A stretch of 64,000 nt of DNA, from the IMG/VR virus record IMGVR_UViG_3300031647_000001. One strand, given 5' to 3'. The notes beneath the pieces were generated by a model. The model ran no database searches and was not told the origin of the DNA. It saw only the letters and a program-made list of their open reading frames with translations. Both the position numbers and the translations under genes were made by a program. This stretch comes from a virus. How positions within the stretch are numbered: the stretch's first letter is position 1; each line of letters starts with the position of its first letter. Shown one piece after another: positions 1 to 64,000 of the stretch.

Positions 1-1134
1 GCTACATCAGGTAGTTCTATCAGGGGTTTATCTATTAACTTATTGTTTTTAGATGAGTTTGCTTTCGTAGAAAATGATGCACAGTTTTATACTTCTACTT
101 ATCCAGTTGTTTCTGCTGGTAAAGACACACAAATAATTATATGTTCTACAGCAAATGGAGTGGGTAATGTATACCACAAGCTATGGGAAGGTGCATCCAC
201 AGGGACAAATGATTTTGGTCCGTTTAGAGTGGATTGGTGGGACGTACCTGGAAGAGATGATGAATGGAAACGAGTAACTGTAGCGAATACATCGGAATTA
301 CAGTTCGAGCAAGAGTTTGGTAATACTTTTCATGGAAGAGGTAATACATTAATATCTGCTAATCATTTGTTAGCGCAAATGGCTAGAGAACCAATAACAA
401 TAAAAGAAAATATATTAACGTACGAATCACCTATAATAAACCATGATTATATTATGACAGTAGATGTGGCCAGAGGTAGAGGGCAGGATTATAGTACTTT
501 TACTATCATTGATATATCAGTTGAACCATTCAATCAAGTGTGTGTATTTAGAGATAATAATATATCACCAATGCTATTACCAGATTTAGTATATAAATAC
601 GCAAATGCTTATAACGAAGCATACGTTATTGTAGAATCAAACGATCAAGGTGTTGTAGTGTGTAATGGTTTATACTATGACTTAGAATATGAGAACATGT
701 TTGTAGAATCAGCAGTTAAAAAGAATGCGATTGGTGCTACAATGACCAAAAGAGTAAAAAGAATTGGTTGTTCTACCATAAAAGATTTAATAGAACAAGG
801 GAAACTATCAATACATGATGCTAATACCATAGTAGAAATGACTACCTTTGTTTCGAAAGGGACATCATTTGAAGCTTCGGCATCTAATCATGATGACCTT
901 ATGATGAATTTAGTACTGTTTGCATGGTTTACTAGTACTGATATATTTCAATCTATAACAGATATAGACATGAAGAACATGTTGTATAAAGAACAACTTC
1001 AAGCAATCCAAGATGATATGATACCACTTGGATTTCTTGGTAACGTGGCTGATAATAAGCCAAAATTTGAGCAAGATGAAGACGGAACGGTTTGGTTTGA
1101 AACCCCATTGGGTAGACATGACGGGCAGTTCTAG
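1..1134 (+). CDS. gp17: Terminase large subunit, C-terminal part (5'-truncated by window edge)
   Basis: Frame is open from nt 1 (ATSGSSIRGLSINLLFLDEFAF, Walker B), followed by nuclease-domain motifs VDVARGRG.DYS and NHDDLMM; lies directly upstream of the tail sheath gene as in T4-like phages. Confidence 0.95.
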   Translation, partial: ATSGSSIRGLSINLLFLDEFAFVENDAQFYTSTYPVVSAGKDTQIIICSTANGVGNVYHKLWEGASTGTNDFGPFRVDWWDVPGRDDEWKRVTVANTSELQFEQEFGNTFHGRGNTLISANHLLAQMAREPITIKENILTYESPIINHDYIMTVDVARGRGQDYSTFTIIDISVEPFNQVCVFRDNNISPMLLPDLVYKYANAYNEAYVIVESNDQGVVVCNGLYYDLEYENMFVESAVKKNAIGATMTKRVKRIGCSTIKDLIEQGKLSIHDANTIVEMTTFVSKGTSFEASASNHDDLMMNLVLFAWFTSTDIFQSITDIDMKNMLYKEQLQAIQDDMIPLGFLGNVADNKPKFEQDEDGTVWFETPLGRHDGQF

Positions 1135-1147
1135 AGTTTATTTATAT

Positions 1148-1155
1148 TATAAATA
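1148..1155 (+). promoter_or_regulatory. T4-type late promoter TATAAATA
   Basis: Exact TATAAATA in the intergenic gap upstream of gp18; genome encodes gp55. Confidence 0.75.
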
Positions 1156-1235
1156 ACTATGATTGAATAAAAAAGTGTAAAAACTTTTCCGTATTATGTT
1201 AACTTATAAACAAACCTTTTTGAGAGGATAAAGCG

Positions 1236-2945
1236 ATGGCATTTCAAGTATCACCAGGAGTTCAAGTCAAGGAAATTGACGCGACATCCGTAGTACCTGC
1301 CGTATCAACCAGCATTGGTGGATTCGCAGGATCATTTAATTGGGGTCCGGTAGACCAAGTAATCACAGTAGGTTCTGAAAAGAGCTTAGCTGGAATATTC
1401 GGTACACCAGACGACAATACTTTCTCGTACTTTCTAACGGCAGCGTCATTTTTAAAATATGGCAATGCATTGAAAGTAGTCAGGGTAGCCTCAGGTCACA
1501 AGAATGCGACTTCAGACGGCGCTGGCCAGCTAATCAAAAATGATGATGATTATATTAATAATAACTATGCAACTTCTGATGCTGATAACAAGGGACAATG
1601 GGCTGCAAAGTTTCCAGGTATCCTTGGCAACAGCTTAAAAGTTGAAACAGTTACTGCCGATATTAGCACGTCGAATTTTAACGCTTGGGCATCCCAAGGG
1701 CAATTCGATAGCAAACCCGGTACATCAGACTATGCAACTAACTTAGGCAAAAGTGCAAGTTTCAATGATGAAGTACATGTGATCGTAATAGATCAAGATG
1801 GACTTTTCACAGGTACTGCTAACACAGTATTAGAAACTTTCGCATTCATGTCTATCGGTTCAGATGCTAAGGCAAACGATGGTACAAGTAACTATTATGT
1901 AGATGTTATTAATCAAAGATCTAATTACATTAGATTTATGGATCATATCTCATCATTATCAAGTGCAGGAAGTGCACTTTCCGGACTATCGAGTCTGTCC
2001 GGTACATTAACTTCAGTAGATTCTGACAGTCTCGGAGGAGGCTTAGATGATAACGTACCAACCACTGGCGAAATTGCATTAGGTTACGACCTATTGGAAG
2101 ATGGCGAAACAGTAGATGTAAATTTACTTTTTGCAACTCCAGACGCAAATGGTTCGAATGTAATTGCAAACGATCTTATTTCCATAGCAGCGGCTAGGAA
2201 AGATTGTATGGCATTTGTATCCCCACCAATCGCAGACACACAGGGGTCTTCAACACCTGCAGCAGATGTAAAAGTCTTTGCAGATACATTAACATCAAGC
2301 TCTTATGCTTCATGTGATTCAACAGCTCTTTATGTCTATGACAAATACAATGATAAATATCGTTGGATTGGAGCAGCTGGTCACGTAGCAGGACTTTGTG
2401 CTAATACAGATACTGTAGCTGATTCTTGGTTCTCACCAGCTGGTGTGAATCGTGGACAACTATTGGGTGTAGTCAAGTTGGCACATAATCCTAAACAGGC
2501 AGATAGAGATACCTTGTATAAAGCAAGAGTAAATCCGATTGTATCGTTGTCTGGTCAGGGAACTATTCTCTTCGGAGATAAAACATTGTTAAGTAAGCCT
2601 TCAGCATTTGATAGAATCAATGTAAGAAGATTATTTAACACATTAGAAAAAGCAATCTCAACTGCTGCTAAAGCACAGTTATTTGAATTCAACGATGAAT
2701 TTACGCAAGCACAGTTCAAAAACTTAATTGAGCCATTCTTGAGAGATGTGAAGGGGCGTAGAGGACTAACAGATTTCTTAGTTGTTTGCGATAGTACTAA
2801 CAATACAAGTCAAGTAGTTGATGGTAATCAATTTGTAGCTGATATATTTATCAAGCCTTCAAGATCGATTAACTTCATTACTTTAAACTTTGTAGCCACA
2901 AGATCAGGGGTCGAATTTACTGAGATCGCTGGTACTTCAGCATAA
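1236..2945 (+). CDS. gp18: Tail sheath protein
   Basis: N-terminal SPGVQVKEID, WGPV, WFSPAG.NRG, GDKT and FDRINVRRLF motifs of T4 gp18. Confidence 0.97.
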   Translation: MAFQVSPGVQVKEIDATSVVPAVSTSIGGFAGSFNWGPVDQVITVGSEKSLAGIFGTPDDNTFSYFLTAASFLKYGNALKVVRVASGHKNATSDGAGQLIKNDDDYINNNYATSDADNKGQWAAKFPGILGNSLKVETVTADISTSNFNAWASQGQFDSKPGTSDYATNLGKSASFNDEVHVIVIDQDGLFTGTANTVLETFAFMSIGSDAKANDGTSNYYVDVINQRSNYIRFMDHISSLSSAGSALSGLSSLSGTLTSVDSDSLGGGLDDNVPTTGEIALGYDLLEDGETVDVNLLFATPDANGSNVIANDLISIAAARKDCMAFVSPPIADTQGSSTPAADVKVFADTLTSSSYASCDSTALYVYDKYNDKYRWIGAAGHVAGLCANTDTVADSWFSPAGVNRGQLLGVVKLAHNPKQADRDTLYKARVNPIVSLSGQGTILFGDKTLLSKPSAFDRINVRRLFNTLEKAISTAAKAQLFEFNDEFTQAQFKNLIEPFLRDVKGRRGLTDFLVVCDSTNNTSQVVDGNQFVADIFIKPSRSINFITLNFVATRSGVEFTEIAGTSA

Positions 2946-2957
2946 TAGGAGAATAAC

Positions 2958-3485
2958 ATGGCAATTTTAGGAGTAGACGATTTTAAATCTAAACTAACTG
3001 GCGGCGGCGCTAGGTCAAATCTATTTAAAGCAACCGTTAATTTTCCAAGTTACGTAGCTGCTGATGTGGAATTAACATCTTTCTTATGTAAGGGAGTACA
3101 GATTCCAGGGTCAACGATAGCACCTATTGCTATACCATTCAGAGGCAGACAGCTTCAGATGGCAGGTGATAGAACTTTCGAACCATTATCATTGACAATC
3201 ATCAATGATGCTAACTTTAAAGTTAGAAATGCGTTTGAGTCTTGGGCTAATGGTATTAACAATTTCGCTACTAACACTGGTCTATCAAATATGAATGATT
3301 ATATTTGTGACGTAGTAGTAGAGCAGCTTAATAAAGCTGGCGAAACTGTTAAGAAATATGACTTTAGAGGTTGTTGGCCTTCTTCAGTTTCAACTATCGA
3401 TTTAAATTACGATAGTGAAAACACGATAGAAGAGTTCACAGTTGAACTACAGGTTCAATATTGGGAGTCAGATACTACCTCTTAG
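2958..3485 (+). CDS. gp19: Tail tube protein
   Basis: GARSNLF, PFRGRQL..AGDRTF.P and FTV..QVQYW motifs; follows sheath gene. Confidence 0.95.
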   Translation: MAILGVDDFKSKLTGGGARSNLFKATVNFPSYVAADVELTSFLCKGVQIPGSTIAPIAIPFRGRQLQMAGDRTFEPLSLTIINDANFKVRNAFESWANGINNFATNTGLSNMNDYICDVVVEQLNKAGETVKKYDFRGCWPSSVSTIDLNYDSENTIEEFTVELQVQYWESDTTS

Positions 3486-3491
3486 AAGTAG

Positions 3492-3499
3492 TATAAATA
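3492..3499 (+). promoter_or_regulatory. Late promoter TATAAATA upstream of portal gene
   Basis: Exact motif in the gp19-gp20 gap, followed by a GC-rich hairpin at 3506-3530. Confidence 0.7.
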
Positions 3500-3550
3500 A
3501 TAATAGGAGAGGGGAACTGGTTTCCCCTCCGATATTATAGGAAATAAATT

Positions 3551-5038
3551 ATGGCAGAATTTTTCGGATTCGAGATAAACAGGAAAAAGGGTAACAAGGA
3601 TAACCTTGTATCTATAGTTCCATCCACAGAAAACGACGGCGCGGGTGTAATAAACTCGGGAGGTCACTTTGGGCAATATCTAGATCAAGACGCAGATAAA
3701 CAAAAGAACGAAGTAGAGCTTATTGTAAAATATAGGGATATTGCAGCACAGCCAGAATGTGATGCAGCTATTGAAGACATTGTTAACGAATCAATTGTAG
3801 GTGACCATGATGAGGCACCTGTTAATATTATATTAGATAAATTAGAAATATCAGATAAAATCAAAGATACCGTAAGAGACGAATTTGATGTTATCCTAAA
3901 GCTTATGGGCTTCAATCAGTATTCACATGATATATTCAGAAAGTGGTACATTGATGGAAGATTACCGTATCACGTTATTATTAACGATGCTAATCCAAAA
4001 GCAGGTATTAAAGAATTAAGATATATCGATCCAACGCAATTACGTAAAGTAAAAGAGATCGAAGAACAACAAGACCCTAAAACTGGGGCAACACTGGTTG
4101 TTAAACAAGCAGAGTATTTCTTATTCCAAAACAATAAGATGACTCAAACAGATCAAGGTGTTAAAATACATCCTGATGCTATATTATATGCTACGTCCGG
4201 GATGATGGATCCAACTCGTTCTAGAATATTATCTTACTTGCAAAAAGCAATTAAGCCAGTCAACCAATTAAGAATGATGGAAGATTCCTTGGTTATCTAC
4301 AGAATAAGTAGAGCACCTGAAAGAAGAATCTTTTATATTGACGTAGGTAACCTACCAAAAGGTAAAGCAGAAGAATACTTACGTAACATCATGAATCAGT
4401 ATAGAAACAAATTAGTATACGATGCCGCGACAGGAGATGTTAAAGATGATAAGAAACATATGTCGATGCTCGAAGATTTCTTCTTACCGCGTAGAGAAGG
4501 TGGTAGAGGTACGGAAATTTCGACCCTCCCAGGAGGAGAAAATCTCGGACAGATTGATGATATCATATACTTCCAAAAGAAACTGTATAAAGCCCTTAAC
4601 GTACCAATTAACAGATTGGAACAAGAGAATCAGTTTAGTTTAGGTAGAAGTACTGAAATATCTAGAGATGAAGTTAAGTTTAAAAAATTCATTGATAGAT
4701 TAAGAAAAAGATTTTCCGATGTGTTTATGCAAGCACTTAAAACTCAATTACTATTAAAGGGTATTATAACCGTTAATGATTGGGAAAGCTGGAAAGAAAG
4801 TATTGTTTTTGACTTTATTGAAGATAACTATTTTAGTGAACTGAAAGAAAGTGAAATGATAAGGGAAAGATTCGAACTTATAAGTTCTGTTGATGAGTAT
4901 GTAGGTAAATACGTATCAAATGAATGGGTAAGAAAGAATATACTCCGTCAAACTGATGACGACATAGAAGAGTTAACCAAACAAATCGAACAGGAAAAGG
5001 CTGATGCCCCTGACGATGAAGATGATTTGGACTTCTAG
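3551..5038 (+). CDS. gp20: Portal protein
   Basis: YRISRAPERRIFYIDVGNLPK.KAE.YL and EDF.LPRREGGRGTEI.TLPGG motifs. Confidence 0.98.
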   Translation: MAEFFGFEINRKKGNKDNLVSIVPSTENDGAGVINSGGHFGQYLDQDADKQKNEVELIVKYRDIAAQPECDAAIEDIVNESIVGDHDEAPVNIILDKLEISDKIKDTVRDEFDVILKLMGFNQYSHDIFRKWYIDGRLPYHVIINDANPKAGIKELRYIDPTQLRKVKEIEEQQDPKTGATLVVKQAEYFLFQNNKMTQTDQGVKIHPDAILYATSGMMDPTRSRILSYLQKAIKPVNQLRMMEDSLVIYRISRAPERRIFYIDVGNLPKGKAEEYLRNIMNQYRNKLVYDAATGDVKDDKKHMSMLEDFFLPRREGGRGTEISTLPGGENLGQIDDIIYFQKKLYKALNVPINRLEQENQFSLGRSTEISRDEVKFKKFIDRLRKRFSDVFMQALKTQLLLKGIITVNDWESWKESIVFDFIEDNYFSELKESEMIRERFELISSVDEYVGKYVSNEWVRKNILRQTDDDIEELTKQIEQEKADAPDDEDDLDF

Positions 5039-5051
5039 AGATTTAAATAAC

Positions 5052-5059
5052 TATAAATA
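5052..5059 (+). promoter_or_regulatory. Late promoter TATAAATA
   Basis: Exact motif between gp20 and the prohead core gene. Confidence 0.7.
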
Positions 5060-5079
5060 TATACAGAACGAGGATAATT

Positions 5080-5247
5080 ATGACTACAGAGAATTTGATA
5101 ACAAATTTAAAAGACGGTGACAATGTCGCTGCACAAAAAAGCTTTAATGATATAATGTCAGTAAAGCTCACTGCTGCTATAGATGCAAAGAAAATTGAAA
5201 TAGCAGGCACAATAGGTAATAAACAACCAGAAGCCGAACAGGCTTAA
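5080..5247 (+). CDS. Small prohead core protein (gp67-like), 55 aa
   Basis: Not in ORF track; read manually as MTTENLITNLKDGDNVAAQKSFNDIM...EQA with RBS GAGG; sits between portal and protease as gp67/68 do. Confidence 0.7.
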   Translation: MTTENLITNLKDGDNVAAQKSFNDIMSVKLTAAIDAKKIEIAGTIGNKQPEAEQA

Positions 5248-5257
5248 AGAGGTATAA

Positions 5258-5905
5258 ATGAAACTAATATCAGAATACGTAGATAATAACCTACAAATTC
5301 TTTCTGAAAAGAATGAAAAAGGCGAAAAGTCTTTTGTGATAGAGGGTGTATTTATGCAGGCCAATAAGAAAAATAGAAATGGCCGTGTTTATGATAAAAA
5401 GATTTTGGAAGCTGCAGTTGGCAAATACGTCGACGAGCAGGTTTCACAAGGTAGAGCAGTTGGAGAGTTAAATCATCCGGAAGGACCAACTGTAAACCTT
5501 GACAAAGTTTCACATAAGATCACAAACTTGGAATTCCAAGGGAATGATGTTATGGGAAAAGCATCAATACTTAATACTCCTATGGGTAATATCGTTAGCG
5601 GTTTACTTGAAGGCGGAGTTAAGCTTGGTGTATCAAGTCGTGGTATGGGAACTCTTGAAAACAAGGGTGGCGTTATGTATGTGAAGAATGACTTTATGTT
5701 AGCTTCAGTAGATATCGTTCAAGACCCTTCTGCGCCGTCAGCATTTGTTAACGGTGTAATGGAAGGTGTTGAATGGATATGGAATAACGGTATTCTTGCT
5801 CCTCAAGAAATTGAAAAAATTGAGACTGAAATAAAACGTACTCCCGCTAGGCACTTGCCAGCAATGGAAATTAGAGCGTTTAAACATTTCCTCTCTAAAC
5901 TTTAA
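5258..5905 (+). CDS. gp21: Prohead core protease
   Basis: KNRNGRVY, GELNHP and LGVSSRG.G motifs. Confidence 0.97.
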   Translation: MKLISEYVDNNLQILSEKNEKGEKSFVIEGVFMQANKKNRNGRVYDKKILEAAVGKYVDEQVSQGRAVGELNHPEGPTVNLDKVSHKITNLEFQGNDVMGKASILNTPMGNIVSGLLEGGVKLGVSSRGMGTLENKGGVMYVKNDFMLASVDIVQDPSAPSAFVNGVMEGVEWIWNNGILAPQEIEKIETEIKRTPARHLPAMEIRAFKHFLSKL

Positions 5906-5930
5906 ACTTATAACTTAAGAGGACAAACAA

Positions 5931-7100
5931 ATGTCAATGACAGATGAAATAAAAAAAGTTGTCGCTGAAGGCGTAAATGCCGAAGTAACTGAAGATGAAA
6001 TCTCTGAAGTTGCGGAAGTTGAAGCAGAGCAGGAAGTTGTAGAAGCTAAAGACGATAAAGAAGAAGACGATAAAGAAACTGAGAATGATTCTGACGAAGA
6101 TGAAGAAGAGGATGTCAAAGAAAATGACGAATCTGATGAAGACGAAGAAGAAGAAGACGAAGTGACTGAAGTCCAAATTCCTAAGACTAAAGCTGCTGTA
6201 ATTAACGCTGCTGTTCAAATGCTGAAGAAAGCGAAGAAAGACGAAGCGCAACAGTTATTTGCCAAGATGGTAAAAATGTCTGAGTCTGAAGACGAAGGTG
6301 GATTGGTTAAAAAGGGCGAAAAAGCAGGACCTGGAAAGGTTGCTACACCCAAAGCCAAAGCATCTAAAGTCGTAGAGGCGAACTGGGACGAAGATCTAGA
6401 TCTTATTGTCGCAGAAGAGGCAACACTATCGGATGGATTCCGTGATAAAGCTAGTGCAATCTTTGAGGCTGCTTACAAATCAAAAGTAAGTGCTGAAATA
6501 GATAGACTAGAAGCAGAATATGCGCAAAACCTTGAAGAAGAAGTTAATGACGTTCAAAGCTCACTCGTAGAAAAAGTAGATTCTTACTTAAACTATGTTG
6601 TTGAAGGATGGATGGAGCAAAATGAAGTTGCAATAGAACAAGGTCTTAGGACTGAAGTTGCAGAGCAATTCATGGAATCATTACAAACTGTATTCAAGGA
6701 ACATTATATAGAAGTTCCCGAAGGGAAAGCAGACCTAGTCGACGATTTAGCCGACCAAGTAGCTGAACTAGAAGAACAACTAAATAAAACCACAGAAGAG
6801 AACATAGGATTATTTGAAAGCAATAACGCACACGTTAAAGCTAGAATTATATCTGAGCAATCTTCAGGCTTAGCAGCAACCGAAGCTGAGAAACTATCAT
6901 CTTTAGTAGAAGATATAGATTTTGATAATGCAAGTACTTTCGAAATGAAAGTAAATACCATTAAAGAATCTTACTTCATTAATGAAGTTAGTGGAACAGT
7001 TGATGAAGCTGATGCTCTAATTGGTAACGACGAAGCTCCAGTAGTTTCTGTTGGTGTCATGGATGCATACACTAAAGCCATAACAAAAGCTAGTAAATAG
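5931..7100 (+). CDS. gp22: Prohead core scaffolding protein
   Basis: Acidic N-terminus; KVDSYLNYVVE.W and LKTVF.EHYIEVP-like motifs; position between gp21 and gp23. Confidence 0.93.
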   Translation: MSMTDEIKKVVAEGVNAEVTEDEISEVAEVEAEQEVVEAKDDKEEDDKETENDSDEDEEEDVKENDESDEDEEEEDEVTEVQIPKTKAAVINAAVQMLKKAKKDEAQQLFAKMVKMSESEDEGGLVKKGEKAGPGKVATPKAKASKVVEANWDEDLDLIVAEEATLSDGFRDKASAIFEAAYKSKVSAEIDRLEAEYAQNLEEEVNDVQSSLVEKVDSYLNYVVEGWMEQNEVAIEQGLRTEVAEQFMESLQTVFKEHYIEVPEGKADLVDDLADQVAELEEQLNKTTEENIGLFESNNAHVKARIISEQSSGLAATEAEKLSSLVEDIDFDNASTFEMKVNTIKESYFINEVSGTVDEADALIGNDEAPVVSVGVMDAYTKAITKASK

Positions 7101-7134
7101 TTAATATTAATAAAACATATAGGGGAAACTAAAA

Positions 7135-8457
7135 ATGTTTAACGCAGACGCACAATTAATGGAGAAATGGTCTCCAGTGTTGGAACACACAGATGTTCCA
7201 AGTATCGAAGATAGATACAAAAAAGCGGTAACTGCCCGTCTTCTTGAAAACCAAGAAGTAGCTTTACAAGAAGAAAGAGTACAACAATCATTTGGTAATG
7301 TAAATGAAGCCGCAGCTAACGCCGCTGGTGGAATTTCTAACTTTGATCCAGTACTTATCTCTTTAGTAAGACGAGCAATGCCAAACCTTATTGCATATGA
7401 TATCGCAGGCGTGCAGCCTATGAGTGGACCAACTGGTCTTATCTTTGCAATGAAATCAAAGTATACTGCACAGAATGGAACAGAGGCTTTATTCAATGAA
7501 GCTGATACTGACTTTTCTGGTACAGGTACTCATCAAGCCGAACCTACTGGTTTAGGCGGAGCAACGGATGCTGATACAGACGGAAGTATTGCAGATACAG
7601 CAGCAGCTGATATCACTAATACATTCGGTTCTGGTCTACCAACTGCTACTGCAGAACAACGTGGTATGTCAGGTGGAGCTGGTGCAGCTTTCGGTGAAAT
7701 GGCTTTCTCAATCGAGAAATCTACTGTAACTGCTAAGTCAAGAGCTCTTAAAGCTGAATACACTATGGAACTTGCTCAAGATCTTAAAGCAATCCACGGT
7801 CTAGACGCTGAAGGCGAACTTGCTAATATCCTATCTGCTGAAATCCTTGCGGAAATCAACAGAGAAGTAGTTAGAACAGTTCTTACTAAAGCTAAAATCG
7901 GTGCTCTACAATCTTCAACTGCTATTTCTGGTGTCTTTGACGTCGGTACAGATAGTGATGGAAGATGGATGGCTGAGAAATTTAAAGGACTAGTAATGCA
8001 ACTTGAAAGAGAAGCTAACGTAATTGCTAAAGAAACAAGACGTGGAAAAGGTAACTATGTTATCGTTTCTTCTGATGTTGCTTCAGCTTTAGCTGCTTCT
8101 GGAATGTTGGACTACTCACCTGCAATGTCAACTAACTTAAACGTCGATGATACTGGTAATACTTTTGCCGGTGTTCTTAATGGAAGAATGAAGGTCTATA
8201 TTGATCCTTATGCTACTATTGACTTCGCATGTGTTGGTTACAGAGGTGCTAATCCTTATGACGCTGGTCTATTCTATTGTCCTTACGTTCCTTTAACTAT
8301 GGTTAAAGCGATTGGTGAGACAGACTTCCAGCCTAGAATTGGTTTTAAAACAAGATACGGTATGGTTGCAAATCCATTCGTAGCTGCTGATGGAATTGGT
8401 ACAGATCGTGCTAACCCATACTTTAGAATCTTCAGAATCGACGACATCATGGTGTAA
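7135..8457 (+). CDS. gp23: Major capsid protein
   Basis: LVRRAMPNLIAYDIAGVQPM.GPTGLIFAM, AKSRALKAEYTMELAQDLKAIHGLDAE and FYCPYVPL motifs. Confidence 0.99.
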   Translation: MFNADAQLMEKWSPVLEHTDVPSIEDRYKKAVTARLLENQEVALQEERVQQSFGNVNEAAANAAGGISNFDPVLISLVRRAMPNLIAYDIAGVQPMSGPTGLIFAMKSKYTAQNGTEALFNEADTDFSGTGTHQAEPTGLGGATDADTDGSIADTAAADITNTFGSGLPTATAEQRGMSGGAGAAFGEMAFSIEKSTVTAKSRALKAEYTMELAQDLKAIHGLDAEGELANILSAEILAEINREVVRTVLTKAKIGALQSSTAISGVFDVGTDSDGRWMAEKFKGLVMQLEREANVIAKETRRGKGNYVIVSSDVASALAASGMLDYSPAMSTNLNVDDTGNTFAGVLNGRMKVYIDPYATIDFACVGYRGANPYDAGLFYCPYVPLTMVKAIGETDFQPRIGFKTRYGMVANPFVAADGIGTDRANPYFRIFRIDDIMV

Positions 8458-8485
8458 ACCTGATTTAGTTAATTCTAATTCTTTT

Positions 8486-8514
8486 AAAAGGGGCTCTTCG
8501 GAGTCCCTTTTTTT
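8486..8514 (+). terminator. Rho-independent terminator after gp23
   Basis: GGGGCTC-TTCG-GAGTCCC stem with C(UUCG)G tetraloop and T-run. Confidence 0.9.
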
Positions 8515-8517
8515 ATG

Positions 8518-8525
8518 TATAAATA
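8518..8525 (+). promoter_or_regulatory. Late promoter TATAAATA
   Basis: Exact motif right after the terminator; another copy at 8739-8746 precedes gp3. Confidence 0.65.
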
Positions 8526-8530
8526 GTAGT

Positions 8531-8743
8531 ATGAATATAATAAATAGCAGTTTTCAAAACCAACTATCATCCTACCGTAACAATAACCGTCAAGGTGTTG
8601 TATGGCTTACCACCGAAGGTGCATATGCATGTAGGTTTTACGAGAATCAAGTTTGGCAAAAGGACGAAGTATACGCTGGACGTTCAGAATCATATGCAGA
8701 AGAAGCTGCAGAAAATTATGTATTTAACATTGAGAACGTATAA
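8531..8743 (+). CDS. Hypothetical protein, 70 aa
   Basis: In-frame ATG at 8531 of the tracked ORF 8390..8743, just after a late promoter. Confidence 0.6.
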   Translation: MNIINSSFQNQLSSYRNNNRQGVVWLTTEGAYACRFYENQVWQKDEVYAGRSESYAEEAAENYVFNIENV

Positions 8744-8751
8744 ATAGATAT

Positions 8752-8838
8752 ATGGATGAAAAAACTAACGACGGTAGATGGAACTGGTATGGCGAAAGGC
8801 AACCAGTAGAGGAAGAAGATGGCACTAACACAAAATAA
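8752..8838 (+). CDS. Possible 28-aa peptide (MDEKTNDGRWNWYGERQ...)
   Basis: Short ORF directly after TATAAATA at 8739, overlapping gp3 start. Confidence 0.3.
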   Translation: MDEKTNDGRWNWYGERQPVEEEDGTNTK

Positions 8839-9286
8839 AAACTTTATGAGTCCTGTTGGATTCGTATTCAAACTAGATGCAACTAACTTTGCAAACACCG
8901 AATACTTCTGTACTCAAGTTACTATGCCAGGTATATCCTTATCTGAAGCGGTAGTACCATATAGAGGTGTGAATCTTGCGATGACTGGTGACAGATTACA
9001 GTTCGATGATTTAGCTATCAGGTTTAACGTTACTGAGAATATGGAAAACTATATAGAGATATTCGATTGGATGCATAATATTATACAAGCTAAAGACGCT
9101 GAATCGTATAAGTTTGATGCTTCTCTATTGATTATGTCTTCTCACAATAACCTATTAAAAACTATTAAATTCCAAGAGGTATTTCCTACTAGCTTAACAT
9201 CAGTAGAATTTAACTCTCAAGCAGGTGATGTGGAATACTTGCAAGCTGACGTAACATTTAAATATACTTTATTTGAATTTGCTTAA
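8819..9286 (+). CDS. gp3: Tail completion / tube terminator (gp3-like, gp19 fold)
   Basis: NFMSP.GF.F, PG.SL..A, GD...F..L.I.F.V.ENMENY.EI..W motifs; position after gp23. Confidence 0.8.
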   Translation: MALTQNKNFMSPVGFVFKLDATNFANTEYFCTQVTMPGISLSEAVVPYRGVNLAMTGDRLQFDDLAIRFNVTENMENYIEIFDWMHNIIQAKDAESYKFDASLLIMSSHNNLLKTIKFQEVFPTSLTSVEFNSQAGDVEYLQADVTFKYTLFEFA

Positions 9287-9294
9287 AATATACC

Positions 9295-9323
9295 TGTACA
9301 TTTGTACAAATTTATGGTATAAT
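9295..9323 (+). promoter_or_regulatory. Sigma70-like early/middle promoter (TGTACA-N17-TATAAT, extended -10 TG)
   Basis: TGTACA 9295-9300, ATGGTATAAT ending 9323, upstream of uvsY. Confidence 0.8.
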
Positions 9324-9354
9324 ATTATAAAATGTATTAAATTATGGAGACATT

Positions 9355-9801
9355 ATGAATAACTTAGAATCGATTCTAGCACTGTGGAAGAAAGATTGTA
9401 TTATAGATGAAATACAATTAGACGAAGCTTCCAGAGACTCAGCTAAATTGCACAGTAAATACTTAGATCTATATTCAGTCAATAGGCTGAAGCAAAAAGA
9501 TCTAGACCTCAAATACAAAATCATACTCAGAGATAAATTCAAACATTACGGTGGTAAACTGTCACAGCAAGAAATGGACCATAAAGGTTGGGAATACGAT
9601 CCCCTTGGTGGTCATACAGTATTGAAAGGTGACCTTGATAAATGGTATGATGCTGATGAGGTAATACAAGAACATCAGAAAAGAATGGCTGTACAAGACG
9701 AGGTAGTTTCTACTCTAAAAGAGATAATGGAAAATATTAAATGGCGACATCAGACAATTAAAAATATGATTGAATGGAGAAAGTTCACTAGTGGAATATA
9801 A
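9355..9801 (+). CDS. uvsY: Recombination mediator UvsY
   Basis: W.KD..ID...LD..S...AKLHSKYL and IKNMIEWRKF..G motifs. Confidence 0.9.
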   Translation: MNNLESILALWKKDCIIDEIQLDEASRDSAKLHSKYLDLYSVNRLKQKDLDLKYKIILRDKFKHYGGKLSQQEMDHKGWEYDPLGGHTVLKGDLDKWYDADEVIQEHQKRMAVQDEVVSTLKEIMENIKWRHQTIKNMIEWRKFTSGI

Positions 9802-10663
9802 AATCCATCAGTATCGTTTTGATAATTTTACAGGTCGAGAAGATATAATTCGTGAAGCTATGAATGAACTTGGCCACGAAGAAAGCGAAACTCCTGAATT
9901 GAATATATACAATCATTGTCATATATCAGAATTAGAAACTGAGAACAATATAATATTTAAACCCACTGGTCCTACTCATAAACATTTTGCATTAGATACT
10001 ATTGGTTATGCTAATAGTTCTTCTATTGCATTTAAAGAACCAGATTGGTTTCAGGTTCCTACGAAAGAAAATTTAGATTATATACAATCATTGATAAAAG
10101 CAAGATCTAATAAGTGGGATGATTCTATTCTACTAAAATGGAGAAAGGCAAAGAACGTAGCTGATGACCATATCTTAATTATAGGACAAGTTCCAACCGA
10201 CGAAACTGTAAATGGTTTTGGGTTTGGTGATCATTTTAAAAAGCTGCAGATGATTGTAAATAGTATTAAAGATAAAAACATAATAGTTAAGTTACATCCT
10301 TCTATGAAAATACGAGGAAGAACAAAAGATATAATCGATAAATGGATTCAAGATGGTATCGATGTAAGAACTGCTTTTGAATCCATACATGATTTTCTAC
10401 CTAAAACTAGAGTAGCTATATTAGAGAACAGCACAGCAGGTATAGAATGTATGATGCACGGAGTTCCTATTATATCCTATGGCTGGCCAGAGTATCATTG
10501 GCTTACTAAACAATTGCAATCACTAACTCAATTAGATGAAATAGTGACCGACTTAAGTTGGCACAGTGGTGTTAGTCAATCTATGTATATTAATTGGTAT
10601 ATAAATAAATATCTATGCAGTGATATAGCATCAACTAAAAATAGATTACAACAGATTATATAA
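9770..10663 (+). CDS. KpsS/KpsC-like (capsule polysaccharide synthesis family) GT-B protein
   Basis: ILIIGQVP.D, IIVKLHP and NSTAGIE.MMHG.P motifs typical of KpsS/KpsC-type transferases. Confidence 0.6.
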   Translation: MNGESSLVEYKIHQYRFDNFTGREDIIREAMNELGHEESETPELNIYNHCHISELETENNIIFKPTGPTHKHFALDTIGYANSSSIAFKEPDWFQVPTKENLDYIQSLIKARSNKWDDSILLKWRKAKNVADDHILIIGQVPTDETVNGFGFGDHFKKLQMIVNSIKDKNIIVKLHPSMKIRGRTKDIIDKWIQDGIDVRTAFESIHDFLPKTRVAILENSTAGIECMMHGVPIISYGWPEYHWLTKQLQSLTQLDEIVTDLSWHSGVSQSMYINWYINKYLCSDIASTKNRLQQII

Positions 10664-12162
10664 TGGAAACAGTTACCTACACCAAACTTAACGAAACATT
10701 CATGCGAATAGAATGCGAGGCAAGTACTGCACAAGAGATCTCTGAGCAGTTTTGTTTCTTTGTTCCTGGATATAAGTTCATGCCGGCCTATAAGAACAGA
10801 ATGTGGGACGGAAAGATCAGATTATTCAATATAAGGGACAAAACATTGTATTGTGGGCTTTTGAGCTATTTAAAGTCATTCTGTGCCGAAAGAGGCTATA
10901 CGATAAAAGCACACGATATCAATGGCTTAGAGCATTCGCATAAGTCCGATTTAAGGGCTTTAGAGGCCTATATTGCGAATCTGGGGCTCTCCGTGAATGG
11001 AGTAGGTATAACACCCAGGGACTACCAAATCGATGCACTCTCGTGCGCGTTAACAAACGGTAAAAGGTTGCTCCTATCCCCTACGGCTTCTGGCAAATCT
11101 TTAATCATATATATGTTACTTAGATACTATATGGATTTAGATCCTAGTAAGAAGGTTTTGATTATAGTTCCAACCACTTCATTAGTTGAACAGATGTATG
11201 CTGATTTCGATGATTACTCTAAGCTAGATAAAAATTGGCATGTCGATGAATGGTGTCATAGAATATATGCTGGTAAAGATAAAGACACTCATCATAGATG
11301 TATCATATCAACTTGGCAATCATTACATAAATTACCAGCTTCTAGTTTCGAACATATAGGTATGGTTATAGGAGATGAAGCTCACCAGTTTAAAGCTAAG
11401 TCATTAACATCAATATTAGAAAAATGCGTTAATGCTCCATTTAAGATTGGTACGACAGGAACACTAGATGGAACTCAAACTCATCAGTTAGTATTAGAAG
11501 GATTATTCGGACCAGTTTATAAAGTAACTACATCAAAAGAATTAATGGATAAAGGTTCATTAGCTCAGATGGATATCTCTATGTTGTTGTTAAAGTATAA
11601 AGAAGAATACTGTAAGCAAGTAACTAAAATGAAATATCAAGAAGAGATAGATTTTATTGTACGTTATGCTCCTAGGAATAACTTTATATCCAACCTAGCA
11701 TTAGATCAAAAAGGTAATACTTTAGTGTTGTTTAATTACGTAGAGAAACATGGTAAACCATTATACGATCTACTGAAGACTAAAATGGAAGGTGATCGTA
11801 AACTCTTCTATGTATCTGGTGAGACAAAAGTAGATGATAGAGAAAATATCAGAGCTCTTACTGAAACACAAAATGACGCGATCATCGTAGCTTCACTAGG
11901 AACATTCTCTACAGGTATTAATATCAAACGATTACATAATTTGATCTTTGCTTCACCATCTAAATCTCAGATAAGAGTATTACAGAGTATTGGTCGTGGA
12001 TTACGTATCAGTGGTGATGGTATAAATACTAAGGTATACGACATTACGGATGACTTACAACATAAAGGAAAGAAAAACTATACCTTAAACCACGCGGCAG
12101 AGCGCGTAAAAATTTATTCTAAAGAAAGATTTAAGTTTAAAGTTTACGATATAAATATATAA
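10663..12162 (+). CDS. uvsW: SF2 DNA helicase UvsW
   Basis: SPTASGKS, DEAH, TGT and QSIGRGLR helicase motifs; WDGKIRLF N-terminus. Confidence 0.96.
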   Translation: METVTYTKLNETFMRIECEASTAQEISEQFCFFVPGYKFMPAYKNRMWDGKIRLFNIRDKTLYCGLLSYLKSFCAERGYTIKAHDINGLEHSHKSDLRALEAYIANLGLSVNGVGITPRDYQIDALSCALTNGKRLLLSPTASGKSLIIYMLLRYYMDLDPSKKVLIIVPTTSLVEQMYADFDDYSKLDKNWHVDEWCHRIYAGKDKDTHHRCIISTWQSLHKLPASSFEHIGMVIGDEAHQFKAKSLTSILEKCVNAPFKIGTTGTLDGTQTHQLVLEGLFGPVYKVTTSKELMDKGSLAQMDISMLLLKYKEEYCKQVTKMKYQEEIDFIVRYAPRNNFISNLALDQKGNTLVLFNYVEKHGKPLYDLLKTKMEGDRKLFYVSGETKVDDRENIRALTETQNDAIIVASLGTFSTGINIKRLHNLIFASPSKSQIRVLQSIGRGLRISGDGINTKVYDITDDLQHKGKKNYTLNHAAERVKIYSKERFKFKVYDINI

Positions 12163-12163
12163 T

Positions 12164-12565
12164 ATGCTAACTACAAATAATAAGATTAATATAAGACAAT
12201 TCAAACTATCCAATGGTGAAGAAATCATTGCACTAGTTAATGAGAGAACCGATAACGGAGAGTATATTATAGAGAGACCGTTTAAGATTAGTAGTGGAAT
12301 GGTTGGGGGATTTTATTTCCATCCATGGTTTGCTTTCTCTTCTCAGAAAATGTTTAAGTTATCGAAAGACAAAATCCTTTATCATGTTGAAATTGATGAA
12401 GAGATAAAAAGCGAATACATCAAGCTAGCCGCCGAAAGCTCTAGTCCACGATCTCACTCACCAAGATTAAGATCCAAAGATGATATATTAGAAGAGTTAC
12501 AGACGGAGTTTGAAGATGAACTTAAAGATGAATCCTTTAATATGGAAACTGAAACAATACATTAA
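12164..12565 (+). CDS. Conserved T4-like hypothetical protein (Sm-like fold)
   Basis: KLSNGEEII motif shared with ORF 27358; TATAAATA at 12150-12157 upstream. Confidence 0.65.
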   Translation: MLTTNNKINIRQFKLSNGEEIIALVNERTDNGEYIIERPFKISSGMVGGFYFHPWFAFSSQKMFKLSKDKILYHVEIDEEIKSEYIKLAAESSSPRSHSPRLRSKDDILEELQTEFEDELKDESFNMETETIH

Positions 12566-12600
12566 ATTAGTATACCCCTTTCCCCCGAGTGGACTATAAT

Positions 12601-12629
12601 ATTATATCATACTTTCTAGCAAATGTACA
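12601..12629 (-). promoter_or_regulatory. Minus-strand sigma70-like promoter
   Basis: Reverse complement reads GGTGTACA-N17-TATAAT with TG extended -10, the same consensus as the + strand promoters. Confidence 0.7.
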
Positions 12630-12663
12630 CCTTTATTTGCAATAAAATGAAATTAAATAACTA

Positions 12664-12692
12664 TGTACATTCACGTGAAACTGTGTTATAAT
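12664..12692 (+). promoter_or_regulatory. Sigma70-like promoter for gp55-47-46
   Basis: TGTACA-N17-TATAAT. Confidence 0.8.
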
Positions 12693-12702
12693 ATATTATT
12701 AT

Positions 12703-13284
12703 ATGGAGAAACCAATGACTGAAAAAACAAAGAAGCCGCATTATATAAACAATAAAGACTTCTCTCAAGCTGTGATGGATTATGCCACATCAGTACACGA
12801 AGCTAGAGCAAAAGAAACCGAAATACCTAAAGTTACTAATTATATTGCGACATGCTTTATTAAGATATCCGAAGGATTGAGCCGAAGGCCCAATTTTATA
12901 AGGTATACCTATAGAGAAGAAATGGTAATGGATGGAGTAGAAAATTGTTTAAGAGCTATTAATAATTATAACATCGATAAAGCTACTCGTACTGGTAAGC
13001 CTAATGCATTCTCATACTTCACACAAATAGTATACTTTGCATTCTTAAGAAGGATTGCTAAAGAGAAAAGACAGCAAGACATTAAGTTTAAATTCATTGA
13101 AAAAATGGGTATCGAAGACTTTGTTGCAATGGGAATGGACGGTGAAGGCGCTGAACAAACAATGCAATATGTAGATACACTAAGGCAAAGGATTAGTAGA
13201 GTACAAGATACTGATCAGAAGCTTAAAGAGTTTGCTAAAGAAGAAAAGAAGAAACTTAAAAAATTAGAGTTGTTCATGGCATGA
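12703..13284 (+). CDS. gp55: Late transcription sigma factor
   Basis: HYINNKDF, PNF..YTYREEM..DG.ENCL and NAFSYFTQI.YFAFLRRI.KEK motifs. Confidence 0.96.
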   Translation: MEKPMTEKTKKPHYINNKDFSQAVMDYATSVHEARAKETEIPKVTNYIATCFIKISEGLSRRPNFIRYTYREEMVMDGVENCLRAINNYNIDKATRTGKPNAFSYFTQIVYFAFLRRIAKEKRQQDIKFKFIEKMGIEDFVAMGMDGEGAEQTMQYVDTLRQRISRVQDTDQKLKEFAKEEKKKLKKLELFMA

Positions 13285-14342
13285 AGATAGCGATTATTAA
13301 TGACACACATTGTGGTACAAGAAATTCGAGTGATATCTTCTTAGAATACCAAGGCAGATTTTATGAAGAGATATTTTTTCCGTATTTAAAAGAACATAAC
13401 ATTACACAAATATTGCATCTAGGAGATTACTATGAGCACAGAAAATTCGTCAACTTTAAAGCACTCAATGCTAATCGTAAGCATTTTCTTGAGCCTATGC
13501 GCGATGCAGGTATTACCATGGATATTATACCCGGAAACCATGACGTCTATTTTAAAAACACAAACGAATTGTGTAGTCTCAAAGAACTGCTTGGCTATTT
13601 TACCTCTAATGTAAATATTATAATGAAGCCAACTGTCTTAGATTATGCTGGACTAAATGTTGCGCTTATACCATGGATCAATAATGCTAACTATAAAGAG
13701 TATGTTGATTTTGCTTTGAATTGTAAAGCAGATATTCTTGGAGCTCATTTAGAATTAAAAGGATTTGATATGATGGCTGGATTTCCTAATCCCCATGGTA
13801 TGAGTGCTGATATATTCTCTAGGTTTGAACAAGTACTTTCAGGTCATTTTCATACTAGATCAAGCAGAGATAATGTCAAATACTTAGGTTCACAATTTGA
13901 AATGACGTGGGCTGATGTAGATGATAATAAATTTTTTCATGTATTAGATACTGAAACAAGAGAAGTAACTCCTGTACGTAATCCTATTACTATATTTAAG
14001 AAGTTTATATATGACGATGTAACACACGATTATAGCAATATAGATGTAAAAGAGTTCGAACACAAGTTTGTAAAGGTCATTGTATTAAACAAAACTGATC
14101 TCTATATGTTTGATAGGTTCATTGATAAATTACAATCAATCGAAACTTATGAGCTCAAAATAGCTGAGAACTTTGAAGAATTTCTAGGTGAAAGCGTTGA
14201 AGATGATAAAGTCTCTTTAGAAGATACTACGGAATTACTTGATTCCTATGTCGAAGCGGTCGATACAGATCTTGATAAAGAACATATAAAAGTGAAATTG
14301 AGAGGACTCTATACAGAGGCTCAAAACCTAGAGGTAGTATGA
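13281..14342 (+). CDS. gp47: Recombination endonuclease subunit (Mre11/SbcD-like)
   Basis: DTHCG, HLGD, PGNHD and SGHFH metallophosphoesterase motifs. Confidence 0.96.
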   Translation: MKIAIINDTHCGTRNSSDIFLEYQGRFYEEIFFPYLKEHNITQILHLGDYYEHRKFVNFKALNANRKHFLEPMRDAGITMDIIPGNHDVYFKNTNELCSLKELLGYFTSNVNIIMKPTVLDYAGLNVALIPWINNANYKEYVDFALNCKADILGAHLELKGFDMMAGFPNPHGMSADIFSRFEQVLSGHFHTRSSRDNVKYLGSQFEMTWADVDDNKFFHVLDTETREVTPVRNPITIFKKFIYDDVTHDYSNIDVKEFEHKFVKVIVLNKTDLYMFDRFIDKLQSIETYELKIAENFEEFLGESVEDDKVSLEDTTELLDSYVEAVDTDLDKEHIKVKLRGLYTEAQNLEVV

Positions 14343-16054
14343 TACATTTTAAACTTGTTAGGTGGAAGAACTTTCTTTCCACCGGTAATGAATTCATTGA
14401 AGTAAAACTAGATAAATCACCTACTACTCTCATAGTAGGTCAAAATGGCGCAGGCAAATCCACACTATTAGATGCCCTATCATTCGCGCTGTTTAATAAA
14501 CCCCATAGAGACATTAAGAAAGACCAGTTAATTAACTCTATCAATAAGAAGCAATGCGTTGTCGAAGTTGAATTCGATATCGGCGGAATAGAATTTAAAG
14601 TTATTAGGGCTATCAAGCCAGGAAGATTTGAGATCTGGCAGAATGGTAATCAAGTTAATCAGGCAGCAAATGCAAGGGACCATCAAAAGTTCCTTGAACA
14701 AAATATACTTAAGTTAAATCATAAGTCGTTTCACCAAATAGTTGTATTAGGGAGTAGTTCGTTTATTCCTTTTATGCAGTTACCGGTATGGTCTCGCAGG
14801 GAGGTGATTGAAGACCTACTAGACATAAACATATTCTCGAAAATGAATCAAATTCTAAAAGAGAGAAATGCAACTATTCGAAACAATCTAATTGATATTA
14901 ACCATAGCCTTGAGCTCATCAAAACAAAGATGGCATCTCAAGATAAGTATATTACAGATCTTAATGCTATTAATAAGGATCAGATTGGACAGAAGAAAGA
15001 TTCTATGGAAATACATTCCATTAGGATTAAAGATATCTTTAAGGAATCAAAAACCTTAGGAGAAAATCTTACAGCTTCGTTGAGATCTGAAACTACAAAT
15101 TATGAGAAGCAAATAGATCAGATATCTGATTTTAAATCTCATGATAATACATTAAATAATTCTATTAAAAAGCTAGTACAGGATGCGAAATTTTATGAAG
15201 AGAATGATGAATGCCCAACGTGTGACCAATCAATCGAGGAGTCGAAGAAGACAACAAAGATTGCAGCAATCAAAACTGAAGCCGGAAGTATTCAACAAGA
15301 AAAACAAGACCTTGACAGAAAATTAAGCGTATTAAATACTACCACTAAATCAATTAATCAGAGTATAGAGAAACTAAGAGAACGTCAGAATAAAATCAAT
15401 TCTAACAACGATCAGATTTCTTTATTACAACATGAGATTGATAAGATCCAAAAAGAGATCTCATCTCTATCGGGTCAAAGCGGTGATATTAAACAGGCTA
15501 AGAAAGATCGTATAATATTACAGAGTGATAAAGATTCTGAAACCGAACGTAAATTAACTATGGTCGAAGAAAGAACTTATAACGAAGTAATTGGAGAGAT
15601 GTTAAAAGATACTGGAATCAAAACAAAAGTAGTAAAGCAATATTTACCTGTAATGAATAGGTTCATAAATCAATACTTACAGATTCTAGATTTCTTTGTA
15701 GCATTTCACTTAGACGAAAACTTTAATGAAACTATTAGGTCAAGACACAGAGATACATTTAACTATGCATCTTTCTCAGAAGGAGAGAAACAAAGAATCG
15801 ATTTGTCTCTTCTATTCACTTGGCGCCAAATCGCTAAGATGAAAAATTCAGCAGCTACTAATCTATTAATCTTGGATGAAACATTCGATTCAAGCTTAGA
15901 TGTAGATGGCATTGAAAACTTAACAAAGATCTTAAGTACACTTGATGATGATACAAATGTATTCATTATATCTCATAAGGGTGATGTTCTGGAAAACAAA
16001 TTCAGATCAAAGATTGAGTTCTATAAGGAAAAAGACTTTAGTAAAATAAAGTAA
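14339..16054 (+). CDS. gp46: Recombination ATPase subunit (Rad50/SbcC-like)
   Basis: GQNGAGKST Walker A, CPTC zinc hook, FSEGEK signature, LILDE Walker B. Confidence 0.97.
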   Translation: MIHFKLVRWKNFLSTGNEFIEVKLDKSPTTLIVGQNGAGKSTLLDALSFALFNKPHRDIKKDQLINSINKKQCVVEVEFDIGGIEFKVIRAIKPGRFEIWQNGNQVNQAANARDHQKFLEQNILKLNHKSFHQIVVLGSSSFIPFMQLPVWSRREVIEDLLDINIFSKMNQILKERNATIRNNLIDINHSLELIKTKMASQDKYITDLNAINKDQIGQKKDSMEIHSIRIKDIFKESKTLGENLTASLRSETTNYEKQIDQISDFKSHDNTLNNSIKKLVQDAKFYEENDECPTCDQSIEESKKTTKIAAIKTEAGSIQQEKQDLDRKLSVLNTTTKSINQSIEKLRERQNKINSNNDQISLLQHEIDKIQKEISSLSGQSGDIKQAKKDRIILQSDKDSETERKLTMVEERTYNEVIGEMLKDTGIKTKVVKQYLPVMNRFINQYLQILDFFVAFHLDENFNETIRSRHRDTFNYASFSEGEKQRIDLSLLFTWRQIAKMKNSAATNLLILDETFDSSLDVDGIENLTKILSTLDDDTNVFIISHKGDVLENKFRSKIEFYKEKDFSKIK

Positions 16055-16062
16055 ATCTTGCA

Positions 16063-16139
16063 GTGCTCATAGCTCAATTGGATAGAGCAACAGCCTTCTA
16101 AGCTGTAGGTTCCAGGTTCAAGTCCTGGTGGGCACACCA
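16063..16139 (+). tRNA. tRNA-Arg (anticodon TCT)
   Basis: Acceptor stem GTGCTCA/TGGGCAC, D-arm AGCTCAATTGGATAGAGC, anticodon arm ACAGC-CTTCTAA-GCTGT, T-arm GGTTCAAGTCC, encoded CCA. Confidence 0.95.
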
Positions 16140-16158
16140 ATTAATAAAGGAAACACAA

Positions 16159-16365
16159 ATGGAAATGACGTACCTTGAGTATAAACTTAAGATGGACAGT
16201 CATGGTATACAGTTCTCTGATGATAAAGATCGAATTACTATGGCTACACTCACAGAAAGACACGGATTTGAAGAAGGTGATATGTTCAGATTCTCTACTG
16301 ATTCAGAAGGAAAGTTGATGTTACAGAAGGTAAAAATGCCAACAATTGCTGATATCTTGCAATAA
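16159..16365 (+). CDS. Small hypothetical protein (possible AbrB-like hairpin)
   Basis: RBS AAGGA; GFEEGD.F.F pattern. Confidence 0.5.
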   Translation: MEMTYLEYKLKMDSHGIQFSDDKDRITMATLTERHGFEEGDMFRFSTDSEGKLMLQKVKMPTIADILQ

Positions 16366-16389
16366 ATGTGAAATTAACGAAAATAAAGG

Positions 16390-16418
16390 TGTACATTTGC
16401 TAAGAACTATGGTATAAT
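16390..16418 (+). promoter_or_regulatory. Sigma70-like promoter inside a ~60-bp repeat
   Basis: TGTACA-N17-TATAAT; near-identical copy at 18782-18810. Confidence 0.8.
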
Positions 16419-16455
16419 ATACTTATATTGAGAATAAAGTAATGGGAGTTAATTT

Positions 16456-18681
16456 ATGTATAATACCACAGTAGCCAAACTACTAGCCAAAGAGAACATA
16501 GAAGTTCAATACGGCAACTATCAAACAGCATGGTTCGACATCGAATCTAGAACTCTAGGCTTGCCTTTATGGAAAGACATGGGTAAAGATGTGCACGATC
16601 TATTTGTAGGTCATGAAGTTGGTCATGCTCTCTATACACCATACGAAGGTTGGCACGATTCTCCAACGAATGTAGAAAAACTACATGGTTGCCCTAGGTC
16701 ATATATTAATGTATGTGAAGATGCTAGGATCGAAAGAATGATTAGATCTGAATATCCAGGACTTGTAGGTCCAATGGCTAGAGGATACAAAGTCTTAGCT
16801 AACCAAGAATTCTTTGGTGATATTAATAATGTTGATTTTGATTCAGTAAAGCTAATCGATAAAATCAACTTAAAAGCAAAATTACAAACTCTTATTGAAG
16901 TTCCGTTTAATAACGAAGAAGCTACTTTATATAGAAAAACAATGACAACCGAAACCTTCGATGAAGTGATCGATATAGTAAAAGAGATATTAGCTTATAC
17001 AAAAGAAAATACTCCTGAGTTAATTGCTAAGCCAGAACCACAACCTGAGGAAGAGAATAAGAGTGAAGAAGAACAACAAGAACCACAATCCCAAGCAGAC
17101 GCAGATCCAACCTCAGATGGACACGACGATGGCGAAAGCACCGAGTCAAACAATACTGACACTACAGAAAACAAGGAAGAAGAAGGAGACTGTAGTTCTA
17201 CGGAATCTGAAGAGCAAGAAGAAAGTGACGATGACACTCCGCAGAAAGAAAAGGCTGCAAGTAAAAACCCTGAAGCAGGTGTAGAAGAGGAAGATCATTC
17301 TATTACTGATATGATTTATAGAAACTCTGAAGAAAGATTACTTGAGCAAGATTCACATGGTCAGCAAACTCTCCTTGGAAGAGATAGAGGTAAAGATACT
17401 ATTAAGTCATCTGTTATACCTTACCCTCTACTTAAAGAATCTAGAGCTCAGAAAATAAAAGATAACAGATATGGATCTGATGATTCTGACATCATGGATG
17501 ATTACCCAACGTATATGAAAGCTGTTAAGAAAGCTACTAACGTTGCAGTAAAAGAATTCGAAATGAAGAAGGCTGCTTTTCAATGGCAGAGAGCTGCTAC
17601 TGCAAAGACTGGATTATTAGATACTGATTCTATTCACGCATACAAAACATCTGATGATATCTTTAAGAGAGTTACCAATTTGGCTGATGCTAAAAATCAT
17701 GGTATGATTATGATAATCGATTACTCAGGTTCTATGATGTCGACAATGCATCACGTACTTGATCAGTTAATTCACCTATCAACCTTTTGTAAAGCAATCA
17801 ATATACCATTCGATGTATATGCTTTCACAACTTCAGGCTGGAGAAATGATGACATCGATGAATGGAAAATGAAAGATGGAGAGGTTGATTTCGATAATCT
17901 TAAAATGCCTCATCTACTATCTTCTACATTTAAGAAAGCAGATTACAACGATGCTATTCAAAGTCTATACAAAAAAATGCTAGCGAACAAAACATCAAGT
18001 CAAAGATGGGATTCAGAAAGCTGGAAGAATTACGATGAAGATATGTATACATCTAAGTATGAGCAATATGGTTCAACACCACTTGATGCAGCATTGATTG
18101 TAACTCATCACTTAGTTAACTCGTTTAGAAAGAAGCATGCTGTCGATAAGATGAACTTATGTGTTATCTCAGATGGAGATTCAAATCATCTAAACGTTGC
18201 TAGAGATGCAAAGTTATCAAAGAAGCTATACGCTGAAACAAGAAGCAATTACAGTAATGGTATGAAACTAGTAGTTGATAGAAAACTGATTAACCTTGAA
18301 GGATACAGAACTCAAGCTACCAAATGCTTACTAGATAACCTATCAAAAAGATATGGTGTAACCACCCTTGGATTCTTTATTGCTCAAGACAGGCATGACT
18401 GGAACAACAAGATAGCTCAAGTATCTGGCTATGGTTCAACTAATAAGTGCAACAAAGAATATACAAAGAATAAAGTTGTTGTAATGAATAATACTATAGG
18501 ATACGACAAGTTCTTTCTACTAAAAGGTGGCAAAGATCTGGCAGTTAATTCACCTGAAATGGATGATATGATTACAGGTGATATGAGTACAGCTCAGATC
18601 AGAGCAGGGTTCAAAAAGTATACCAAAGGCAAAAGGAATTCGAAAGTATTAATGAAGCAACTAGGTGGGATAATCGCCTAG
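16456..18681 (+). CDS. Metallopeptidase-like (HEVGH) plus vWA domain protein, CobT-like
   Basis: HEVGH...ED.RIE at N-terminus, acidic linker, MIDAS-like DYSGSM, STPL and SDG. Confidence 0.8.
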   Translation: MYNTTVAKLLAKENIEVQYGNYQTAWFDIESRTLGLPLWKDMGKDVHDLFVGHEVGHALYTPYEGWHDSPTNVEKLHGCPRSYINVCEDARIERMIRSEYPGLVGPMARGYKVLANQEFFGDINNVDFDSVKLIDKINLKAKLQTLIEVPFNNEEATLYRKTMTTETFDEVIDIVKEILAYTKENTPELIAKPEPQPEEENKSEEEQQEPQSQADADPTSDGHDDGESTESNNTDTTENKEEEGDCSSTESEEQEESDDDTPQKEKAASKNPEAGVEEEDHSITDMIYRNSEERLLEQDSHGQQTLLGRDRGKDTIKSSVIPYPLLKESRAQKIKDNRYGSDDSDIMDDYPTYMKAVKKATNVAVKEFEMKKAAFQWQRAATAKTGLLDTDSIHAYKTSDDIFKRVTNLADAKNHGMIMIIDYSGSMMSTMHHVLDQLIHLSTFCKAINIPFDVYAFTTSGWRNDDIDEWKMKDGEVDFDNLKMPHLLSSTFKKADYNDAIQSLYKKMLANKTSSQRWDSESWKNYDEDMYTSKYEQYGSTPLDAALIVTHHLVNSFRKKHAVDKMNLCVISDGDSNHLNVARDAKLSKKLYAETRSNYSNGMKLVVDRKLINLEGYRTQATKCLLDNLSKRYGVTTLGFFIAQDRHDWNNKIAQVSGYGSTNKCNKEYTKNKVVVMNNTIGYDKFFLLKGGKDLAVNSPEMDDMITGDMSTAQIRAGFKKYTKGKRNSKVLMKQLGGIIA

Positions 18682-18781
18682 TGCACCAGCGTGAATCTAA
18701 GTGGGTAACCCCCTTGCTTCTCTGTTTAGATGCACACACGATCACTCATCAGAAATAAAATGAAATTAACGAAAATAAAGG

Positions 18782-18810
18782 TGTACATTTGCAAAGAACT
18801 ATGGTATAAT
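18782..18810 (+). promoter_or_regulatory. Sigma70-like promoter inside a ~60-bp repeat
   Basis: TGTACA-N17-TATAAT; flanks nearly identical to 16364-16430. Confidence 0.8.
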
Positions 18811-18852
18811 ATACCTATATTAAAAAATAATAATAGATAAGGAGTCTACATT

Positions 18853-20004
18853 ATGAATAAAGTGAAAATAAGCACTCAAAAAATCCTCGAGGTATTAGCC
18901 TCAAGGTTTCCAGACAAAACGGAATTTAGAACTAGCGAAGTAGTTGATACTGGCAAGTCACTAGGTTACACTGGAAAAGATTGGAACCCGCTACTACAAC
19001 CAGAGAATAGAATCAAGAGAGGCATGTTTTGTCTAGCTTCGTTCATTCAACCTGTAGAAGATGTGGTTACAAATTCCGCCCCTCGCATGTTAAACAACGT
19101 GGTAGCTATGGCACCTCAATCAATAGTAAATAAGGAAAGGACCTATGCTAAAATAGATCCTACGTATATAGCATGGGGAGCACATTCTGATGTAACAAGA
19201 GTTATTAAGTCTGATATGTTCTACCCAATTTATATCTCAGGTCTTTCTGGCAACGGAAAAACTTTCATGGTCGAACAAGCATGTGCTAAGCTCGGCAGAG
19301 AGTTCATAAGAGTTCAAATCAATCCTGAAACTGATGAAGATGATTTAATCGGTGGATTCAGGTTGATCAATGGAGAAACAGTTTTCTCTAAAGGACCAGT
19401 TCTGAAAGCAATGGAAAATGGAGCAATCCTTCTCTTAGATGAGATCGATAGAGCTACAAATAAAATCATGTGCTTACAAGGAATCCTTGAAGGCAAACCA
19501 GTCCTAGTAAAGAAAACTGGTGAAGTGGTTGAACCGGCAGCAGGATTCAATATTATAGCTACAGCTAATACCAAAGGCAAAGGCTCAGAAGATGGCAGAT
19601 TTACTGCAGCTTCGATTATCGATGAAGCATTCCTTGAAAGGTTTACTATATCAATCGATCAGCAATATCCTTCAGCGGCAGTTGAAAAGAAAATTGTTAT
19701 TAAGCACTTTGAAAAGTTTGGTGTAGATCTTAATGAAGACGTTAATGATTTTACAACACAGCTTATTAACTGGGCTGATATCATTAGAAAAACTTTCTAT
19801 GATGATGGTGTAGATGAAGTAATTTCAACTAGAAGGCTTTGCCATATTGTTCAAACATACTCTATCTTTGAAGATAGAATGAAAGCAATCAATCTTTGTA
19901 TTGCTAGGTTTGATGATGATACTAGGGAAGCATTCCTTGATCTTTACACTAAAGTAGATTCAGGAGTTTCATTCGAAGATCCTGAAGAAGAGGCAGGTTA
20001 CTAA
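18853..20004 (+). CDS. MoxR/CobS-like AAA+ ATPase
   Basis: GLSGNGKT Walker A, LLLDEID Walker B, TANTKG, AFLERF; adjacent to vWA partner. Confidence 0.9.
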   Translation: MNKVKISTQKILEVLASRFPDKTEFRTSEVVDTGKSLGYTGKDWNPLLQPENRIKRGMFCLASFIQPVEDVVTNSAPRMLNNVVAMAPQSIVNKERTYAKIDPTYIAWGAHSDVTRVIKSDMFYPIYISGLSGNGKTFMVEQACAKLGREFIRVQINPETDEDDLIGGFRLINGETVFSKGPVLKAMENGAILLLDEIDRATNKIMCLQGILEGKPVLVKKTGEVVEPAAGFNIIATANTKGKGSEDGRFTAASIIDEAFLERFTISIDQQYPSAAVEKKIVIKHFEKFGVDLNEDVNDFTTQLINWADIIRKTFYDDGVDEVISTRRLCHIVQTYSIFEDRMKAINLCIARFDDDTREAFLDLYTKVDSGVSFEDPEEEAGY

Positions 20005-20013
20005 AATGAATCC

Positions 20014-20042
20014 TTTACTTTTACTAAAAACTGTGGTATAAT
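20014..20042 (+). promoter_or_regulatory. Sigma70-like promoter (TTTACT variant)
   Basis: TTTACT-N17-TATAAT with TG extended -10. Confidence 0.7.
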
Positions 20043-20049
20043 ATATCTA

Positions 20050-20358
20050 ATGAATAAAATATTATTAAAAACAAACTATAAATTTAATGAAGGAGCTCTT
20101 ATCAAAGAGTTCCAAAATTATGTAGACGGTACTTATGCAGGACATTATGGAGAAGGTGGATTTCAATCCTCTGAAGTCATAGTTGATCGTGGACATGGCC
20201 TAGGATTCTTCTTAGGAAATGTCGATAAGTACAACGCCAGGTACGGCAAAAAAGGTGGTCCTTCTGATCATCGCAAAGACTTAATGAAGGTGTTACATTA
20301 TGGTCTCTTGGCTCTATACGAGCACGACAGAATAAACACACCAACAGAGAAAAAATAA
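20050..20358 (+). CDS. DUF3310-like hypothetical protein
   Basis: HY.., GF.LGNVDKY..RYGKK.. DL.K..HY pattern. Confidence 0.65.
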   Translation: MNKILLKTNYKFNEGALIKEFQNYVDGTYAGHYGEGGFQSSEVIVDRGHGLGFFLGNVDKYNARYGKKGGPSDHRKDLMKVLHYGLLALYEHDRINTPTEKK

Positions 20359-21038
20359 TGAATATATCAAATGACACACTTGACGTGCTAAAAAACTTTG
20401 CTAGTATTAATCCCAATATGGTAATTAAACCTGGCCAACAACTGAAAACAATATCTGAAGCTAAGAACATTCTTGCCACCGCTGATATTATTGAAGACTT
20501 TCCGCAGGAGTTTGGAGTCTATGACTTAAACGAATTCTTGTCAGTCAACAATCTAGTAGCACCAGCAGAATTCGAATTTCAAGATAAATATGTTGATATG
20601 AAAAGCGAATCAGGTTCTAAAGTTAAGTACTACTTTTCTGAACCAGAAATTCTAACAACTCCACAAAAGGATATTAGTATGCCTGACTGTGAGTTTGGAA
20701 TTCAATTATCTGATGACCTACTCAATCAATTTAAAAAGGCAGCTGCAGTATTAGGTCATAGTGAACTAGTATTAACGGGTGACGATGGAGTTATTACAGC
20801 TTCGGTACTAGATGAAAAAGATTCCACAGCGAATACTTTCTCTCTACAAATCGATAGTAATAACGAATGTAAAAACAAATTCAGCTTTGTTATTAACATC
20901 AATAATCTAAAGCTATTAGCTGGTGATTACTATGTTAGTATCTCTTCTAAGCTTATAAGTAATTGGTCTAATACTTCACGTAATGGATCTATAAATTATT
21001 TTATTGCTTTAGAAAAAACAAGCGAATTTAATGTATAA
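20358..21038 (+). CDS. gp45: Sliding clamp
   Basis: LKNFASINPN, FGVYDLNEFL motifs; upstream of clamp loader. Confidence 0.93.
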   Translation: MNISNDTLDVLKNFASINPNMVIKPGQQLKTISEAKNILATADIIEDFPQEFGVYDLNEFLSVNNLVAPAEFEFQDKYVDMKSESGSKVKYYFSEPEILTTPQKDISMPDCEFGIQLSDDLLNQFKKAAAVLGHSELVLTGDDGVITASVLDEKDSTANTFSLQIDSNNECKNKFSFVININNLKLLAGDYYVSISSKLISNWSNTSRNGSINYFIALEKTSEFNV

Positions 21039-21143
21039 ATATAAATACATAAAAGAATTTCTCATTAATAATAATGAGGATATGGTGGAAGATGCGGATT
21101 ACCGGTCTTCTCAAATTAGTCTACTTTGCAAAGGAGAAATAAA

Positions 21144-21422
21144 ATGACTGAAGAAGTAAACGCGGCAGCAATGCCGGCAGCTGAAGAAGCTGCACCTCAA
21201 CTAACTCTTGGGGATATCGCGACATTGGTACAAATCATTGATTTGTGTTCAAAGCGTGGTGGATTCGAAGGATCAGAACTGGAAGCAGTTGGAAGTCTTA
21301 GAACAAGAGTAGTAACATTCCTAGAAGCAAACCAACCTAAAGATGGCGCTCAGCCAGCTGAAGGTACTATGGTTCCTGCTGAATCGGAAGAAGTAACAGA
21401 AGCTGTAACAGCTGAAGGTTAA
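21144..21422 (+). CDS. Hypothetical protein
   Basis: RBS AAGGAG then ATG at 21144; tandem TATAAATA at 21034-21047 upstream. Confidence 0.7.
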   Translation: MTEEVNAAAMPAAEEAAPQLTLGDIATLVQIIDLCSKRGGFEGSELEAVGSLRTRVVTFLEANQPKDGAQPAEGTMVPAESEEVTEAVTAEG

Positions 21423-21426
21423 AACT

Positions 21427-21456
21427 GAGGGGGACTTTCGGGTCCCCGCTCTTTTA
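21427..21456 (+). terminator. Rho-independent terminator
   Basis: GAG-GGGGAC-TTTCGG-GTCCCC-GCTC followed by TTTT. Confidence 0.8.
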
Positions 21457-21480
21457 TTATTATAAATTATTGGATATATT

Positions 21481-21738
21481 ATGAATACAAATGAATCAAA
21501 GTCGCTACTCAGCGCATTAAAACAAGGCACTGTAACAGTAACCTTTAATAAAATAGATACTGGCGAAGTAAGAGTTATGCCATGTACTCTCAACCCTGCA
21601 GTATTAGAAGCTAATAATGTTACTAGCAAATTTAACTATGAACCACAGAACATGGAAGCTTTCCCTGTATGGTCATTAGACAAGAACGCGTGGCGAGCTT
21701 TTAGACTTGATACAGTAACTGGTTGGGAGGTTCTTTAA
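21481..21738 (+). CDS. WYL_2/DUF2693-like small protein
   Basis: VTF.K.DTGEVR.M.CTL and W..D..AWRAFR motifs. Confidence 0.65.
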   Translation: MNTNESKSLLSALKQGTVTVTFNKIDTGEVRVMPCTLNPAVLEANNVTSKFNYEPQNMEAFPVWSLDKNAWRAFRLDTVTGWEVL

Positions 21739-22673
21739 TGCAAGAATTCTTATGGGTAGAAAAGTATCGTCCTCGAATTATCGATGATGTTATATTACCA
21801 GACCATTTAAAGTCCACCTTCAAAAAGATTGTCGAAGGTGGCGAATTACATAACATGCTTCTAACTGGCTCTGCTGGTCTCGGTAAAACTACCGTAGCAA
21901 AAGCTATATGTAATGAACTCGGATTAGATTTTCTTTTGGTCAATGGATCTGAAGAAGGTGGTATCGATATACTACGTAATAAGATTAAACAGTTTGCTAG
22001 CTCAGTTAGTTTGCAAGGTGGTTATAAGGTAGTTATATTAGATGAAGCTGATTACTTAAATCCACAATCTACTCAGCCAGCTCTTCGTGGATTCATTGAA
22101 GAGTTTAGTGCTAACTGTAGGTTCATCCTAACATGTAACTTTAAAAATAGAATCATCGATCCGTTGCATTCTCGTTGTACAACAATTGAATTCAATGTAT
22201 CTAAGAAAGATAGTATGGCGTTATGTGCCCAGTTCTTAGAACGATGTGAAATGATTCTTAAAATGAACAATGTAAATTACGAGAAACAAATACTAGCAGA
22301 ATTAATCATGAAGCATGCGCCTGATTGGCGTAAGGTTCTAAATGAATTGCAGAGATATTCTGTGAGTGGTACTATTGATACTGGAATCTTAGTTGCTCTA
22401 TCTGATACTAACGTTAATAACCTTATGACTTTCTTAAAAGAAAAGAACTTTAAGCAAATGCGTAAATGGGTTTCAGAAAACATGGACAGCGAACCAGTTG
22501 CTATTTATCGTAAGCTATATGATAATATGAGTGACCACGTAGATTCATCTTCTATTCCACAGTTAGTTCTTATCTTAGCTGATTATCAGTATAAGAATGC
22601 ATTCGTTGCAGATCACGAACTTAATACGGTTGCGTGTCTAACGGAAGTTATGGCAGGAGTTAAATTCAAATAA
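21738..22673 (+). CDS. gp44: Clamp loader large subunit
   Basis: LWVEKYRP, GSAGLGKTT, LDEAD and SRC motifs; likely start ATG at 21738. Confidence 0.96.
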   Translation: MQEFLWVEKYRPRIIDDVILPDHLKSTFKKIVEGGELHNMLLTGSAGLGKTTVAKAICNELGLDFLLVNGSEEGGIDILRNKIKQFASSVSLQGGYKVVILDEADYLNPQSTQPALRGFIEEFSANCRFILTCNFKNRIIDPLHSRCTTIEFNVSKKDSMALCAQFLERCEMILKMNNVNYEKQILAELIMKHAPDWRKVLNELQRYSVSGTIDTGILVALSDTNVNNLMTFLKEKNFKQMRKWVSENMDSEPVAIYRKLYDNMSDHVDSSSIPQLVLILADYQYKNAFVADHELNTVACLTEVMAGVKFK

Positions 22674-22777
22674 TGGGTAAATTTAGACAGTGGTTACGAA
22701 ACTGGTTTGATCATCAGCTCGAAAAATCATTACAAAGAACTGCAGATAGATTATCGTATAAAGGTAAAAATAAATGA
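22673..22777 (+). CDS. Possible 34-aa peptide
   Basis: Manual read MGKFRQWLRNWFD...; TAATG and ATGA translational coupling on both sides. Confidence 0.45.
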   Translation: MGKFRQWLRNWFDHQLEKSLQRTADRLSYKGKNK

Positions 22778-22977
22778 GATACTTTATAAACCCAGTCCAT
22801 TACGGAATTCAAACTCGATATAGAGTAAGTGCCATAATGCACGACAACACAATTATTAGTGAGTGGGTATTTGATTCAAAAGCGGAAGCCGATGATATGC
22901 TTACCAAGTTGGACGAAAAAGAACTTACAGCAGATTACAGACAAATGCAAAATGAAATTTATAGGAAGGAACTGTAA
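22774..22977 (+). CDS. Hypothetical protein
   Basis: Coupled ORF filling the gp44-gp62 gap. Confidence 0.5.
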   Translation: MRYFINPVHYGIQTRYRVSAIMHDNTIISEWVFDSKAEADDMLTKLDEKELTADYRQMQNEIYRKEL

Positions 22978-22978
22978 G

Positions 22979-23368
22979 ATGAATCCGTTTGAATACCTAA
23001 ATGCGATCAACTATTCTAAGAAAGATATTATGATTGATGATCTTGCTGAAAAAGGATACAATTCCTTTATGGTAAATCGAGGATTATCGTATTTTCCTGA
23101 TACAGTTCTATACGCTAATGAAATGAATAGGTGCCACCACATAGATAGCCGCCTTCAATTTGATTTTCTTATAAATATAACTAGGAAGAAGAAAAGGTTC
23201 TCTAAATGGTTTAAACCAAACGAGGATGAGAACATTAGTATTCTAAAGGAATATTATGGGTATAGCAATGAAAAGGCTAAATCTGTTTTATCATTATTAC
23301 ATATTAATCAAATTGAAGATTTGAAAAACAGGATTTATAAAGGTGGAAGAACAAAAAACAATAAGTAA
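22979..23368 (+). CDS. gp62: Clamp loader small subunit
   Basis: MNPFEYLNAIN, Y..FMVNRGLS...D and KKKRFSKW motifs; start at ATG 22979. Confidence 0.92.
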   Translation: MNPFEYLNAINYSKKDIMIDDLAEKGYNSFMVNRGLSYFPDTVLYANEMNRCHHIDSRLQFDFLINITRKKKRFSKWFKPNEDENISILKEYYGYSNEKAKSVLSLLHINQIEDLKNRIYKGGRTKNNK

Positions 23369-23768
23369 TTGGCATCCTGACATGATGCTCGAAATTACGC
23401 TCAACGAACCAGATGACTTTCTTAAAGTAAGAGAGACATTAACCCGTATAGGAGTAGCATCAAGGAAAGATAATAAACTTTTCCAGTCATGCCACATCCT
23501 TCACAAACAAGGTCGGTATTTCATAGTTCATTTTAAAGAACTATTTTTACTCGACGGAAAGCCAAGCAATTTACTCGAGAACGATGTACAGCGTAGAAAC
23601 ACTATAGCCGTACTACTCGCTGATTGGGGACTAATAAGTATTATTACTCCTGATCAAGCTAAGGACGTAGCGCCATTAAGACAAATTAAGATTATTCCTT
23701 TTAAAGATAAAAGCGAATGGGAACTATGTCCTAAGTACAATATTGGTAATTCTAATAAAGATACTTAA
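23343..23768 (+). CDS. regA: Translational repressor RegA
   Basis: DDFLKVRETLTRIG, QSCHILHKQGRYFIVHFKELF. Confidence 0.97.
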   Translation: MEEQKTISNWHPDMMLEITLNEPDDFLKVRETLTRIGVASRKDNKLFQSCHILHKQGRYFIVHFKELFLLDGKPSNLLENDVQRRNTIAVLLADWGLISIITPDQAKDVAPLRQIKIIPFKDKSEWELCPKYNIGNSNKDT

Positions 23769-23774
23769 GAACAT

Positions 23775-23906
23775 ATGACAGAAGAATTAAAACAATTAGG
23801 TTTGATTCCAGGAAAAAGCAAAGTTAAACAACAGATCATCGTAGGAAAATATATGATGATCTTTTATGTTGGCGTAATACTTGGACAAATCACACAAATT
23901 ATTTAA
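23775..23906 (+). CDS. Small membrane-anchored hypothetical protein, 43 aa
   Basis: Manual read MTEELKQLG...YVGVILGQITQII with hydrophobic C-terminus. Confidence 0.45.
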   Translation: MTEELKQLGLIPGKSKVKQQIIVGKYMMIFYVGVILGQITQII

Positions 23907-23996
23907 AAGGGCCTGACAGCTACTATAAATATAACTGATAGATGCGGTATAGGACCGGTCTACACTTAACCTTGCTATTTAATAGGAGGAACTAAA

Positions 23997-24449
23997 ATGG
24001 TAAGAAATACTATGAACGTGCCGCGTTCTCTATTCATTGGGTTTGACCCAATACTTAACGAGCTTGAAAGAATCCACTCAGCTGGAAGATCTCAAGACAA
24101 CTATCCACCTCATAACGTTGTAAAGGTCGATGATGAACATTTCATTATTGAACTTGCAGTTGCGGGATTCTCGGAAGAGAACATTTCCGTTGAGGTAAAA
24201 GATGGTATTCTGATAGTAAAAGGCGATCAGCCTGATGAGCCACGAGAATACGCACATAAGGGAATTTCATCCCGCAAATTTGAGAAGAGCTTCCGACTCT
24301 CTGAATTTGTTGTTATAGACGGTGCCAATCTTGTGAATGGAATACTTGTGGTGAATGCCAGAGTAGAAGTTCCAGAAGAGAGGCGTCCTAGGAAGATCGA
24401 TATAGGGTCTGCTGGGGCATCAAAAAAGAAAGAGTTTATTCAAGAATAG
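23997..24449 (+). CDS. Small heat-shock protein Hsp20/IbpA-like
   Basis: YPPHN, LAVAGF, HKGIS.R.F, A.L.NGIL alpha-crystallin motifs; TATAAATA at 23924-23931. Confidence 0.95.
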   Translation: MVRNTMNVPRSLFIGFDPILNELERIHSAGRSQDNYPPHNVVKVDDEHFIIELAVAGFSEENISVEVKDGILIVKGDQPDEPREYAHKGISSRKFEKSFRLSEFVVIDGANLVNGILVVNARVEVPEERRPRKIDIGSAGASKKKEFIQE

Positions 24450-24504
24450 ACTCTCAATTAGCGAACACTCAGTAGATTGTTTTTTAACCTTTTACTGGAG
24501 ATAA

Positions 24505-24663
24505 ATGATAATGACAAGATTAATTAATATGTTAATTACTGACAAAAATCATGATATCGCTAAGGCCTTATATGAAATGATGGAAGTTTTCCTCATTGGT
24601 ACGTTCTGCTTAGGTGCAGCGCCGTTGCTAATGTGGTTGGCAGCCACTTCATGGAGTATCTAG
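24505..24663 (+). CDS. Small membrane protein, 52 aa
   Basis: Manual read with RBS GGAG and hydrophobic C-terminal half. Confidence 0.5.
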   Translation: MIMTRLINMLITDKNHDIAKALYEMMEVFLIGTFCLGAAPLLMWLAATSWSI

Positions 24664-24684
24664 GTCCAGCCTTTACATCATATC

Positions 24685-24712
24685 GGGGGGATTCACGTCC
24701 CCCCAACTTATT
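24685..24712 (+). terminator. Probable terminator hairpin
   Basis: G-run/C-run stem (GGGGGA-TTCACG-TCCCCC) followed by an AT-rich tail, just upstream of the gp43 promoter. Confidence 0.6.
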
Positions 24713-24724
24713 ATTAAATAACAG

Positions 24725-24753
24725 TGTACATTTAGCGTAAACTGTGTTATAAT
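24725..24753 (+). promoter_or_regulatory. Sigma70-like promoter for DNA polymerase
   Basis: TGTACA-N17-TATAAT. Confidence 0.8.
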
Positions 24754-24780
24754 ATATATCTACATTATGGAAAAAGCTAT

Positions 24781-27303
24781 ATGAATTTTTACACCAGCGT
24801 TACTCGCTACGGCAATATGATCCTCTATCGTGGATATGAAAACGGTAAGAAAGTTAGTCACAAAATCAAATACGCTCCTACGTTATTTGTCTCTTCACCA
24901 AAAGGTGATTGGTCATCTCTCGACGGAGTTAAATGCGCACCCCTTAAATTCGACACCATGCGTGATGCGAAAAACTGGGTCGGCGAAAACAAAGAGGTTG
25001 CAGGTCGTAAGATCTTTGGCAACACTCGATACATATCAACATTCATTAACGAATACTTTCCAGGCACAATCAAATTCGATCGTAATCTTATTAACGTAAC
25101 TACTATCGATATTGAGGTTGCTTCTGATGATGGATTTCCAGAGCCAATAGATGCGGCAAAGGAAGTAACTGCAATTTGTGTTAAGAACAATATAGACAAT
25201 ACTTACTACGTATTTGGCGTTGGTGATTATGACGTTGAGAATTCTTTAATGAAAACTCATAGAGTTGTATATACCAAGTGCTTAAACGAAGTACATCTAC
25301 TTCAAATGTTCTTATCCCATTGGTCTACACCATCTCATACACCTGATGTTATAACTGGTTGGAATAGTAGATTCTTCGATATACCTTATCTTGTAAATAG
25401 AATTAATCGTTTACTTCCAGGAGAACAACGTAAGTTATCTCCATGGGGAATGGTTGACGAAAGAATAATTAATGTCATGCAACGTAAACAGCAAACATAC
25501 GAAATTGGTGGCATCGAACATCTTGATTACCTTGAACTATTTAAAAAGTTTGGTTACTCTTATGGTCCACAAGAAACATATCGTCTCGATCACATTGCTA
25601 ATGTTGTCCTAGGCGAAAAGAAACTATCGTATGAAGAACATGGAGATCTATTTAGTTTATACAAATTTGATTATCAAAAGTTTATTGATTATAATATCAA
25701 AGACGTTGAGCTAGTTGATCGTATAGAAGACAAGACAGGTCTTATTACTCTTGCTATGACTATGGGTTATAAGGGTGGCGTTAACTACGGTGATACATTT
25801 GGCACAACTGCTATATGGGATACAATCATCTATAGAGATCTATACGCAAATAAAATTGCTATACCATTCGCTGAAGAAAAGTTTAAAACACCATATCCTG
25901 GTGGCTATGTTAAAGAACCTCAAGTTGGATTACATCGTAATGTAGTTTCTTTTGATTTAAACTCTCTTTATCCATCACTTATTATGCAATATAATATGTC
26001 TCCAGAAACTATTATCAGTGGTAAAGTATCATCACACGTTACGGTAGACAATGTCTTATCTGGCTCTAGGCCAATGATTGAACCTAATGAATGTATCTCA
26101 GTTGGTGGCCAGCATTTTAATACAAGTAACAAAGGTGTGTTACCTAAAATAATAAACGACTTATACGAAGAACGTACAATCATAAAGCAAAGCATGCTTA
26201 AAGCACAAAAAGAATTACAGAAGGTAAACAAAAATGATAAACAAGAATTATACAGAATCGAAAGAGATATTGCGATTAACGAAAACCAGCAAATGTCGAT
26301 TAAAATTCTCCTTAATTCTCTTTATGGTGCTCTCGGTAATAAGTACTTCAGATTCTTCGACCAACGAATTGCAGAAGGAATCACTCTTACAGGACAGCTT
26401 ACAATTCGATGGGCTGAACAAGCAGTCAATGGTTATATCAATAAACTGCTTAACTCGCCAAATGGAAATAGTCCCAAGGATTACGTTATTGCAATTGACA
26501 CCGACAGTGTGTATGTTAGCTTAGACGAATTAGTTAAAAAGTTTAATCCAACAAACGTTACTGATTTCTTAGATTCAGTTTGCCAAGACAAGATCGTACC
26601 AATGCTTGCTAAGTCATATGAAAATCTATATGCTACCTTAGGTGGTATCGAAAACAAAATGGTTATGGATCGTGAAGTAATTGCTGATGTAGGAATATGG
26701 ACTGCTAAGAAACGTTACATTCTAAATGTACAAGACAATGAAGGTGTACGTTACGCTGAACCTAAACTTAAGATCATGGGAATCGAAGCTATTAAATCTT
26801 CTACTCCTATGCCATGTCGAGATGCTCTTAAAGCTATCTTCAAAGAAATAGTATCAGGCAGTGAAGCTCAAGTCCAAGCATCGATCGATCAATTTAAAAC
26901 ATATTTCAAATCACTAGCACCACACGAAATTGCATTCCCACGTGGCATTACTAAAATTGCAGCCTTTAAAGATCTACAAACGATCTATAAGAAGGGCACA
27001 CCAATTCATGCAAGAGGTGGGTTACTATATAATAAGCTATTGCTTGACTTATCTCTACAAAAGAAACATCAACCAATTGGCAACGGAGAAAAGATTAAGT
27101 TCGTATATCTTCGTACACCAAATAGTCTTCATGAAAATGTTATATCATTTCCTGAATACTTACCAGAAGAATTCGGATTGCATAAGTACGTTGATTATGA
27201 CATGCAATTCCAAAAGACTTTCTTAGATGCTATCGAACCAGTGCTCAATGCAATTGGTTGGTCATCCAAGGAGATAGCTACTTTAAATGATTTTTTTGAA
27301 TAA
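24781..27303 (+). CDS. gp43: Family B DNA polymerase
   Basis: Exo DIEV, SFDLNSLYPS, KILLNSLYGALG and AIDTDS motifs; no intein or intron seen. Confidence 0.98.
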   Translation: MNFYTSVTRYGNMILYRGYENGKKVSHKIKYAPTLFVSSPKGDWSSLDGVKCAPLKFDTMRDAKNWVGENKEVAGRKIFGNTRYISTFINEYFPGTIKFDRNLINVTTIDIEVASDDGFPEPIDAAKEVTAICVKNNIDNTYYVFGVGDYDVENSLMKTHRVVYTKCLNEVHLLQMFLSHWSTPSHTPDVITGWNSRFFDIPYLVNRINRLLPGEQRKLSPWGMVDERIINVMQRKQQTYEIGGIEHLDYLELFKKFGYSYGPQETYRLDHIANVVLGEKKLSYEEHGDLFSLYKFDYQKFIDYNIKDVELVDRIEDKTGLITLAMTMGYKGGVNYGDTFGTTAIWDTIIYRDLYANKIAIPFAEEKFKTPYPGGYVKEPQVGLHRNVVSFDLNSLYPSLIMQYNMSPETIISGKVSSHVTVDNVLSGSRPMIEPNECISVGGQHFNTSNKGVLPKIINDLYEERTIIKQSMLKAQKELQKVNKNDKQELYRIERDIAINENQQMSIKILLNSLYGALGNKYFRFFDQRIAEGITLTGQLTIRWAEQAVNGYINKLLNSPNGNSPKDYVIAIDTDSVYVSLDELVKKFNPTNVTDFLDSVCQDKIVPMLAKSYENLYATLGGIENKMVMDREVIADVGIWTAKKRYILNVQDNEGVRYAEPKLKIMGIEAIKSSTPMPCRDALKAIFKEIVSGSEAQVQASIDQFKTYFKSLAPHEIAFPRGITKIAAFKDLQTIYKKGTPIHARGGLLYNKLLLDLSLQKKHQPIGNGEKIKFVYLRTPNSLHENVISFPEYLPEEFGLHKYVDYDMQFQKTFLDAIEPVLNAIGWSSKEIATLNDFFE

Positions 27304-27308
27304 AGTAG

Positions 27309-27337
27309 TGTACATACACTTAAAACTGTGTTATAAT
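27309..27337 (+). promoter_or_regulatory. Sigma70-like promoter
   Basis: TGTACA-N17-TATAAT. Confidence 0.8.
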
Positions 27338-27357
27338 ATACCATATATGGAGAAAAT

Positions 27358-27660
27358 ATGAAAAATATAAAATTAGTCAGATTAACATCAGGTGAAGAAC
27401 TCATCGCAAACGTTGATCTAAACGGTATCGATACTGATACAATTATACTTAAGGATGCAATCGTTCTTATTCCAGCTGGAGAAGGTAAACTAGGCTTTAT
27501 GCCATTTATGCCTTATACAAAAGCCAGGGAAGGATTTGAAGTTGATTTGAAATTCGTTATGTTTATGGTTGACCCAGTAGAAGATCTAGTTAAACAACAT
27601 GCTGGCGCAACAAGTCCTATCGACTTATCTGCTTCTGCACCTTCTGGGATTATTACATAA
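27358..27660 (+). CDS. Conserved T4-like hypothetical protein (Sm-like fold)
   Basis: KLVRLTSGEELI motif. Confidence 0.7.
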   Translation: MKNIKLVRLTSGEELIANVDLNGIDTDTIILKDAIVLIPAGEGKLGFMPFMPYTKAREGFEVDLKFVMFMVDPVEDLVKQHAGATSPIDLSASAPSGIIT

Positions 27661-28064
27661 TGAGTAAGGATTGGGTAAAAGATATTCACGTTATGCAAGC
27701 TAAATATCTTACGCGACAATGGGTTGAAACTAATCCAGATAAACTCAAAGAATTCTTAGAATTTAGAGTTGATTTTCTTAAAGAAGAATTGATGGAAACT
27801 AAAAAAGCTACTACTGAAAACGATCCTGAAGAAATCGTTGATGGTCTTATCGACTTATGTGTAGTAGCAATTGGTACTCTTGATGCTTTTGGAGTAGATC
27901 CTTATAAAGCATGGGATGCAGTACTCGAAGCTAATATGAATAAAGAAGTTGGTAAAAAACCCTCAAGGCCTAACCCTTTGGGAGTGCCAGATTTAATTAA
28001 GCCAGAAGGCTGGGAAGCACCGTCACACAATGGAAACCATGGTAAGTTTAACAATATTCGATAA
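27660..28064 (+). CDS. MazG/PRA-PH-like all-alpha nucleoside triphosphate pyrophosphohydrolase
   Basis: EE..E...A......EIVDGLIDL motif, V..ANM.K, K.IKP.GW. Confidence 0.8.
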   Translation: MSKDWVKDIHVMQAKYLTRQWVETNPDKLKEFLEFRVDFLKEELMETKKATTENDPEEIVDGLIDLCVVAIGTLDAFGVDPYKAWDAVLEANMNKEVGKKPSRPNPLGVPDLIKPEGWEAPSHNGNHGKFNNIR

Positions 28065-28935
28065 CATATACGATAACAAAACGTTAAAGAGAATGGATTA
28101 TGATTCTTTTGATGAGTTTGCTGCCGTGTTATTCAAGCTTGCAAAAAGTACAAAGTATCCTACTAAGAAGGATGCTCCGCTCATAAGTCCCGCAATCTAT
28201 ACTAAAGATTCGACAAGATCGAATGCTTCAGTTATTTCGTGGGCTGGTTGGTGCGCAGTTGATGTCGATACTGCAGTTGAAGGTGAGCCATGGAAGGCCT
28301 ACAGCCATATTCAATATAGTACTGCATCTTCTACGAAAGAGTTACCAAAGTTTAGATTAGTGTTTCCACTATCACGTTGGGTTGACAATACAGAGATCAA
28401 GCATTTCTGGTATGCCTTAAACAAAGAAATGGGAGAGATTGGTGATATACAAACTAAAGATTTATCTCGTATGTATTATATACCAGCAACATATGATGGC
28501 GCTAACAACTTTATAAACAAGTTTAATGAAGGCCTCATGATGGATCCGGATAAAATAATGGCTAAGCATAAGTTTGTTTCAAACGATCCTATGTCAAAAT
28601 GGCCTGAAGCTATTCGTAAAGGAATCATTGAACACACTAAGAAAAGTTTAAACAATACTAGTTATACATGGACAGGATATAAAGATTGTCCATTCGTTAA
28701 TCAAAGAAAAGTAGATGAGTATAAAGCTCAGTCAGATGGTTGGTACTATTCAATGTATCAACTTATGGTATCGATTGCAGGTAATGCAATTAGTAAAGGT
28801 TATCCAATAACTTCGAAAGAAGTAGAATATCTCATAAGAGATCTGGATAGTGAAACCGGTAATTGGTATGTCAAAAGACCAATCACTAAAGAAGCTGAAA
28901 GAGCAATTGAGTTCGTATTCAGTAAAAACATATAG
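28030..28935 (+). CDS. AEP-superfamily primase/Prim-Pol-like protein
   Basis: hhhDVD motif I, YSTAS, FRLVFPL, D...D.SRMYY.P; helical C-terminal domain. Confidence 0.7.
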   Translation: METMVSLTIFDNIYDNKTLKRMDYDSFDEFAAVLFKLAKSTKYPTKKDAPLISPAIYTKDSTRSNASVISWAGWCAVDVDTAVEGEPWKAYSHIQYSTASSTKELPKFRLVFPLSRWVDNTEIKHFWYALNKEMGEIGDIQTKDLSRMYYIPATYDGANNFINKFNEGLMMDPDKIMAKHKFVSNDPMSKWPEAIRKGIIEHTKKSLNNTSYTWTGYKDCPFVNQRKVDEYKAQSDGWYYSMYQLMVSIAGNAISKGYPITSKEVEYLIRDLDSETGNWYVKRPITKEAERAIEFVFSKNI

Positions 28936-28944
28936 GAAAATATT

Positions 28945-29478
28945 GTGATGTTTGATAAATTTGAAGAAATAACTATGAAGATTTTAATTTGGGTTTGCGT
29001 CTTAGCCTGGCCAGCATTGGTATTGTTTTTAATGTTTGCTCCAATAGCAAATGCATCAGATGAAAATGGCGACAGATATTGTTTAGCTCAGAATATATAC
29101 TTCGAAGCAGCCAATCAACCTTTAGCAGGAAGACTCGCAGTAGCACAAGTAGTATTGAATAGAGCTGCTGATAATCAGTTTCCCGATTCAATCTGTGATG
29201 TTGTATACCAAGCTAAGATAGGAACAAACTGGAAAGGTAATGAATATCCAATCAGAAACATGTGTCAGTTCAGTTGGTTCTGTGATGGCAAATCTGATGA
29301 GCCAACCGATTCAGTCACATGGATGGATTCTCTACGAGTAGCTGATATGGTCATATACGAACAAGCCATTGATTTGACTGAAGGGGCTTTATGGTATCAC
29401 AACGATCAAGTAGATCCGTATTGGAATGATTACCTTACACAAACTATAACTATTAATAACCACATATTCTACAAATGA
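28945..29478 (+). CDS. SleB-like cell wall hydrolase (Hydrolase_2) with N-terminal TM/signal
   Basis: CLAQNIYFEA, VAQVVLNR, FP..IC.VVYQ, QFSW, HIFY motifs. Confidence 0.9.
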   Translation: MMFDKFEEITMKILIWVCVLAWPALVLFLMFAPIANASDENGDRYCLAQNIYFEAANQPLAGRLAVAQVVLNRAADNQFPDSICDVVYQAKIGTNWKGNEYPIRNMCQFSWFCDGKSDEPTDSVTWMDSLRVADMVIYEQAIDLTEGALWYHNDQVDPYWNDYLTQTITINNHIFYK

Positions 29479-29963
29479 GAAATTTTAACTTAACAGAAAT
29501 CGACTACGATGCTTGGCATAGCCGTTCTATAGAAGAAGCCAATTTAACTAGAACCAATAAAAGCTTTAAAGAGTCAAAGCAATTTACAAATGGTATGTGG
29601 ATTAAAAGAACGTATGACCATTTAGTATGGCAAACTAAAAGAGGCCAAGCTGCAGAGCAATTCTTAATGACTCACTGCGGTTATTCAGACGACGACGGAA
29701 AATGCAGAGATGTACGTAATCCTCTTGGAGAGTCTGTTGAAGTCAAAGTTATAGGTGATATGAATTATCTAGAAAGTAACCTTATTAAATGGGGAGAACT
29801 TGTAAAGCTAGCTTGGACCGGCTGGCCAACAATTCTAGAAGTATGGCATAGTCCATCAAAGACACAAGGCGTATATAACCCAGAGTATAAGTACGTTGGT
29901 AGATACCATTGGAACACTACAGTTGGTAGTAAGTTCTATCAATCATGGGTCAAACAAAATTAA
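29475..29963 (+). CDS. Putative PD-(D/E)xK endonuclease-like protein
   Basis: AE.FL ... RDVRNPLGESVEVK catalytic-like pattern. Confidence 0.45.
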   Translation: MRNFNLTEIDYDAWHSRSIEEANLTRTNKSFKESKQFTNGMWIKRTYDHLVWQTKRGQAAEQFLMTHCGYSDDDGKCRDVRNPLGESVEVKVIGDMNYLESNLIKWGELVKLAWTGWPTILEVWHSPSKTQGVYNPEYKYVGRYHWNTTVGSKFYQSWVKQN

Positions 29964-29971
29964 AAAAAGAG

Positions 29972-30000
29972 TGTACATTTGCTGTATACTATGATATAAT
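29972..30000 (+). promoter_or_regulatory. Sigma70-like promoter heading the DNA-modification operon
   Basis: TGTACA-N17-TATAAT. Confidence 0.8.
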
Positions 30001-30024
30001 AGATATATTATTTAAGGAATTGAT

Positions 30025-30393
30025 ATGAAAGAAAGTTTAAAAGTTTTACAAGAGTGTGCTGAATTACAAGCTAGAAAATCTGATGATTACCAGAATCAGG
30101 AATCTAACGTTACTCAAGCAATGCATTATCGCAGAGGTGTAGATAGTATACACGATATTATAAACGGTAAAATGTTACGAGCACAATCGCTGCTCGAAGC
30201 AGGCCAACATGGTGACCCAAATTTTGAGTCCCTAGAAGATACCTACAAGGATATGATTAATTACGCATCCTTTGCAGTATCATTTATGCGTGGCAAAATG
30301 GAAGGTCAAGATCCTAACCGTGATTGCTTTAATAGACAAGCTAGACCTTTAGCAAGACCAAGTCACGAAACTGACGAGTGGGAAAGAACATGA
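30025..30393 (+). CDS. DUF1599 / nucleotide-modification-associated all-alpha protein
   Basis: RKSDDY ... ESLEDTYKDMINYA pattern. Confidence 0.7.
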   Translation: MKESLKVLQECAELQARKSDDYQNQESNVTQAMHYRRGVDSIHDIINGKMLRAQSLLEAGQHGDPNFESLEDTYKDMINYASFAVSFMRGKMEGQDPNRDCFNRQARPLARPSHETDEWERT

Positions 30394-31049
30394 TGGAAAT
30401 ACCTGCAGTAAGACAATACTTTAAAACGCAATTAGCAATGGAACGATTTACTACTGATAGAAATGGTAGTAAAACAATTGAAATGATTGGTGCTTCATTT
30501 ATAGCAGATGAACCAGCTATATTTGGTAAACCTAATCAAGAATATATAGATGCTGAATTAGAATGGTACGAAAGCGAATCAACTAATATCACTGATATCT
30601 ATCCTGAAGGAGATAAAGAACCACCAAAGGCTTGGCAAGAAACAGCAAATGTTCATGGTGAAATTAATTCCAACTATGGTCATCTAATATACTCTGAAAA
30701 ATATTATAATCAATATGCTCAAGTAGTAGAAGAACTAGATCAAAATCCTGATAGCCGTAGAGCTGCTATGATTTATACACGTCCTAGCATTTGGCTAGAA
30801 TACAATGATCAGTTTAAAAACGATTTCATATGTACCAATGCAGTAACATATTATATTAGAGACGAGAAGCTACACAGTGTAGTTCAAATGAGATCTAATG
30901 ATGTTATCTTTGGTTATAGAAATGATTACGCTTGGCAAAAATATGTTCTAGACAAATTATCATATGATCTATATGTTCAATCTGGTGACATCCATTGGCA
31001 AGTACAGAACTTACATGTATACGAGAGGCATTTCGATTTAGTAAAATGA
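30390..31049 (+). CDS. gp42: dCMP hydroxymethylase-like enzyme (thymidylate synthase superfamily, T4 gp42 type)
   Basis: KTIEMIGASFIADEP.IFG, ELEWY, GEINSNYG, QNPDSRR..MIYTRPS, DFICTN and RSNDVIFGYRNDYAWQKYVLDKL closely follow T4 gp42 as recalled; the dCMP-specifying Asp is in RND. Confidence 0.92.
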   Translation: MMEIPAVRQYFKTQLAMERFTTDRNGSKTIEMIGASFIADEPAIFGKPNQEYIDAELEWYESESTNITDIYPEGDKEPPKAWQETANVHGEINSNYGHLIYSEKYYNQYAQVVEELDQNPDSRRAAMIYTRPSIWLEYNDQFKNDFICTNAVTYYIRDEKLHSVVQMRSNDVIFGYRNDYAWQKYVLDKLSYDLYVQSGDIHWQVQNLHVYERHFDLVK

Positions 31050-31498
31050 ATAATAATAAATGGTATCCAAGATATTTAGAACTAGCCAAGCTTGTAGCTA
31101 CATGGAGTAAAGATCCAAGTACTCAAGTTGGAGCTGTTGCAGTAGGAAATAAAGGTCAAATATTAGCTCAAGGTTATAACGGATATCCTCGAGGATTTGA
31201 CGATACTAACTATGAAAATAAAGAACATAAGTATGCACGTATAGTCCATGCTGAAATGAATTGTATATACAACGCTTCATGGAATGGAGTATCTCTAAAT
31301 GAAGCTACATTGTTTGTTTGGGGATTACCAGTTTGTCATGAATGCGCTAAAGCTATTATCCAAGTTGGAATAAAGACCGTTGTAATACCACTAACCACGC
31401 AAGAGATTCCGCAAAAATGGGATGACTCTTTTAGATTAACTACTAAATTTTTCGTTGATGCAGGCGTAAAAGTAGAGATACACGATATAAAATTATGA
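31046..31498 (+). CDS. cd: dCMP deaminase
   Basis: WSKDPSTQVGA, GYNG, HAEMN and PVCHEC zinc-binding motifs; ATGA overlap with gp42. Confidence 0.93.
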   Translation: MNNNKWYPRYLELAKLVATWSKDPSTQVGAVAVGNKGQILAQGYNGYPRGFDDTNYENKEHKYARIVHAEMNCIYNASWNGVSLNEATLFVWGLPVCHECAKAIIQVGIKTVVIPLTTQEIPQKWDDSFRLTTKFFVDAGVKVEIHDIKL

Positions 31499-31788
31499 AA
31501 AAATTTGATGTAAAAGAAATAGAACACAGCAAAAGAATATTTAAATCTGCTACTCCAAAATACACACTTGATTGGTATGTAAAATGGGTGGCATCGGTAT
31601 TCGTATTAGCTGCAATGTCAATACGAGGTATTGATGGTTGGCAACTATATGATTTACTCCTGTCAGCTACGGGTGTAGGTCTATGGACAGTAGTTGCACT
31701 GCTTTGGAAAGATAGAGCATTGATTCTATTAAACTCGGTAGGATTTATACTACTAATAAGAAACTTAATAACGTATATATCCTCATGA
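31495..31788 (+). CDS. Small multi-pass membrane protein
   Basis: DWYVKWVAS...WKDRALILLN, three hydrophobic segments. Confidence 0.7.
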   Translation: MKKFDVKEIEHSKRIFKSATPKYTLDWYVKWVASVFVLAAMSIRGIDGWQLYDLLLSATGVGLWTVVALLWKDRALILLNSVGFILLIRNLITYISS

Positions 31789-32231
31789 GATTAGATTATA
31801 AGAACGTCGGAAAGATAGGAATAACATTCTCATGTTTCGATTTATTGCATGCTGGTCATGTCACAATGCTCGAAGAAGCAAAAAGACACTGTGACTATTT
31901 AATAGTAGGATTACAGACAGATCCAAGCATAGACCGACCAGAAAAAAATAAGCCAATCCAATCTATTGTAGAAAGACAAATACAATTAGCTGGACTTAAA
32001 TACGTAGATGAGATAGTAACATACCAAACAGAAAATGATATTATGGATTTACTATTAACATTACCTATAAGTGTCAGAGTAGTTGGCGAAGATTACAAGG
32101 GAAAAGAATTCACTGGTAAAGAGCTCTGTATCCAACAGAAAATTAAAATCATATATAATAGTAGGAAGCACAGTTTTAGTACTTCAACATTGAGAGAAAG
32201 GTTACATGAGAATAGCAATAACAGGAAGTAA
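31785..32231 (+). CDS. TagD-like cytidylyltransferase (HIGH family)
   Basis: FSCFDLLHAGH, LIVGLQTD, KNKP...ER, G.DY, RKHSFSTS motifs. Confidence 0.88.
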   Translation: MRLDYKNVGKIGITFSCFDLLHAGHVTMLEEAKRHCDYLIVGLQTDPSIDRPEKNKPIQSIVERQIQLAGLKYVDEIVTYQTENDIMDLLLTLPISVRVVGEDYKGKEFTGKELCIQQKIKIIYNSRKHSFSTSTLRERLHENSNNRK

Positions 32232-33051
32232 CGGTTACATAGGCAAACGCTTAATAGAAAAATTAAAAGGTAGCGGTCACGATATCTTAGAAATAGATCT
32301 TATTAGGCAGCAAGATTATTACAATCGTGAAGTTAATATTAAAGGTCCAAAGGTATCTTGGAATATCACTACTACACCTTATCATGGTGGATTGCCATGG
32401 TGTTGGATACAATACGATTGTGTAGTCCATTTAGCAGCTTTAGTTAAAGTTGGTGAAAGCGTTGAAAAGCCATGGGAATACTATAATACTAATATCAATG
32501 GTACTCGAAACGTTATCGAAGCATTTCCAGGAGCTAAATTTATTTTTGCTTCAACAGGTGCAGCTTTTGATCCAACGTCTCCTTATGCAAAATCGAAAGT
32601 AGTTGCAGAAGATATAGTAAGAAGTCTATGTGATGACTATACAGTATTTAGATTCTTTAATGTCGGGGGTGGAAAACCAAATAACCCTGAAGGATTATAT
32701 GCCGCTACGCAAAACGCAATTAAATCTGGTGAGTTTACTATTTGGGGAGATGATTATAATACAAGCGATGGAACATGTGTAAGAGATTACGTACACGTCG
32801 ATGATATATGTAATGCAATTATCCGTGCAATCGATAAGCCTGGAAGCTGGGCTGATTACGAACCATTAGGATCAGGACAATCATACACAGTTAAACAATA
32901 CATGGAAACGTTTCTAAAAGTAAACGGTCCATTGTTCGAGCTCAAATACGGACCTCGTAGACCTGGAGATAACGAGTATTCTGCAGTTCCATTTAAGTCA
33001 AAATTTATAACACCAGAAAAAACATTAGAAGATATAGTGAGGATAACATAA
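32206..33051 (+). CDS. galE: GalE-type NAD-dependent UDP-sugar 4-epimerase
   Basis: TGSNGYIG, HLAA..VGES..KP, YAKSK, DGTCVRDYVHV. Confidence 0.85.
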   Translation: MRIAITGSNGYIGKRLIEKLKGSGHDILEIDLIRQQDYYNREVNIKGPKVSWNITTTPYHGGLPWCWIQYDCVVHLAALVKVGESVEKPWEYYNTNINGTRNVIEAFPGAKFIFASTGAAFDPTSPYAKSKVVAEDIVRSLCDDYTVFRFFNVGGGKPNNPEGLYAATQNAIKSGEFTIWGDDYNTSDGTCVRDYVHVDDICNAIIRAIDKPGSWADYEPLGSGQSYTVKQYMETFLKVNGPLFELKYGPRRPGDNEYSAVPFKSKFITPEKTLEDIVRIT

Positions 33052-34160
33052 TGAAAATATTAATAACCGGAATGAATAAAAATCAAACAACAAAAGATTT
33101 CTATTTAAGACAACAGCTAAAGGTAGTACCATCACACTATTCATTGATTCGATGTTTAGAAGATATGGGACACGAGGTAGAGCAAAGATTAGTAAAGATC
33201 GGAGAAGATCTAGGAGATTATGACAAAGTAATCTGTTTCCTAGCATCACCTAGACAAGCTTTACAATTAGCGTTCTATAATGGACTATGGGCTATTCACG
33301 CTACCGCAAAGCATAACCTTATTCTTGCAATGGATGATTGGCAGACAGAAGATATCTTTAAAGGTATTCAATCATGTACAGATAAGGAATCACTCTTAAA
33401 AGAATTTACCATCGGACAAAACAAGATGTGTGACCCTGATATGTCATATGAACTATTAGAACCACATGCTGAAACTTTGTTAGATGCTGTTAAATTCATT
33501 GGAGAGAAAAGAAGGCCAATGTTGTTATCAGTGTTTATGGGTGGTGACATGTCTAAGCTCATTAATTATCCTGAAGATTTATTAGTAGGATATGATCCTA
33601 ATCCATATCATAGGAATCGAACTCCTGGAAATAGAGGCGATATCGAAATAGAAGATATGGAATTCATGGAGCAATCTCTGATGCCAAGTATAGAAGAAGA
33701 TACTATTGGACCCGATGAGAAAGCTATGGTCTTTAACTTCGCTTCACTTGTACAAGGTAAAACAAAACGTTGGTTAAAGCAGCAAAACGTTAGTGAGTGG
33801 GATATCGAATTCTTTGGATCTAGAAAAGAAAAACAAAGACGATTACTCGAAAGTGATATGTGTAAAGTATATGCAGAACAATGGGGAAGTTTAATGCCAG
33901 GTTACCCTCATGCAGGTTCAGGTTGGTGGAGAGCTAGACCTTATCAAGTAGCTGATGGTGGTTCTATTCTAATTGGTGAATACGACGAAATGTATTTGCT
34001 ATATGGAGACGAATACCTTGCAGGCTTAACTGCTCAAAACCTAGAAGAAATGAATATAGAAGAACTAACTTCTGTAGCAGAACGCCAAAAAGATGCGCTA
34101 TATAGTAGGCATCCATTGGATAAAAGAAAGCAACAGAAAGAACTAGGTGTTATTCTGTGA
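33051..34160 (+). CDS. GT-B glycosyltransferase, putative DNA (hydroxy/hydroxymethyl-cytosine) glycosyltransferase
   Basis: N-terminal MKILITGMNK strand, DIEFFG (as in T4 BGT NIEFFG), W.R.RPYQ...GSILIG C-domain pattern; operon context. Confidence 0.7.
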   Translation: MKILITGMNKNQTTKDFYLRQQLKVVPSHYSLIRCLEDMGHEVEQRLVKIGEDLGDYDKVICFLASPRQALQLAFYNGLWAIHATAKHNLILAMDDWQTEDIFKGIQSCTDKESLLKEFTIGQNKMCDPDMSYELLEPHAETLLDAVKFIGEKRRPMLLSVFMGGDMSKLINYPEDLLVGYDPNPYHRNRTPGNRGDIEIEDMEFMEQSLMPSIEEDTIGPDEKAMVFNFASLVQGKTKRWLKQQNVSEWDIEFFGSRKEKQRRLLESDMCKVYAEQWGSLMPGYPHAGSGWWRARPYQVADGGSILIGEYDEMYLLYGDEYLAGLTAQNLEEMNIEELTSVAERQKDALYSRHPLDKRKQQKELGVIL

Positions 34161-35161
34161 AGATATTAGTAGTTGGCGCTGGATTTGCTGGTGCAGTTAT
34201 AGCAAGGGAATGCGCAGAACAAGGACACACGATAGATGTAATAGATCAAAGAGATCACATTGGTGGTAATGCTTATGACTACACTGATGAAAATGGAATA
34301 CGAATTCATAAATATGGTCCACATCTCTTTCATACAAACAACGTTGATGTAGTGAAGTGGCTATCTAGATTTACTGAATGGACTCAGTATCAGCATAAAG
34401 TTAAAGCTCAATTGGATGATGGACGTTATGTTACTCTACCAGTTAATAAAGAAACAAAAGAAATAGTGGGTGAAGAGAATGTACTAGATATTTTCTTTAG
34501 ACCTTACACTTATAAGATGTGGGGTAAAACATTAGATGAATTAAATCCTGCAATAATAAACAGAGTTCCAATACGAGATGATGATAATGAGTTGTATTTT
34601 CCTAATGACAAGTATCAGCAAATGCCGAAAGAAGGTTATACTAAGTTGTTTGAGAATATCTTTAGTCATACTAATATTAACGTATGTACTTCAGTAGCTT
34701 TCAATAAATTAATGGAAGAGGATTATGATTATATCTTTAACTCGATGCCTATAGATGAGTACTTTGATAATTGCCATGGTGAATTGCCATATAGATCTAT
34801 CAAGTTTCATAACGTAACACTAAATCAAACTAAAGTTTTACCAACAGGAACAGTTAATTTTACACATGATGGTCCATTTACAAGAGTAACCGAATGGAAG
34901 AATATAGCAAATCACGGAGTAAACGACTATAAAACAGTGCTTACTTACGAAGAGCCATGTGATTATAAGGATAATAATATGGAAAGATACTATCCAGTTC
35001 AAGACGTAGAAGGAACTAATAGAGATACGTATAAGAAATACAAAGATATGGTAGACGAATCTAAAATGAAATTTATCGGAAGGTGCGGTCAATATGTTTA
35101 TATCGATATGCACATGGCAGTTGGCGGAGCATTAGCAGTAGCAAGGAAATTTTTAAAATGA
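34157..35161 (+). CDS. glf: UDP-galactopyranose mutase
   Basis: VGAGFAG FAD motif, HIGGNAYD, IHKYGPHLFHT, YTYKMWG, RYYP, GRCG.Y.Y.DM. Confidence 0.95.
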   Translation: MKILVVGAGFAGAVIARECAEQGHTIDVIDQRDHIGGNAYDYTDENGIRIHKYGPHLFHTNNVDVVKWLSRFTEWTQYQHKVKAQLDDGRYVTLPVNKETKEIVGEENVLDIFFRPYTYKMWGKTLDELNPAIINRVPIRDDDNELYFPNDKYQQMPKEGYTKLFENIFSHTNINVCTSVAFNKLMEEDYDYIFNSMPIDEYFDNCHGELPYRSIKFHNVTLNQTKVLPTGTVNFTHDGPFTRVTEWKNIANHGVNDYKTVLTYEEPCDYKDNNMERYYPVQDVEGTNRDTYKKYKDMVDESKMKFIGRCGQYVYIDMHMAVGGALAVARKFLK

Positions 35162-36342
35162 ATTACGCATCAATAGTACCCTTAATTGGCGGGTCAACAA
35201 TAGCCATGCAAAACGTATTTGGTAAAAGACCAGAATATATGATGACATACGATGGGTTTCAAGATAATGAAAAGCATCTTATTAATTATTATAATAATGA
35301 AGTACCATATTATAATCTATCAGAAGGACCTAAACCAACTCATAACGTTGATGTAGTAAATACAGTATGTCCTTGTGCAGGATTAAGTTCTCTATCGGTT
35401 GCATCTAGTTCTACTAATGAAGCTAATGACTGGATGGTCACTTCTGCAGAATACGTACTAAGTACAGTTAAACCTAAAGTATTCTGGGGAGAGAATGCAC
35501 CGAGGCTAGCATCTAAAATGGGTGAGCCCGTAGTAGAAAAATTAAGAAGGATTGCTTATAGACATGGATATACATTTTCATTGCTACAAACTAAGTCAAT
35601 ACTCCATGGGCTAAGCCAAACTAGAGATCGATCATTCTATTTCTTTTGGAAAGATAGTAAAGTTCCTCTCTTTGATTATATTCATGAAGCACCAGGAAAC
35701 ATAGCAGAAGATATTAGATCAATATCCTTAGATAGTAGTGATCCAATGTCAGCTTTAACTAATGAAAAAACACCCTCAGAAAATCCATTTTATCGATATG
35801 TATTAGAAGCAATCGAAGGTGGTATTACTCATAAAGAATTCAGTTCCAAGCTTACTAAATCATGTAACGTTATGGACTATATAGAAGAACATACGAATTA
35901 TAAAGAAGTTTCAGTTTGGATGGAAGAGCATGGATTTGAAAAAGAATCTAAGAGATGCTTGACAATGTATCACAAATTAAAATCAGGTGGCAATATTATG
36001 AGAAAGAATATTGAAGTACCATGTGATAAAATTGGTGCATTTGTTGGTCATCTACCAACTATGTTAACTCATCCAGATGAAGACAGATTCTTGACTGTAA
36101 GGGAAGCCTTATACATTATGAGAATGCCAAGTGATTTTGAATTGCTTGACCCTAAAAGAACACTAAACCATATATGTCAAAACGTTCCGGTTACAACTGC
36201 AGAGTTTGCAGCTAAACAGATCTATAAATATTTAAATGGACAGATTGATTTAGTAGACACAGATTTTCTTATTCAAGATAATCGAAAAAAAGCCATAAAA
36301 TATCAAAAAAACAGTGTACAACTCGACAGTTTTATGGTATAA
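35158..36342 (+). CDS. C5-cytosine DNA methyltransferase-like protein with atypical motif I
   Basis: Catalytic PC (CPCAGLS), ENAP (motif VI), QTRDR (motif VIII), R.LTVRE and QNVP (motif X); motif I reads VPLIGG; start by ATGA overlap at 35158. Confidence 0.8.
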   Translation: MNYASIVPLIGGSTIAMQNVFGKRPEYMMTYDGFQDNEKHLINYYNNEVPYYNLSEGPKPTHNVDVVNTVCPCAGLSSLSVASSSTNEANDWMVTSAEYVLSTVKPKVFWGENAPRLASKMGEPVVEKLRRIAYRHGYTFSLLQTKSILHGLSQTRDRSFYFFWKDSKVPLFDYIHEAPGNIAEDIRSISLDSSDPMSALTNEKTPSENPFYRYVLEAIEGGITHKEFSSKLTKSCNVMDYIEEHTNYKEVSVWMEEHGFEKESKRCLTMYHKLKSGGNIMRKNIEVPCDKIGAFVGHLPTMLTHPDEDRFLTVREALYIMRMPSDFELLDPKRTLNHICQNVPVTTAEFAAKQIYKYLNGQIDLVDTDFLIQDNRKKAIKYQKNSVQLDSFMV

Positions 36343-36343
36343 T
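36315..36343 (+). promoter_or_regulatory. Sigma70-like promoter for ahpC-rpsU-uvsX
   Basis: TGTACA-N17-TATAAT. Confidence 0.8.
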
Positions 36344-36366
36344 ATACTAATATTGAGGAAAAAAAT

Positions 36367-36876
36367 ATGTTAAATACAAACGAAAAATTTCCAGGATTTA
36401 TGCTTAACGGCGTAAACTCGGAAAATCAAATTGTTCAAGTTAAATCAGAAGATCTTTCTGGTTCTTGGGCAGTCATTTACTTCTACCCAAAAGACTTTAC
36501 GTTCATTTGTCCAACTGAAATTTCAGGTATGGATAAACTATGCGAAGAGGCTATTGTAATGGGAGTATCTGGTGATAATGAATATTGTAAGCAAGCTTGG
36601 AAAAAATCCAATCCGCTTATAAAAGACATTACACATACACTGGCAGCCGATCCCGGTTTGTCATTAGCAGGAAGATGTGATATCATTAATATGATTGATC
36701 TTGTAGCAAATAGAGCAACGTTCATTATCGACCCTGAAGGTATAATCCAACATTCATCAATGAATGCAATGGATACTGGAAGGAACGTAGATGTACTATT
36801 ACAAACTCTCGAGGCACTTAAAGCAGGCGGTTTAACCGGATGTGATTGGGTTGCAGGAGAGCAGTTCGTTGCCTAG
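36367..36876 (+). CDS. ahpC: 2-Cys peroxiredoxin (AhpC/TSA)
   Basis: [27 protein letters not shown]. Confidence 0.95.
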
Positions 36877-37120
36877 TGTAGATCTAAGACCGCGTAAACC
36901 AAATCCTAAGGATAAAAGACCTCAGAAGGAAATGCCCTTTGATGTTGGTTTACGCAAATTTAAGAAAGCTTGTGAGAGAGCTGGAATCGTGCAGGAGGTT
37001 CGTAGGAAAGAATTCTATGAAAAGCCAACTGCTAAAAGAAAGAGAAAAAAGGCTGAAGCAATTGCTCGTACTCGCAAGCAAGAAAGAGCAGCAAAATTAA
37101 GACCGAACAGGTGGAGATAA
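36869..37120 (+). CDS. rpsU: Ribosomal protein bS21 with N-terminal extension
   Basis: [32 protein letters not shown] matches S21; likely TTG start after AGGAG. Confidence 0.92.
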
Positions 37121-37124
37121 TATT

Positions 37125-38189
37125 ATGGGTATAATGGATAAACTTAAAAAGAATTCCAAAATTAAAACAACAGCTATATTGCAAGAGAGTATATTCTTTC
37201 AAAAGCAAGATACAGTTAAAACTGAGGTGCCAATGATTAACGTTGCGCTATCAGGAGATGTTGATGGTGGAATGACAAGTGGATTGACAGTATTAGCTGG
37301 TCCTTCCAAACATTTTAAAACATCATTTGCATTACTTATGGCAAGTGCTTATTTAAAAGAACATGAGGATGCAGTATTGTTATTCTATGATTCAGAATTT
37401 GGTTCACCGCAATCATACTTCGAATCATTCGGTATCGATACTAGTAGAGTATTACATACTCCTATTACAGATGTCGAGCAATTGAAATTTGATCTTGTAG
37501 GTCAATTGGATAATATCGATCGTGGTGATAAAGTATGTATTGTTATTGATTCAATTGGTAACTTAGCTTCTAAGAAAGAATTAGAAGATGCACTGAATGA
37601 AAAAGGTGTAGCTGATATGTCAAGAGCAAAAGCTTTAAAAGGATTATTTAGAATGGTAACACCATATCTAACAATGAAAAACGTTCCTCTTTTAGCAGTT
37701 AACCATACCTACCAAGAAATTGGTCTGTTTCCTAAAGCAGTAGTTTCAGGTGGCACAGGTATATATTACTCAGCAGATAATATTTGGATTATTGGTAGAA
37801 GGCAAGAGAAAGTTGGAACTGAAATCAAAGGTTATCATTTTGTAATTAACGTAGAGAAATCTAGGTTTGTTAGAGAGAAATCAAAGATACCTATCTCAGT
37901 TACATGGGAAGGTGGAATTGAAACTTATTCTGGTTTGCTAGATGTCGCTCTTATTGGTAACTATGTTGCTAAGCCTTCCGTCGGTTGGTATTGTAGAGTT
38001 GATAAAGAAACTGGAGAGTTACTCGATCCTAAAGTAAGACAAAAAGGTACTCTTGAAAAAGAATTCTGGGACCCAATCTTTGAAGGTACCGACTTTAAGA
38101 AGTTCCTCAAAGGTCATTACCAAATAGGTCATAAGCCTTTACTAGAAGTTGCAACTGACTTATCATTGGATTCTGAAGATGCCGAATAG
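37125..38189 (+). CDS. uvsX: RecA-like recombinase
   Basis: GPSKHFKT, YDSEFG, DSIGNLASKKE, GGTG.YYSAD motifs. Confidence 0.96.
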   Translation: MGIMDKLKKNSKIKTTAILQESIFFQKQDTVKTEVPMINVALSGDVDGGMTSGLTVLAGPSKHFKTSFALLMASAYLKEHEDAVLLFYDSEFGSPQSYFESFGIDTSRVLHTPITDVEQLKFDLVGQLDNIDRGDKVCIVIDSIGNLASKKELEDALNEKGVADMSRAKALKGLFRMVTPYLTMKNVPLLAVNHTYQEIGLFPKAVVSGGTGIYYSADNIWIIGRRQEKVGTEIKGYHFVINVEKSRFVREKSKIPISVTWEGGIETYSGLLDVALIGNYVAKPSVGWYCRVDKETGELLDPKVRQKGTLEKEFWDPIFEGTDFKKFLKGHYQIGHKPLLEVATDLSLDSEDAE

Positions 38190-38529
38190 TGTTGTCGATA
38201 ATAATGACTTTAAATATATAGAATCAGAAGTCGAAGACTTTTATGGTATAGAACTTCTCACTCATTCGAAGTGGAAAGGAATCCAATACATATATGGCAA
38301 GGTGAATATAAATGAATCACCTGAACTTGGAACAGCCACGTTAGGATTTACCTATCAAGTTGTAGATTCTAAACAATTCGAAGAGGATGATTTAATAAAT
38401 GATATTAAATTTAAAAATTATCTGGGTGGTATATTACAACATATCATTACAGATTCACTAGATAATGGAGCAAAGATTGGAAATAACAAATCAAATACAA
38501 ACACACATACTCAATCATCTGATAAATGA
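38179..38529 (+). CDS. Conserved hypothetical protein between uvsX and gp41
   Basis: Coupled ORF with likely start ATG at 38179; gp40 position in T4. Confidence 0.6.
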   Translation: MPNSVVDNNDFKYIESEVEDFYGIELLTHSKWKGIQYIYGKVNINESPELGTATLGFTYQVVDSKQFEEDDLINDIKFKNYLGGILQHIITDSLDNGAKIGNNKSNTNTHTQSSDK

Positions 38530-39868
38530 TGAGGAGTATTGCCGTAGAGTAATACCTTTCCTAAAGAAAGAATATTTTGAACATGAACACAGGGTCGCAT
38601 TCGATCTTGTGGTTCAATTTGTTACTAAACATAACAAAATACCATCAGGCAAAATTCTAGAGTTAGAGCTTAAGAAAGTTCAAGCTCCTGATGATGTTCT
38701 AACAAGAACTCAAGAATTGATTGATGAAATGAAAGTAAGATCTGATCTTGATATAGATTATATTATAGCAGAATCTGAAAAGTGGTGTAAAGATAGAGCA
38801 GTATATAATGCTATAATGGAATCTATTAAAATCATTGATGGCAAAGATCCAGAGAAAGATGATGGTGCAATCCCTGAAATTCTTTCTAATGCATTGGGTG
38901 TTTCTTTCGATCCTAATATTGGCCATGATTATATCGATAACTCGGATGATCGTTTCCATTTTTATAATACGAAAGAAGAACGTATACCGTTTGATTTAGA
39001 TTACATGAATAAAATTACAAAGGGTGGCTTACCGAATAAGACCTTGAATATTGCAATGGCCGGCACAGGCGTAGGTAAGTCACTCTTCATGTGTCATTGT
39101 GCAGCAGCTAATCTTGAGCTAGGAAAGAATGTATTGTACATTACTATGGAAATGGCTGAAGAAAGAATTGCTGAACGTATTGATGCTAACCTTATGGATT
39201 TACCAATCCAACAATTAGAGACTCTTCCTAAGAATGTATTTGATTCTAAGATAGAAAAGATTGGTAAAGGCTCAATAGGTAAACTTATCATAAAGGAATA
39301 TCCTACAGGTGCAGCTCATACTGGACACTTTAGGGCATTACTTAATGAATTAAAACTTAAAAAGAATTTCAAACCGGATATCATATATCTAGATTATTTG
39401 AATATTTGTGCATCTTCTAGGGTGAAAGGCCTTGGTGGATCTATAAATACTTATTCCTACATTAAATCTATAGCAGAAGAGCTAAGAGGTTTAGCGGTGG
39501 AATTTAATCTTCCAATCATGAGCGCAACTCAAACAACGCGTGGTGGTTATGGTAATACTGATGTCGGACTGGAAGATACTTCGGAATCGTTCGGTTTACC
39601 CGCAACGGCTGATCTTATGTTTGCTCTCATATCAACTGAGGAACTAGAAGAATTAGGCCAAATGCTGGTAAAACAATTGAAGAATCGTTATAACGATCCA
39701 ACCAAATACAAAAGATTTGTAGTAGGTATTGATCGAGCAAGAATGAAACTTTACGATGTAGAAGAGTCGGCTCAAACTGATATTATGTCAGATATGGCTC
39801 CCGACAAACCAATCGCAACGTGGGGCGATAGAGAAAACAAAGACACGTTCGCGGAATTCAAAACATAA
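38465..39868 (+). CDS. gp41: Replicative DnaB-like helicase
   Basis: AGTGVGKSLFMC, YITMEM, IKEYPT, DYLNIC, SATQTTR, KQLKNRY. Confidence 0.97.
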   Translation: MEQRLEITNQIQTHILNHLINDEEYCRRVIPFLKKEYFEHEHRVAFDLVVQFVTKHNKIPSGKILELELKKVQAPDDVLTRTQELIDEMKVRSDLDIDYIIAESEKWCKDRAVYNAIMESIKIIDGKDPEKDDGAIPEILSNALGVSFDPNIGHDYIDNSDDRFHFYNTKEERIPFDLDYMNKITKGGLPNKTLNIAMAGTGVGKSLFMCHCAAANLELGKNVLYITMEMAEERIAERIDANLMDLPIQQLETLPKNVFDSKIEKIGKGSIGKLIIKEYPTGAAHTGHFRALLNELKLKKNFKPDIIYLDYLNICASSRVKGLGGSINTYSYIKSIAEELRGLAVEFNLPIMSATQTTRGGYGNTDVGLEDTSESFGLPATADLMFALISTEELEELGQMLVKQLKNRYNDPTKYKRFVVGIDRARMKLYDVEESAQTDIMSDMAPDKPIATWGDRENKDTFAEFKT

Positions 39869-39883
39869 ATGGAGAAAATATAT

Positions 39884-40060
39884 ATGTTAAATTCAATAAA
39901 AAACTGGGTAAAAAATAGATTGCCTGAAAGAACTTCACATGACGGAGTATTGCTTATTGTGATATGCGGTAGTGTGTTGCTTTTTGGTGGTGTAGCTAAA
40001 CTACTCGCATGGGTAGGAATAGGTTACGGTATCTATACTTTAGTCAGAGAGGAAGCGTAA
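39884..40060 (+). CDS. Small membrane protein
   Basis: ERTS.DG..LI pattern with two hydrophobic helices. Confidence 0.6.
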   Translation: MLNSIKNWVKNRLPERTSHDGVLLIVICGSVLLFGGVAKLLAWVGIGYGIYTLVREEA

Positions 40061-40677
40061 TGAGTTATTTAAAATCATTAGGAATGGCAACATTATTAAT
40101 TCCATCATTTTCATTTGCAGACGTAAGTGGTAGTGTAGGATATAGTAGTGATTACATGTGGAGAGGGGCAACTCAATCCAATGGCCAATCTAGCTTTAAC
40201 GCCAATCTTGAAGTAGAATCCAACGGTTTCTTTGCAGGTGCATGGACTGGACAAGTTGACTTCGGAGACGATGCATCTTGGGAAAGGAATCTATATTTAG
40301 GATATGGCTTTAGCGTTAGTGATAACTTAAGCGTCAAAGCGGGTATTAATCAAATACGTTATGACGGTGGTGGAAGAGGCGTGAAAGAAGAAGGATTTGT
40401 TAAAGTAAATTACAAAAACTTAAACGTCATGTATTTTCTAGACACCGAAAATGAAGATGATTACGCGCATATCAGCTATGACATATCGGACTTTGTTCCA
40501 GTAGTAGATGTAGCTCTTGGTTATGGTTACCATGACGAAGAAAATGATTTCTCGACAATGACCGTATCATATGATCTAAACGATGAATTCGAACTTAGCA
40601 TGATGGTAATGCTTGACATGGCTTTCGAAAATCAGTTTAGTGATTCTGTATCTCTCGGTTTACATTATAATTTTTAA
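40060..40677 (+). CDS. TorF/Gcw_chp-like outer-membrane beta-barrel (putative porin)
   Basis: Signal peptide ending SFSFA, SDYMWRG.TQS motif, amphipathic strands, C-terminal YNF. Confidence 0.8.
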   Translation: MSYLKSLGMATLLIPSFSFADVSGSVGYSSDYMWRGATQSNGQSSFNANLEVESNGFFAGAWTGQVDFGDDASWERNLYLGYGFSVSDNLSVKAGINQIRYDGGGRGVKEEGFVKVNYKNLNVMYFLDTENEDDYAHISYDISDFVPVVDVALGYGYHDEENDFSTMTVSYDLNDEFELSMMVMLDMAFENQFSDSVSLGLHYNF

Positions 40678-40695
40678 GAAAAGGACTAATATATA

Positions 40696-41352
40696 ATGAT
40701 GGATGTGAAACTCATATCATATTCACAACCAGCTGTAGACTTCGATATACCAAACGATGTTCTACAGTTGGTTGCCTATTGCGCTAGGGTATCAAACCCA
40801 GACAATCAGAATAATGAAAAAACAGCAGAAGGTCTAGTTAAGTATTTAATGAAGCACAAACATTGGTCACCATTAGAAATGGTATCTGTTTGTATGGAGA
40901 TTAATTGCCCTAGAGACATTGCTAGACAAATACTTCGGCATCGTTCATTCTCTTTTCAAGAGTTTAGTCAACGATACGCCGACCCAACAAAAGACTTAAA
41001 GTTCACTACGAGAGCAGCAAGGATGCAAGATCCTAGTAACCGTCAGAATTCTATTGAATTACCAGAAGACGATACTATTAACTACATCTGGGAATCATAT
41101 CAAGAAACAATAATCGAAAGATGTAAGAAAGCATATGATTGGGCTATCGAAGCTGGCATAGCAAAAGAACAAGCCCGTGCAGTATTGCCTGAGGGTTTAA
41201 CTATGTCACGTATGTATGTTAATGGAACGCTAAGAAGCTGGATTCATTACATAGAACTAAGAGGATCTCATGGTACTCAAGAAGAACACATAGAAATAGC
41301 CAAAGCCTGTGGCAAGGTAATTGACACCATATTCACTCCCTTATCTAAATAA
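40696..41352 (+). CDS. thyX: Flavin-dependent thymidylate synthase
   Basis: ARVSNP, HWSPLEM, RHRSFSFQEFSQRY, EQARAVLP, NGTLRSWIHY. Confidence 0.96.
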   Translation: MMDVKLISYSQPAVDFDIPNDVLQLVAYCARVSNPDNQNNEKTAEGLVKYLMKHKHWSPLEMVSVCMEINCPRDIARQILRHRSFSFQEFSQRYADPTKDLKFTTRAARMQDPSNRQNSIELPEDDTINYIWESYQETIIERCKKAYDWAIEAGIAKEQARAVLPEGLTMSRMYVNGTLRSWIHYIELRGSHGTQEEHIEIAKACGKVIDTIFTPLSK

Positions 41353-41375
41353 ACGAAAATAAACGTAAAAAAGGG

Positions 41376-41404
41376 TGTACATTACTAGTAAACTATGGTA
41401 TAAT
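41376..41404 (+). promoter_or_regulatory. Sigma70-like promoter
   Basis: TGTACA-N17-TATAAT, with downstream ATACCTATATT shared with the 18782 copy. Confidence 0.8.
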
Positions 41405-41434
41405 ATACCTATATTAGATAATAAAGGAGTTAAT

Positions 41435-41848
41435 ATGAAAAACGAAATAAATCAACTACTAGAAGCCATCGCCGATGACTATAGGACGTTTCAAACTAGA
41501 TCGAAAGTTGCCAATGGGTATACATACGATGTAGAAGAAAACGTAGCTGAATTCAAAGAAGCACTTACCGTGAAGGAAGGTTCTAAATACATTAGAATCG
41601 ATACTAAAGGTTCAGTGTGGGGATTCATAAACAAAGGTAACGACAAATTTAAAGTTGGCGATATCTTAAAACCAGCTGGATATAGAGCTCCAGCGCTTAA
41701 CAAGGCAAGAGGAAACATCCTTGATAAGTACACGGTATCTTGGACAGGACCACACTATCTTGCTGGTTACTCAGCAGGTGGAACGAGAGATATGGATCTC
41801 TTAAGTGGCAACTCTAAAGTTATCACAGTTGAAGGAGTATCAGTATAA
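41435..41848 (+). CDS. Hypothetical early protein
   Basis: RBS AAGGAG; GKKY-like, GDILKPAG..APA...ARGNI motif common in phage ORFs. Confidence 0.7.
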   Translation: MKNEINQLLEAIADDYRTFQTRSKVANGYTYDVEENVAEFKEALTVKEGSKYIRIDTKGSVWGFINKGNDKFKVGDILKPAGYRAPALNKARGNILDKYTVSWTGPHYLAGYSAGGTRDMDLLSGNSKVITVEGVSV

Positions 41849-42135
41849 TGAATACTCCCGGAATCCAATACGATATGTTTAGTGATACGTTTACTGCAAG
41901 GTTCGAGCACATAGCAACAACCTACCCAGTATACTTATATCTAAATGAAAATGAGTTTAAGCTCATGACAGTCAAAGAGAACATGGATGCTAAGTTCGAC
42001 CAAGCATTACAGTCACTTTGGTTAAGAGGCATTATCCCTCAAACTGGCGGTTCAGTTAATGAAGATATTGCCGACTTTCAAGAGAATCACTTCCTTGAAG
42101 GTGTATACAAAAATGAACAATTAAGGAGTCACTAA
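41848..42135 (+). CDS. Hypothetical protein
   Basis: Coupled ORF (TAATG overlap). Confidence 0.55.
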   Translation: MNTPGIQYDMFSDTFTARFEHIATTYPVYLYLNENEFKLMTVKENMDAKFDQALQSLWLRGIIPQTGGSVNEDIADFQENHFLEGVYKNEQLRSH

Positions 42136-42575
42136 TGACACAAGCACAATTAAAGCAAACGCAATCAGCTATCCTAGTTGACATGGATGGAACGTTGTGC
42201 CATAGAGAAGGATTCACCGATAGAGATCCGTATGATTACACTAGATCTGGTGAAGATGGATTAGACCCAACGGTTGCAGATATCGTTCAAAGATTTTCTG
42301 CTGACCATACTATTATCATCTTTACAGCAAGACCTGCTGCAGCTGAATTCATTTGCAGAACATGGTTGAAAGAACATGGTGTTACATTCGACGCTATCTT
42401 CCTCAGGAAAGACAAAGACTTTAGAGAAGATTCAATCGTTAAATGGGAAATGTTTCAAGAACATGTTGAGCCATTCTACAAAGTTGCATTCGTCTTAGAT
42501 GACAGGCAACAAGTTGTAGACATGTGGAGAGCAAACGGATTAAAGACATTACAGGTTGCGTCCGGTGATTTTTAA
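42135..42575 (+). CDS. HAD phosphatase resembling the T4 PseT/Pnk 3'-phosphatase domain (no kinase domain)
   Basis: DMDGT, TARP, R..KD.R.D..VK and DDRQQVVDMWR motifs. Confidence 0.85.
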   Translation: MTQAQLKQTQSAILVDMDGTLCHREGFTDRDPYDYTRSGEDGLDPTVADIVQRFSADHTIIIFTARPAAAEFICRTWLKEHGVTFDAIFLRKDKDFREDSIVKWEMFQEHVEPFYKVAFVLDDRQQVVDMWRANGLKTLQVASGDF

Positions 42576-42711
42576 AGTCACAGCAATAAAGGAAGGCAAT
42601 ATCGTATCAGAATATCTATATGAATTAGAAGAAACTGCTACGGTATTTGCCGTTCGTATGAGAGAAAAAGGTTATCAAATCAAGATTGAAAAGATAGCAT
42701 CTCATGATTGA
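42565..42711 (+). CDS. Hypothetical protein, 48 aa
   Basis: Manual read from GTG: MIFKVTAIKEG...IASHD. Confidence 0.45.
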   Translation: MIFKVTAIKEGNIVSEYLYELEETATVFAVRMREKGYQIKIEKIASHD

Positions 42712-42883
42712 AACTATAATTGGAATTATATGTGTCATAGGCGTAGGCTGGACTTCTTATAAAATAGGAAGGCGTGAAGGCGCTCAGCATTGCTTAGACA
42801 TACTACATGACAAACGGATTATCAGCTATGATAGTGATGGACAAATAGTTCCTAACCCATTCTTCATCCCAGAAGAGAATTAA
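42704..42883 (+). CDS. Small protein with N-terminal TM, 59 aa
   Basis: Manual read: MIETIIGIICVIGVGWTSYKIGRREG... Confidence 0.5.
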   Translation: MIETIIGIICVIGVGWTSYKIGRREGAQHCLDILHDKRIISYDSDGQIVPNPFFIPEEN

Positions 42884-42888
42884 AATTG

Positions 42889-42950
42889 TATAAATAGATA
42901 TACAGTAAACTAAGAAAAGCCTTTACATTGGCTAAAAAGTATGGTATAAT
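42889..42950 (+). promoter_or_regulatory. Tandem late (TATAAATA 42889-42896) and sigma70-like (TTTACA-N17-TATAAT 42922-42950) promoters
   Basis: Both motifs lie in the gap upstream of ORF 42957. Confidence 0.7.
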
Positions 42951-42956
42951 CTATTT

Positions 42957-44408
42957 ATGTTAAAATTTTCTACATTCAAAAAATTAAACGAAGACATTAG
43001 TGCATTAAAGTATGCAGGTGACGACGCTGAATTTGCGATAAAACTAATCTCAGAGATTGATGATCAAATAGGAAGTATCGATAGCGAGATTGAATTAGAT
43101 GGAAGGTCTGGAAAAAATAGCGGTGCCAAGCTTGGCATATCTCAATTAATGATTGACAACCAACGTGGTAAGTTCTCTTCATTAGCAAACTCAATCATCG
43201 ACAAAAGCCCAGAATTAGAAAGAAAAAATACAGCTCCTGGAAGAGAAGAAAAAGATTACGCATTTAAACATGTGGATATGACCAAATATATCTATGTTAA
43301 TCTTAGACCAACAGGAAAACGATCTGCGGCTGGCGATGATCCTAACGAACTAATGACAGCAGCGTTATGTTTACTACCTAAACTTAAAGTACCTACTAAC
43401 TCAGATGAGATGGATATTCTTATCGATATTGTATCAGGTAGTTTAAAGAAAGTAAAAGGTTATAAACAAGGTCAAGTCGATTCTTTAAAAGAAGATTATC
43501 CGAATCTTTGTATGGCAGTTTCAGCTGCAATATCAATACACGAAGCTGGTTATGGTAATGCTGATATGGTATATCTTACAGGCCAAGCATGGGACGACGA
43601 TGTTAAACAGTTCCAAATATCTAAATATGGAATGGCTGATTTTAACTCTTCAGATTTCATAATTAAAAAAGGTAAGAACTACCTTGGTGTATCTCTTAAG
43701 AAGAAAACACGATTAAGTTCATCTGACCCAACTCTAATTAATAAATCATTCGCTACATTATTCCAAGATAAGAAATTTGATTCAATGATTAAAGCTTTAG
43801 AATTAAAAGCTGGTATGTTTTACTTAAGAGTTATTGCTAAGGCCAAAAAAGACGGCGGGTTATCTGCAGATATGTTGACCATGATGGCAAAGAAAAGACC
43901 TAGCACAACCAATTGGAAAATGTATGTACAAAGAATTGATAACAAATTTATTAATTCAGAGTTAAAAGGATCTAAGTCTTTATTCAAAGCAATGTCTGAT
44001 ATCATTATTACGAATAAAATGCAGATTGCTAATCAATTAGTACAACTAATATTTAAAGCAGATCTAAAAGAATTAAAGAAAGTCAACTTTGATTTTACGC
44101 TTGTTACTGGCATAGGAGATTATGGACCAAAAAAAGGTGTAGTAGTTGAGAAGGGTGAATACAAAGACATCGATACTGTAACAACTAAACTAGATGAACT
44201 ATTTAGTACAGGCAAAGTCGATATAAGATTAACACCAGGAAAGAAACAAGCATTCGAAGTTGGTGCTGGAGCAGCAATGTTATTCTTTGACTTAATGATT
44301 GGTGACATACCAGTATGTAATATTACATTAAGATACAAAGGAAACTTCAGATCAGCGCCATCGTTTATGGCACAAATGACACCAGAATTTAAAAAATTAT
44401 ACAAATAG
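42957..44408 (+). CDS. Large hypothetical protein with restriction-endonuclease-like motifs and capsid-targeting-like leader
   Basis: N-terminus MLKFSTFKKLNE; NE.M..A, SD.II.......GVSLKK resembles a PD-(D/E)xK variant. Confidence 0.55.
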   Translation: MLKFSTFKKLNEDISALKYAGDDAEFAIKLISEIDDQIGSIDSEIELDGRSGKNSGAKLGISQLMIDNQRGKFSSLANSIIDKSPELERKNTAPGREEKDYAFKHVDMTKYIYVNLRPTGKRSAAGDDPNELMTAALCLLPKLKVPTNSDEMDILIDIVSGSLKKVKGYKQGQVDSLKEDYPNLCMAVSAAISIHEAGYGNADMVYLTGQAWDDDVKQFQISKYGMADFNSSDFIIKKGKNYLGVSLKKKTRLSSSDPTLINKSFATLFQDKKFDSMIKALELKAGMFYLRVIAKAKKDGGLSADMLTMMAKKRPSTTNWKMYVQRIDNKFINSELKGSKSLFKAMSDIIITNKMQIANQLVQLIFKADLKELKKVNFDFTLVTGIGDYGPKKGVVVEKGEYKDIDTVTTKLDELFSTGKVDIRLTPGKKQAFEVGAGAAMLFFDLMIGDIPVCNITLRYKGNFRSAPSFMAQMTPEFKKLYK

Positions 44409-44416
44409 GAACTAAC

Positions 44417-44683
44417 ATGGTATATGCAGAATATAAAACATTAGAAGAAGCCTCAAGAGAACTAGGCACTACGGAACTGGAAGAAGCTCCATTAGTAATG
44501 GCTGAAAGAGATATTATGGATACTGTATTAAACGCAATTAAAAAAGAGTTTGATAAACAGGCTAACAAAAGTCCAGAAAAAGCTTTAGCAATGCTTCAGC
44601 AATTAGGCAAAATCGTTGGGTATGGTATTACTAAGTCGAATCAATCTAAAGGTAAAGCTTTTAGATATGATCTTAAAAAATAA
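44417..44683 (+). CDS. Hypothetical protein
   Basis: RBS AGGA; in-operon ORF with LEE|A motifs. Confidence 0.6.
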   Translation: MVYAEYKTLEEASRELGTTELEEAPLVMAERDIMDTVLNAIKKEFDKQANKSPEKALAMLQQLGKIVGYGITKSNQSKGKAFRYDLKK

Positions 44684-45036
44684 TGAAAACATTTAAGAAT
44701 TTTATCTTAGAAGCAGGCCCAGGATTATGGGCCAACATCCGTGCTAAGAAAGCGCGTGGTGAGAAGATGAGAAAGAAGGGAGCGAAAGGTGCTCCTACTA
44801 AAGCTGCTATGAAGTCAGCTCAAGAAGATAAAGGAAGTAGCGAATCTTGGGAAGCAGGATTTCAAAGACGTGTAATAAAAACTACTAAGCCAGAACATTT
44901 AGAAAAAGGTTATAAGTATAGAATTAAGGGTAAAGAAAAAGCTGAAATAACTATTAAGCTTTATAAAACAAAACCAGACTTTGCTGAATTTAAGAAGCAA
45001 ATGAAAAGAGTAGCTGGTCACGAATTCGGAGGATAA
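44683..45036 (+). CDS. Basic hypothetical protein with IP-like leader
   Basis: MKTFKNFILEA start; GLWANIRAKKARGEKMRKKG. Confidence 0.7.
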   Translation: MKTFKNFILEAGPGLWANIRAKKARGEKMRKKGAKGAPTKAAMKSAQEDKGSSESWEAGFQRRVIKTTKPEHLEKGYKYRIKGKEKAEITIKLYKTKPDFAEFKKQMKRVAGHEFGG

Positions 45037-45037
45037 C

Positions 45038-45472
45038 GTGGATATTAAACAAAGAAATAAAATTGTACGTTCATTTAACAGTAAATGGAAATATAGAAAA
45101 GACAAAGATCAATATGGTATGGCAGATGCTTGGAAAATTATTTACTCAGCTAATGCCGAAGGTAAATTCGTAGGTGACTGCGAGGACTACTCATTATCAA
45201 TCTTATATAGATTGTGTGGCGAAAGTCATATAAAAATGTGGTGGATGTTAATCACTCATCAAGCTGGTATATGTTTAGTTGGTCCTTCTAAATGGAAATC
45301 ATCACACGCAGTATTAAGATATAAAGGTGAATACGTAGACAACTGGACTAAGAAGTTTGGTCCTAAATCTGAAATTGAAAAGAACCATACTTTTCATTTT
45401 ATATTTGGCCACGGTTTAGCTTATCAAGCTGCTCTTAAAATGATTATAAGCAAAGTATGGAGAAGCTTATAA
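45038..45472 (+). CDS. Transglutaminase-like cysteine peptidase (BTLCP-like)
   Basis: GDCEDY catalytic motif, HAVL, DN. Confidence 0.7.
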   Translation: MDIKQRNKIVRSFNSKWKYRKDKDQYGMADAWKIIYSANAEGKFVGDCEDYSLSILYRLCGESHIKMWWMLITHQAGICLVGPSKWKSSHAVLRYKGEYVDNWTKKFGPKSEIEKNHTFHFIFGHGLAYQAALKMIISKVWRSL

Positions 45473-45801
45473 TGAAATCACTAGTGCAGTACTGCTGTGA
45501 ATCATGCCACGATGTTGTGATAGAAGCTTCCGAGTATCAAGGGAAAAAGGTTAAGCTTAATGATCCTATTAGAACATCAGAAAATAAGAATAAGAAATTC
45601 AAAGTGTATGTTAAAAATGACAAAGGAACTGTAGTAGTGGTCAGATTTGGCGATCCTAAGATGGGAATTAATCGTGATGACCCAAAAGCAAGAGCTTCGT
45701 TTCGTGCAAGACATGGATGCGATAAAGATCCTGGACCGAAATGGAAAGCTAAATATTGGAGCTGTTTTCAATGGCGCGCTGGCGCTAAGGTAGATAATTA
45801 A
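45472..45801 (+). CDS. Conserved viral hypothetical protein
   Basis: KKFKVYV, VRFGDP.M, RASFRARH.C and KYWSC pattern. Confidence 0.65.
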   Translation: MKSLVQYCCESCHDVVIEASEYQGKKVKLNDPIRTSENKNKKFKVYVKNDKGTVVVVRFGDPKMGINRDDPKARASFRARHGCDKDPGPKWKAKYWSCFQWRAGAKVDN

Positions 45802-47045
45802 TGTTAAGTTTTAAAAGACAGCTGATAGCAGAAGCCGCATCTAAGAATACTCATATGACACATATTGAGGACTTAGTTTTGGACGGTGGAGTTAAGGGGG
45901 CACGCCAAGCAATCCTAGCATTACGAGCGCTTAGGGATATGTTATCTGGTAACGCGAAGGCGCCAGTCGACGTTACGGTCAAGTGGGACGGTGCCCCCGC
46001 CATATTCGCTGGTATGGATCCAAGTGATGGCAAATTCTTTGTAGCGAAAAAGGGAATCTTTAATGCTAATCCAAAGGTATATAAATCTCATGAAGATATT
46101 GACGCTGACACATCAGGCGATTTATCTAAGAAATTAAAAATAGCATTCGATAACTTAAAAGGCTTGGGCATCACTGATGTTATCCAAGGCGATTTTATGT
46201 TTGATAAGAGTGACATCAAAACAGAAACTATCAATGGTATTAAGCATATTACATTTCATCCTAATACAATTGTTTACGCTGTTCCTGTAGGGACTTCACT
46301 GGCCAAGGATATCACAAAGGCTGAGTTCGGAGTTGTATGGCATACATCATATAGTGGTTCAACATTCGAATCAATGTCAGCTACGTTTGGACAACCTATT
46401 ACACCTAAAATTAAATCTACATCTAAGGTTTGGCAGGTCGATGCTATGTTACCAGATATTTCTGGTTCTGCAACAATGACTGCAAAGGAAACTGAAGAAG
46501 TAACTAAACACTTATCAATTGCTGGCAAGATATTCAAGACAGTAGCTGGTTCAACGCTTAAAGAAATCGAATCTAATAAAGAACTTAACCTATTACTTAA
46601 CACATATAACAATACTAAAGTTCGTAAAGGTGAACGAATCACTAATACTACCACTCATGTAAAGGGATTAATAGATTGGGTTAACGATAGATATATGAAA
46701 CAGATTGATAAGCTATCATCTGAAAAAGGTAAAGCAAATAAAAACAAACAAAGAGAGGCTATATTATCCTTTTTTAGTACGTCTAATCAAAAAAAGTTAA
46801 TAAATGTGTTCGATTTGCAAAATTCTATAGTAGATAGCAAATTAATTATTATAAATAAACTAAACAGTCTTAACAAAATAGGTACATTTGTTAAAACGAA
46901 GTCCGGATTTAAAGTGACCAACCCTGAGGGTTTTGTTGCTATAGATCGTATGGAAGGTGGAGCGGTTAAACTTGTTGACAGATTAGAATTCTCTGCCAAT
47001 AACTTTAGCAAGGATATAATAAAAGGTTGGGAAAATCCTAACTAA
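45801..47045 (+). CDS. Covalent nucleotidyltransferase (ligase/capping-like, DUF6267-like)
   Basis: Motif I TVKWDG, III QGDFMF, IV PEGFV, V VKLV; leader MLSFKRQLIAEA. Confidence 0.65.
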   Translation: MLSFKRQLIAEAASKNTHMTHIEDLVLDGGVKGARQAILALRALRDMLSGNAKAPVDVTVKWDGAPAIFAGMDPSDGKFFVAKKGIFNANPKVYKSHEDIDADTSGDLSKKLKIAFDNLKGLGITDVIQGDFMFDKSDIKTETINGIKHITFHPNTIVYAVPVGTSLAKDITKAEFGVVWHTSYSGSTFESMSATFGQPITPKIKSTSKVWQVDAMLPDISGSATMTAKETEEVTKHLSIAGKIFKTVAGSTLKEIESNKELNLLLNTYNNTKVRKGERITNTTTHVKGLIDWVNDRYMKQIDKLSSEKGKANKNKQREAILSFFSTSNQKKLINVFDLQNSIVDSKLIIINKLNSLNKIGTFVKTKSGFKVTNPEGFVAIDRMEGGAVKLVDRLEFSANNFSKDIIKGWENPN

Positions 47046-47063
47046 TATGGGTGACCGAGGATA

Positions 47064-47426
47064 ATGAAGACATTTAAACAGTTCAATGAAGCGATGACTA
47101 CTTCTCAGCGAATGAAGGCTAAGGCTACGTTCCGAAAGAATAAAGGGAAGATCGCATTAGGCAGAAAGAAAGCTGCTAAAAAACTAGCCTCCCCAGAAAA
47201 ATTAAAAGCTCGTGCAACTAAACAAGCACGTAATATCCTTATCAAAAAAATCCTAAAAGACAAAAACAAAGCTGACCTAGGTTTTGCTGCACGTGGTGAA
47301 TTAGAAAAGAAATTAGACAAGAAAAAAGCAGCCATACAGAGAATAGCAAAGAAGCTATTACCGGCCGTTAAAAAAGCAGATAAATTAAAGTTGAAGAAAG
47401 TAAAAGAACCCAAAGGTGAAAAGTAA
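47064..47426 (+). CDS. Very basic hypothetical protein with IP-like leader
   Basis: MKTFKQFNEA start; Lys/Arg/Ala-rich; TATAAATA at 46850-46857 upstream. Confidence 0.7.
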   Translation: MKTFKQFNEAMTTSQRMKAKATFRKNKGKIALGRKKAAKKLASPEKLKARATKQARNILIKKILKDKNKADLGFAARGELEKKLDKKKAAIQRIAKKLLPAVKKADKLKLKKVKEPKGEK

Positions 47427-47432
47427 TATATT

Positions 47433-48671
47433 ATGATAAACTCGTTTAAGTCGTATCTTAAGGAAGATAAATCGGAAGTCACCTTTGCTTTTGGCAGGTT
47501 CAATCCGCCAACAATAGGACATGAAAAGTTAATGGATGCTGTTAAGAAAGTATCTATGGGTGGAACATATAGAGTATATCCATCTCAGTCACAGGATGCT
47601 AAAAAGAATCCTCTTAATTTTAATGATAAAGTTAAGTTTATGAGAAAGATGTTTCCTAAGCATGCCAGAAATATTATGGCAGATAAAGGAATAAGACAAC
47701 CAATGGATATTGTTGTTGCACTATATAAGCAAGGGTTTACTAAAGTAACTATGGTTGCTGGTAGTGATAGAGTACTAGAGTTTGAAAAGTTACTGAACAA
47801 ATATAATGGCGAAAAAGGTAGGCATGGGTTCTACCAATTTGAAGGTGGCATAACTGTTAAAAGCGCAGGTGAAAGAGATCCTGATGCTGAAGGTGCTACT
47901 GGAATGTCAGCTTCTAAATTAAGAGCTGCAGCAAAAGAAAACGATTTAGCTGCATTTTCAAAAGGTATGCCTAAAGGATTTAAGGCTGCAGAAGAAGTTA
48001 TGAATGCCGTAAGAGCTGGAATGGGTTTAGCTGAATCAAAGAATTTCAGAAAGCATGTTCAATTAGAAAAAGTATCTGATAGAAGAGAAGAATATATTAA
48101 TGGCCAACTCTTTAAAGAGGGTGATGAAGTAATCATTAAAGCCACTAATGAAGTTGGTAGTATTAAAGTATGTGCTTCTAACTATGTCATAGTACAACTA
48201 GGTGAAGAAAAGAAAAGAGTTTGGTTGGACGGAGTAGAGTTAATCGAATATGTCAATGAAGTTGGCACAGATAAAACTACTAAAGATTATAAGAAAGTCA
48301 CTCCTGGCGAAGCTAAAGACTATGATACTATGGACTCTAAAGAAAAGGCAAAGCATGATAAGCCTAGAGATGATGCTCCAGAGAGTAAACATACAAAGAA
48401 TTTTAAAAAGAAATTTGGAGAAATGAAAAGCTTCAAGGATTCTTTAAAAGAAGATGGTACAAAAGTATCATTGCAGAAAAAGGCGGATAAAACCGGTATG
48501 CCGTATGGTATATTAAAGAAAGTATTTGATAGGGGATACGCAGCCTGGAAGACCAGTCATAGACCAGGGACTAATCCAACACAATGGGGTATGGCAAGAG
48601 TTAACTCTTTTGCTACTAAAAGCAAAGGAACATGGGGCGGAGCTGATAAAGATCTAGCCGCTAAAGTATAG
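47433..48671 (+). CDS. HIGH-family nucleotidyltransferase (cytidyltransferase-like) fused to extra C-terminal modules
   Basis: FGRFNPPTIGH, KNPL, GSDR, MSASKLR; C-terminal RG.AAW...HRPG...WG.ARVNSF module. Confidence 0.8.
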   Translation: MINSFKSYLKEDKSEVTFAFGRFNPPTIGHEKLMDAVKKVSMGGTYRVYPSQSQDAKKNPLNFNDKVKFMRKMFPKHARNIMADKGIRQPMDIVVALYKQGFTKVTMVAGSDRVLEFEKLLNKYNGEKGRHGFYQFEGGITVKSAGERDPDAEGATGMSASKLRAAAKENDLAAFSKGMPKGFKAAEEVMNAVRAGMGLAESKNFRKHVQLEKVSDRREEYINGQLFKEGDEVIIKATNEVGSIKVCASNYVIVQLGEEKKRVWLDGVELIEYVNEVGTDKTTKDYKKVTPGEAKDYDTMDSKEKAKHDKPRDDAPESKHTKNFKKKFGEMKSFKDSLKEDGTKVSLQKKADKTGMPYGILKKVFDRGYAAWKTSHRPGTNPTQWGMARVNSFATKSKGTWGGADKDLAAKV

Positions 48672-48680
48672 GAAAAAAAA

Positions 48681-49241
48681 ATGAAATTAAAAGACTTAAG
48701 AGAAAAATTTACCGCTATTGACGAAGCTAAGCAGGAGTTCTGGACAGTCACTGTTCTGAAGTCTATAAATAAGTTAAAGAAGGGACAAAAGGTTGTTGTT
48801 AAAGCCCGTGGATCTAGTGAAGCACTGAAAAAAGGTGCTAAGAACCTTGGAGACCCACAAGCTAATATGCCAGGTTACCTAGAAGTAGCGAAGGATAAGA
48901 AAGAAGGTGTTGAAGAAGCTTTATCTGATAAAGATAAAAAGAAACGTTTAGCTATGATCAAAAAGGCAGTAGAAAAAATCTCTAAGAGTAATGCTGATAT
49001 GGCTAAGAAAGATGCTCTTAGAATGATGAAAGATTCTGGTATGTTTGATGAACAGGTTAATGAAGATAGAAAAAAAGATTTAAAAGATTTAGAAACTTTA
49101 TCCCTAGCTTATACAGATCAAAAGAGTAAAGGTAAAGACGTTAAGGTATTACTAAAGCAAATTTCAAGTTTAAAGAAGAAACTTGGTGAGAGTACAACTA
49201 TTAAAACATTTAAACAAATGAGAGTTGAGGGGAAAAAATAA
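48681..49241 (+). CDS. Lys/Glu-rich modular hypothetical protein
   Basis: Segments separated by IDE|A, VEE|A, VNE|D motifs. Confidence 0.6.
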   Translation: MKLKDLREKFTAIDEAKQEFWTVTVLKSINKLKKGQKVVVKARGSSEALKKGAKNLGDPQANMPGYLEVAKDKKEGVEEALSDKDKKKRLAMIKKAVEKISKSNADMAKKDALRMMKDSGMFDEQVNEDRKKDLKDLETLSLAYTDQKSKGKDVKVLLKQISSLKKKLGESTTIKTFKQMRVEGKK

Positions 49242-50020
49242 TGTCGATAACAGAAGCAAAATTTAAACCGGCATTAATAAAAAAAGCAATTGGCATTGCT
49301 AATAAGATGGCCGGTAATTATTCAGGCGCAGTTAGAGCAATTGAAAAATTACAAAAAGGTCTTTCTAAATACAAAGAAGTTAATGATGTATTGTATAAAG
49401 TTAATAACGAATCAGTTAGCTATCTGAAAGCTATTATCAAAGAAGCTTGGGGTAAGAACCTTGATGAACTATGTGCTTCAATGAAGTTAAACAAAGTTCA
49501 AAAAGATATCCTTAAAGATTATATGGACCATGGTCAAATCAAATCTCAATATGTAGGACGTGCTGCTGGTGATGTAAAAGCTAGTAGAATTTATGCTGCT
49601 AAGAAACCTTATAGAGGTCAATTAACAGATAAGAAAGAAGCCTTATATAATGCTATGAAGATTAATCCAAAGCAAAAGAAAATCCTAGCATCTTATATGA
49701 CATCAGGAAATATTGTAGGTAAGTATGCTGGTTCAATGGCTGGTAGTCATAAAGAAACTAAAAAATATCAAGGCATGAAAAACTTTAAAGAACATTATAA
49801 TATAATTAATGAAAGAAACTTTAAAGCTACTTTAGATTATGATATGGGTGATCCGAGAGATAATCAAGATGACTGGCAAGACGATGGAGTCTTTATCGAT
49901 ACTTGGGATAAAAGAGAAGGCCAATTAGTGGTCACAAGTACAGATAAAAGAGGTTTAGAAAAATGGTTGGTAGATGTTTACGGTTTAGATAAAAAGACTG
50001 TAAAAGGATTAGTTAAATAA
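49241..50020 (+). CDS. Modular hypothetical protein with internal duplication
   Basis: Repeat MKLNKVQKDILKDYM.HG / MKINPKQKKILASYM.SG. Confidence 0.6.
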   Translation: MSITEAKFKPALIKKAIGIANKMAGNYSGAVRAIEKLQKGLSKYKEVNDVLYKVNNESVSYLKAIIKEAWGKNLDELCASMKLNKVQKDILKDYMDHGQIKSQYVGRAAGDVKASRIYAAKKPYRGQLTDKKEALYNAMKINPKQKKILASYMTSGNIVGKYAGSMAGSHKETKKYQGMKNFKEHYNIINERNFKATLDYDMGDPRDNQDDWQDDGVFIDTWDKREGQLVVTSTDKRGLEKWLVDVYGLDKKTVKGLVK

Positions 50021-50304
50021 TGGCAAGAGTGACTCAAACAGATAGATTAGATAGAATTGAAGATAAACTCGATCGACTATCTGATGCTATTATATCACTC
50101 GCCCGAGCTGAAGAAAAGCTCATGGGATTAGAAAAATTCGTTCATCAACAAATGGAAATGTTGGTTGATGGGCAAAGGCGATTAGAACTGGTAGAAAAGA
50201 AAGTTTCAGAAAATGGAACTACTATTAATATAATCAATAAAATATTCTGGATAGTTATGGCTGCAGCCGCAACCGCTGTCACTGGAATGATAATACTGCA
50301 ATAA
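50020..50304 (+). CDS. Coiled-coil protein with C-terminal TM (XhlA/holin-like)
   Basis: RLDRIEDKLDRL coiled coil plus one C-terminal hydrophobic helix. Confidence 0.55.
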   Translation: MARVTQTDRLDRIEDKLDRLSDAIISLARAEEKLMGLEKFVHQQMEMLVDGQRRLELVEKKVSENGTTINIINKIFWIVMAAAATAVTGMIILQ

Positions 50305-50315
50305 AGGAGAAAACT

Positions 50316-51557
50316 ATGAAATTGCAAGATAAAGAAACTCTAAGTGTTGCTGACGCTGTCAAGAATGTCTTAGAGAACAAGAAAGCCGTTAACGAAATGG
50401 ATCCAAAAGATCACGTTACGAAAGACGGTGACTCATATGTAGTCAAAAAGAATGATGGTACGGTAATGAAATCGTTTGATTCAGAAGAGGAAGCATCAGC
50501 TTGGGCAACTAAGAATCATGATGCCATAATGAAAGAATCAGAAGAGCCTAATAAACCTAGTAAGAAGAATGGCCCAGCAACTGGAGAAGATGACTTTGAT
50601 AAGAAGCATAAGATCAAGAAAACTGGTGCTAACGACAAAGGCGAAGTTAGTGCTGAAGGTACTTTACCACCAGCTCTTCAAAAGGCTATTGATAAAAAGA
50701 ACGGTAAGAAAACTGACGACGAAGACGAAGTAGAAGAAGGCATTGAAAAAGAAGGTAATAAATTTACTGGTGCTTTAAATGCTGCTCGTAAGAATGGCGA
50801 TAAAACATTCGTAGTCTCTGGTAAGAAGTATACTGTTTCTGAGTATGACGATAAAGAAGATGAAGACGAAGATGAACTAGACGAAGCTAAGAAAGCTGGC
50901 AAAGGAAAAGTTACTATTGATGTAGATTACAGTGGTGATACAACTGATGCTAAGAATGCTGAGAAAAAGTTCAAGCTTAAAATTAAAATGCGTGGTAGAG
51001 GAACTGCTGACGTAACTGGTGATAAAGCTAATATCGTTAAATGGCTAAAAAGCGACATGTATGGTATGGACCAAGATGATATCGAAGATATCTTCGCGAA
51101 TCTATTTGAAGATACTGTCAATGAAGATCAAAAAGCGTATCAAGCTTTCTTCGCAAAAGCTCTTAAGAAGTTTGGTGTTAGTAACCCAGCTGAATTAAAA
51201 GGCGACAAGAAGAAAGAATTCTTTGATTACGTAGATGCTAACTATAACTCTAAAGCTGAAAAAGGCACTGACGGAGTTAAAGAAGGTATTAGTGATGTAA
51301 TTGGTAAAGTCAAAGATAAAGTCAAAGGTGTTGATAGAGATAAAATCAAGAAAATTAATCTAAAAATTAATGCTCTTGTTGATAAAGATAGAGAAGCTCA
51401 AGCTAAACTTAAAGCTGCAGAACAAAATGACTCTTTATCTGATGAAGAATTTGATAAAAAGGAATCTTTCTACAACGAAGTAATGGCCAATATTGGAAAA
51501 GAAATCAGTCAGCTAAAAGATTCACTTAAAAAGGCTAGAGCCGGTAGGAGAGGATAA
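50316..51557 (+). CDS. Lys/Glu/Asp-rich modular hypothetical protein
   Basis: RBS AAGGAG; modules separated by VNE|M, VEE|G, LDE|A, VNE|D, VKE|G. Confidence 0.65.
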   Translation: MKLQDKETLSVADAVKNVLENKKAVNEMDPKDHVTKDGDSYVVKKNDGTVMKSFDSEEEASAWATKNHDAIMKESEEPNKPSKKNGPATGEDDFDKKHKIKKTGANDKGEVSAEGTLPPALQKAIDKKNGKKTDDEDEVEEGIEKEGNKFTGALNAARKNGDKTFVVSGKKYTVSEYDDKEDEDEDELDEAKKAGKGKVTIDVDYSGDTTDAKNAEKKFKLKIKMRGRGTADVTGDKANIVKWLKSDMYGMDQDDIEDIFANLFEDTVNEDQKAYQAFFAKALKKFGVSNPAELKGDKKKEFFDYVDANYNSKAEKGTDGVKEGISDVIGKVKDKVKGVDRDKIKKINLKINALVDKDREAQAKLKAAEQNDSLSDEEFDKKESFYNEVMANIGKEISQLKDSLKKARAGRRG

Positions 51558-51558
51558 G

Positions 51559-51921
51559 ATGAAAACATTTGCAGAAATTAGAAATCATGTTACTGAAGGT
51601 GTAAAAGATCTTAAAAACTTTAAGAATAAAAACCGTAAAGCTGAAGCTTCAATGACCATTGAGATAGTTAAAGGTAATACCTCTAATAAGTTTGATGATG
51701 ACTTTGGATTCAATCAAGCTGAAATGAGTGCTATGGATAAAGTTATTAGTAAAGTTAAGTCTATGCATATATCTAGCTTTGATGGTGGAGAAGGAGCTCC
51801 TGCATCTTTAGAATTTTATGGTGATAAGACTTCACTTGATACGTTTTTGAAAGATTCAAGTGTAGTAAAAACTATGAAGAAATATAAAGCTAAAGTCAAC
51901 GGCCCGTATATAAACAAGTAG
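51559..51921 (+). CDS. Hypothetical protein with IP-like leader
   Basis: MKTFAEIRNHVTEG start. Confidence 0.65.
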   Translation: MKTFAEIRNHVTEGVKDLKNFKNKNRKAEASMTIEIVKGNTSNKFDDDFGFNQAEMSAMDKVISKVKSMHISSFDGGEGAPASLEFYGDKTSLDTFLKDSSVVKTMKKYKAKVNGPYINK

Positions 51922-51949
51922 GTTAACCTTACGGGTTATATATATTATT

Positions 51950-52321
51950 ATGGACACTAAATTTGAAACGCTGACTAATAAAAACTTTGATCTCTTCGCA
52001 GCAAAGAGTTATAACAATCCAGAATGTATGGATGTTGAAGAGTTTAAAGATGATTTAAAACGGTTTAAGTATTTAAAGCGCTTGTTAAGAAGATATGCTG
52101 ATCATGGTGATCTTCAAGAGCGCTTAATCTTAAACCATTTAATCGTAATATATAATGTATTCGGAATAGAAGCCGCTAATAAGATGGTATGGTTTAAAGT
52201 AGAAAATGAACACTATCATTATATTAAACCATTCTTAATATTTCTACATTTTTTACCAGTGAGTGAATATGTTGAAATAGGAATGGACGAACCAATAGTA
52301 GATGTACTAAGGAAACTATGA
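51950..52321 (+). CDS. Conserved T4-like hypothetical protein
   Basis: F..L...NF.LFAAK.Y.NP.C...EEF..DL.RFKYLKRL; LILNHLIV..NVFG. Confidence 0.75.
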   Translation: MDTKFETLTNKNFDLFAAKSYNNPECMDVEEFKDDLKRFKYLKRLLRRYADHGDLQERLILNHLIVIYNVFGIEAANKMVWFKVENEHYHYIKPFLIFLHFLPVSEYVEIGMDEPIVDVLRKL

Positions 52322-52935
52322 ACCTAAAAAAGAGTCCGACACTAAGCGAAGGCTTGCTCTCTAGAGCAGGTGATATCTTTTATGCGTTTCGTTTCTTAAA
52401 GCTTTTAGTTACTCCATGGGAGAAAATGAAAGCATTTGATTATGGTATTATTGACAAGAAAGGAAAGAAGATTAAGAAGCCAGAACTTCCTGCTGAGAAA
52501 TCAGCCTATACTATCTTTCATAGATTAGTATTCAATGTCAAAAGATTAATAAATTTAGTACCAGGTGGTGTAGCTAATAAGATAGCTTCATACGCTACTG
52601 CGTTATTTTTAATTAAAGAAGAGACAGGAATGTCAGAAAAGCAAATTAAAAATATAATGAGTAAAATGGAAGGAGAAGATTGGGATCAGTTACAGATTGA
52701 AGAATCGAAATGGTTTCAAAACGAACTTGGTCAGCTCAATCCTGGAACCTATATGCTTGTAAGAGACATCGCATCTCCAATTACTGGTGATATGATTGGT
52801 CTCAAAAAATCAAAGGTGGTTGTAGAAGACGTAACTGACCCCTATGATAATTTCCTAGGTTGTTCTGTTTATAAGGTGAAACACGCTTTAACTAAACAAG
52901 ACCTATTTATCACTAACCACGACATTATCCGATAG
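52318..52935 (+). CDS. Conserved hypothetical protein
   Basis: RAGD.FYAFRFLKLL.TPW, GIID..GK, YT.FHRLVFN.KRL. Confidence 0.7.
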   Translation: MNLKKSPTLSEGLLSRAGDIFYAFRFLKLLVTPWEKMKAFDYGIIDKKGKKIKKPELPAEKSAYTIFHRLVFNVKRLINLVPGGVANKIASYATALFLIKEETGMSEKQIKNIMSKMEGEDWDQLQIEESKWFQNELGQLNPGTYMLVRDIASPITGDMIGLKKSKVVVEDVTDPYDNFLGCSVYKVKHALTKQDLFITNHDIIR

Positions 52936-52956
52936 TGTTCTATTATATATAATAAT

Positions 52957-53109
52957 ATGAAGTTAAAAACATTTAAAATGTGGGAAATGGCAGCCAATTC
53001 AGTTGGTGGTGGTGGCGTATCGATGCCAGCAGATGCTCAATACGACAAGAAGAAAAAGAAAAATATAATGCTGAAGCGAGAGAAATTAAAAAATGTCCAA
53101 GGTAATTGA
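52957..53109 (+). CDS. 50-aa peptide with IP-like leader
   Basis: Manual read MKLKTFKMWEMAANSVGGGGVSMP.D...KKKKK. Confidence 0.5.
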   Translation: MKLKTFKMWEMAANSVGGGGVSMPADAQYDKKKKKNIMLKREKLKNVQGN

Positions 53110-53359
53110 TTGGTTTAAAAAAGCACCAGGTTGGTGTAAACGAGCTTGGATATGGATCAAATCATGGTTCATTACATATCATACAGTAACAGTATCATAT
53201 AACGCAATATACGGTGACGCAGACGACCAAGTCTTTGAAAACGTCCCAAAAATAATAACAGAAAAAGAAAAGATTTTAGTCTTCATAGATGACGAAGGCC
53301 GAAGAGTGAAATTCGCTGGAGCGGATGGACTGAACTATAAGATAGAGGAACAAGATTAA
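53093..53359 (+). CDS. Hypothetical protein
   Basis: In-operon ORF. Confidence 0.55.
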   Translation: MSKVIDWFKKAPGWCKRAWIWIKSWFITYHTVTVSYNAIYGDADDQVFENVPKIITEKEKILVFIDDEGRRVKFAGADGLNYKIEEQD

Positions 53360-53742
53360 TGCAACAATTATTAATTGGAATTATATTAGTATTAGGTCTA
53401 GGAGGTTATTGGTTATACCAAGAAAACCAAACACTAGCATCTAATAACATAGCACTGGAAGGTGCAGTAGCTGAACAAAAAGCTACGATGGTGGCTATAC
53501 GAGAAGCCTTTGAAAAACAAGGCAATGCCCTACAGAATATGAGTAGAGTGAATGCCGAAATTGAAGCTGAGAAAGCAGAATACCTAGCGATATTCGGAAG
53601 GCACAATTTGGATATGTTAGCTATAAAGAAACCTGGACTAATGCAGAATAGGTTTAATTCAGCTAGTGAAAATGTTATGGAGGGATTAGAAGATGACACT
53701 AAAAAATTATACAGTATTGACACTCCTACTAGTACTGACTAG
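53359..53742 (+). CDS. Putative i-spanin (Rz-like)
   Basis: N-terminal TM followed by coiled coil; overlaps a downstream lipoprotein gene. Confidence 0.7.
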   Translation: MQQLLIGIILVLGLGGYWLYQENQTLASNNIALEGAVAEQKATMVAIREAFEKQGNALQNMSRVNAEIEAEKAEYLAIFGRHNLDMLAIKKPGLMQNRFNSASENVMEGLEDDTKKLYSIDTPTSTD

Positions 53743-54193
53743 TGGTTGTTCTTTATTAGGAACAAAAAATATAGAGATCGTCGCTAAGCCGATTGAAATA
53801 GAAATCATGCAGCCTGGATTACCAAGGCCTGTTGATCTTACAGCACCTAATTGGTATGTAGTATCAGAAGCAAAGATTGCAAATCCATGCGTTAAGGTTG
53901 GAGATAAAAGACCTAAAGCATGTGCTAAAGAAGATACACAGAATCCAGAATGGCCTGTAGGATATACCTACTTAGACAGATTCATAGATGAAATGAAAGA
54001 ACAAAATAACGGAGAAGTTGTTTTCGTTGCTACTACAATAGGTGACTATAAAGTAATGGCGGAAGATATGCAAGAACTAAAAAGATATATCAAACAACTT
54101 GGAGAAGTAGTAGTATACTATAGAGATGTAACAATGTCCGATGGCCAAAAGGGTATCGGCGCGCAAATTGAGGTGAATAAAGATGGGAACTAG
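53693..54193 (+). CDS. Putative o-spanin (Rz1-like lipoprotein)
   Basis: Lipobox LTSGC, Pro-rich segment. Confidence 0.7.
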   Translation: MTLKNYTVLTLLLVLTSGCSLLGTKNIEIVAKPIEIEIMQPGLPRPVDLTAPNWYVVSEAKIANPCVKVGDKRPKACAKEDTQNPEWPVGYTYLDRFIDEMKEQNNGEVVFVATTIGDYKVMAEDMQELKRYIKQLGEVVVYYRDVTMSDGQKGIGAQIEVNKDGN

Positions 54194-54938
54194 GATAAAA
54201 GAAATGGGCCAATGGGACAGAGCAAGCATAGCAGCTAAGCTAGCAGCGAATGCATATAAAACAGAAGCACAAGCAAAAGCCGCTACTAAGAAATTAGGAT
54301 TTCCATGGTGTAAGCTTATATCCAGAGATGGCGCTGAATGCTTAGTAGTAAAAGATCGTAATGATTTATGGTTTGCGTTTAGAGGTACAGAACCTTCAAA
54401 GATTAATGATGTCATGGCTGATCTTAATGTTATCAAAGGCGCGGCAATGGCAGGCGGTAAAGTTCATAGTGGATTCCAGAAAGAAGTGAATGACTTATGG
54501 ATGGATGTATTGGCAGAAATAGAACATAACGACCAATTAAAGGTTAGAAAAGATGTGTATATGACTGGTCATTCTCTAGGTGCTGCAATGGCAACTATAG
54601 CTGCAACTCGTTATACACCTATTGAATTGTTTACATTCGGATCTCCAAGAGTTGGTGGACCAAAATTCATTAGAAATATTAAGTGTCCTCATTTTAGATT
54701 CATGAACAATAACGATATCGTATGTAGGATTCCACCAGCATGGTTAGGATTCACACATCACGGTGAAATGATTTACTTTGATAGTGATGGCAATAAAGCA
54801 ACTGGTCCATCTTGGAAAGATGCATTTAAAGGAATATTAAACTCTTGGAAAAGATTTAAATTCTTTGACGGTATTGTCGATCACGGCATGCCCAACTATG
54901 TAAGAGCAATAGCAAAACTTAATAAGATTAAAGATTAA
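54183..54938 (+). CDS. Class 3 lipase (alpha/beta hydrolase)
   Basis: AFRGT, VH.GF, TGHSLGAA, TFGSPRVG, N.DIVC.IPP, H. Confidence 0.9.
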   Translation: MGTRIKEMGQWDRASIAAKLAANAYKTEAQAKAATKKLGFPWCKLISRDGAECLVVKDRNDLWFAFRGTEPSKINDVMADLNVIKGAAMAGGKVHSGFQKEVNDLWMDVLAEIEHNDQLKVRKDVYMTGHSLGAAMATIAATRYTPIELFTFGSPRVGGPKFIRNIKCPHFRFMNNNDIVCRIPPAWLGFTHHGEMIYFDSDGNKATGPSWKDAFKGILNSWKRFKFFDGIVDHGMPNYVRAIAKLNKIKD

Positions 54939-55309
54939 TGTATTTCTTATTGATACTATCTCTTAAGTCAATACTATCATCAGTGATTGGTAGTTCTTTC
55001 TACAACTGGTTTGAAAAAACCACTATGGGTATATGGTTTCAAGCGAAACTAGATGCTTTCCTGCAGCATTATGCAGAGAAATACGATTTGGAAGTGGCTA
55101 AGAAAGATGCAAAATTTAGAAAACAATATCCGATACAAGCTGAAAGGTTAGACCATCTAGAATCTCATTGCCATCCTAAATGTGGCATAGAAGGATTTGA
55201 TGGGTATATTCCACTTATAGATAGAATAGAATCTTTAGAAGAAGATCTAAATACTCTATGGGATATCCATCTCAAAGAGATTGGAAATCACTTAAAGAAA
55301 AAGAAATAA
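54938..55309 (+). CDS. Hypothetical protein with hydrophobic N-terminus
   Basis: Coupled ORF. Confidence 0.55.
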   Translation: MYFLLILSLKSILSSVIGSSFYNWFEKTTMGIWFQAKLDAFLQHYAEKYDLEVAKKDAKFRKQYPIQAERLDHLESHCHPKCGIEGFDGYIPLIDRIESLEEDLNTLWDIHLKEIGNHLKKKK

Positions 55310-55312
55310 ACC

Positions 55313-55341
55313 TTTACAATAGCACATAACTGTGTTATAAT
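55313..55341 (+). promoter_or_regulatory. Sigma70-like promoter for nrdAB
   Basis: TTTACA-N17-TATAAT. Confidence 0.75.
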
Positions 55342-55354
55342 ATAACTTAATATT

Positions 55355-57658
55355 ATGAATGGAATACAAACAACAATGATACACGTCACTAAAAGAGACG
55401 GCACACTCCAAGATTTCGATTTAGAAAAAGTACATAAAGTCCTTGAATGGGCTACTGATGGTGTTACATCGGTGTCACAATCTGAAATAGAAATTCGTGC
55501 CAACATACAACTATACGATAAGATACCAGCTTATGATATCCATGAGTTACTTATTAAAAGCGCTGCTGAGCTTATATCTGAGCACACACCTAACTATCAA
55601 TACGTTGCCTCAAGATTAATATCTTATAAGCTTCGTAAAGAAGTATACGGAGATTTTACACCTAAACCACTAGTTGAAATTGTAATTGATAATGTCGATC
55701 GTGGTGTATACGATGGTGATATCATGACTCATTATACAAGAGATGAGCTTGAAGAGCTAGGTACCTATATTAAACACGATAGAGATGATACGTTTACATA
55801 TGCAGGTATGGAACAATTTCGTGGTAAGTATTTAGTACAAGATAGAAGGACTAAGCAATGTTTCGAAACACCTCAAATATTATATATGATGGTAGCCGCA
55901 ACGTTGTTTGCCAACGAAAAAGAAAATAGATTAGCATGGGTAAAACATTATTATGACGCGATTAGTCAATTTTATATCTCGCTCCCTACGCCAATCATGG
56001 CAGGTGTTAGAACGCCAACTAGGCAATTTTCATCTTGTGTACTTATTGAGTCTGGAGACAGTTTGGATTCCATTAATGCTACTAGTACTAGCATTGTTAA
56101 GTATATAAGTAAAAAAGCAGGTATAGGTATAGGTGCTGGCTCAATAAGAGGAGCTGGAGCAAGAGTAGGAGATGGATCAGTAGTTCATACTGGTCTTATT
56201 CCATTCCTTAAATATTTTCAATCAGCTGTTAAGTCATGTTCACAAGGTGGTGTTCGTGGTGGTGCGGCAACGGTATATCTTCCAGTATGGCATTACGAGT
56301 TTGAAGACCTAGTAGTATTAAAGAATAATAAAGGTACTGAAGAGAATCGTGTAAGACACATGGATTATGCATTTCAGTTTAATAAACTAATGTACGAACG
56401 TTTGTTGACTGGTGGTAATATTACATTCTTTGATCCACACGATGTTCCTGGTTTATACGAAGCATTCTTTGCAGATCAAGAAAAGTTTAAAGAACTATAC
56501 GAAAGATATGAAAGAGCTTATAGCATAAGAAAGAAAACAATGCCAGCTTTAGAAGTATTTCAAAAGATACTTACAGAAAGAAAAGATACTGGTAGAATTT
56601 ATATAATGAATGTCGATCATGCGAATGAGCATGGTGCATTTGATGTAAAGAAAGCTCCTATTAGAATGAGTAACTTATGTTGCGAAATAGATCTACCCAC
56701 TAAACCTTTAGAATCATATGATGATGAAAACGGAGAGATCTCTTTATGTACTTTATCAGCCATTAATTGGGGATTGATAGATGATACAAAAGACTTTGAA
56801 AAGTATTGTACACTAGCAGTAAGAGCATTAGATAACCTATTAGATTATCAAGAGTATCCAATCAAAGCAGCAGAAAGATCTACTATGAATCGTAGACCAC
56901 TAGGCATAGGTATAATCAACCTAGCGTATTTCCTTGCTAAGAGAGGATTAAAGTATAATGAAGGAGCTCATGAGATCATTGATGAGTATGCAGAGGCATG
57001 GTCATATTACTTAATTAAAGCTTCTGCTGAATTAGCTGAAGAAAAAGGTGCATGTTTATTAAATAATGAGACAAAATATGCCAGTGGAGACCTTCCAAAT
57101 GATACATATAAGAGTGCAGTAGATAATTTAGTAAAACGTAAATCTACATTACCATGGGACACGCTGAGAAGCTCTCTAGTAGAACATGGAATTAGAAACT
57201 CTACGTTAATGGCATTAATGCCAGCAGAAACATCTGCACAAATTTCTAATAGTACGAATGGTATAGAACCACCTCGTGCATTGGTTAGTTATAAACAGAG
57301 TAAAGATGGAGTGATGGCTCAGGTAGTTCCTGGTTATCATCATCTTAAGAATAAGTATGACCTATTGTGGGACCAAAAGTCTCCTGAAGGTTATATAAAG
57401 ATCTGTGCTATACTTCAGAAATATATAGATCAGGGAATAAGTGTTAACACATCTTATAATCCTGAACACTTCGAGGATAACAAAGTTCCTATGTCTTTAA
57501 TGATTAAAGATTTAGTAATGGCTTATCAATTTGGTTTAAAACAATTGTATTACTTTAATACTTATGATGGATCTGTCGATGTCAACGTTAAAGACGATCT
57601 ACCAGAGTTAGAGCAAGCAAACATAGATGAAGAGGACTGCGATAGTTGTAAAATATGA
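55355..57658 (+). CDS. nrdA: Ribonucleotide reductase class Ia alpha subunit
   Basis: ATP cone, PTPIMAG, FSSC, QGGVRGG, SNLCCEI, PAETSAQISN, C-terminal CDSCKI. Confidence 0.98.
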   Translation: MNGIQTTMIHVTKRDGTLQDFDLEKVHKVLEWATDGVTSVSQSEIEIRANIQLYDKIPAYDIHELLIKSAAELISEHTPNYQYVASRLISYKLRKEVYGDFTPKPLVEIVIDNVDRGVYDGDIMTHYTRDELEELGTYIKHDRDDTFTYAGMEQFRGKYLVQDRRTKQCFETPQILYMMVAATLFANEKENRLAWVKHYYDAISQFYISLPTPIMAGVRTPTRQFSSCVLIESGDSLDSINATSTSIVKYISKKAGIGIGAGSIRGAGARVGDGSVVHTGLIPFLKYFQSAVKSCSQGGVRGGAATVYLPVWHYEFEDLVVLKNNKGTEENRVRHMDYAFQFNKLMYERLLTGGNITFFDPHDVPGLYEAFFADQEKFKELYERYERAYSIRKKTMPALEVFQKILTERKDTGRIYIMNVDHANEHGAFDVKKAPIRMSNLCCEIDLPTKPLESYDDENGEISLCTLSAINWGLIDDTKDFEKYCTLAVRALDNLLDYQEYPIKAAERSTMNRRPLGIGIINLAYFLAKRGLKYNEGAHEIIDEYAEAWSYYLIKASAELAEEKGACLLNNETKYASGDLPNDTYKSAVDNLVKRKSTLPWDTLRSSLVEHGIRNSTLMALMPAETSAQISNSTNGIEPPRALVSYKQSKDGVMAQVVPGYHHLKNKYDLLWDQKSPEGYIKICAILQKYIDQGISVNTSYNPEHFEDNKVPMSLMIKDLVMAYQFGLKQLYYFNTYDGSVDVNVKDDLPELEQANIDEEDCDSCKI

Positions 57659-58728
57659 GCATATTAAAAAAGAATAAAAAATCTCACTTAGATAAAATGA
57701 TGTTTCTTGATGAACCGGTGGATGTGCAAAGATTTGATATCCTTAAGTACCCAGCACTAGACAAAATAACAGACAAACAATTAGGTTTCTTTTGGAGACC
57801 AGAAGAGGTAGATGTCAGTAGGGACAAAAAAGATTTTGACTTACTTACTGAACATGAACGCCACATCTTTACTTCAAATTTAAAAAGACAAATACTATTA
57901 GATAGCGTCCAAGGGAGGGCACCAAATCTTGCATTTTTACCAATCGCTTCTCTGCCCGAGGTGGAAAATTGGATCGAAACATGGTCATTCTCTGAAACTA
58001 TCCACTCTAGATCTTATACACACATCATTAGGAATGTCTATGCTGATCCTTCCACTGTTTTTGACGGTATGCTCGACATAAAAGAAATCTTAGAATGTGG
58101 TAATGATATCGCAAAATACTATGATGACTTAATTGATTACAATAACTCAGCTTCAAACAAGATGGACCATAAACGTGCACTATGGATGTGTATGAATAGT
58201 GCTAATGCATTAGAAGGTATTAGGTTCTATGTTTCATTCGCATGTAGTTGGGCATTTGCTGAGCTTAAAAAGATGGAAGGTAATGCTAAAATCATTAAGT
58301 TTATTGCAAGGGATGAGAACGTCCACTTAGCTGCAACTACTACTATGTTAAAAAATATGGTAAAGGAAGATCCAGATTTCGCAAAGTTACAAAAAGAAAT
58401 GCAACCTGAAGTAACTAAGTTATTCGTAAAAGTTATTGAGCAAGAAAAAGAATGGGCTAAGTTCTTATTTAAAGATGGTTCAATGATTGGCTTAAACGAA
58501 AAACTGTTATGTGATTATATTGAATGGATTGGTTGTAAACGAATGAGAGCCTTAGGGTTAACATGTCCGTATCATGTATCTAAACTAAATCCGTTGCCAT
58601 GGACTGAAAAGTGGATTGGTGGAGGTAACGTTCAAGTTGCTCCTCAAGAAACAGAGATCAGTTCATATGTTGTAGGTGGAGTTAAACAAGACGTAGATGA
58701 AACGACCTTAGCAGGCCTTTCACTATAG
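57655..58728 (+). CDS. nrdB: Ribonucleotide reductase class Ia beta subunit
   Basis: FFWRPEE, DSVQGR, E.IHSRSY, EGIRFY.SF, DE.VH, APQETEISSY. Confidence 0.98.
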   Translation: MSILKKNKKSHLDKMMFLDEPVDVQRFDILKYPALDKITDKQLGFFWRPEEVDVSRDKKDFDLLTEHERHIFTSNLKRQILLDSVQGRAPNLAFLPIASLPEVENWIETWSFSETIHSRSYTHIIRNVYADPSTVFDGMLDIKEILECGNDIAKYYDDLIDYNNSASNKMDHKRALWMCMNSANALEGIRFYVSFACSWAFAELKKMEGNAKIIKFIARDENVHLAATTTMLKNMVKEDPDFAKLQKEMQPEVTKLFVKVIEQEKEWAKFLFKDGSMIGLNEKLLCDYIEWIGCKRMRALGLTCPYHVSKLNPLPWTEKWIGGGNVQVAPQETEISSYVVGGVKQDVDETTLAGLSL

Positions 58729-58901
58729 TGGAAAAGAAAATACTACAGATCGTTAATCTATCTCCTAGTGAAGATTGGATAGAAAAAATAACATTAATAC
58801 ATCCAATGCGCCAGATATTCTGGGCATCTATATTGCAAGTATGCGTATTCGGTGGAATGCTTACGGCGTTTTGGATGATTAACATAGGATTAAAATTATG
58901 A
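58728..58901 (+). CDS. Small membrane protein, 57 aa
   Basis: Manual read from GTG, coupled to nrdB and glutaredoxin. Confidence 0.5.
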   Translation: MEKKILQIVNLSPSEDWIEKITLIHPMRQIFWASILQVCVFGGMLTAFWMINIGLKL

Positions 58902-59128
58902 TAGAAATATTTGGAAAAACACAGTGTCCTTACTGTGATAAAGCAAAAGCTTTATGCGAATCTAAAGGATATGAATATACCTATAAACAGTTAGATAAAG
59001 ATTTTACTAAGAGAGAACTATTTCAAGAATTCCCTACGGCAAGAACGTTTCCACAGATTAGAATAGATGGTGAAGCTATAGGCGGTTACGATAACTTTAA
59101 AGATTGGAGCTCTGTTCCAAATGAATGA
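58898..59128 (+). CDS. nrdC: Glutaredoxin
   Basis: CPYC, TFPQI, IGGY. Confidence 0.93.
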   Translation: MIEIFGKTQCPYCDKAKALCESKGYEYTYKQLDKDFTKRELFQEFPTARTFPQIRIDGEAIGGYDNFKDWSSVPNE

Positions 59129-59258
59129 GATAACACATCACTGTGAATTCTGTTTCGAAATAACAAAAATAGTATTTACTGACTATCAACCCGAGAATGT
59201 GTATTGTCCTTGTTGTGGAACCGCAGTTGAAGATATAGACGACCTAGATTTTGACTAA
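59121..59258 (+). CDS. Small zinc-ribbon protein, 45 aa
   Basis: Manual read with CEFC and CPCC. Confidence 0.55.
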   Translation: MNEITHHCEFCFEITKIVFTDYQPENVYCPCCGTAVEDIDDLDFD

Positions 59259-59269
59259 TAAATAGATCT

Positions 59270-59695
59270 ATGAATTGGTTATACGAAGGACTAGAATACG
59301 AACCTCCAGCAGATTTTTCTACTGATGATTACTATGCATTTGTATATCTAATTACCAATAGAGCAACTGCACAAAAGTATGTTGGAAAGAAATTCTTTTG
59401 GTCAAAGAAAACCCTACCCAAAACTAAAACTCGTAAGAGAAGAAAAATCACCTATGTTGAATCTGACTGGAGATCCTATTACGGTTCCAGTAGGATCTTA
59501 AACGAAGAAAGAGAAATTCAAGGTGATGATATCTATCACAGAGAAATCCTACATCTATGTAGAACCAAAGGTGAAGCCGCTTATATGGAAGCAAAAGAAC
59601 AGTTTGCACGTGAAGTTCTATTGACTGATGACTATTATAACGGCATAATCAGCTGCAGAATCGGCGGACAAAGCGTAAAAAACTTAAAAAAGTAG
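59270..59695 (+). CDS. GIY-YIG family endonuclease-like protein
   Basis: FVY.ITN.....YVGKK, W..Y.GSS, E. Confidence 0.75.
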   Translation: MNWLYEGLEYEPPADFSTDDYYAFVYLITNRATAQKYVGKKFFWSKKTLPKTKTRKRRKITYVESDWRSYYGSSRILNEEREIQGDDIYHREILHLCRTKGEAAYMEAKEQFAREVLLTDDYYNGIISCRIGGQSVKNLKK

Positions 59696-59724
59696 TGTAC
59701 ATTTGCATCCAACTATGGTATAAT
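59696..59724 (+). promoter_or_regulatory. Sigma70-like promoter
   Basis: TGTACA-N17-TATAAT. Confidence 0.8.
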
Positions 59725-59734
59725 ATACTAATAT

Positions 59735-60070
59735 ATGGACAAAATAGACAACACATTTATAGAACGAAGGACTGCTCAAATACTAGCTGATACCTATGAC
59801 GAGGATATGGAAGCTACTGATATGTTTGAACAATCCGTTGATCTAGGCCGATTCGCTATTGAGGTAGTCGAAGGTGCTTTAGAAGAATATGGTGTCAATT
59901 TTGACTATACAGAAAACCCTGAATTGAAAGGTGACATGTTTGTCATCTTAAACCTAATGGTTTCTACTCTACTAAGAGATGCTGGCATTAAGCACGTACT
60001 CCAAGAAGAGATGGAATTGTTGAAAGATAGAATTATGGAAATGGAGAAACATACTGATGATATTACTTGA
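59735..60070 (+). CDS. Acidic hypothetical protein
   Basis: ORF directly after a promoter. Confidence 0.6.
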   Translation: MDKIDNTFIERRTAQILADTYDEDMEATDMFEQSVDLGRFAIEVVEGALEEYGVNFDYTENPELKGDMFVILNLMVSTLLRDAGIKHVLQEEMELLKDRIMEMEKHTDDIT

Positions 60071-60899
60071 TTATAGCCAAATAGCGCTATCGAACATTAT
60101 TGTACAAAAAGTCGATGATGAAAACATTATTAGACATATGATACTTAACAGTATTAGAATGTACAATAAAAGATACAGAAAAGAATATGGCCAAATGGTT
60201 ATATGTGCCGATGGTATGAATACATGGCGTAAAGAATATTTCCCTCAATACAAAGCACATCGTAAGAAAGCTAGGTCTGAATCTACTATGGATTGGAATG
60301 AAATCTTTAGAGTATTGAATTTAGTAAGAGATGAGATTAAAGAGAATCTACCATATAAAGTTTTACACATGGAAGGATGCGAGGCTGATGATATCATTGG
60401 TGCATTAACATTAAACACTGAAGAGTTTGGTAATCATGAACCAGTAATGATTATATCATCTGATAAAGATTTTATTCAACTACAAAAGTTCAACCATGTT
60501 AAGCAGTTCTCTCCTATTCAAAAGAAAATGGTAGTAGATAAAACTCCTAGGAAATACTTATTTGAACACATATGCAGAGGAGATAAAGGTGATGGTATAC
60601 CAAACATCTTATCATCTGATTCATGTTTAGTCGAAGGTATTAAGCAATCACCATTAAGACAAACCCTTATAGACACATGGATTGAAGATCCTAGCATAAT
60701 GCCAGATGAAATTAAACGTAATTTTCAAAGGAATACTACACTGATTGATCTCACTAAGATTCCAGAAGATATATATAATACTATAGTAAATGAATTTAAT
60801 GGGCAAAAAGTGCCGATGAAAATGAAAGTACTTAATTATCTTATTAAGAAAAGATGTAACAACTTGATTGAATCAGTGGAGGAATTTTACAATGGCTGA
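60057..60899 (+). CDS. rnh: T4 RNase H (5'-3' exonuclease, FEN family)
   Basis: LLDYSQ, WRKEYFP.YKA.R, EADDII, SSDKDF.QL, GDKGDGIPN. Confidence 0.95.
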   Translation: MILLDYSQIALSNIIVQKVDDENIIRHMILNSIRMYNKRYRKEYGQMVICADGMNTWRKEYFPQYKAHRKKARSESTMDWNEIFRVLNLVRDEIKENLPYKVLHMEGCEADDIIGALTLNTEEFGNHEPVMIISSDKDFIQLQKFNHVKQFSPIQKKMVVDKTPRKYLFEHICRGDKGDGIPNILSSDSCLVEGIKQSPLRQTLIDTWIEDPSIMPDEIKRNFQRNTTLIDLTKIPEDIYNTIVNEFNGQKVPMKMKVLNYLIKKRCNNLIESVEEFYNG

Positions 60900-61392
60900 A
60901 AAAATGATATCCGAGATCTTAGCTAAAGCATGTAGCTTAAAGACTCAAAAAGAAAAGGTAGCATACCTTAAAAAAATGAATTCTCGTCCCTTAAGAAATA
61001 TTCTTAAAGGAACCTTAGACGAGTCTATTCAGTTTATATTACCAAAAGGCGTACCGCCATACCAGAAAGATGATGCTCCTAAGGGGTATGAACCAAGCAA
61101 TCTGCATAGGATGTCGCCACGATTTAAGTATTTTTTCAAAGGCGGCATTGGCGAACAAATGCCAGCAGGTCGCAGAGAAAAGATGTTTATAGATGTTTTA
61201 GAATCTTTACATCCAGACGAAGCAGAGCTGGTAATTGCTATGAAGGAGAAAAAACTTATGGGTAAATATAAAGGAATCACTACTAAGTTGGTTTCTGAAG
61301 TCTTTCCTAATCTCCTTGTGAAGCCGAAGGCTACAAGGGCTAAATCTACTAAAGTGAAACCGGTAGATGAGGAAAGTACAACTCAGGACTAA
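60892..61392 (+). CDS. Conserved T4-like hypothetical protein
   Basis: LP.G.PPY, RREKMFI.VLESLHPDEA motif. Confidence 0.75.
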   Translation: MAEKMISEILAKACSLKTQKEKVAYLKKMNSRPLRNILKGTLDESIQFILPKGVPPYQKDDAPKGYEPSNLHRMSPRFKYFFKGGIGEQMPAGRREKMFIDVLESLHPDEAELVIAMKEKKLMGKYKGITTKLVSEVFPNLLVKPKATRAKSTKVKPVDEESTTQD

Positions 61393-61471
61393 AGGAGGTG
61401 ATCTTATCTAACTTCGTTATTAATTTTAACAGTAAGTTTAAGGAGGGTCAATCAGGCTAGAGAACACGAGA

Positions 61472-61500
61472 ATGGGATATCGGCCGGTGTCCCATTTTTT
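61472..61500 (+). terminator. Rho-independent terminator
   Basis: TGGGATAT...GTGTCCCA stem plus T-run. Confidence 0.75.
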
Positions 61501-61567
61501 TACATTTATATGTACGTATAAATGCATCAATCTTACACTTTTATGCACATATAAATGTAAATAAAGG

Positions 61568-61596
61568 TGTACATTCACATGAAACTGTGTTATAAT
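61568..61596 (+). promoter_or_regulatory. Sigma70-like promoter
   Basis: TGTACA-N17-TATAAT; spacer nearly identical to the gp55 promoter at 12664. Confidence 0.8.
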
Positions 61597-61621
61597 ATAC
61601 TATTATGACAAGGATTATATT

Positions 61622-61945
61622 ATGATACAAATACTACGAGAAATAACCGATTGGGGCGATCTAACTATTGCCAATGGCGACTATTATGTCAACAGCCATG
61701 GATATCTTATTGGATATATGCCACCCGGCAAAGCATGTAAAATGTTTAAAACTCCACTCAAAACGTTTTCTAAATCAAGACGCAAATTTAAACTCATAGG
61801 CGAATGGCCAGAAGAATTGCCGAAGGGTTATATAACTGTGACAGGTAGTAAGGGTAACACCTATACCATTTATAACAAGAAGTGCTCATGTCCAGGTTTT
61901 AAATTCAGAGGTTCTTGTAAACATTTAGACAAGGTAGCAGCATGA
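61622..61945 (+). CDS. SWIM zinc-finger-containing protein
   Basis: GSKGNTY...CSCPGFKFRGSCKH. Confidence 0.75.
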   Translation: MIQILREITDWGDLTIANGDYYVNSHGYLIGYMPPGKACKMFKTPLKTFSKSRRKFKLIGEWPEELPKGYITVTGSKGNTYTIYNKKCSCPGFKFRGSCKHLDKVAA

Positions 61946-62487
61946 ATATATTTATTCTAGATAATGATCCAGTGATAGCTGCTCAACTACAGTGTGATAA
62001 ACATGTAGTCAAAATGATTGTTGAATCAGCTCAGATGTTATCAACTGTTCATCGAATGCTTGATGGTACTATGGAACGTAGGCCATCTAAGTCTGGTTCA
62101 ATGATACAATATTGGAAACTTAACGACGATCGTGAAGATGTCTTATACAAAGCTTGTCATTTTAATCACCCTTCAACAGTATGGACTAGAGAATCTTGTC
62201 TTAACTATGAATGGCACTACAAGCATTTTATTGCTTTATGTGATGAGTATAAATATAGGTATGGAAAGATACATGCAACAGATACTAAACTGAGAGTAGC
62301 ATTGAAAAGCATACCAAATAATATAACAATAACAGATATGACACCATTCAAATTAGCAATGGCATCATTCCCGGAATGTATAACTAAAGATCCAGTGGAA
62401 TCTTACAGAGCATTCTATAAAACAAAGAGAGAAAGATTTAATATGGCGTGGACAAAACGAGAAGTACCGGAGTGGTTTAATGCCTAG
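61942..62487 (+). CDS. Pyrimidine dimer DNA glycosylase-like (DenV/PDG family)
   Basis: MNIF.LD..P..AA..CDKHVVKM..ESAQMLST, HPST.W. Confidence 0.8.
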   Translation: MNIFILDNDPVIAAQLQCDKHVVKMIVESAQMLSTVHRMLDGTMERRPSKSGSMIQYWKLNDDREDVLYKACHFNHPSTVWTRESCLNYEWHYKHFIALCDEYKYRYGKIHATDTKLRVALKSIPNNITITDMTPFKLAMASFPECITKDPVESYRAFYKTKRERFNMAWTKREVPEWFNA

Positions 62488-62725
62488 ATACGATTTTATA
62501 CATTTGAAGTCTGGTGAAATTACTGAATATACTATGAGTTGGAAAGAACTCGATAAGTTTAAAGCAGATAATCCAGACCTACAACAACAAATTAGTGCAC
62601 CCGTTATGAATACACGACAAGACGGCGACGTATTAAAAAAAGCAGGCGACGGTTGGAAGGAAGTCCAGCAAAGAATTCAAAGTGGAATGCCACCACGACT
62701 AAGAGGAAATATTAAAACAAAATGA
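62480..62725 (+). CDS. FmdB-like small protein
   Basis: MPRYDF....GE; GWKEV..RI motif. Confidence 0.55.
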   Translation: MPRYDFIHLKSGEITEYTMSWKELDKFKADNPDLQQQISAPVMNTRQDGDVLKKAGDGWKEVQQRIQSGMPPRLRGNIKTK

Positions 62726-62994
62726 AATTATTAAAAAACTATGTGTTAGTAGCTGAAGTTGCTAAAGAACAAACAACTGCCGGTGGTATTATATTATCGA
62801 ATGATGCAGTATTAGACAAGAGCCATAAGCCAGGATTAGTTCTAGGTGTAGGTCCTGGTGTCGACATCAAGAGCATTAAACCTGGAGATAGAGTATATTT
62901 AGATTGGTCTAAATCAATGCCTATTAACCATGAAGGCCAAGGTGCTGTTATTGTAAATGACGATCATATCAAGGCTGTTATTACGGATGTTTAA
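62722..62994 (+). CDS. GroES-like co-chaperonin
   Basis: VLV......TTAGGIIL, G.V.GVGPG, PGD.V. Confidence 0.8.
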   Translation: MKLLKNYVLVAEVAKEQTTAGGIILSNDAVLDKSHKPGLVLGVGPGVDIKSIKPGDRVYLDWSKSMPINHEGQGAVIVNDDHIKAVITDV

Positions 62995-63658
62995 ACATGA
63001 ACCAATTGATCTCGGATATAATGATCTCACTGCAGTTACTGCTAAGTCTGGTAGAACTTACCGTGACCCAGCCGGTAATAGTTATCCTTCTATTACTACT
63101 GTTCTCTCGATATTAAGTAGAGAAGCTATTCAGAAATGGAGAGCAAGAGTAGGCGAAGAGGAAGCTAATCGTATTAGTTCTAGAGCATCTGGTCGTGGAA
63201 CGATAGTTCACAATCTATTGGAAAAATATGTGAATAATGACCCTGACTATCTTGAAGGCGAAATGCCACATAACATACAAACCTTTAAGGATATACAACC
63301 AACGTTAGATAAATGTTTAACGAAAGTATATGCACAAGAAGCTCCATTATATTCTAAACACTTAGGTGTTGCGGGTAGAGTTGATTGCGTAGGACAGTGG
63401 GAAGGTGTTGATGCTATCATAGATTATAAGACATCTAAGAAGCTAAAAAAGGTAGAATGGATTAGTGGTTACTTTATGCAATGCGCAGCTTATGCTGTTA
63501 TGTGGGAAGAAAGAACTGGAATGCCAATCAAGAAATTGGTTGTTTGTATTGCAGGTGATGAAGGACCACAAGTATTTGTCGAAGATAGAGACAATTGGAC
63601 TAAATCGCTTATAAATACTATTAACGAATATAAAAAAGAAAAACTTTTCGGGAGATAA
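62987..63658 (+). CDS. PD-(D/E)xK exonuclease
   Basis: YPSITTVL, RGT.VH, AGRVDC, IIDYKTS, QCAAYA. Confidence 0.88.
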   Translation: MFKHEPIDLGYNDLTAVTAKSGRTYRDPAGNSYPSITTVLSILSREAIQKWRARVGEEEANRISSRASGRGTIVHNLLEKYVNNDPDYLEGEMPHNIQTFKDIQPTLDKCLTKVYAQEAPLYSKHLGVAGRVDCVGQWEGVDAIIDYKTSKKLKKVEWISGYFMQCAAYAVMWEERTGMPIKKLVVCIAGDEGPQVFVEDRDNWTKSLINTINEYKKEKLFGR

Positions 63659-63662
63659 AAAT

Positions 63663-63869
63663 ATGTCAAATTTTAGAGATGACATCTTAAAAGCGTTGGA
63701 ACTTAAACTCAAGGGTGAGATTGCAACACATCAGGTTAACATTAAAATCTTATTAGGTTCGCACGTCGGTGTGGCAGAACATCCTGATACGATTGCAACA
63801 ATTGAAGAAGTGTTAGAAAAACTTGCAACTGCGCAAGATAAACTAAACAACTTACGATCGTTTAAATAG
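63663..63869 (+). CDS. Hypothetical protein
   Basis: GVAEHPD motif; RBS GGAG. Confidence 0.6.
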   Translation: MSNFRDDILKALELKLKGEIATHQVNIKILLGSHVGVAEHPDTIATIEEVLEKLATAQDKLNNLRSFK

Positions 63870-64000
63870 TGAAAAGACAACTATTAAATTATATACTTGA
63901 AGCTCAAAAGGGCAAAGGGTTAACTATATTTGATATTGACGAAACCTTATTTCGTACTAAAGCTAAAATCACAGTTATGAAAGATGGAAAGAAAGTATCA
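63869..64000 (+). CDS. HAD-family phosphatase-like protein, 3'-truncated
   Basis: Manual read from GTG: MKRQLLNYILEAQKGKGLTIFDIDETLF. Confidence 0.6.
   Translation, partial: MKRQLLNYILEAQKGKGLTIFDIDETLFRTKAKITVMKDGKKVS

Follow-up and report, generated by a model that had tools for sequence, protein, structure and literature searches.

A nine-gene block between two promoter copies

The window analysed here is a 64,000-nucleotide stretch of viral DNA (IMG/VR record IMGVR_UViG_3300031647_000001), a 43% complete contig of an uncultured marine T4-like phage. At 30025-36342 it holds nine plus-strand ORFs, overlapping or abutting, for which the coordinates and family calls of the first-pass annotation were both reproduced: a DUF1599 protein, an orthologue of T4 gp42, dCMP deaminase, a small membrane protein, a nucleotidyltransferase, a GalE-like epimerase, a 369-aa glycosyltransferase (hereinafter GT369), UDP-galactopyranose mutase (Glf) and a homologue of C5-cytosine DNA methyltransferases (MTases). 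The sigma70-type promoter that had been placed ahead of this run (29972..30000, plus strand) belongs to a recurrent motif, TGTACA-N17-TATAAT with an extended -10 TG, present in 15 copies in the window where 1.2 are expected, 14 of the 15 being on the plus strand. The following copy (36315..36343, plus strand) delimits the transcription unit downstream, and the motif scan of the window found none between these two; with promoter copies at both ends and none inside, the nine-gene block is thus bounded as one transcription unit. The starts of the gp42, deaminase and MTase genes are most likely the ATG codons at 30390, 31046 and 35158, respectively, and with the starts so corrected, all junctions overlap by 1 to 26 nt, five of them by 4 nt.

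Cytosine chemistry and the nucleotide pool

The gp42 orthologue (30390..31049, plus strand) matches T4 dCMP hydroxymethylase (PDB 1b5e) over nearly its full length (residues 5-222, E = 7.5e-73). The catalytic Cys is kept (FICTN), both motifs singled out at first pass, DFICTN and RND, are confirmed, and Asp occupies the positions of ThyA L143, D169 and N177, with the motif RSND as in T4; the same Asp/Asp/Asp combination recurs in 53 of the 53 thymidylate synthase (TS) motifs found in related loci. By homology, this enzyme is predicted to convert dCMP to 5-hydroxymethyl-dCMP, its signature being that of a hydroxymethylase and not of a 5-hydroxy-dCMP (5hodCMP) synthase. An alternative aglycone, 5-hydroxycytosine (5hoC), had been mentioned in the first-pass annotation; the sugar would then be held in a direct ether linkage as in phages RB69, DLP3 and RL38J1. 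Compatible with this alternative, a full-length GT369 relative lies inside an RB69-like, arabinosyl-5hoC-type cluster of Morganella phage Rgz1, and RL38J1 has a 5hodCMP synthase and Glf together. However, 5hodCMP synthases carry Asn at the ThyA D169 position (PMC13326640), and this diagnostic replacement is absent here, RSND standing against RSQN in the Rgz1 TS; given, in addition, the near full-length match to T4 gp42, we regard a 5hoC aglycone as very improbable.

Judging by homology, the supply of dTMP appears to be covered by the dCMP deaminase (31046..31498, plus strand; PF00383, 73 bits; phrog_174, 148 bits), which would make dUMP, and by the flavin-dependent thymidylate synthase ThyX, which would convert dUMP to dTMP and whose separate gene, noted previously, is indeed present (40696..41352, plus strand; phrog_85, 232 bits). 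With dTMP coming from ThyX, the ThyA-family gene can serve the modification of cytosine. Outside the operon, a MazG-like/PRA-PH NTP pyrophosphohydrolase (27660..28064, plus strand; PF01503, 42.7 bits; phrog_671, nucleotide pyrophosphohydrolase), with a weak match to the MazG-like NTP-PPase DR2231, is a candidate dCTPase-dUTPase that would play the role of T4 gp56; in relatives, its gene is kept just after the DNA polymerase gene, and in distant phage contigs, PRA-PH genes are likewise found alongside members of the GT369 family. The DUF1599 protein ('nucleotide modification associated domain 1'; 30025..30393, plus strand; PF07659, 26 bits) is all-alpha and related to NTP-PPases; phrog_18404 ('hydrolase') matches it and the MazG-like protein alike, and its gene lies directly upstream of gp42 or the glycosyltransferase in 50 of 80 related loci. 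A search for a dNMP kinase of the T4 gp1 type or a gene like thymidylate kinase found none in the contig or in a complete 219.7-kb relative.

GT369, a phage-restricted GT-B family

GT369 (33051..34160, plus strand) represents an unnamed, phage-restricted family without a Pfam, NCBIfam or PDB match by sequence; the GT-B assignment made at first pass holds for the alignment-based AlphaFold (AF2) model (pLDDT 93.1), which is its sole basis. The fold comparison proposed at that stage returns the two T4 enzymes as the best solved structural neighbours: among 48,161 PDB chains, BGT ranks first (Z 17.2, rmsd 3.5 over 287 aa) and AGT second (Z 15.9), the lead of BGT over generic GT-B enzymes being small (Z 17.2 vs 15.7-15.9), and BGT is also ranked first by Foldseek. 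By homology, GT369 is a GT-B glycosyltransferase from a family linked to genes for cytosine modification, and it is a candidate DNA (5hmC) furanosyltransferase.

Could the sugar genes instead be auxiliary metabolic genes for host surface glycan or virion protein glycosylation, with the DNA containing plain 5hmC? Synthesis of LPS, capsule and teichoic acid is the usual role of Glf, GalE and HldC/TagD-like enzymes, one phage Glf was so annotated in an earlier phage paper, and the neighbours of GT369 in AFDB Swiss-Prot are generic GT4 enzymes only, including those of O-antigen synthesis. The operon also includes a small membrane protein, the three-helix (3-TM) DUF6552 (31495..31788, plus strand; PF20189, 60 bits), which is possibly a small transporter: it looks, in structure, like one half of a protein of the PnuC/YgjV type, and its Atlas clusters are almost all viral. 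DUF6552 is, however, optional in relatives, being found beside the cluster in 3 of 80 loci, with a copy about 7 kb downstream in a fourth. Against a surface role, the GT369 model shows no signal peptide or membrane segment, the family is essentially viral, has members fused with DNA methylase domains and is found where T4 has beta-gt, and all contexts examined are nucleotide-metabolism or replication blocks, which makes this explanation quite unlikely.

Gene neighbourhoods and the MTase homologue

Ten close relatives keep the order gp42, deaminase, GT369, Glf, MTase, UvsX, and the synteny of glf and gp42, suggested as a check in the first-pass annotation, holds in all ten and also in the majority of a wider set of 80 more distant viral loci. 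Among these 80, Glf is directly joined to GT369 in 61 of the 74 with room, and a gp42-type gene stands beside the GT369 family in 50 of the 57 with at least 3 kb upstream. A subgroup without Glf reads gp42, DUF1599, GT369, UvsX, that is, the 42/beta-gt/uvsX position of T4. Among cultured phages, the GT369-Glf pair is present in Aeromonas phage 25 and in FBB1 of Erwinia, each with a gp42 orthologue (phage 25 has gene 42 and no known gt gene; Petrov et al., 2010); Aeromonas phages Aes508 and phiAS4 are further carriers. In phage C48C1, the pair follows a TET/JBP oxygenase. The distant GT369 members with enough flank all reside in phage nucleotide-metabolism blocks with TS homologues.

The last gene of the unit encodes the MTase homologue (35158..36342, plus strand; PF00145, 54 bits), in which the PC, ENA, QxRxR and QNVPV motifs are invariant and motif I is altered to VPLIGG. 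Such an enzyme should find little substrate in fully hmC-substituted DNA, and the combination of invariant catalytic motifs with an altered motif I fits a different division of labour, whereby GT369 and the MTase act on DNA cytosines after replication, the MTase selecting or flipping the target or installing a C5 group for later processing, and gp42-derived hmC is not the (sole) acceptor. Nine of the ten long GT369-family proteins are fusions with C5-MTase domains, and in two of these nine a UDG-like domain separates the two parts. A gene for the MTase homologue comes after the sugar genes both in the close clade (after Glf in nine of ten loci, those extending far enough) and in distant clusters. 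Nevertheless, although it follows Glf in 29 of the 66 wider loci with room, the other 37 keep GT369 without it; no C5-MTase was found in the Aeromonas, Erwinia and C48C1 phages that carry the GT369-Glf pair, the MTase homologue occurs alone in cyanophage S-TIM5, and no oxygenase for the conversion of 5mC to 5hmC was found in the contig. We therefore consider this division of labour unlikely.

The sugar donor

The epimerase (32206..33051, plus strand; PF01370, 113 bits) is a short GalE-like SDR protein; UDP-glucose 4-epimerases account for nearly all its PDB matches and for each of the top 35 (best E = 1.5e-30), and it probably converts UDP-Glc to UDP-Galp. Glf (34157..35161, plus strand; PF03275, 180 bits) is shortened, its helical domain lacking about 40 aa relative to the D. 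radiodurans UGM 3hdq (E = 6e-76), and the uridine-, diphosphate- and FAD-binding residues are kept; homology identifies it as a predicted intact UDP-hexopyranose mutase. Both proteins score below the respective NCBIfam equivalog cut-offs (143.6 bits against 262.3 for TIGR01179 galE; 282 against 303.75 for TIGR00031). The third enzyme, a HIGH-motif nucleotidyltransferase (31785..32231, plus strand; PF01467, CTP_transf_like, 54 bits), probably activates a sugar-1-phosphate or polyol-phosphate. It had been called TagD-like; the family is right but the scores lie nearer to HldC/RfaE-II (TIGR02199 rfaE_dom_II, the best NCBIfam match, 91 bits vs 69 bits for TIGR01518 TagD, both below cut-off).

This score, together with the finding that an HldC-like cytidylyltransferase supplied the heptose donor in contig 53 of Pyle et al., where heptosyl-5hmC needed this enzyme and a BGT-like GT-B enzyme (10.1101/2023.12.21.572611), renders the identity of the sugar less certain than first stated. 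GT369 could glycosylate hmC DNA with a sugar other than galactofuranose, namely heptose or another nucleotidyltransferase-activated sugar, UDP-L-arabinofuranose or UDP-GalNAc-furanose, or in a mixed or two-step decoration. The nucleotidyltransferase recurs in GT369 sugar modules, right after Glf where the order is Epim, GT369, Glf, CTase. Some GT369 relatives have UDP-glucose dehydrogenase (and with it an SDR enzyme) as partner, some have other flavoproteins or no sugar enzyme, and one, that of Rgz1, belongs to an arabinofuranose cluster; with partners so varied, the sugar is not fixed by family membership. Conversely, the uridine and diphosphate contacts kept in Glf are those of UDP-Galp mutases, the epimerase scores 143.6 bits as GalE vs 53.4 bits as heptose epimerase, most loci with GT369 and Glf lack the nucleotidyltransferase (22 of 80 have one), and the operon is without a heptose kinase/phosphatase or an arabinose-5-P isomerase. 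Another sugar on hmC is, in our view, a real but minor possibility.

Comparison with known systems and a proposed pathway

The closest parallel is the glucosyl-5hmC pathway of the T-even phages (T4 gp56, gp42, gp1, Cd and alpha-/beta-glucosyltransferase), with which the operon shares the identical gp42 catalytic signature, dCMP deaminase, a candidate MazG-type pyrophosphatase, a GT-B transferase closest in fold, among solved structures, to BGT and AGT, and the chromosomal slot between gene 42 and uvsX. Unlike in T4, no gp1 kinase was found, ThyX replaces Td, the unit includes a C5-MTase homologue, and GT369 falls outside the BGT (PF09198/GT63) and AGT families by sequence; moreover, the donor-tailoring GalE-like enzyme, Glf and nucleotidyltransferase are phage-encoded, so that the sugar would not be plain glucose. 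The 5hoC pathways of RB69, DLP3 and RL38J1 (Lee et al., PMC13326640) likewise cluster a TS homologue with NDP-sugar synthesis and GT-B transferases and put a furanose, arabinofuranose in that case and a candidate furanose here, on cytosine; Rhizobium phage RL38J1 also encodes Glf, proposed to make UDP-Galf for cytosine glycosylation (PMC13326640), and the Rgz1 cluster has its GT369 relative. In contrast to these pathways, the TS here, with Asp at the D169 position, is of the hydroxymethylase type and the linkage would therefore run via a CH2-O bridge; moreover, arabinose-5-P isomerase, kinase-pyrophosphorylase and phosphatase genes are missing from the operon. No GT369 family member was found in RB69 or T4, and the phage collection gave no GT369 match in a Rhizobium phage.

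Phage DNA glycosyltransferases of the BGT-like GT-B type linked to TS homologues have been described by Pyle et al. (2023; 10.1101/2023.12.21.572611), in whose MT/5mYOX- and ThyS-associated clusters they stand, as here, beside C5-MTases, epimerases and a cytidylyltransferase; against BGT, they reach Foldseek E-values comparable with that of GT369, and their activity often needs a partner sugar enzyme. The sugars in that study differ, being hexose, HexNAc, heptose, Kdo and hexuronic acid, and the words 'mutase' and 'furanose' are absent from its text and tables. GT369 is most likely a previously unnamed family of DNA sugar-transferases that can be set beside GT53, GT66 and GT94 of Pyle et al. 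by description only. The novelty claimed at first pass is reduced by that work and by the RL38J1 paper (NAR 2026).

The reading that we favour, at somewhat better than even odds, is that the operon specifies T4-type cytosine hypermodification with a new sugar branch, the product being galactofuranosyl-5hmC DNA. In this pathway, the MazG-like pyrophosphatase, and perhaps the DUF1599 protein, would lower dCTP and raise dCMP; hydroxymethylated dCMP would be carried to hmdCTP by a kinase and host NDK, and the phage polymerase would build hmC DNA. Host UDP-glucose would be turned into UDP-galactopyranose by the GalE-like enzyme and contracted by Glf to UDP-galactofuranose; GT369 would flip out hmC, as T4 BGT does, and transfer the furanose to the hydroxymethyl group, yielding 5-(galactofuranosyl-oxymethyl)cytosine. 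The nucleotidyltransferase would probably work in this sugar branch as well, or in a further decoration. Of the overall proposal made at first pass, 5hmC, a phage-made furanose donor and transfer to DNA fit the fold and synteny checks, whereas the identity of the sugar stays at the level of suggestion. If made, galactofuranosyl-hmC should block restriction and CRISPR nucleases.

Operon architecture and proposed pathway

The window lies within an IMG/VR viral contig of 77.1 kb (completeness 43% by CheckV), has a GC content of ~35% and carries nearly all of its long ORFs on the + strand. Its T4-type gene set for replication and morphogenesis comprises family-B DNA polymerase, sliding clamp, gp55-like late sigma factor, UvsX, gp41-like helicase, prohead protease and tail tube. 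Megablast with the operon as the query gave no match in 50,697 phage records, and there is no close relative among the deposited phage genomes. The run of nine ORFs (30025-36342, + strand) described in the first-pass annotation was borne out when the families were re-derived with Pfam, PHROGs and NCBIfam. With the likeliest starts (ATG 30390 for the TS homologue, ATG 31046 for the deaminase, ATG 35158 for the MTase), there is an overlap of 1 to 26 nt at every junction. Across the window, a promoter-like motif (TGTACA-N17-TATAAT, the -10 box being extended by TG) was counted 15 times where 1.2 would be expected; 14 copies are on the + strand and one, at 12601-12629, is on the minus strand. The sites include 9295, 12664, 16390, 18782, 24725, 27309, 29972, 36315, 41376, 59696 and 61568. 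The copies at 29972 and 36315 flank the operon and none occurs between them, so that the operon is one transcription unit.

The operon contains the gene for DUF6552 (31495-31788), a membrane protein with three helices whose family is viral almost throughout. The structure predicted for it is similar to one half of a PnuC/YgjV-type transporter, and few relatives carry its gene within the operon. Directly after the operon comes a peroxiredoxin gene (AhpC/TSA, 82 bits; 36367-36876), and phage C48C1 likewise has a peroxiredoxin gene near its GT369+Glf block. Just before uvsX lies a gene for phage-encoded ribosomal protein S21 (36842-37120; PF01165, 61.7 bits), which is kept in relatives. A 222-aa protein encoded between the helicase gene and thyX (40009-40677) matches Gcw_chp, a bacterial outer-membrane-type family, at 32 bits.

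The pathway that we propose would start with the epimerisation of host UDP-glucose to UDP-galactopyranose, followed by the contraction of the sugar ring by Glf to give UDP-galactofuranose, after which GT369 would link galactofuranose to hmC in duplex DNA through the hydroxymethyl group of the base. At the sequence level, three steps are supported by homology together with context, namely that the TS homologue is a hydroxymethylase, that Glf is a mutase and that a GT-B transferase is linked with cytosine chemistry in DNA. Beyond these, we infer which acceptor and donor GT369 uses and which anomer results. Overall, the interpretation given in the first-pass annotation is supported in part.

The base-making enzyme

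The TS homologue (30390..31049, +) aligns with T4 gp42 (phmmer, PDB 1b5e/1b49) at E 7.5e-73, with residues 5-222 matching 5-225, that is, over its full length within the ThyA fold, and contains the motifs NDFICTN, with the catalytic Cys, and RSNDVIFGYRND. Homology thus supports its assignment as a dCMP hydroxymethylase of the T4 gp42 type. Within the ThyA family, cytosine specificity is set by Asp at the N177 position, hydroxymethyl products go with an acidic residue at L143, which affects water access, and Asn at the D169 position is the mark of 5-hydroxy-dCMP synthases (Lee et al., 2026; PMC13326640). The window protein carries Asp at all three positions, a signature that it has in common with gp42 of Aeromonas phage 25, gp42 of Erwinia phage FBB1 and all 53 of the 53 TS motifs from related viral loci; therefore, the aglycone is predicted to be 5hmC rather than 5hoC. 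The first-pass annotation had allowed for a 5-hydroxycytosine aglycone, and this option is disfavoured by the D169 position: the TS homologue of the arabinosylation cluster of Morganella phage Rgz1 has Asn there (RSQN) and the window protein has Asp (RSND), which speaks against a 5hodCMP synthase of the RB69 gp48 type.

The dCMP deaminase and ThyX account for dTMP, and the MazG-like PRA-PH protein (27660-28064) and DUF1599 are candidates for the role of the gp56 dCTPase-dUTPase. A search with T4 gp1 as the query found no gp1-type dNMP kinase in the contig, which is 43% complete, or in the complete 219.7-kb relative G001, and recovered gp1 of Aeromonas phage 25 at E 1e-33; a Tmk-type kinase (PF02223) was likewise found in neither the contig nor G001. 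The contig has no TET/JBP oxygenase.

The putative transferase

The sequence of GT369 (369 aa; 33051..34160, +) has no match in Pfam, NCBIfam or PDB. An exhaustive search yielded relatives in 482 clusters; among 98 aligned members, no glycosyltransferase or other named Pfam family was matched, the sole hit being one marginal DUF6985 (E 0.0085). Sequence membership in the T4 BGT family (GT63, PF09198) is accordingly rejected, as neither GT369 nor any of these 98 relatives has such a match. The absence of PF09198 from the contig is uninformative because the same search was also blank in control genomes. The GT369 family profile finds nothing in T4, and RB69 also lacks a family member.

The relationships of GT369 become apparent at the level of predicted structure. 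The AlphaFold model built from the single sequence (pLDDT 34) was discarded, the 98-sequence alignment being needed to obtain a model with pLDDT 93.1 and pTM 0.91. When this model was compared with PDB using Foldseek, T4 beta-glucosyltransferase came first (1nzd, E 5e-6, TM 0.52-0.58), and the list also included T4 alpha-glucosyltransferase and the DNA glycosyltransferase of phage HY126. Independently of this, VIA-align run all-against-all on 48,161 chains again placed T4 BGT first (1c3j, Z 17.2, rmsd 3.5, 287 aa) and T4 AGT second (Z 15.9), followed by generic GT-B enzymes with Z of 15.8 or less; the neighbours in AFDB Swiss-Prot are generic GT4 enzymes only. The model has the GT-B fold of two Rossmann domains; DNA enzymes are favoured consistently over generic GT-B enzymes, though their lead is narrow. 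The comparison with T4 BGT that was suggested at the outset thus identifies this enzyme as the nearest solved structure by both methods, if by a small margin. The suggested link to RB69 arabinosyltransferases holds only in part: clusters of the Gualtarvirus type, represented by Rgz1, include the family, but RB69 itself has no member and hhalign detects no relation between the GT369 family and RB69 gp3. Gene context and fusions are the grounds on which we infer that GT369 transfers a sugar to 5hmC in duplex DNA. The candidate for its catalytic Asp is Asp96, a residue of the DDWQ motif that hardly varies.

Sugar-donor enzymes

The product of the gene at 34157..35161 (+), Glf, contains a GLF domain (PF03275, 180 bits) and an N-terminal FAD-binding Rossmann domain (PF13450, 69 bits; motif VGAGFAG). 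It aligns with UGM of D. radiodurans at E 6e-76, with ~40 aa of the helical domain deleted, and its 282.3 bits with TIGR00031 fall short of the equivalog cut-off (303.75). As we read its HMMER alignment with 3hdq, the uridine, diphosphate and FAD contacts of the D. radiodurans enzyme are kept; the residues that we take to be the uridine and diphosphate contacts (F175, F176, Y179, T180, W184, R198, Y209, R305, Y335, R364 and Y370) are all conserved. Homology and context thus support the identification of Glf as the mutase. The putative epimerase shows both SDR motifs, GxxGxxG and YxxxK, and nearly all of its PDB matches, the best 35 included, are UDP-glucose 4-epimerases; its score with TIGR01179 is 143.6 against a cut-off of 262.3.

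The predicted 148-aa nucleotidyltransferase, which best matches the heptose-1-phosphate adenylyltransferase domain (91 bits) and then TagD (69 bits), both below the cut-off, may be the source of another donor; its gene directly follows Glf in a subset of the related loci. Formation of heptosyl-5hmC required a cytidylyltransferase, a BGT-like GT-B enzyme and a bifunctional HAD/APH enzyme (Pyle et al., 2023; 10.1101/2023.12.21.572611). In five loci (L064, L068, L069, L073 and L084), epimerase, GT369, Glf and nucleotidyltransferase form a four-gene sugar module, and no TS homologue lies less than 10 kb away. None of the nine operon genes encodes an arabinose-5-P isomerase, kinase/pyrophosphorylase or HAD phosphatase, the enzymes expected of an RB69-type arabinosylation cluster. 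A polynucleotide-kinase-type HAD phosphatase (PF25109, 140 bits) is encoded 6 kb downstream of the operon (42135-42575); the sugar-bisphosphate phosphatase in arabinosylation clusters like that of RB69 has this domain type too.

Genomic neighbourhoods of the GT369 family

Most of the argument rests on comparative genomics. The order DUF1599, gp42, deaminase, GT369, Glf, MTase, UvsX is kept in ten close relatives (GT 76-86% identical), in which the membrane protein, the nucleotidyltransferase and the window-type epimerase are optional. For a wider comparison, 80 IMG/VR loci (GT 43-86% identical) were taken from at least 231 found with a 12-sequence alignment as the query; these loci contain many close relatives, and the counts are descriptive rather than numbers of independent events. 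Glf adjoins GT369 in 61 of the 74 loci with room for it. Of the 57 loci with at least 3 kb upstream, 50 have a gp42-type gene, which lies no more than 2.5 kb from GT369 in 44 of them; the C5-MTase homologue is present in 29 of 66 loci. Synteny of glf and gp42, which the first-pass annotation had proposed as a check, is accordingly found in most of the wider loci, with the gene order kept in the ten relatives.

In a subgroup that lacks Glf (L091, L094, L096, L097, L099-L106 and L108), the order is gp42, DUF1599, GT369, UvsX, with GT369 only ~75 nt from uvsX in most of the loci; the donor is presumably a host sugar nucleotide, and the subgroup should help to locate residues that determine donor specificity. 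We take this slot between gp42 and UvsX to be the position of beta-gt on the T4 map.

Cultured phages extend this picture. In Aeromonas phage 25 and Erwinia phage FBB1, the two phages in which gp42 orthologues were sought and found, the GT369+Glf pair is flanked by motA and asiA, and tblastn detects both genes, at adjacent coordinates, in related Aeromonas phages and in Stenotrophomonas phage IME13. In phage 25 (NC_008208.1, L003), the pair of genes annotated as "hypothetical, not conserved in 44RR2.8t" (6896-9077) encodes Glf and a GT369 homologue. Genes 42 and 56 were recorded in this phage together with the lack of a known glucosyltransferase (Petrov et al., 2010), and the pair provides candidates for the transferase noted as missing at that time. 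In phage C48C1 (Kyanoviridae; OQ984149.1, L002), a TET/JBP oxygenase gene lies directly upstream of the GT369 homologue and Glf, the three forming a block at 7586-11033, and there is neither a TS homologue nor a C5-MTase; here 5hmU derived from thymine may serve as the acceptor, and the product would be a furanosylated base resembling base J. The family member of Morganella phage Rgz1 is full-length (hhalign probability 100, E 6e-40) and adjoins the arabinose-5-phosphate isomerase in an RB69-like cluster.

All more distant members (29-45% identical) with enough flanking sequence belong to phage nucleotide-metabolism blocks with TS homologues, and their sugar partners vary: Glf, UDP-glucose dehydrogenase with an SDR enzyme, or another flavoprotein. 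The flavoprotein that follows GT369 in one locus (L037) was considered as a Glf and rejected. No host-glycan context was found in any GT369 locus examined.

The C5-MTase homologue and its fusions

A further link to cytosine chemistry comes from domain fusions. In nine of the ten long GT369-family proteins (P0042, P0048, P0050, P0053, P0055, P0056, P0059, P0074 and P0085), a C5-cytosine methylase domain is joined to a GT369 domain, with a domain of the UDG superfamily intervening in two of them; their contigs also have PRA-PH, TS and deaminase genes. Towards the N-terminus of two fusions, ahead of the methylase domain or inside it, there is an intein that carries a LAGLIDADG endonuclease. A language-model search with the fusion-protein linker gave no usable match. 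Together, neighbourhood, position and fusions tie the GT369 family to cytosine-modifying enzymes.

The C5-MTase homologue of the window (PF00145, 53.8 bits, cut-off 22) shows motifs IV, VI, VIII and X and keeps all catalytic motifs, with PCAGLS, GENAP, QxRxR and QNVPV invariant in 9 homologues; its SAM-binding motif I is VPLIGG, not FxGxG, and this form is invariant in the clade. Such homologues also stand alone in cyanophage S-TIM5. In hmC DNA this enzyme should find little substrate. Given the altered motif I, the conservation after the sugar genes and the GT369 fusions elsewhere, it is perhaps not an ordinary methyltransferase and could serve as a base-flipping or sequence-targeting subunit, or as an enzyme adding a non-methyl group. 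That it is a working partner of the furanosyltransferase, the two forming an undescribed two-enzyme machine for sequence-specific or doubly modified furanosyl-cytosine, is an idea to which we give a rather small chance.

Relation to known systems and implications

The system resembles several known ones. It would work in the same manner as the glucosyl-hmC pathway of the T-even phages, but GT369 falls outside the BGT and AGT sequence families. The glycosyl-5hoC pathways (Lee et al., 2026; PMC13326640) are similar but differ in the aglycone and the transferases; the same work proposed UDP-Galf made by a phage Glf for RL38J1. There is also a resemblance to the ThyS-associated GT-B clusters, in the description of which the words 'mutase' and 'furanose' are absent from text and tables (Pyle et al., 2023; 10.1101/2023.12.21.572611). 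With the RB69-type arabinosylation cluster, only the GT369 family is held in common, through Rgz1. In the literature that we searched, we found no description of hmC DNA bearing a furanose (galactofuranose) or of DNA sugars in Aeromonas phages.

If the proposed chemistry holds, possible uses include new enzymes for 5hmC labelling, furanose-specific reagents and restriction and CRISPR resistance profiles of therapeutic Aeromonas phages. Galactofuranosyl-5hmC would then be a new natural DNA base, and GT369 would define a new family of DNA glycosyltransferases that has no Pfam model. This family, with ~480 sequence clusters, is common in marine T4-like phages and is also represented in cultured Aeromonas and Erwinia phages, whose missing glucosyltransferase has been a question since 2010. 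GT369 and Glf behave as a movable cassette that is joined to three routes to the acceptor base, those of gp42, the TET/JBP oxygenase and the 5hoC synthase clusters, and the variation of the partner sugar enzyme from locus to locus suggests a route by which phages diversify the glycans on their DNA.

Follow-up and report, generated by a model that had tools for sequence, protein, structure and literature searches.

The gene at positions 35158–36342 of the window, the 64,000-nucleotide stretch of phage DNA that was analysed, encodes a genuine C5-cytosine methyltransferase (C5-MTase)-fold protein. We propose, with a probability of about 50%, that it is a replication-coupled cytosine-C5 enzyme of the phage hydroxymethylcytosine (hmC) module, which performs a non-canonical C5 chemistry on nascent phage DNA. 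Since the protein of this hmC phage joins an unimpaired catalytic centre to an altered cofactor pocket and to a tail resembling that of the polymerase, plain methylation is probably not its reaction on newly copied phage DNA.

Catalytic centre and cofactor pocket

The gene, which is carried by an uncultured marine T4-like phage, and its catalytic motifs are as follows.

35158–36342, + strand: C5-MTase-fold gene of the PLIGG/QN phage subfamily, 394 amino acids (PF00145, AF2, Foldseek)
35368–35388, + strand: motif IV, CPCAGLS, with the catalytic Cys73 and with Ala74 at the HhaI Gln82 position (family alignment, hhalign)
35491–35502, + strand: motif VI, ENAP, with Glu112 equivalent to HhaI Glu119 (family alignment)
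35617–35631, + strand: motif VIII, QTRDR (family alignment)

The protein matches the Pfam profile PF00145 with 54 bits against a cut-off of 22, where the match spans HMM positions 27–324 only, so that motifs I and II fall outside it. The AF2 model has a pLDDT of 95.7 and adopts the two-domain C5-MTase fold; the top Foldseek matches are M.HhaI, CmoX, DNMT1 and M.HaeIII (E down to 4.5e-13), the best being ternary complexes of M.HhaI with a TMt of 0.70. The start ATG overlaps the stop codon of the upstream UDP-galactopyranose mutase gene (ATGA), and the sequence AAGGAAA lies about 10 nt on its 5' side. A longer GTG start at 35083 is not supported, because thousands of homologs start at the residue equivalent to MNYAS, with 100% coverage.

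The original prediction described the PC, ENAP and QTRDR motifs as intact, and they are found at residues 72–73, 112–115 and 154–158, respectively. C73 occurs in 126/127 cluster representatives of the family and A74 in 106/127, and hhalign pairs P72, C73 and A74 with P97, C98 and S99 of CmoX. E112, R156 and R158 are invariant in the family, and N113, A114, P115 and Q154 are at least 90% conserved. The Pro-Cys of motif IV, the Glu of motif VI and the QxRxR of motif VIII are all present, and with RE they make up, as judged from the aligned residues, the full set that would serve cytosine flipping and attack of Cys73 at C6.

The motifs around the cofactor site are located at the following positions.

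35176–35193, + strand: motif I, VPLIGG (residues 7–12), which replaces FxGxGG (hhalign, family conservation)
35239–35259, + strand: end of strand beta2 and next loop, MMTYDGF (residues 28–34), the site of the ribose-binding Glu in canonical enzymes (AF2, alignment)
36175–36189, + strand: motif X, CQNVP, with Gln341 at the HhaI Asn304 / CmoX Arg350 position (alignment, hhalign)

The reading of motif I as VPLIGG, and with it the altered cofactor motif that the original prediction had pointed out, was confirmed, and the change is strictly conserved: Phe is replaced by Val/Ile and the first Gly by Leu family-wide, and P8, L9, G11 and G12 are at least 95% conserved in the 127 cluster representatives and about 125 locus homologs. 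The segment was aligned by hhalign with FAGIGG of Dcm, and was also aligned with F25-AGGGG of CmoX.

Three deviations beyond those originally predicted were observed, namely the loss of the acid at the end of beta2, PCA in motif IV and CQNVP in motif X. Strand beta2 comprises residues 28–30 in the AF2 model. At its end, canonical enzymes carry the motif II Glu that binds the ribose hydroxyls (HhaI E40, CmoX E47); here T30 is found, and no conserved acid was detected in any register, the register itself being uncertain. In the family, residue 30 is S/T, residue 31 is Y/F/W, residue 32 is variable, residue 33 is A/P/G and residue 34 is F. Motif IV reads PCA against the canonical PCQ, and motif X reads CQNVP against the canonical GN(A/S)VP, where the register of motif X was fixed by the VPV..A anchor relative to M.HaeIII and by hhalign against CmoX (probability 97.5). 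Q341 occurs in 124/127 cluster representatives. The two residues that flank the methyl group, Q82 and the N304 of the Gly-Asn in motif X, are replaced by A74 and C340-Q341, respectively. Q82 and N304 both border the transferred group in M.HhaI, where the substitution Q82A reduces methylation about 16-fold (PMC3526304). In addition, neither Pfam nor the PDB profile search nor hhalign aligns the first 40–60 residues, which contain motifs I–III.

PL(I/V)GG, the absence of an acid at the end of beta2, Ala for HhaI Gln82 and Gln for HhaI Asn304 are near-invariant across the subfamily; PL(I/V)GG, S/T30, PCA and QNVP are common to the 127 cluster representatives and about 125 homologs at 30–90% identity. 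At the level of conserved residues, the cofactor site is unlike that of canonical C5-MTases, and the replacement set is equally strictly conserved. Local, pseudogene-like decay of motif I was ruled out, as homologs at 30–90% identity all carry identical residues there. The pattern suggests that SAM binding has been lost in the PLIGG/QN subfamily; a SAM site might nevertheless still be built from G11-G12, the aromatic Y31 that follows beta2 and the conserved N37-D/E38 pair.

Carboxy-SAM had been put forward originally as one example of an alternative cofactor. CmoX, the DNA cytosine C5-carboxymethyltransferase of Synechococcus phage S-B43 (PDB 8YF3; Nat Commun 2025, PMC12783734), is defined by an SPPC motif and by Arg350 at the HhaI N304 position; it keeps the SAM adenosine contacts F25, E47, F48 and D69, and is accompanied by CmoA and an amide ligase (PMC12783734). 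With the CmoX numbering confirmed on the S-B43 sequence, the present protein has CPCA and Gln341 at the two defining sites, and no equivalents of F25, E47 and D69 were found. Neither CmoA (TIGR00740) nor the class-I methyltransferase fold (PF13649) gave a match in the 77-kb record, which is about 43% complete, and neither was found among the cassette genes scanned or labelled in related loci, many cassette genes being without assignment. The carboxy-SAM reading fails, since the defining residues and the adenosine contacts are missing and no CmoA was found in the 77-kb record.

Genomic context, family and C-terminal tail

The genes surrounding the MTase-like gene are as follows.

27660–28064, + strand: MazG/PRA-PH-type nucleotide pyrophosphohydrolase, candidate dCTPase (PF01503, phrog_671)
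30025–30393, + strand: DUF1599 ('nucleotide modification associated domain 1') protein (PF07659)
30378–31049, + strand: T4-type dCMP hydroxymethylase, gp42 homolog (T-even gp42, PDB 1B49, signature residues)
30995–31498, + strand: dCMP deaminase (PF00383, phrog_174)
31785–35161, + strand: variable sugar block of a cytidylyltransferase-like protein, an NAD epimerase, a 369-aa protein and UDP-galactopyranose mutase (Pfam)

The product of 30378–31049 shares 55% identity with T-even gp42 along its entire length and matches T4 dCH (PDB 1B49) with E = 7.5e-73. A dCMP hydroxymethylase is recognised by Asp at the EcThyA N177 position, an acidic residue at the L143 position and the retention of Asp169, not Asn (PMC13326640). 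The present product has Asp at both the L143 and N177 positions and keeps Asp169, with the segments DFICTN and MRSNDVIFGYRND; because Asp169 is kept, an RB69-type 5-hydroxy-dCMP synthase was ruled out. The gene supports the premise of the original prediction that gp42-type substitution leaves little cytosine as substrate, and plain cytosine is therefore expected to be scarce in this phage. The MazG/PRA-PH gene precedes gp42 in most related loci, and its product may act as the dCTPase of the module. The DUF1599 gene is also syntenic with gp42 in most loci, and the 369-aa protein of the sugar block has no Pfam match and no PDB sequence match.

The context recurs widely. A ThyA homolog lies within 10 kb of the MTase-like gene in 30/32 loci having at least 7 kb of flank, and all of the 38 ThyA-homolog neighbours checked carry the T4-type dCMP hydroxymethylase signature. 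The same hmC pairing is found in distant lineages (Pseudoalteromonas phage XG4, a 425-kb contig and a goat-gut MAG); in TIM5-like cyanophages the partner is a more divergent ThyA homolog with Asp at the N177 position, and for one distant homolog (L165) the contig has only a canonical thymidylate synthase. Part of this co-location is inherited synteny, because many loci come from related T4-like phages. The expected tie to the hydroxymethylase context holds, as the gene travels with dCMP hydroxymethylase across loci, whereas the expected link to the sugar pathway does not: the sugar block between gp42 and the MTase-like gene is replaced by other genes in related loci, while the MTase-like gene stays. 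Because the sugar genes differ between loci, the association is with hmC and with no particular sugar, and a specific functional link to the galactofuranose genes was ruled out.

The MTase-like gene is absent from 7/34 complete gp42-to-UvsX modules, in which an HMM search returned nothing; Pfam scans of the genes occupying its slot there were uninformative. Since about one-fifth of otherwise complete modules are without it, the gene is an optional add-on and not a core step, and an obligate module component was ruled out. The dependence runs one way, that is, the MTase-like gene seldom occurs without dCMP hydroxymethylase, and the hydroxymethylase does occur alone. No alternative donor or nucleophile gene is conserved in the module. 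In the Pfam table of the MetaGPA paper, Thymidylat_synt, dCMP deaminase, PRA-PH, Thy1 and CTP_transf_like are enriched on modified-cytosine contigs, and DNA_methylase is not listed.

Searches yielded 2665 homologs at E ≤ 1e-3 and, separately, 249 clusters at 50% identity with E ≤ 1e-30, and the PLIGG/QN subfamily is apparently large and phage-only. All 18 matches in GTDB genomes are on MAG contigs, and 14 of these 18 contigs (13/14 of the closer ones) have T4-like core genes or gp42 in the flanks retrieved; the nearest Atlas clusters are 100% viruses. A bacterial restriction-modification origin or context was ruled out, as no isolate genome carries the subfamily. Its members are abundant in ocean viromes (Tara, JGI and ENA sources), and cultured carriers are TIM5-like cyanophages and Pseudoalteromonas phage vB_Psh_XG4. 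Some metagenomic members carry a fused CXXC zinc finger, and there are also fusions with C2H2-like fingers; the CXXC fusions look like an ordinary DNMT architecture and, by that analogy, would point to an unmodified CpG substrate. No description of the subfamily was found in literature searches.

The features related to the C-terminal tail are as follows.

20358–21038, + strand: gp45-type sliding clamp, the presumed docking partner (phrog_223, E = 1.3e-68)
27277–27300, + strand: ATLNDFFE, the C-terminus of the gp43 DNA polymerase and template for the tail of the MTase-like protein (tail comparison)
36316–36339, + strand: C-terminal tail of the MTase-like protein, VQLDSFMV, candidate sliding-clamp docking peptide (tail comparison)

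Among the 94 ORFs of the window, only three have this tail type: gp55 (LELFMA), gp43 (TLNDFFE) and the MTase-like protein (QLDSFMV). In all 37 of the 37 loci compared, gp43 and the MTase-like protein have a common tail type, and the tail is present in 51/65 homologs against 63/670 background ORFs. The motif is short, and its strict pattern is matched by about 17% of the most diverse family representatives. With a pLDDT of 66–73 in the AF2 model, it is a flexible, hydrophobic tail of the polymerase-like kind that the gp45 clients gp43, gp55 and gp33 of T4 carry. Because it copies the tail of the DNA polymerase, it suggests that the MTase-like enzyme docks on the gp45 clamp. DNMT1, which is tethered via PCNA, provides a parallel.

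Proposed function and alternative explanations

In the reaction that we propose, the tail would dock the enzyme on the gp45 clamp, and such docking would place its action on newly replicated phage DNA, as with DNMT1-PCNA. Covalent Cys-C6 catalysis may then take place on 5-hydroxymethylcytosine (5hmC) or on stray unmodified cytosine within a short target sequence, and the product would be other than simple SAM-driven 5-methylcytosine. Either the hydroxyl of 5hmC could be expelled and another nucleophile captured, or a one-carbon unit could be installed from a non-SAM donor. If new chemistry is indeed involved, it would provide a new DNA base or a new derivatisation of 5hmC, which would be useful for 5hmC labelling.

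In a more specific and only tentative form, the family would be the first natural class to use the C5-methyltransferase fold without SAM. The clamp-tethered enzyme would attack C6 of 5hmC or stray cytosine, and a hydroxyl swap with a nucleophile bound in the rebuilt pocket, or a one-carbon transfer from a non-SAM donor, would generate an undescribed DNA base. Were this so, such a base would be present in thousands of marine phages.

A possible but rather doubtful alternative is that the protein is an ordinary SAM-dependent 5mC methyltransferase with a divergent but working SAM site, which is tethered to the clamp and methylates the few stray cytosines in nascent DNA or a specific class of sites. 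It is consistent with the complete C5-MTase fold, in which every catalytic motif is present, and with the retention of both final glycines of motif I and of the aromatic residue following beta2. The CXXC and C2H2-like finger fusions resemble eukaryotic DNMT architectures, clamp tethering has its counterpart in DNMT1-PCNA, and SAM is present in any host, with no gene for another cofactor conserved nearby. However, five SAM- or methyl-contacting positions of M.HhaI and CmoX show the same replacements family-wide, Q82A by itself cuts the methylation by M.HhaI about 16-fold (PMC3526304), and motifs I–III are not aligned by canonical profiles. Moreover, the substrate is expected to be rare in view of the T4-type hydroxymethylase and the MazG-type pyrophosphatase, and methylating rare stray cytosines brings no clear benefit. 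If plain methylation nevertheless proved true, it would redefine the SAM-binding residues that the fold requires and would represent replication-coupled methylation in a phage.

It is improbable that the protein targets host cytosine-containing DNA (C-DNA), as a roadblock, a cross-linker or a SAM-free site-specific deaminase, or that it is a non-catalytic cytosine reader, any of which a phage could afford only without plain cytosine in its own DNA. The one-way dependence on dCMP hydroxymethylase fits this explanation, and T4 sets a precedent with its C-DNA-specific host shut-off factors Alc, EndoII and EndoIV. C5-MTases without SAM are also able to destabilise C5 substituents and to exchange the C5 hydrogen (PMC11347137). 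On the other hand, the polymerase-like clamp tail indicates replicating phage DNA as the target, the strict conservation of the rebuilt pocket suggests a bound ligand, and a pure reader would have no need of invariant Cys, Glu and Arg residues.

A CmoX-like transfer of a larger group onto C5 from carboxy-SAM or another SAM derivative is highly improbable: although the group-selecting position (HhaI N304, CmoX R350) is now Gln, the Gln82 position is small, as is the Ser of CmoX, and CmoX (PDB 8YF3) is among the best structure matches of the profile with part of the variable region included, SPPC, Arg and three adenosine contacts are missing, no CmoA or PF13649 match occurs in the 77-kb record, and a neutral Gln is unable to pair with a carboxylate as Arg or Lys does.

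Comparison with known systems

The proposed clamp-coupled enzyme shares with type II C5-MTases of the PF00145 family (M.HhaI, M.HaeIII and Dcm) the fold, the Pro-Cys, the Glu of ENx, QxRxR, the RE/PxDF of motif IX, the VP of motif X, and a variable region between motifs VIII and IX. It differs from them in having PLIGG for FxGxGG, no Glu at beta2, PCA for PCQ and (C/A)Q for GN, in motifs I–III that canonical profiles do not recognise, in a variable region that is largely helical in the AF2 model and in its polymerase-like tail; the gene is located in hmC modules and not beside restriction genes. CmoX is similar as a phage-encoded C5-MTase fold with a changed HhaI Asn304 position and a small residue after the catalytic Cys, and is aligned over residues 60–357 at an hhalign probability of 97.5. 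In contrast, the present protein has V7, T30, CPCA and Gln341, and its gene travels with dCMP hydroxymethylase and sugar genes.

The phage pathway of methyltransferase, TET (5mYOX) and glycosyltransferase also clusters a C5-MTase-family gene with DNA glycosylation genes and uses 5hmC as a handle. That pathway generates 5hmC once the DNA has been replicated, through the action of a TET-like dioxygenase on 5mC (PMC8256090; bioRxiv 2023.12.21.572611), whereas here it arises before replication via the T4-type dCMP hydroxymethylase. The pathway was ruled out, since no Tet_JBP domain (PF12851) was matched in the record, itself incomplete. The glucosyl-hmC pathway of T-even phages (gp56, gp42, gp1 and alpha/beta-GT) resembles the present module in the gp42 ortholog, at 55% identity, and in the grouping of dCMP deaminase, MazG-type pyrophosphatase and sugar-transfer genes within one block. 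However, the MTase-like enzyme is an extra component found in marine, TIM5-like and other lineages, and no T-even phage appeared among the tblastn matches of the protein.

To our knowledge, no natural enzyme dedicated to SAM-free side reactions on 5hmC has been described. C5-MTases become covalently linked to 5hmC DNA, whose hydroxymethyl group they release as formaldehyde (NAR 2024, PMC11347137), and the same covalent Cys-C6 chemistry could explain a SAM-free role on 5hmC. These reactions differ from the proposed one in being laboratory side reactions of SAM-dependent enzymes.

Known cytosine hypermodification in phages follows four routes: hydroxymethylation at the nucleotide level, hydroxylation at the nucleotide level, DNA methylation followed by TET oxidation, and carboxymethylation by CmoX. 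Since carriers exist in culture, the proposed chemistry can be tested directly. The PLIGG/QN family, which combines an intact cytosine-activating centre, a conserved non-canonical pocket and a dependence on hmC genes, stands outside all four routes.

Gene setting and the hmC module

The 77-kb record, most of which is covered by the window, is ~43% complete and derives from an uncultured T4-like marine myovirus. The DNA polymerase in the window is 53% identical to that of 'Phage C48C1' and ~46% identical to those of cyanomyoviruses, and gp55, gp45, gp44/62, RegA, UvsX, gp41 and ThyX are also encoded. The gene for the C5-cytosine methyltransferase homolog (the MTase-like protein) is the last of a same-strand block, which is arranged as follows:

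from 27660, plus strand, MazG/PRA-PH pyrophosphatase
from 30025, plus strand, DUF1599 protein
30378-31049, plus strand, ThyA homolog
next, plus strand, dCMP deaminase, cytidylyltransferase-like protein and NAD epimerase
next, plus strand, 369-aa protein of no assigned family and UDP-galactopyranose mutase
35158-36342, plus strand, MTase-like gene, 394 aa

The ATG of the MTase-like gene overlaps the stop codon of the mutase gene, with an AAGGAAA ribosome-binding site upstream; the start is placed at ATG 35158 and not at GTG 35083 because thousands of homologs aligned end to end. The ThyA homolog shares 55% identity over its full length with T-even gp42, the dCMP hydroxymethylase, and matches T4 dCMP hydroxymethylase structures with E=7.5e-73. 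Thymidylate synthases, 5hm-dCMP synthases and 5-hydroxy-dCMP synthases are told apart by three positions (2026 study, PMC13326640), where the homolog has Asp at L143, the retained Asp169 and Asp at N177, which indicates a T4-type hydroxymethylase. The same residues rule out an RB69-type hydroxylase. The Pfam families Thymidylat_synt, dCMP_cyt_deam_1, PRA-PH, Thy1 and CTP_transf_like, reported by MetaGPA from modified-cytosine contigs, match the module, and DNA_methylase is absent from its experimentally enriched families (eLife 2021, supplementary table 2).

An AhpC/TSA peroxiredoxin gene interrupts the stretch from the MTase-like gene to uvsX; it is confined to the nearest relatives (L003, L071 and L152) and is missing from most other loci. 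A phage ribosomal protein bS21 (PF01165, 61.7 bits, residues 29-77) lies between the peroxiredoxin and uvsX; its translation probably begins at an internal ATG near 36930. These two genes and three auxiliary genes of the window are located as follows:

36367-36876, plus strand, AhpC/TSA peroxiredoxin
36842-37120, plus strand, bS21
9770-10663, plus strand, Capsule_synth-like protein (PF05159), adjoining uvsW
40009-40677, plus strand, Gcw_chp-family protein (PF09694)
42135-42575, plus strand, PNKP-type HAD phosphatase (PF25109)

Pairing with the hydroxymethylase

Seeding an IMG/VR scan with the MTase-like protein yielded 69 loci, and a hydroxymethylase gene was present in every locus with sufficient upstream flank. 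The cassette runs from gp42, usually followed by dCMP deaminase, through 1-6 variable genes to the MTase-like gene; the shortest consists of gp42, a single gene and the MTase-like gene. The T4-type signature was found in 38 of 38 ThyA-family neighbours. Among 185,579 GTDB species genomes, 18 matches were obtained, all on MAG contigs of taxonomically incoherent bins and none in an isolate genome, and T4-like core genes or gp42 occurred in the fetched flanks of 14 of them (13 of 14 among the closer ones). With both scans pooled, the hydroxymethylase lies within 10 kb in 30 of 32 loci having at least 7 kb of flank. Cultured carriers of the MTase-like gene exist, and no description of the subfamily was found in the searchable literature.

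Co-location among T4-like loci is partly inherited synteny; the pairing is argued more strongly by its return in genomes of unrelated architecture. Beyond the T4-like marine group, a gp42-type gene lies 5 kb from the homolog of Pseudoalteromonas phage vB_Psh_XG4 (29% identity) and 7 kb from that of a 425-kb contig (31% identity), and the sole ThyA-family gene of a goat-gut MAG is of the gp42 type. In TIM5-like cyanophages, which are annotated with a DNA alpha-glucosyltransferase, the homolog (33% identity) adjoins a 'ThyA' with Asp at N177. In Cyanophage S-TIM61 (L072, 5769-6605, minus strand), the annotated 'ThyA' is encoded 3 kb away from the MTase-like gene and shows Asp at EcThyA N177, Cys at L143 and the retained Asp169; it is probably dCMP-specific, with a methyl or hydroxymethyl product. 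The one clear exception to the pairing is an 85-kb MAG contig binned as Rhodoferax (L165), in which a canonical thymidylate synthase (ALMPCH...PFNIA) is unaccompanied by a hydroxymethylase; its homolog, of 34% identity, carries ENAS and QSVP variants.

In the reverse scan seeded with gp42, the MTase-like gene was present in 27 of the 34 loci spanning gp42 to UvsX, and an HMM search of the other seven confirmed true absence. Together, the two scans indicate that the MTase-like gene depends on an hmC context, while the hmC/sugar pathway is independent of the gene. Because the intervening genes vary widely, the function is tied to hmC and not to galactofuranose or any single sugar. In the seven complete modules lacking the gene (L078, L083, L085, L088, L095, L114 and L143), uvsX is preceded by a 317-342-aa protein without a family, which elsewhere precedes the MTase-like gene. 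The hmC cassette of L095 also includes a serine hydroxymethyltransferase (8657-9802, plus strand; PF00464, 501 bits), which would provide the dCMP hydroxymethylase with methylene-THF.

Family signature and cofactor pocket

The protein matches Pfam PF00145 above the cut-off (54 bits), the match beginning at HMM position 27, and its AlphaFold2 model, built with 106 family sequences, has a pLDDT of 95.7. Structurally, the model comes closest to ternary complexes of M.HhaI (TMt 0.70) and next to CmoX, the Cx-SAM-using DNA cytosine C5-carboxymethyltransferase of Synechococcus phage S-B43 (PDB 8YF3), DNMT1 and M.HaeIII. All four motifs named in the original prediction, VPLIGG, PC, ENAP and QTRDR, were found in the protein, and the initial observation is confirmed.

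HMMER, run in full against 1.84 billion cluster representatives, gave 249 clusters at E<=1e-30, and conservation was counted over 127 full-length representatives and ~125 homologs from fetched loci (30-90% identity). P8-L9-(I/V)10-G11-G12 recurs everywhere in this family, together with S/T30, an aromatic side chain at 31, F34, N37-(D/E)38, D65, and the motifs (C/P)PCA(G/A)LS, ENAP, QxRxR, RE...MGxPxDF and (C/A)QNVP. The VPLIGG-type motif I thus reads as a signature of the whole family. It pairs residue by residue with FAGIGG of Dcm (hhalign) and F25-AGGGG of CmoX, which indicates that the adenine-stacking Phe is replaced by Val/Ile and the first Gly by Leu. Class I methyltransferases have a ribose-binding acid at the end of β2 (HhaI E40, CmoX E47), a strand formed by residues 28-30 in the model; no conserved acid was found opposite it at position 30, 31 or 33, the three possible registers.

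The motif X register was set by the VPV..A anchor against M.HaeIII and CmoX (hhalign probability 97.5), where C340 corresponds to Gly and Q341 to HhaI Asn304 and CmoX Arg350; in motif IV, A74 corresponds to HhaI Gln82 and CmoX Ser99. In M.HhaI, Gln82 and Asn304 adjoin the transferred group, Q82A lowers methylation ~16-fold and N304A lets the pocket admit larger groups (PMC3526304); the CmoX Arg at the Asn304 position binds the carboxymethyl group (PMC12783734). Residues 1 to 40-60, containing motifs I-III, are missing from every local alignment to canonical profiles, which, with the pocket mapping, indicates that the catalytic half was retained and the cofactor half rebuilt. The rebuilt half has since been kept constant by selection, and we infer that SAM binding has been lost.

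C-terminal tail and possible reactions

A tail of the form L-x-x-[FLM]-[FLMY] plus at most two residues ends 3 of the 94 plus-strand window ORFs of at least 60 aa: gp55 (LELFMA), gp43 (TLNDFFE) and the MTase-like protein (QLDSFMV). PHROGs matches confirmed gp55, gp45 and gp44/62; the T4 proteins gp43 and gp55 bind the gp45 clamp via their C-terminal tails. Both gp43 and the MTase-like protein carry this tail type in 37 of 37 loci with a gp43 C-terminus and the MTase-like gene, including homologs of 30-34% identity. It ends 51 of 65 full-length homologs versus 63 of 670 background ORFs, counts that give no formal probability because the sequences are related. Model confidence is lowest in the tail (pLDDT 66-73), as a flexible peptide would give. 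The strict pattern is present in only ~17% of the most diverse family representatives, and the tail may be adapted to the clamp of each lineage. The enzyme would thus ride the sliding clamp and meet newly replicated phage DNA.

A probability of about 0.5 is given to a non-canonical C5 reaction on nascent phage DNA, catalysed by a protein with an established fold, intact covalent-catalysis residues, a conserved non-canonical pocket, dependence on hmC genes and a polymerase-like tail. The clamp-tethered enzyme would flip a cytosine derivative out of the nascent DNA, and Cys73 would attack C6 of the flipped base. A 5hmC adduct could then expel its hydroxyl or release formaldehyde, chemistry known as a side reaction of ordinary C5-MTases (PMC11347137). 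The pocket, which lacks the adenosine contacts and is lined by conserved polar residues (Q341, N342), could accommodate another partner.

Ordinary SAM-dependent methylation through a divergent site is less probable, though not negligible: G11-G12, Y31 and N37-D/E38 could yet make up a SAM site. Four metagenome family members of 598-1462 aa on short contigs (P0182, P0160, P0173 and P0180) retain PLIGG, S/T, PCA and QNVP; the fusions, to a CXXC zinc finger (P0182), C2H2-like fingers and long K/E-rich low-complexity tails, keep every signature residue. Their architecture is eukaryote-like or giant-virus-like, and its resemblance to eukaryotic DNMTs speaks slightly for plain cytosine being the substrate. 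A role that is host-directed or non-catalytic is improbable, and the proposed clamp riding speaks against a target in host DNA.

Transfer from a SAM derivative is the least probable reading, and the carboxy-SAM use first suggested for the protein is not borne out. Neither CmoA, the Cx-SAM synthase, nor any class-I methyltransferase fold, nor a TET-like dioxygenase, was found in the 77-kb record (~43% complete). CmoX, whose residue numbering was verified on the S-B43 sequence, is defined by SPPC, Arg350 and a neighbouring CmoA, and keeps the adenosine contacts F25, E47, F48 and D69 (PMC12783734), whereas the MTase-like protein has neither SPPC nor the Arg nor any of these contacts.
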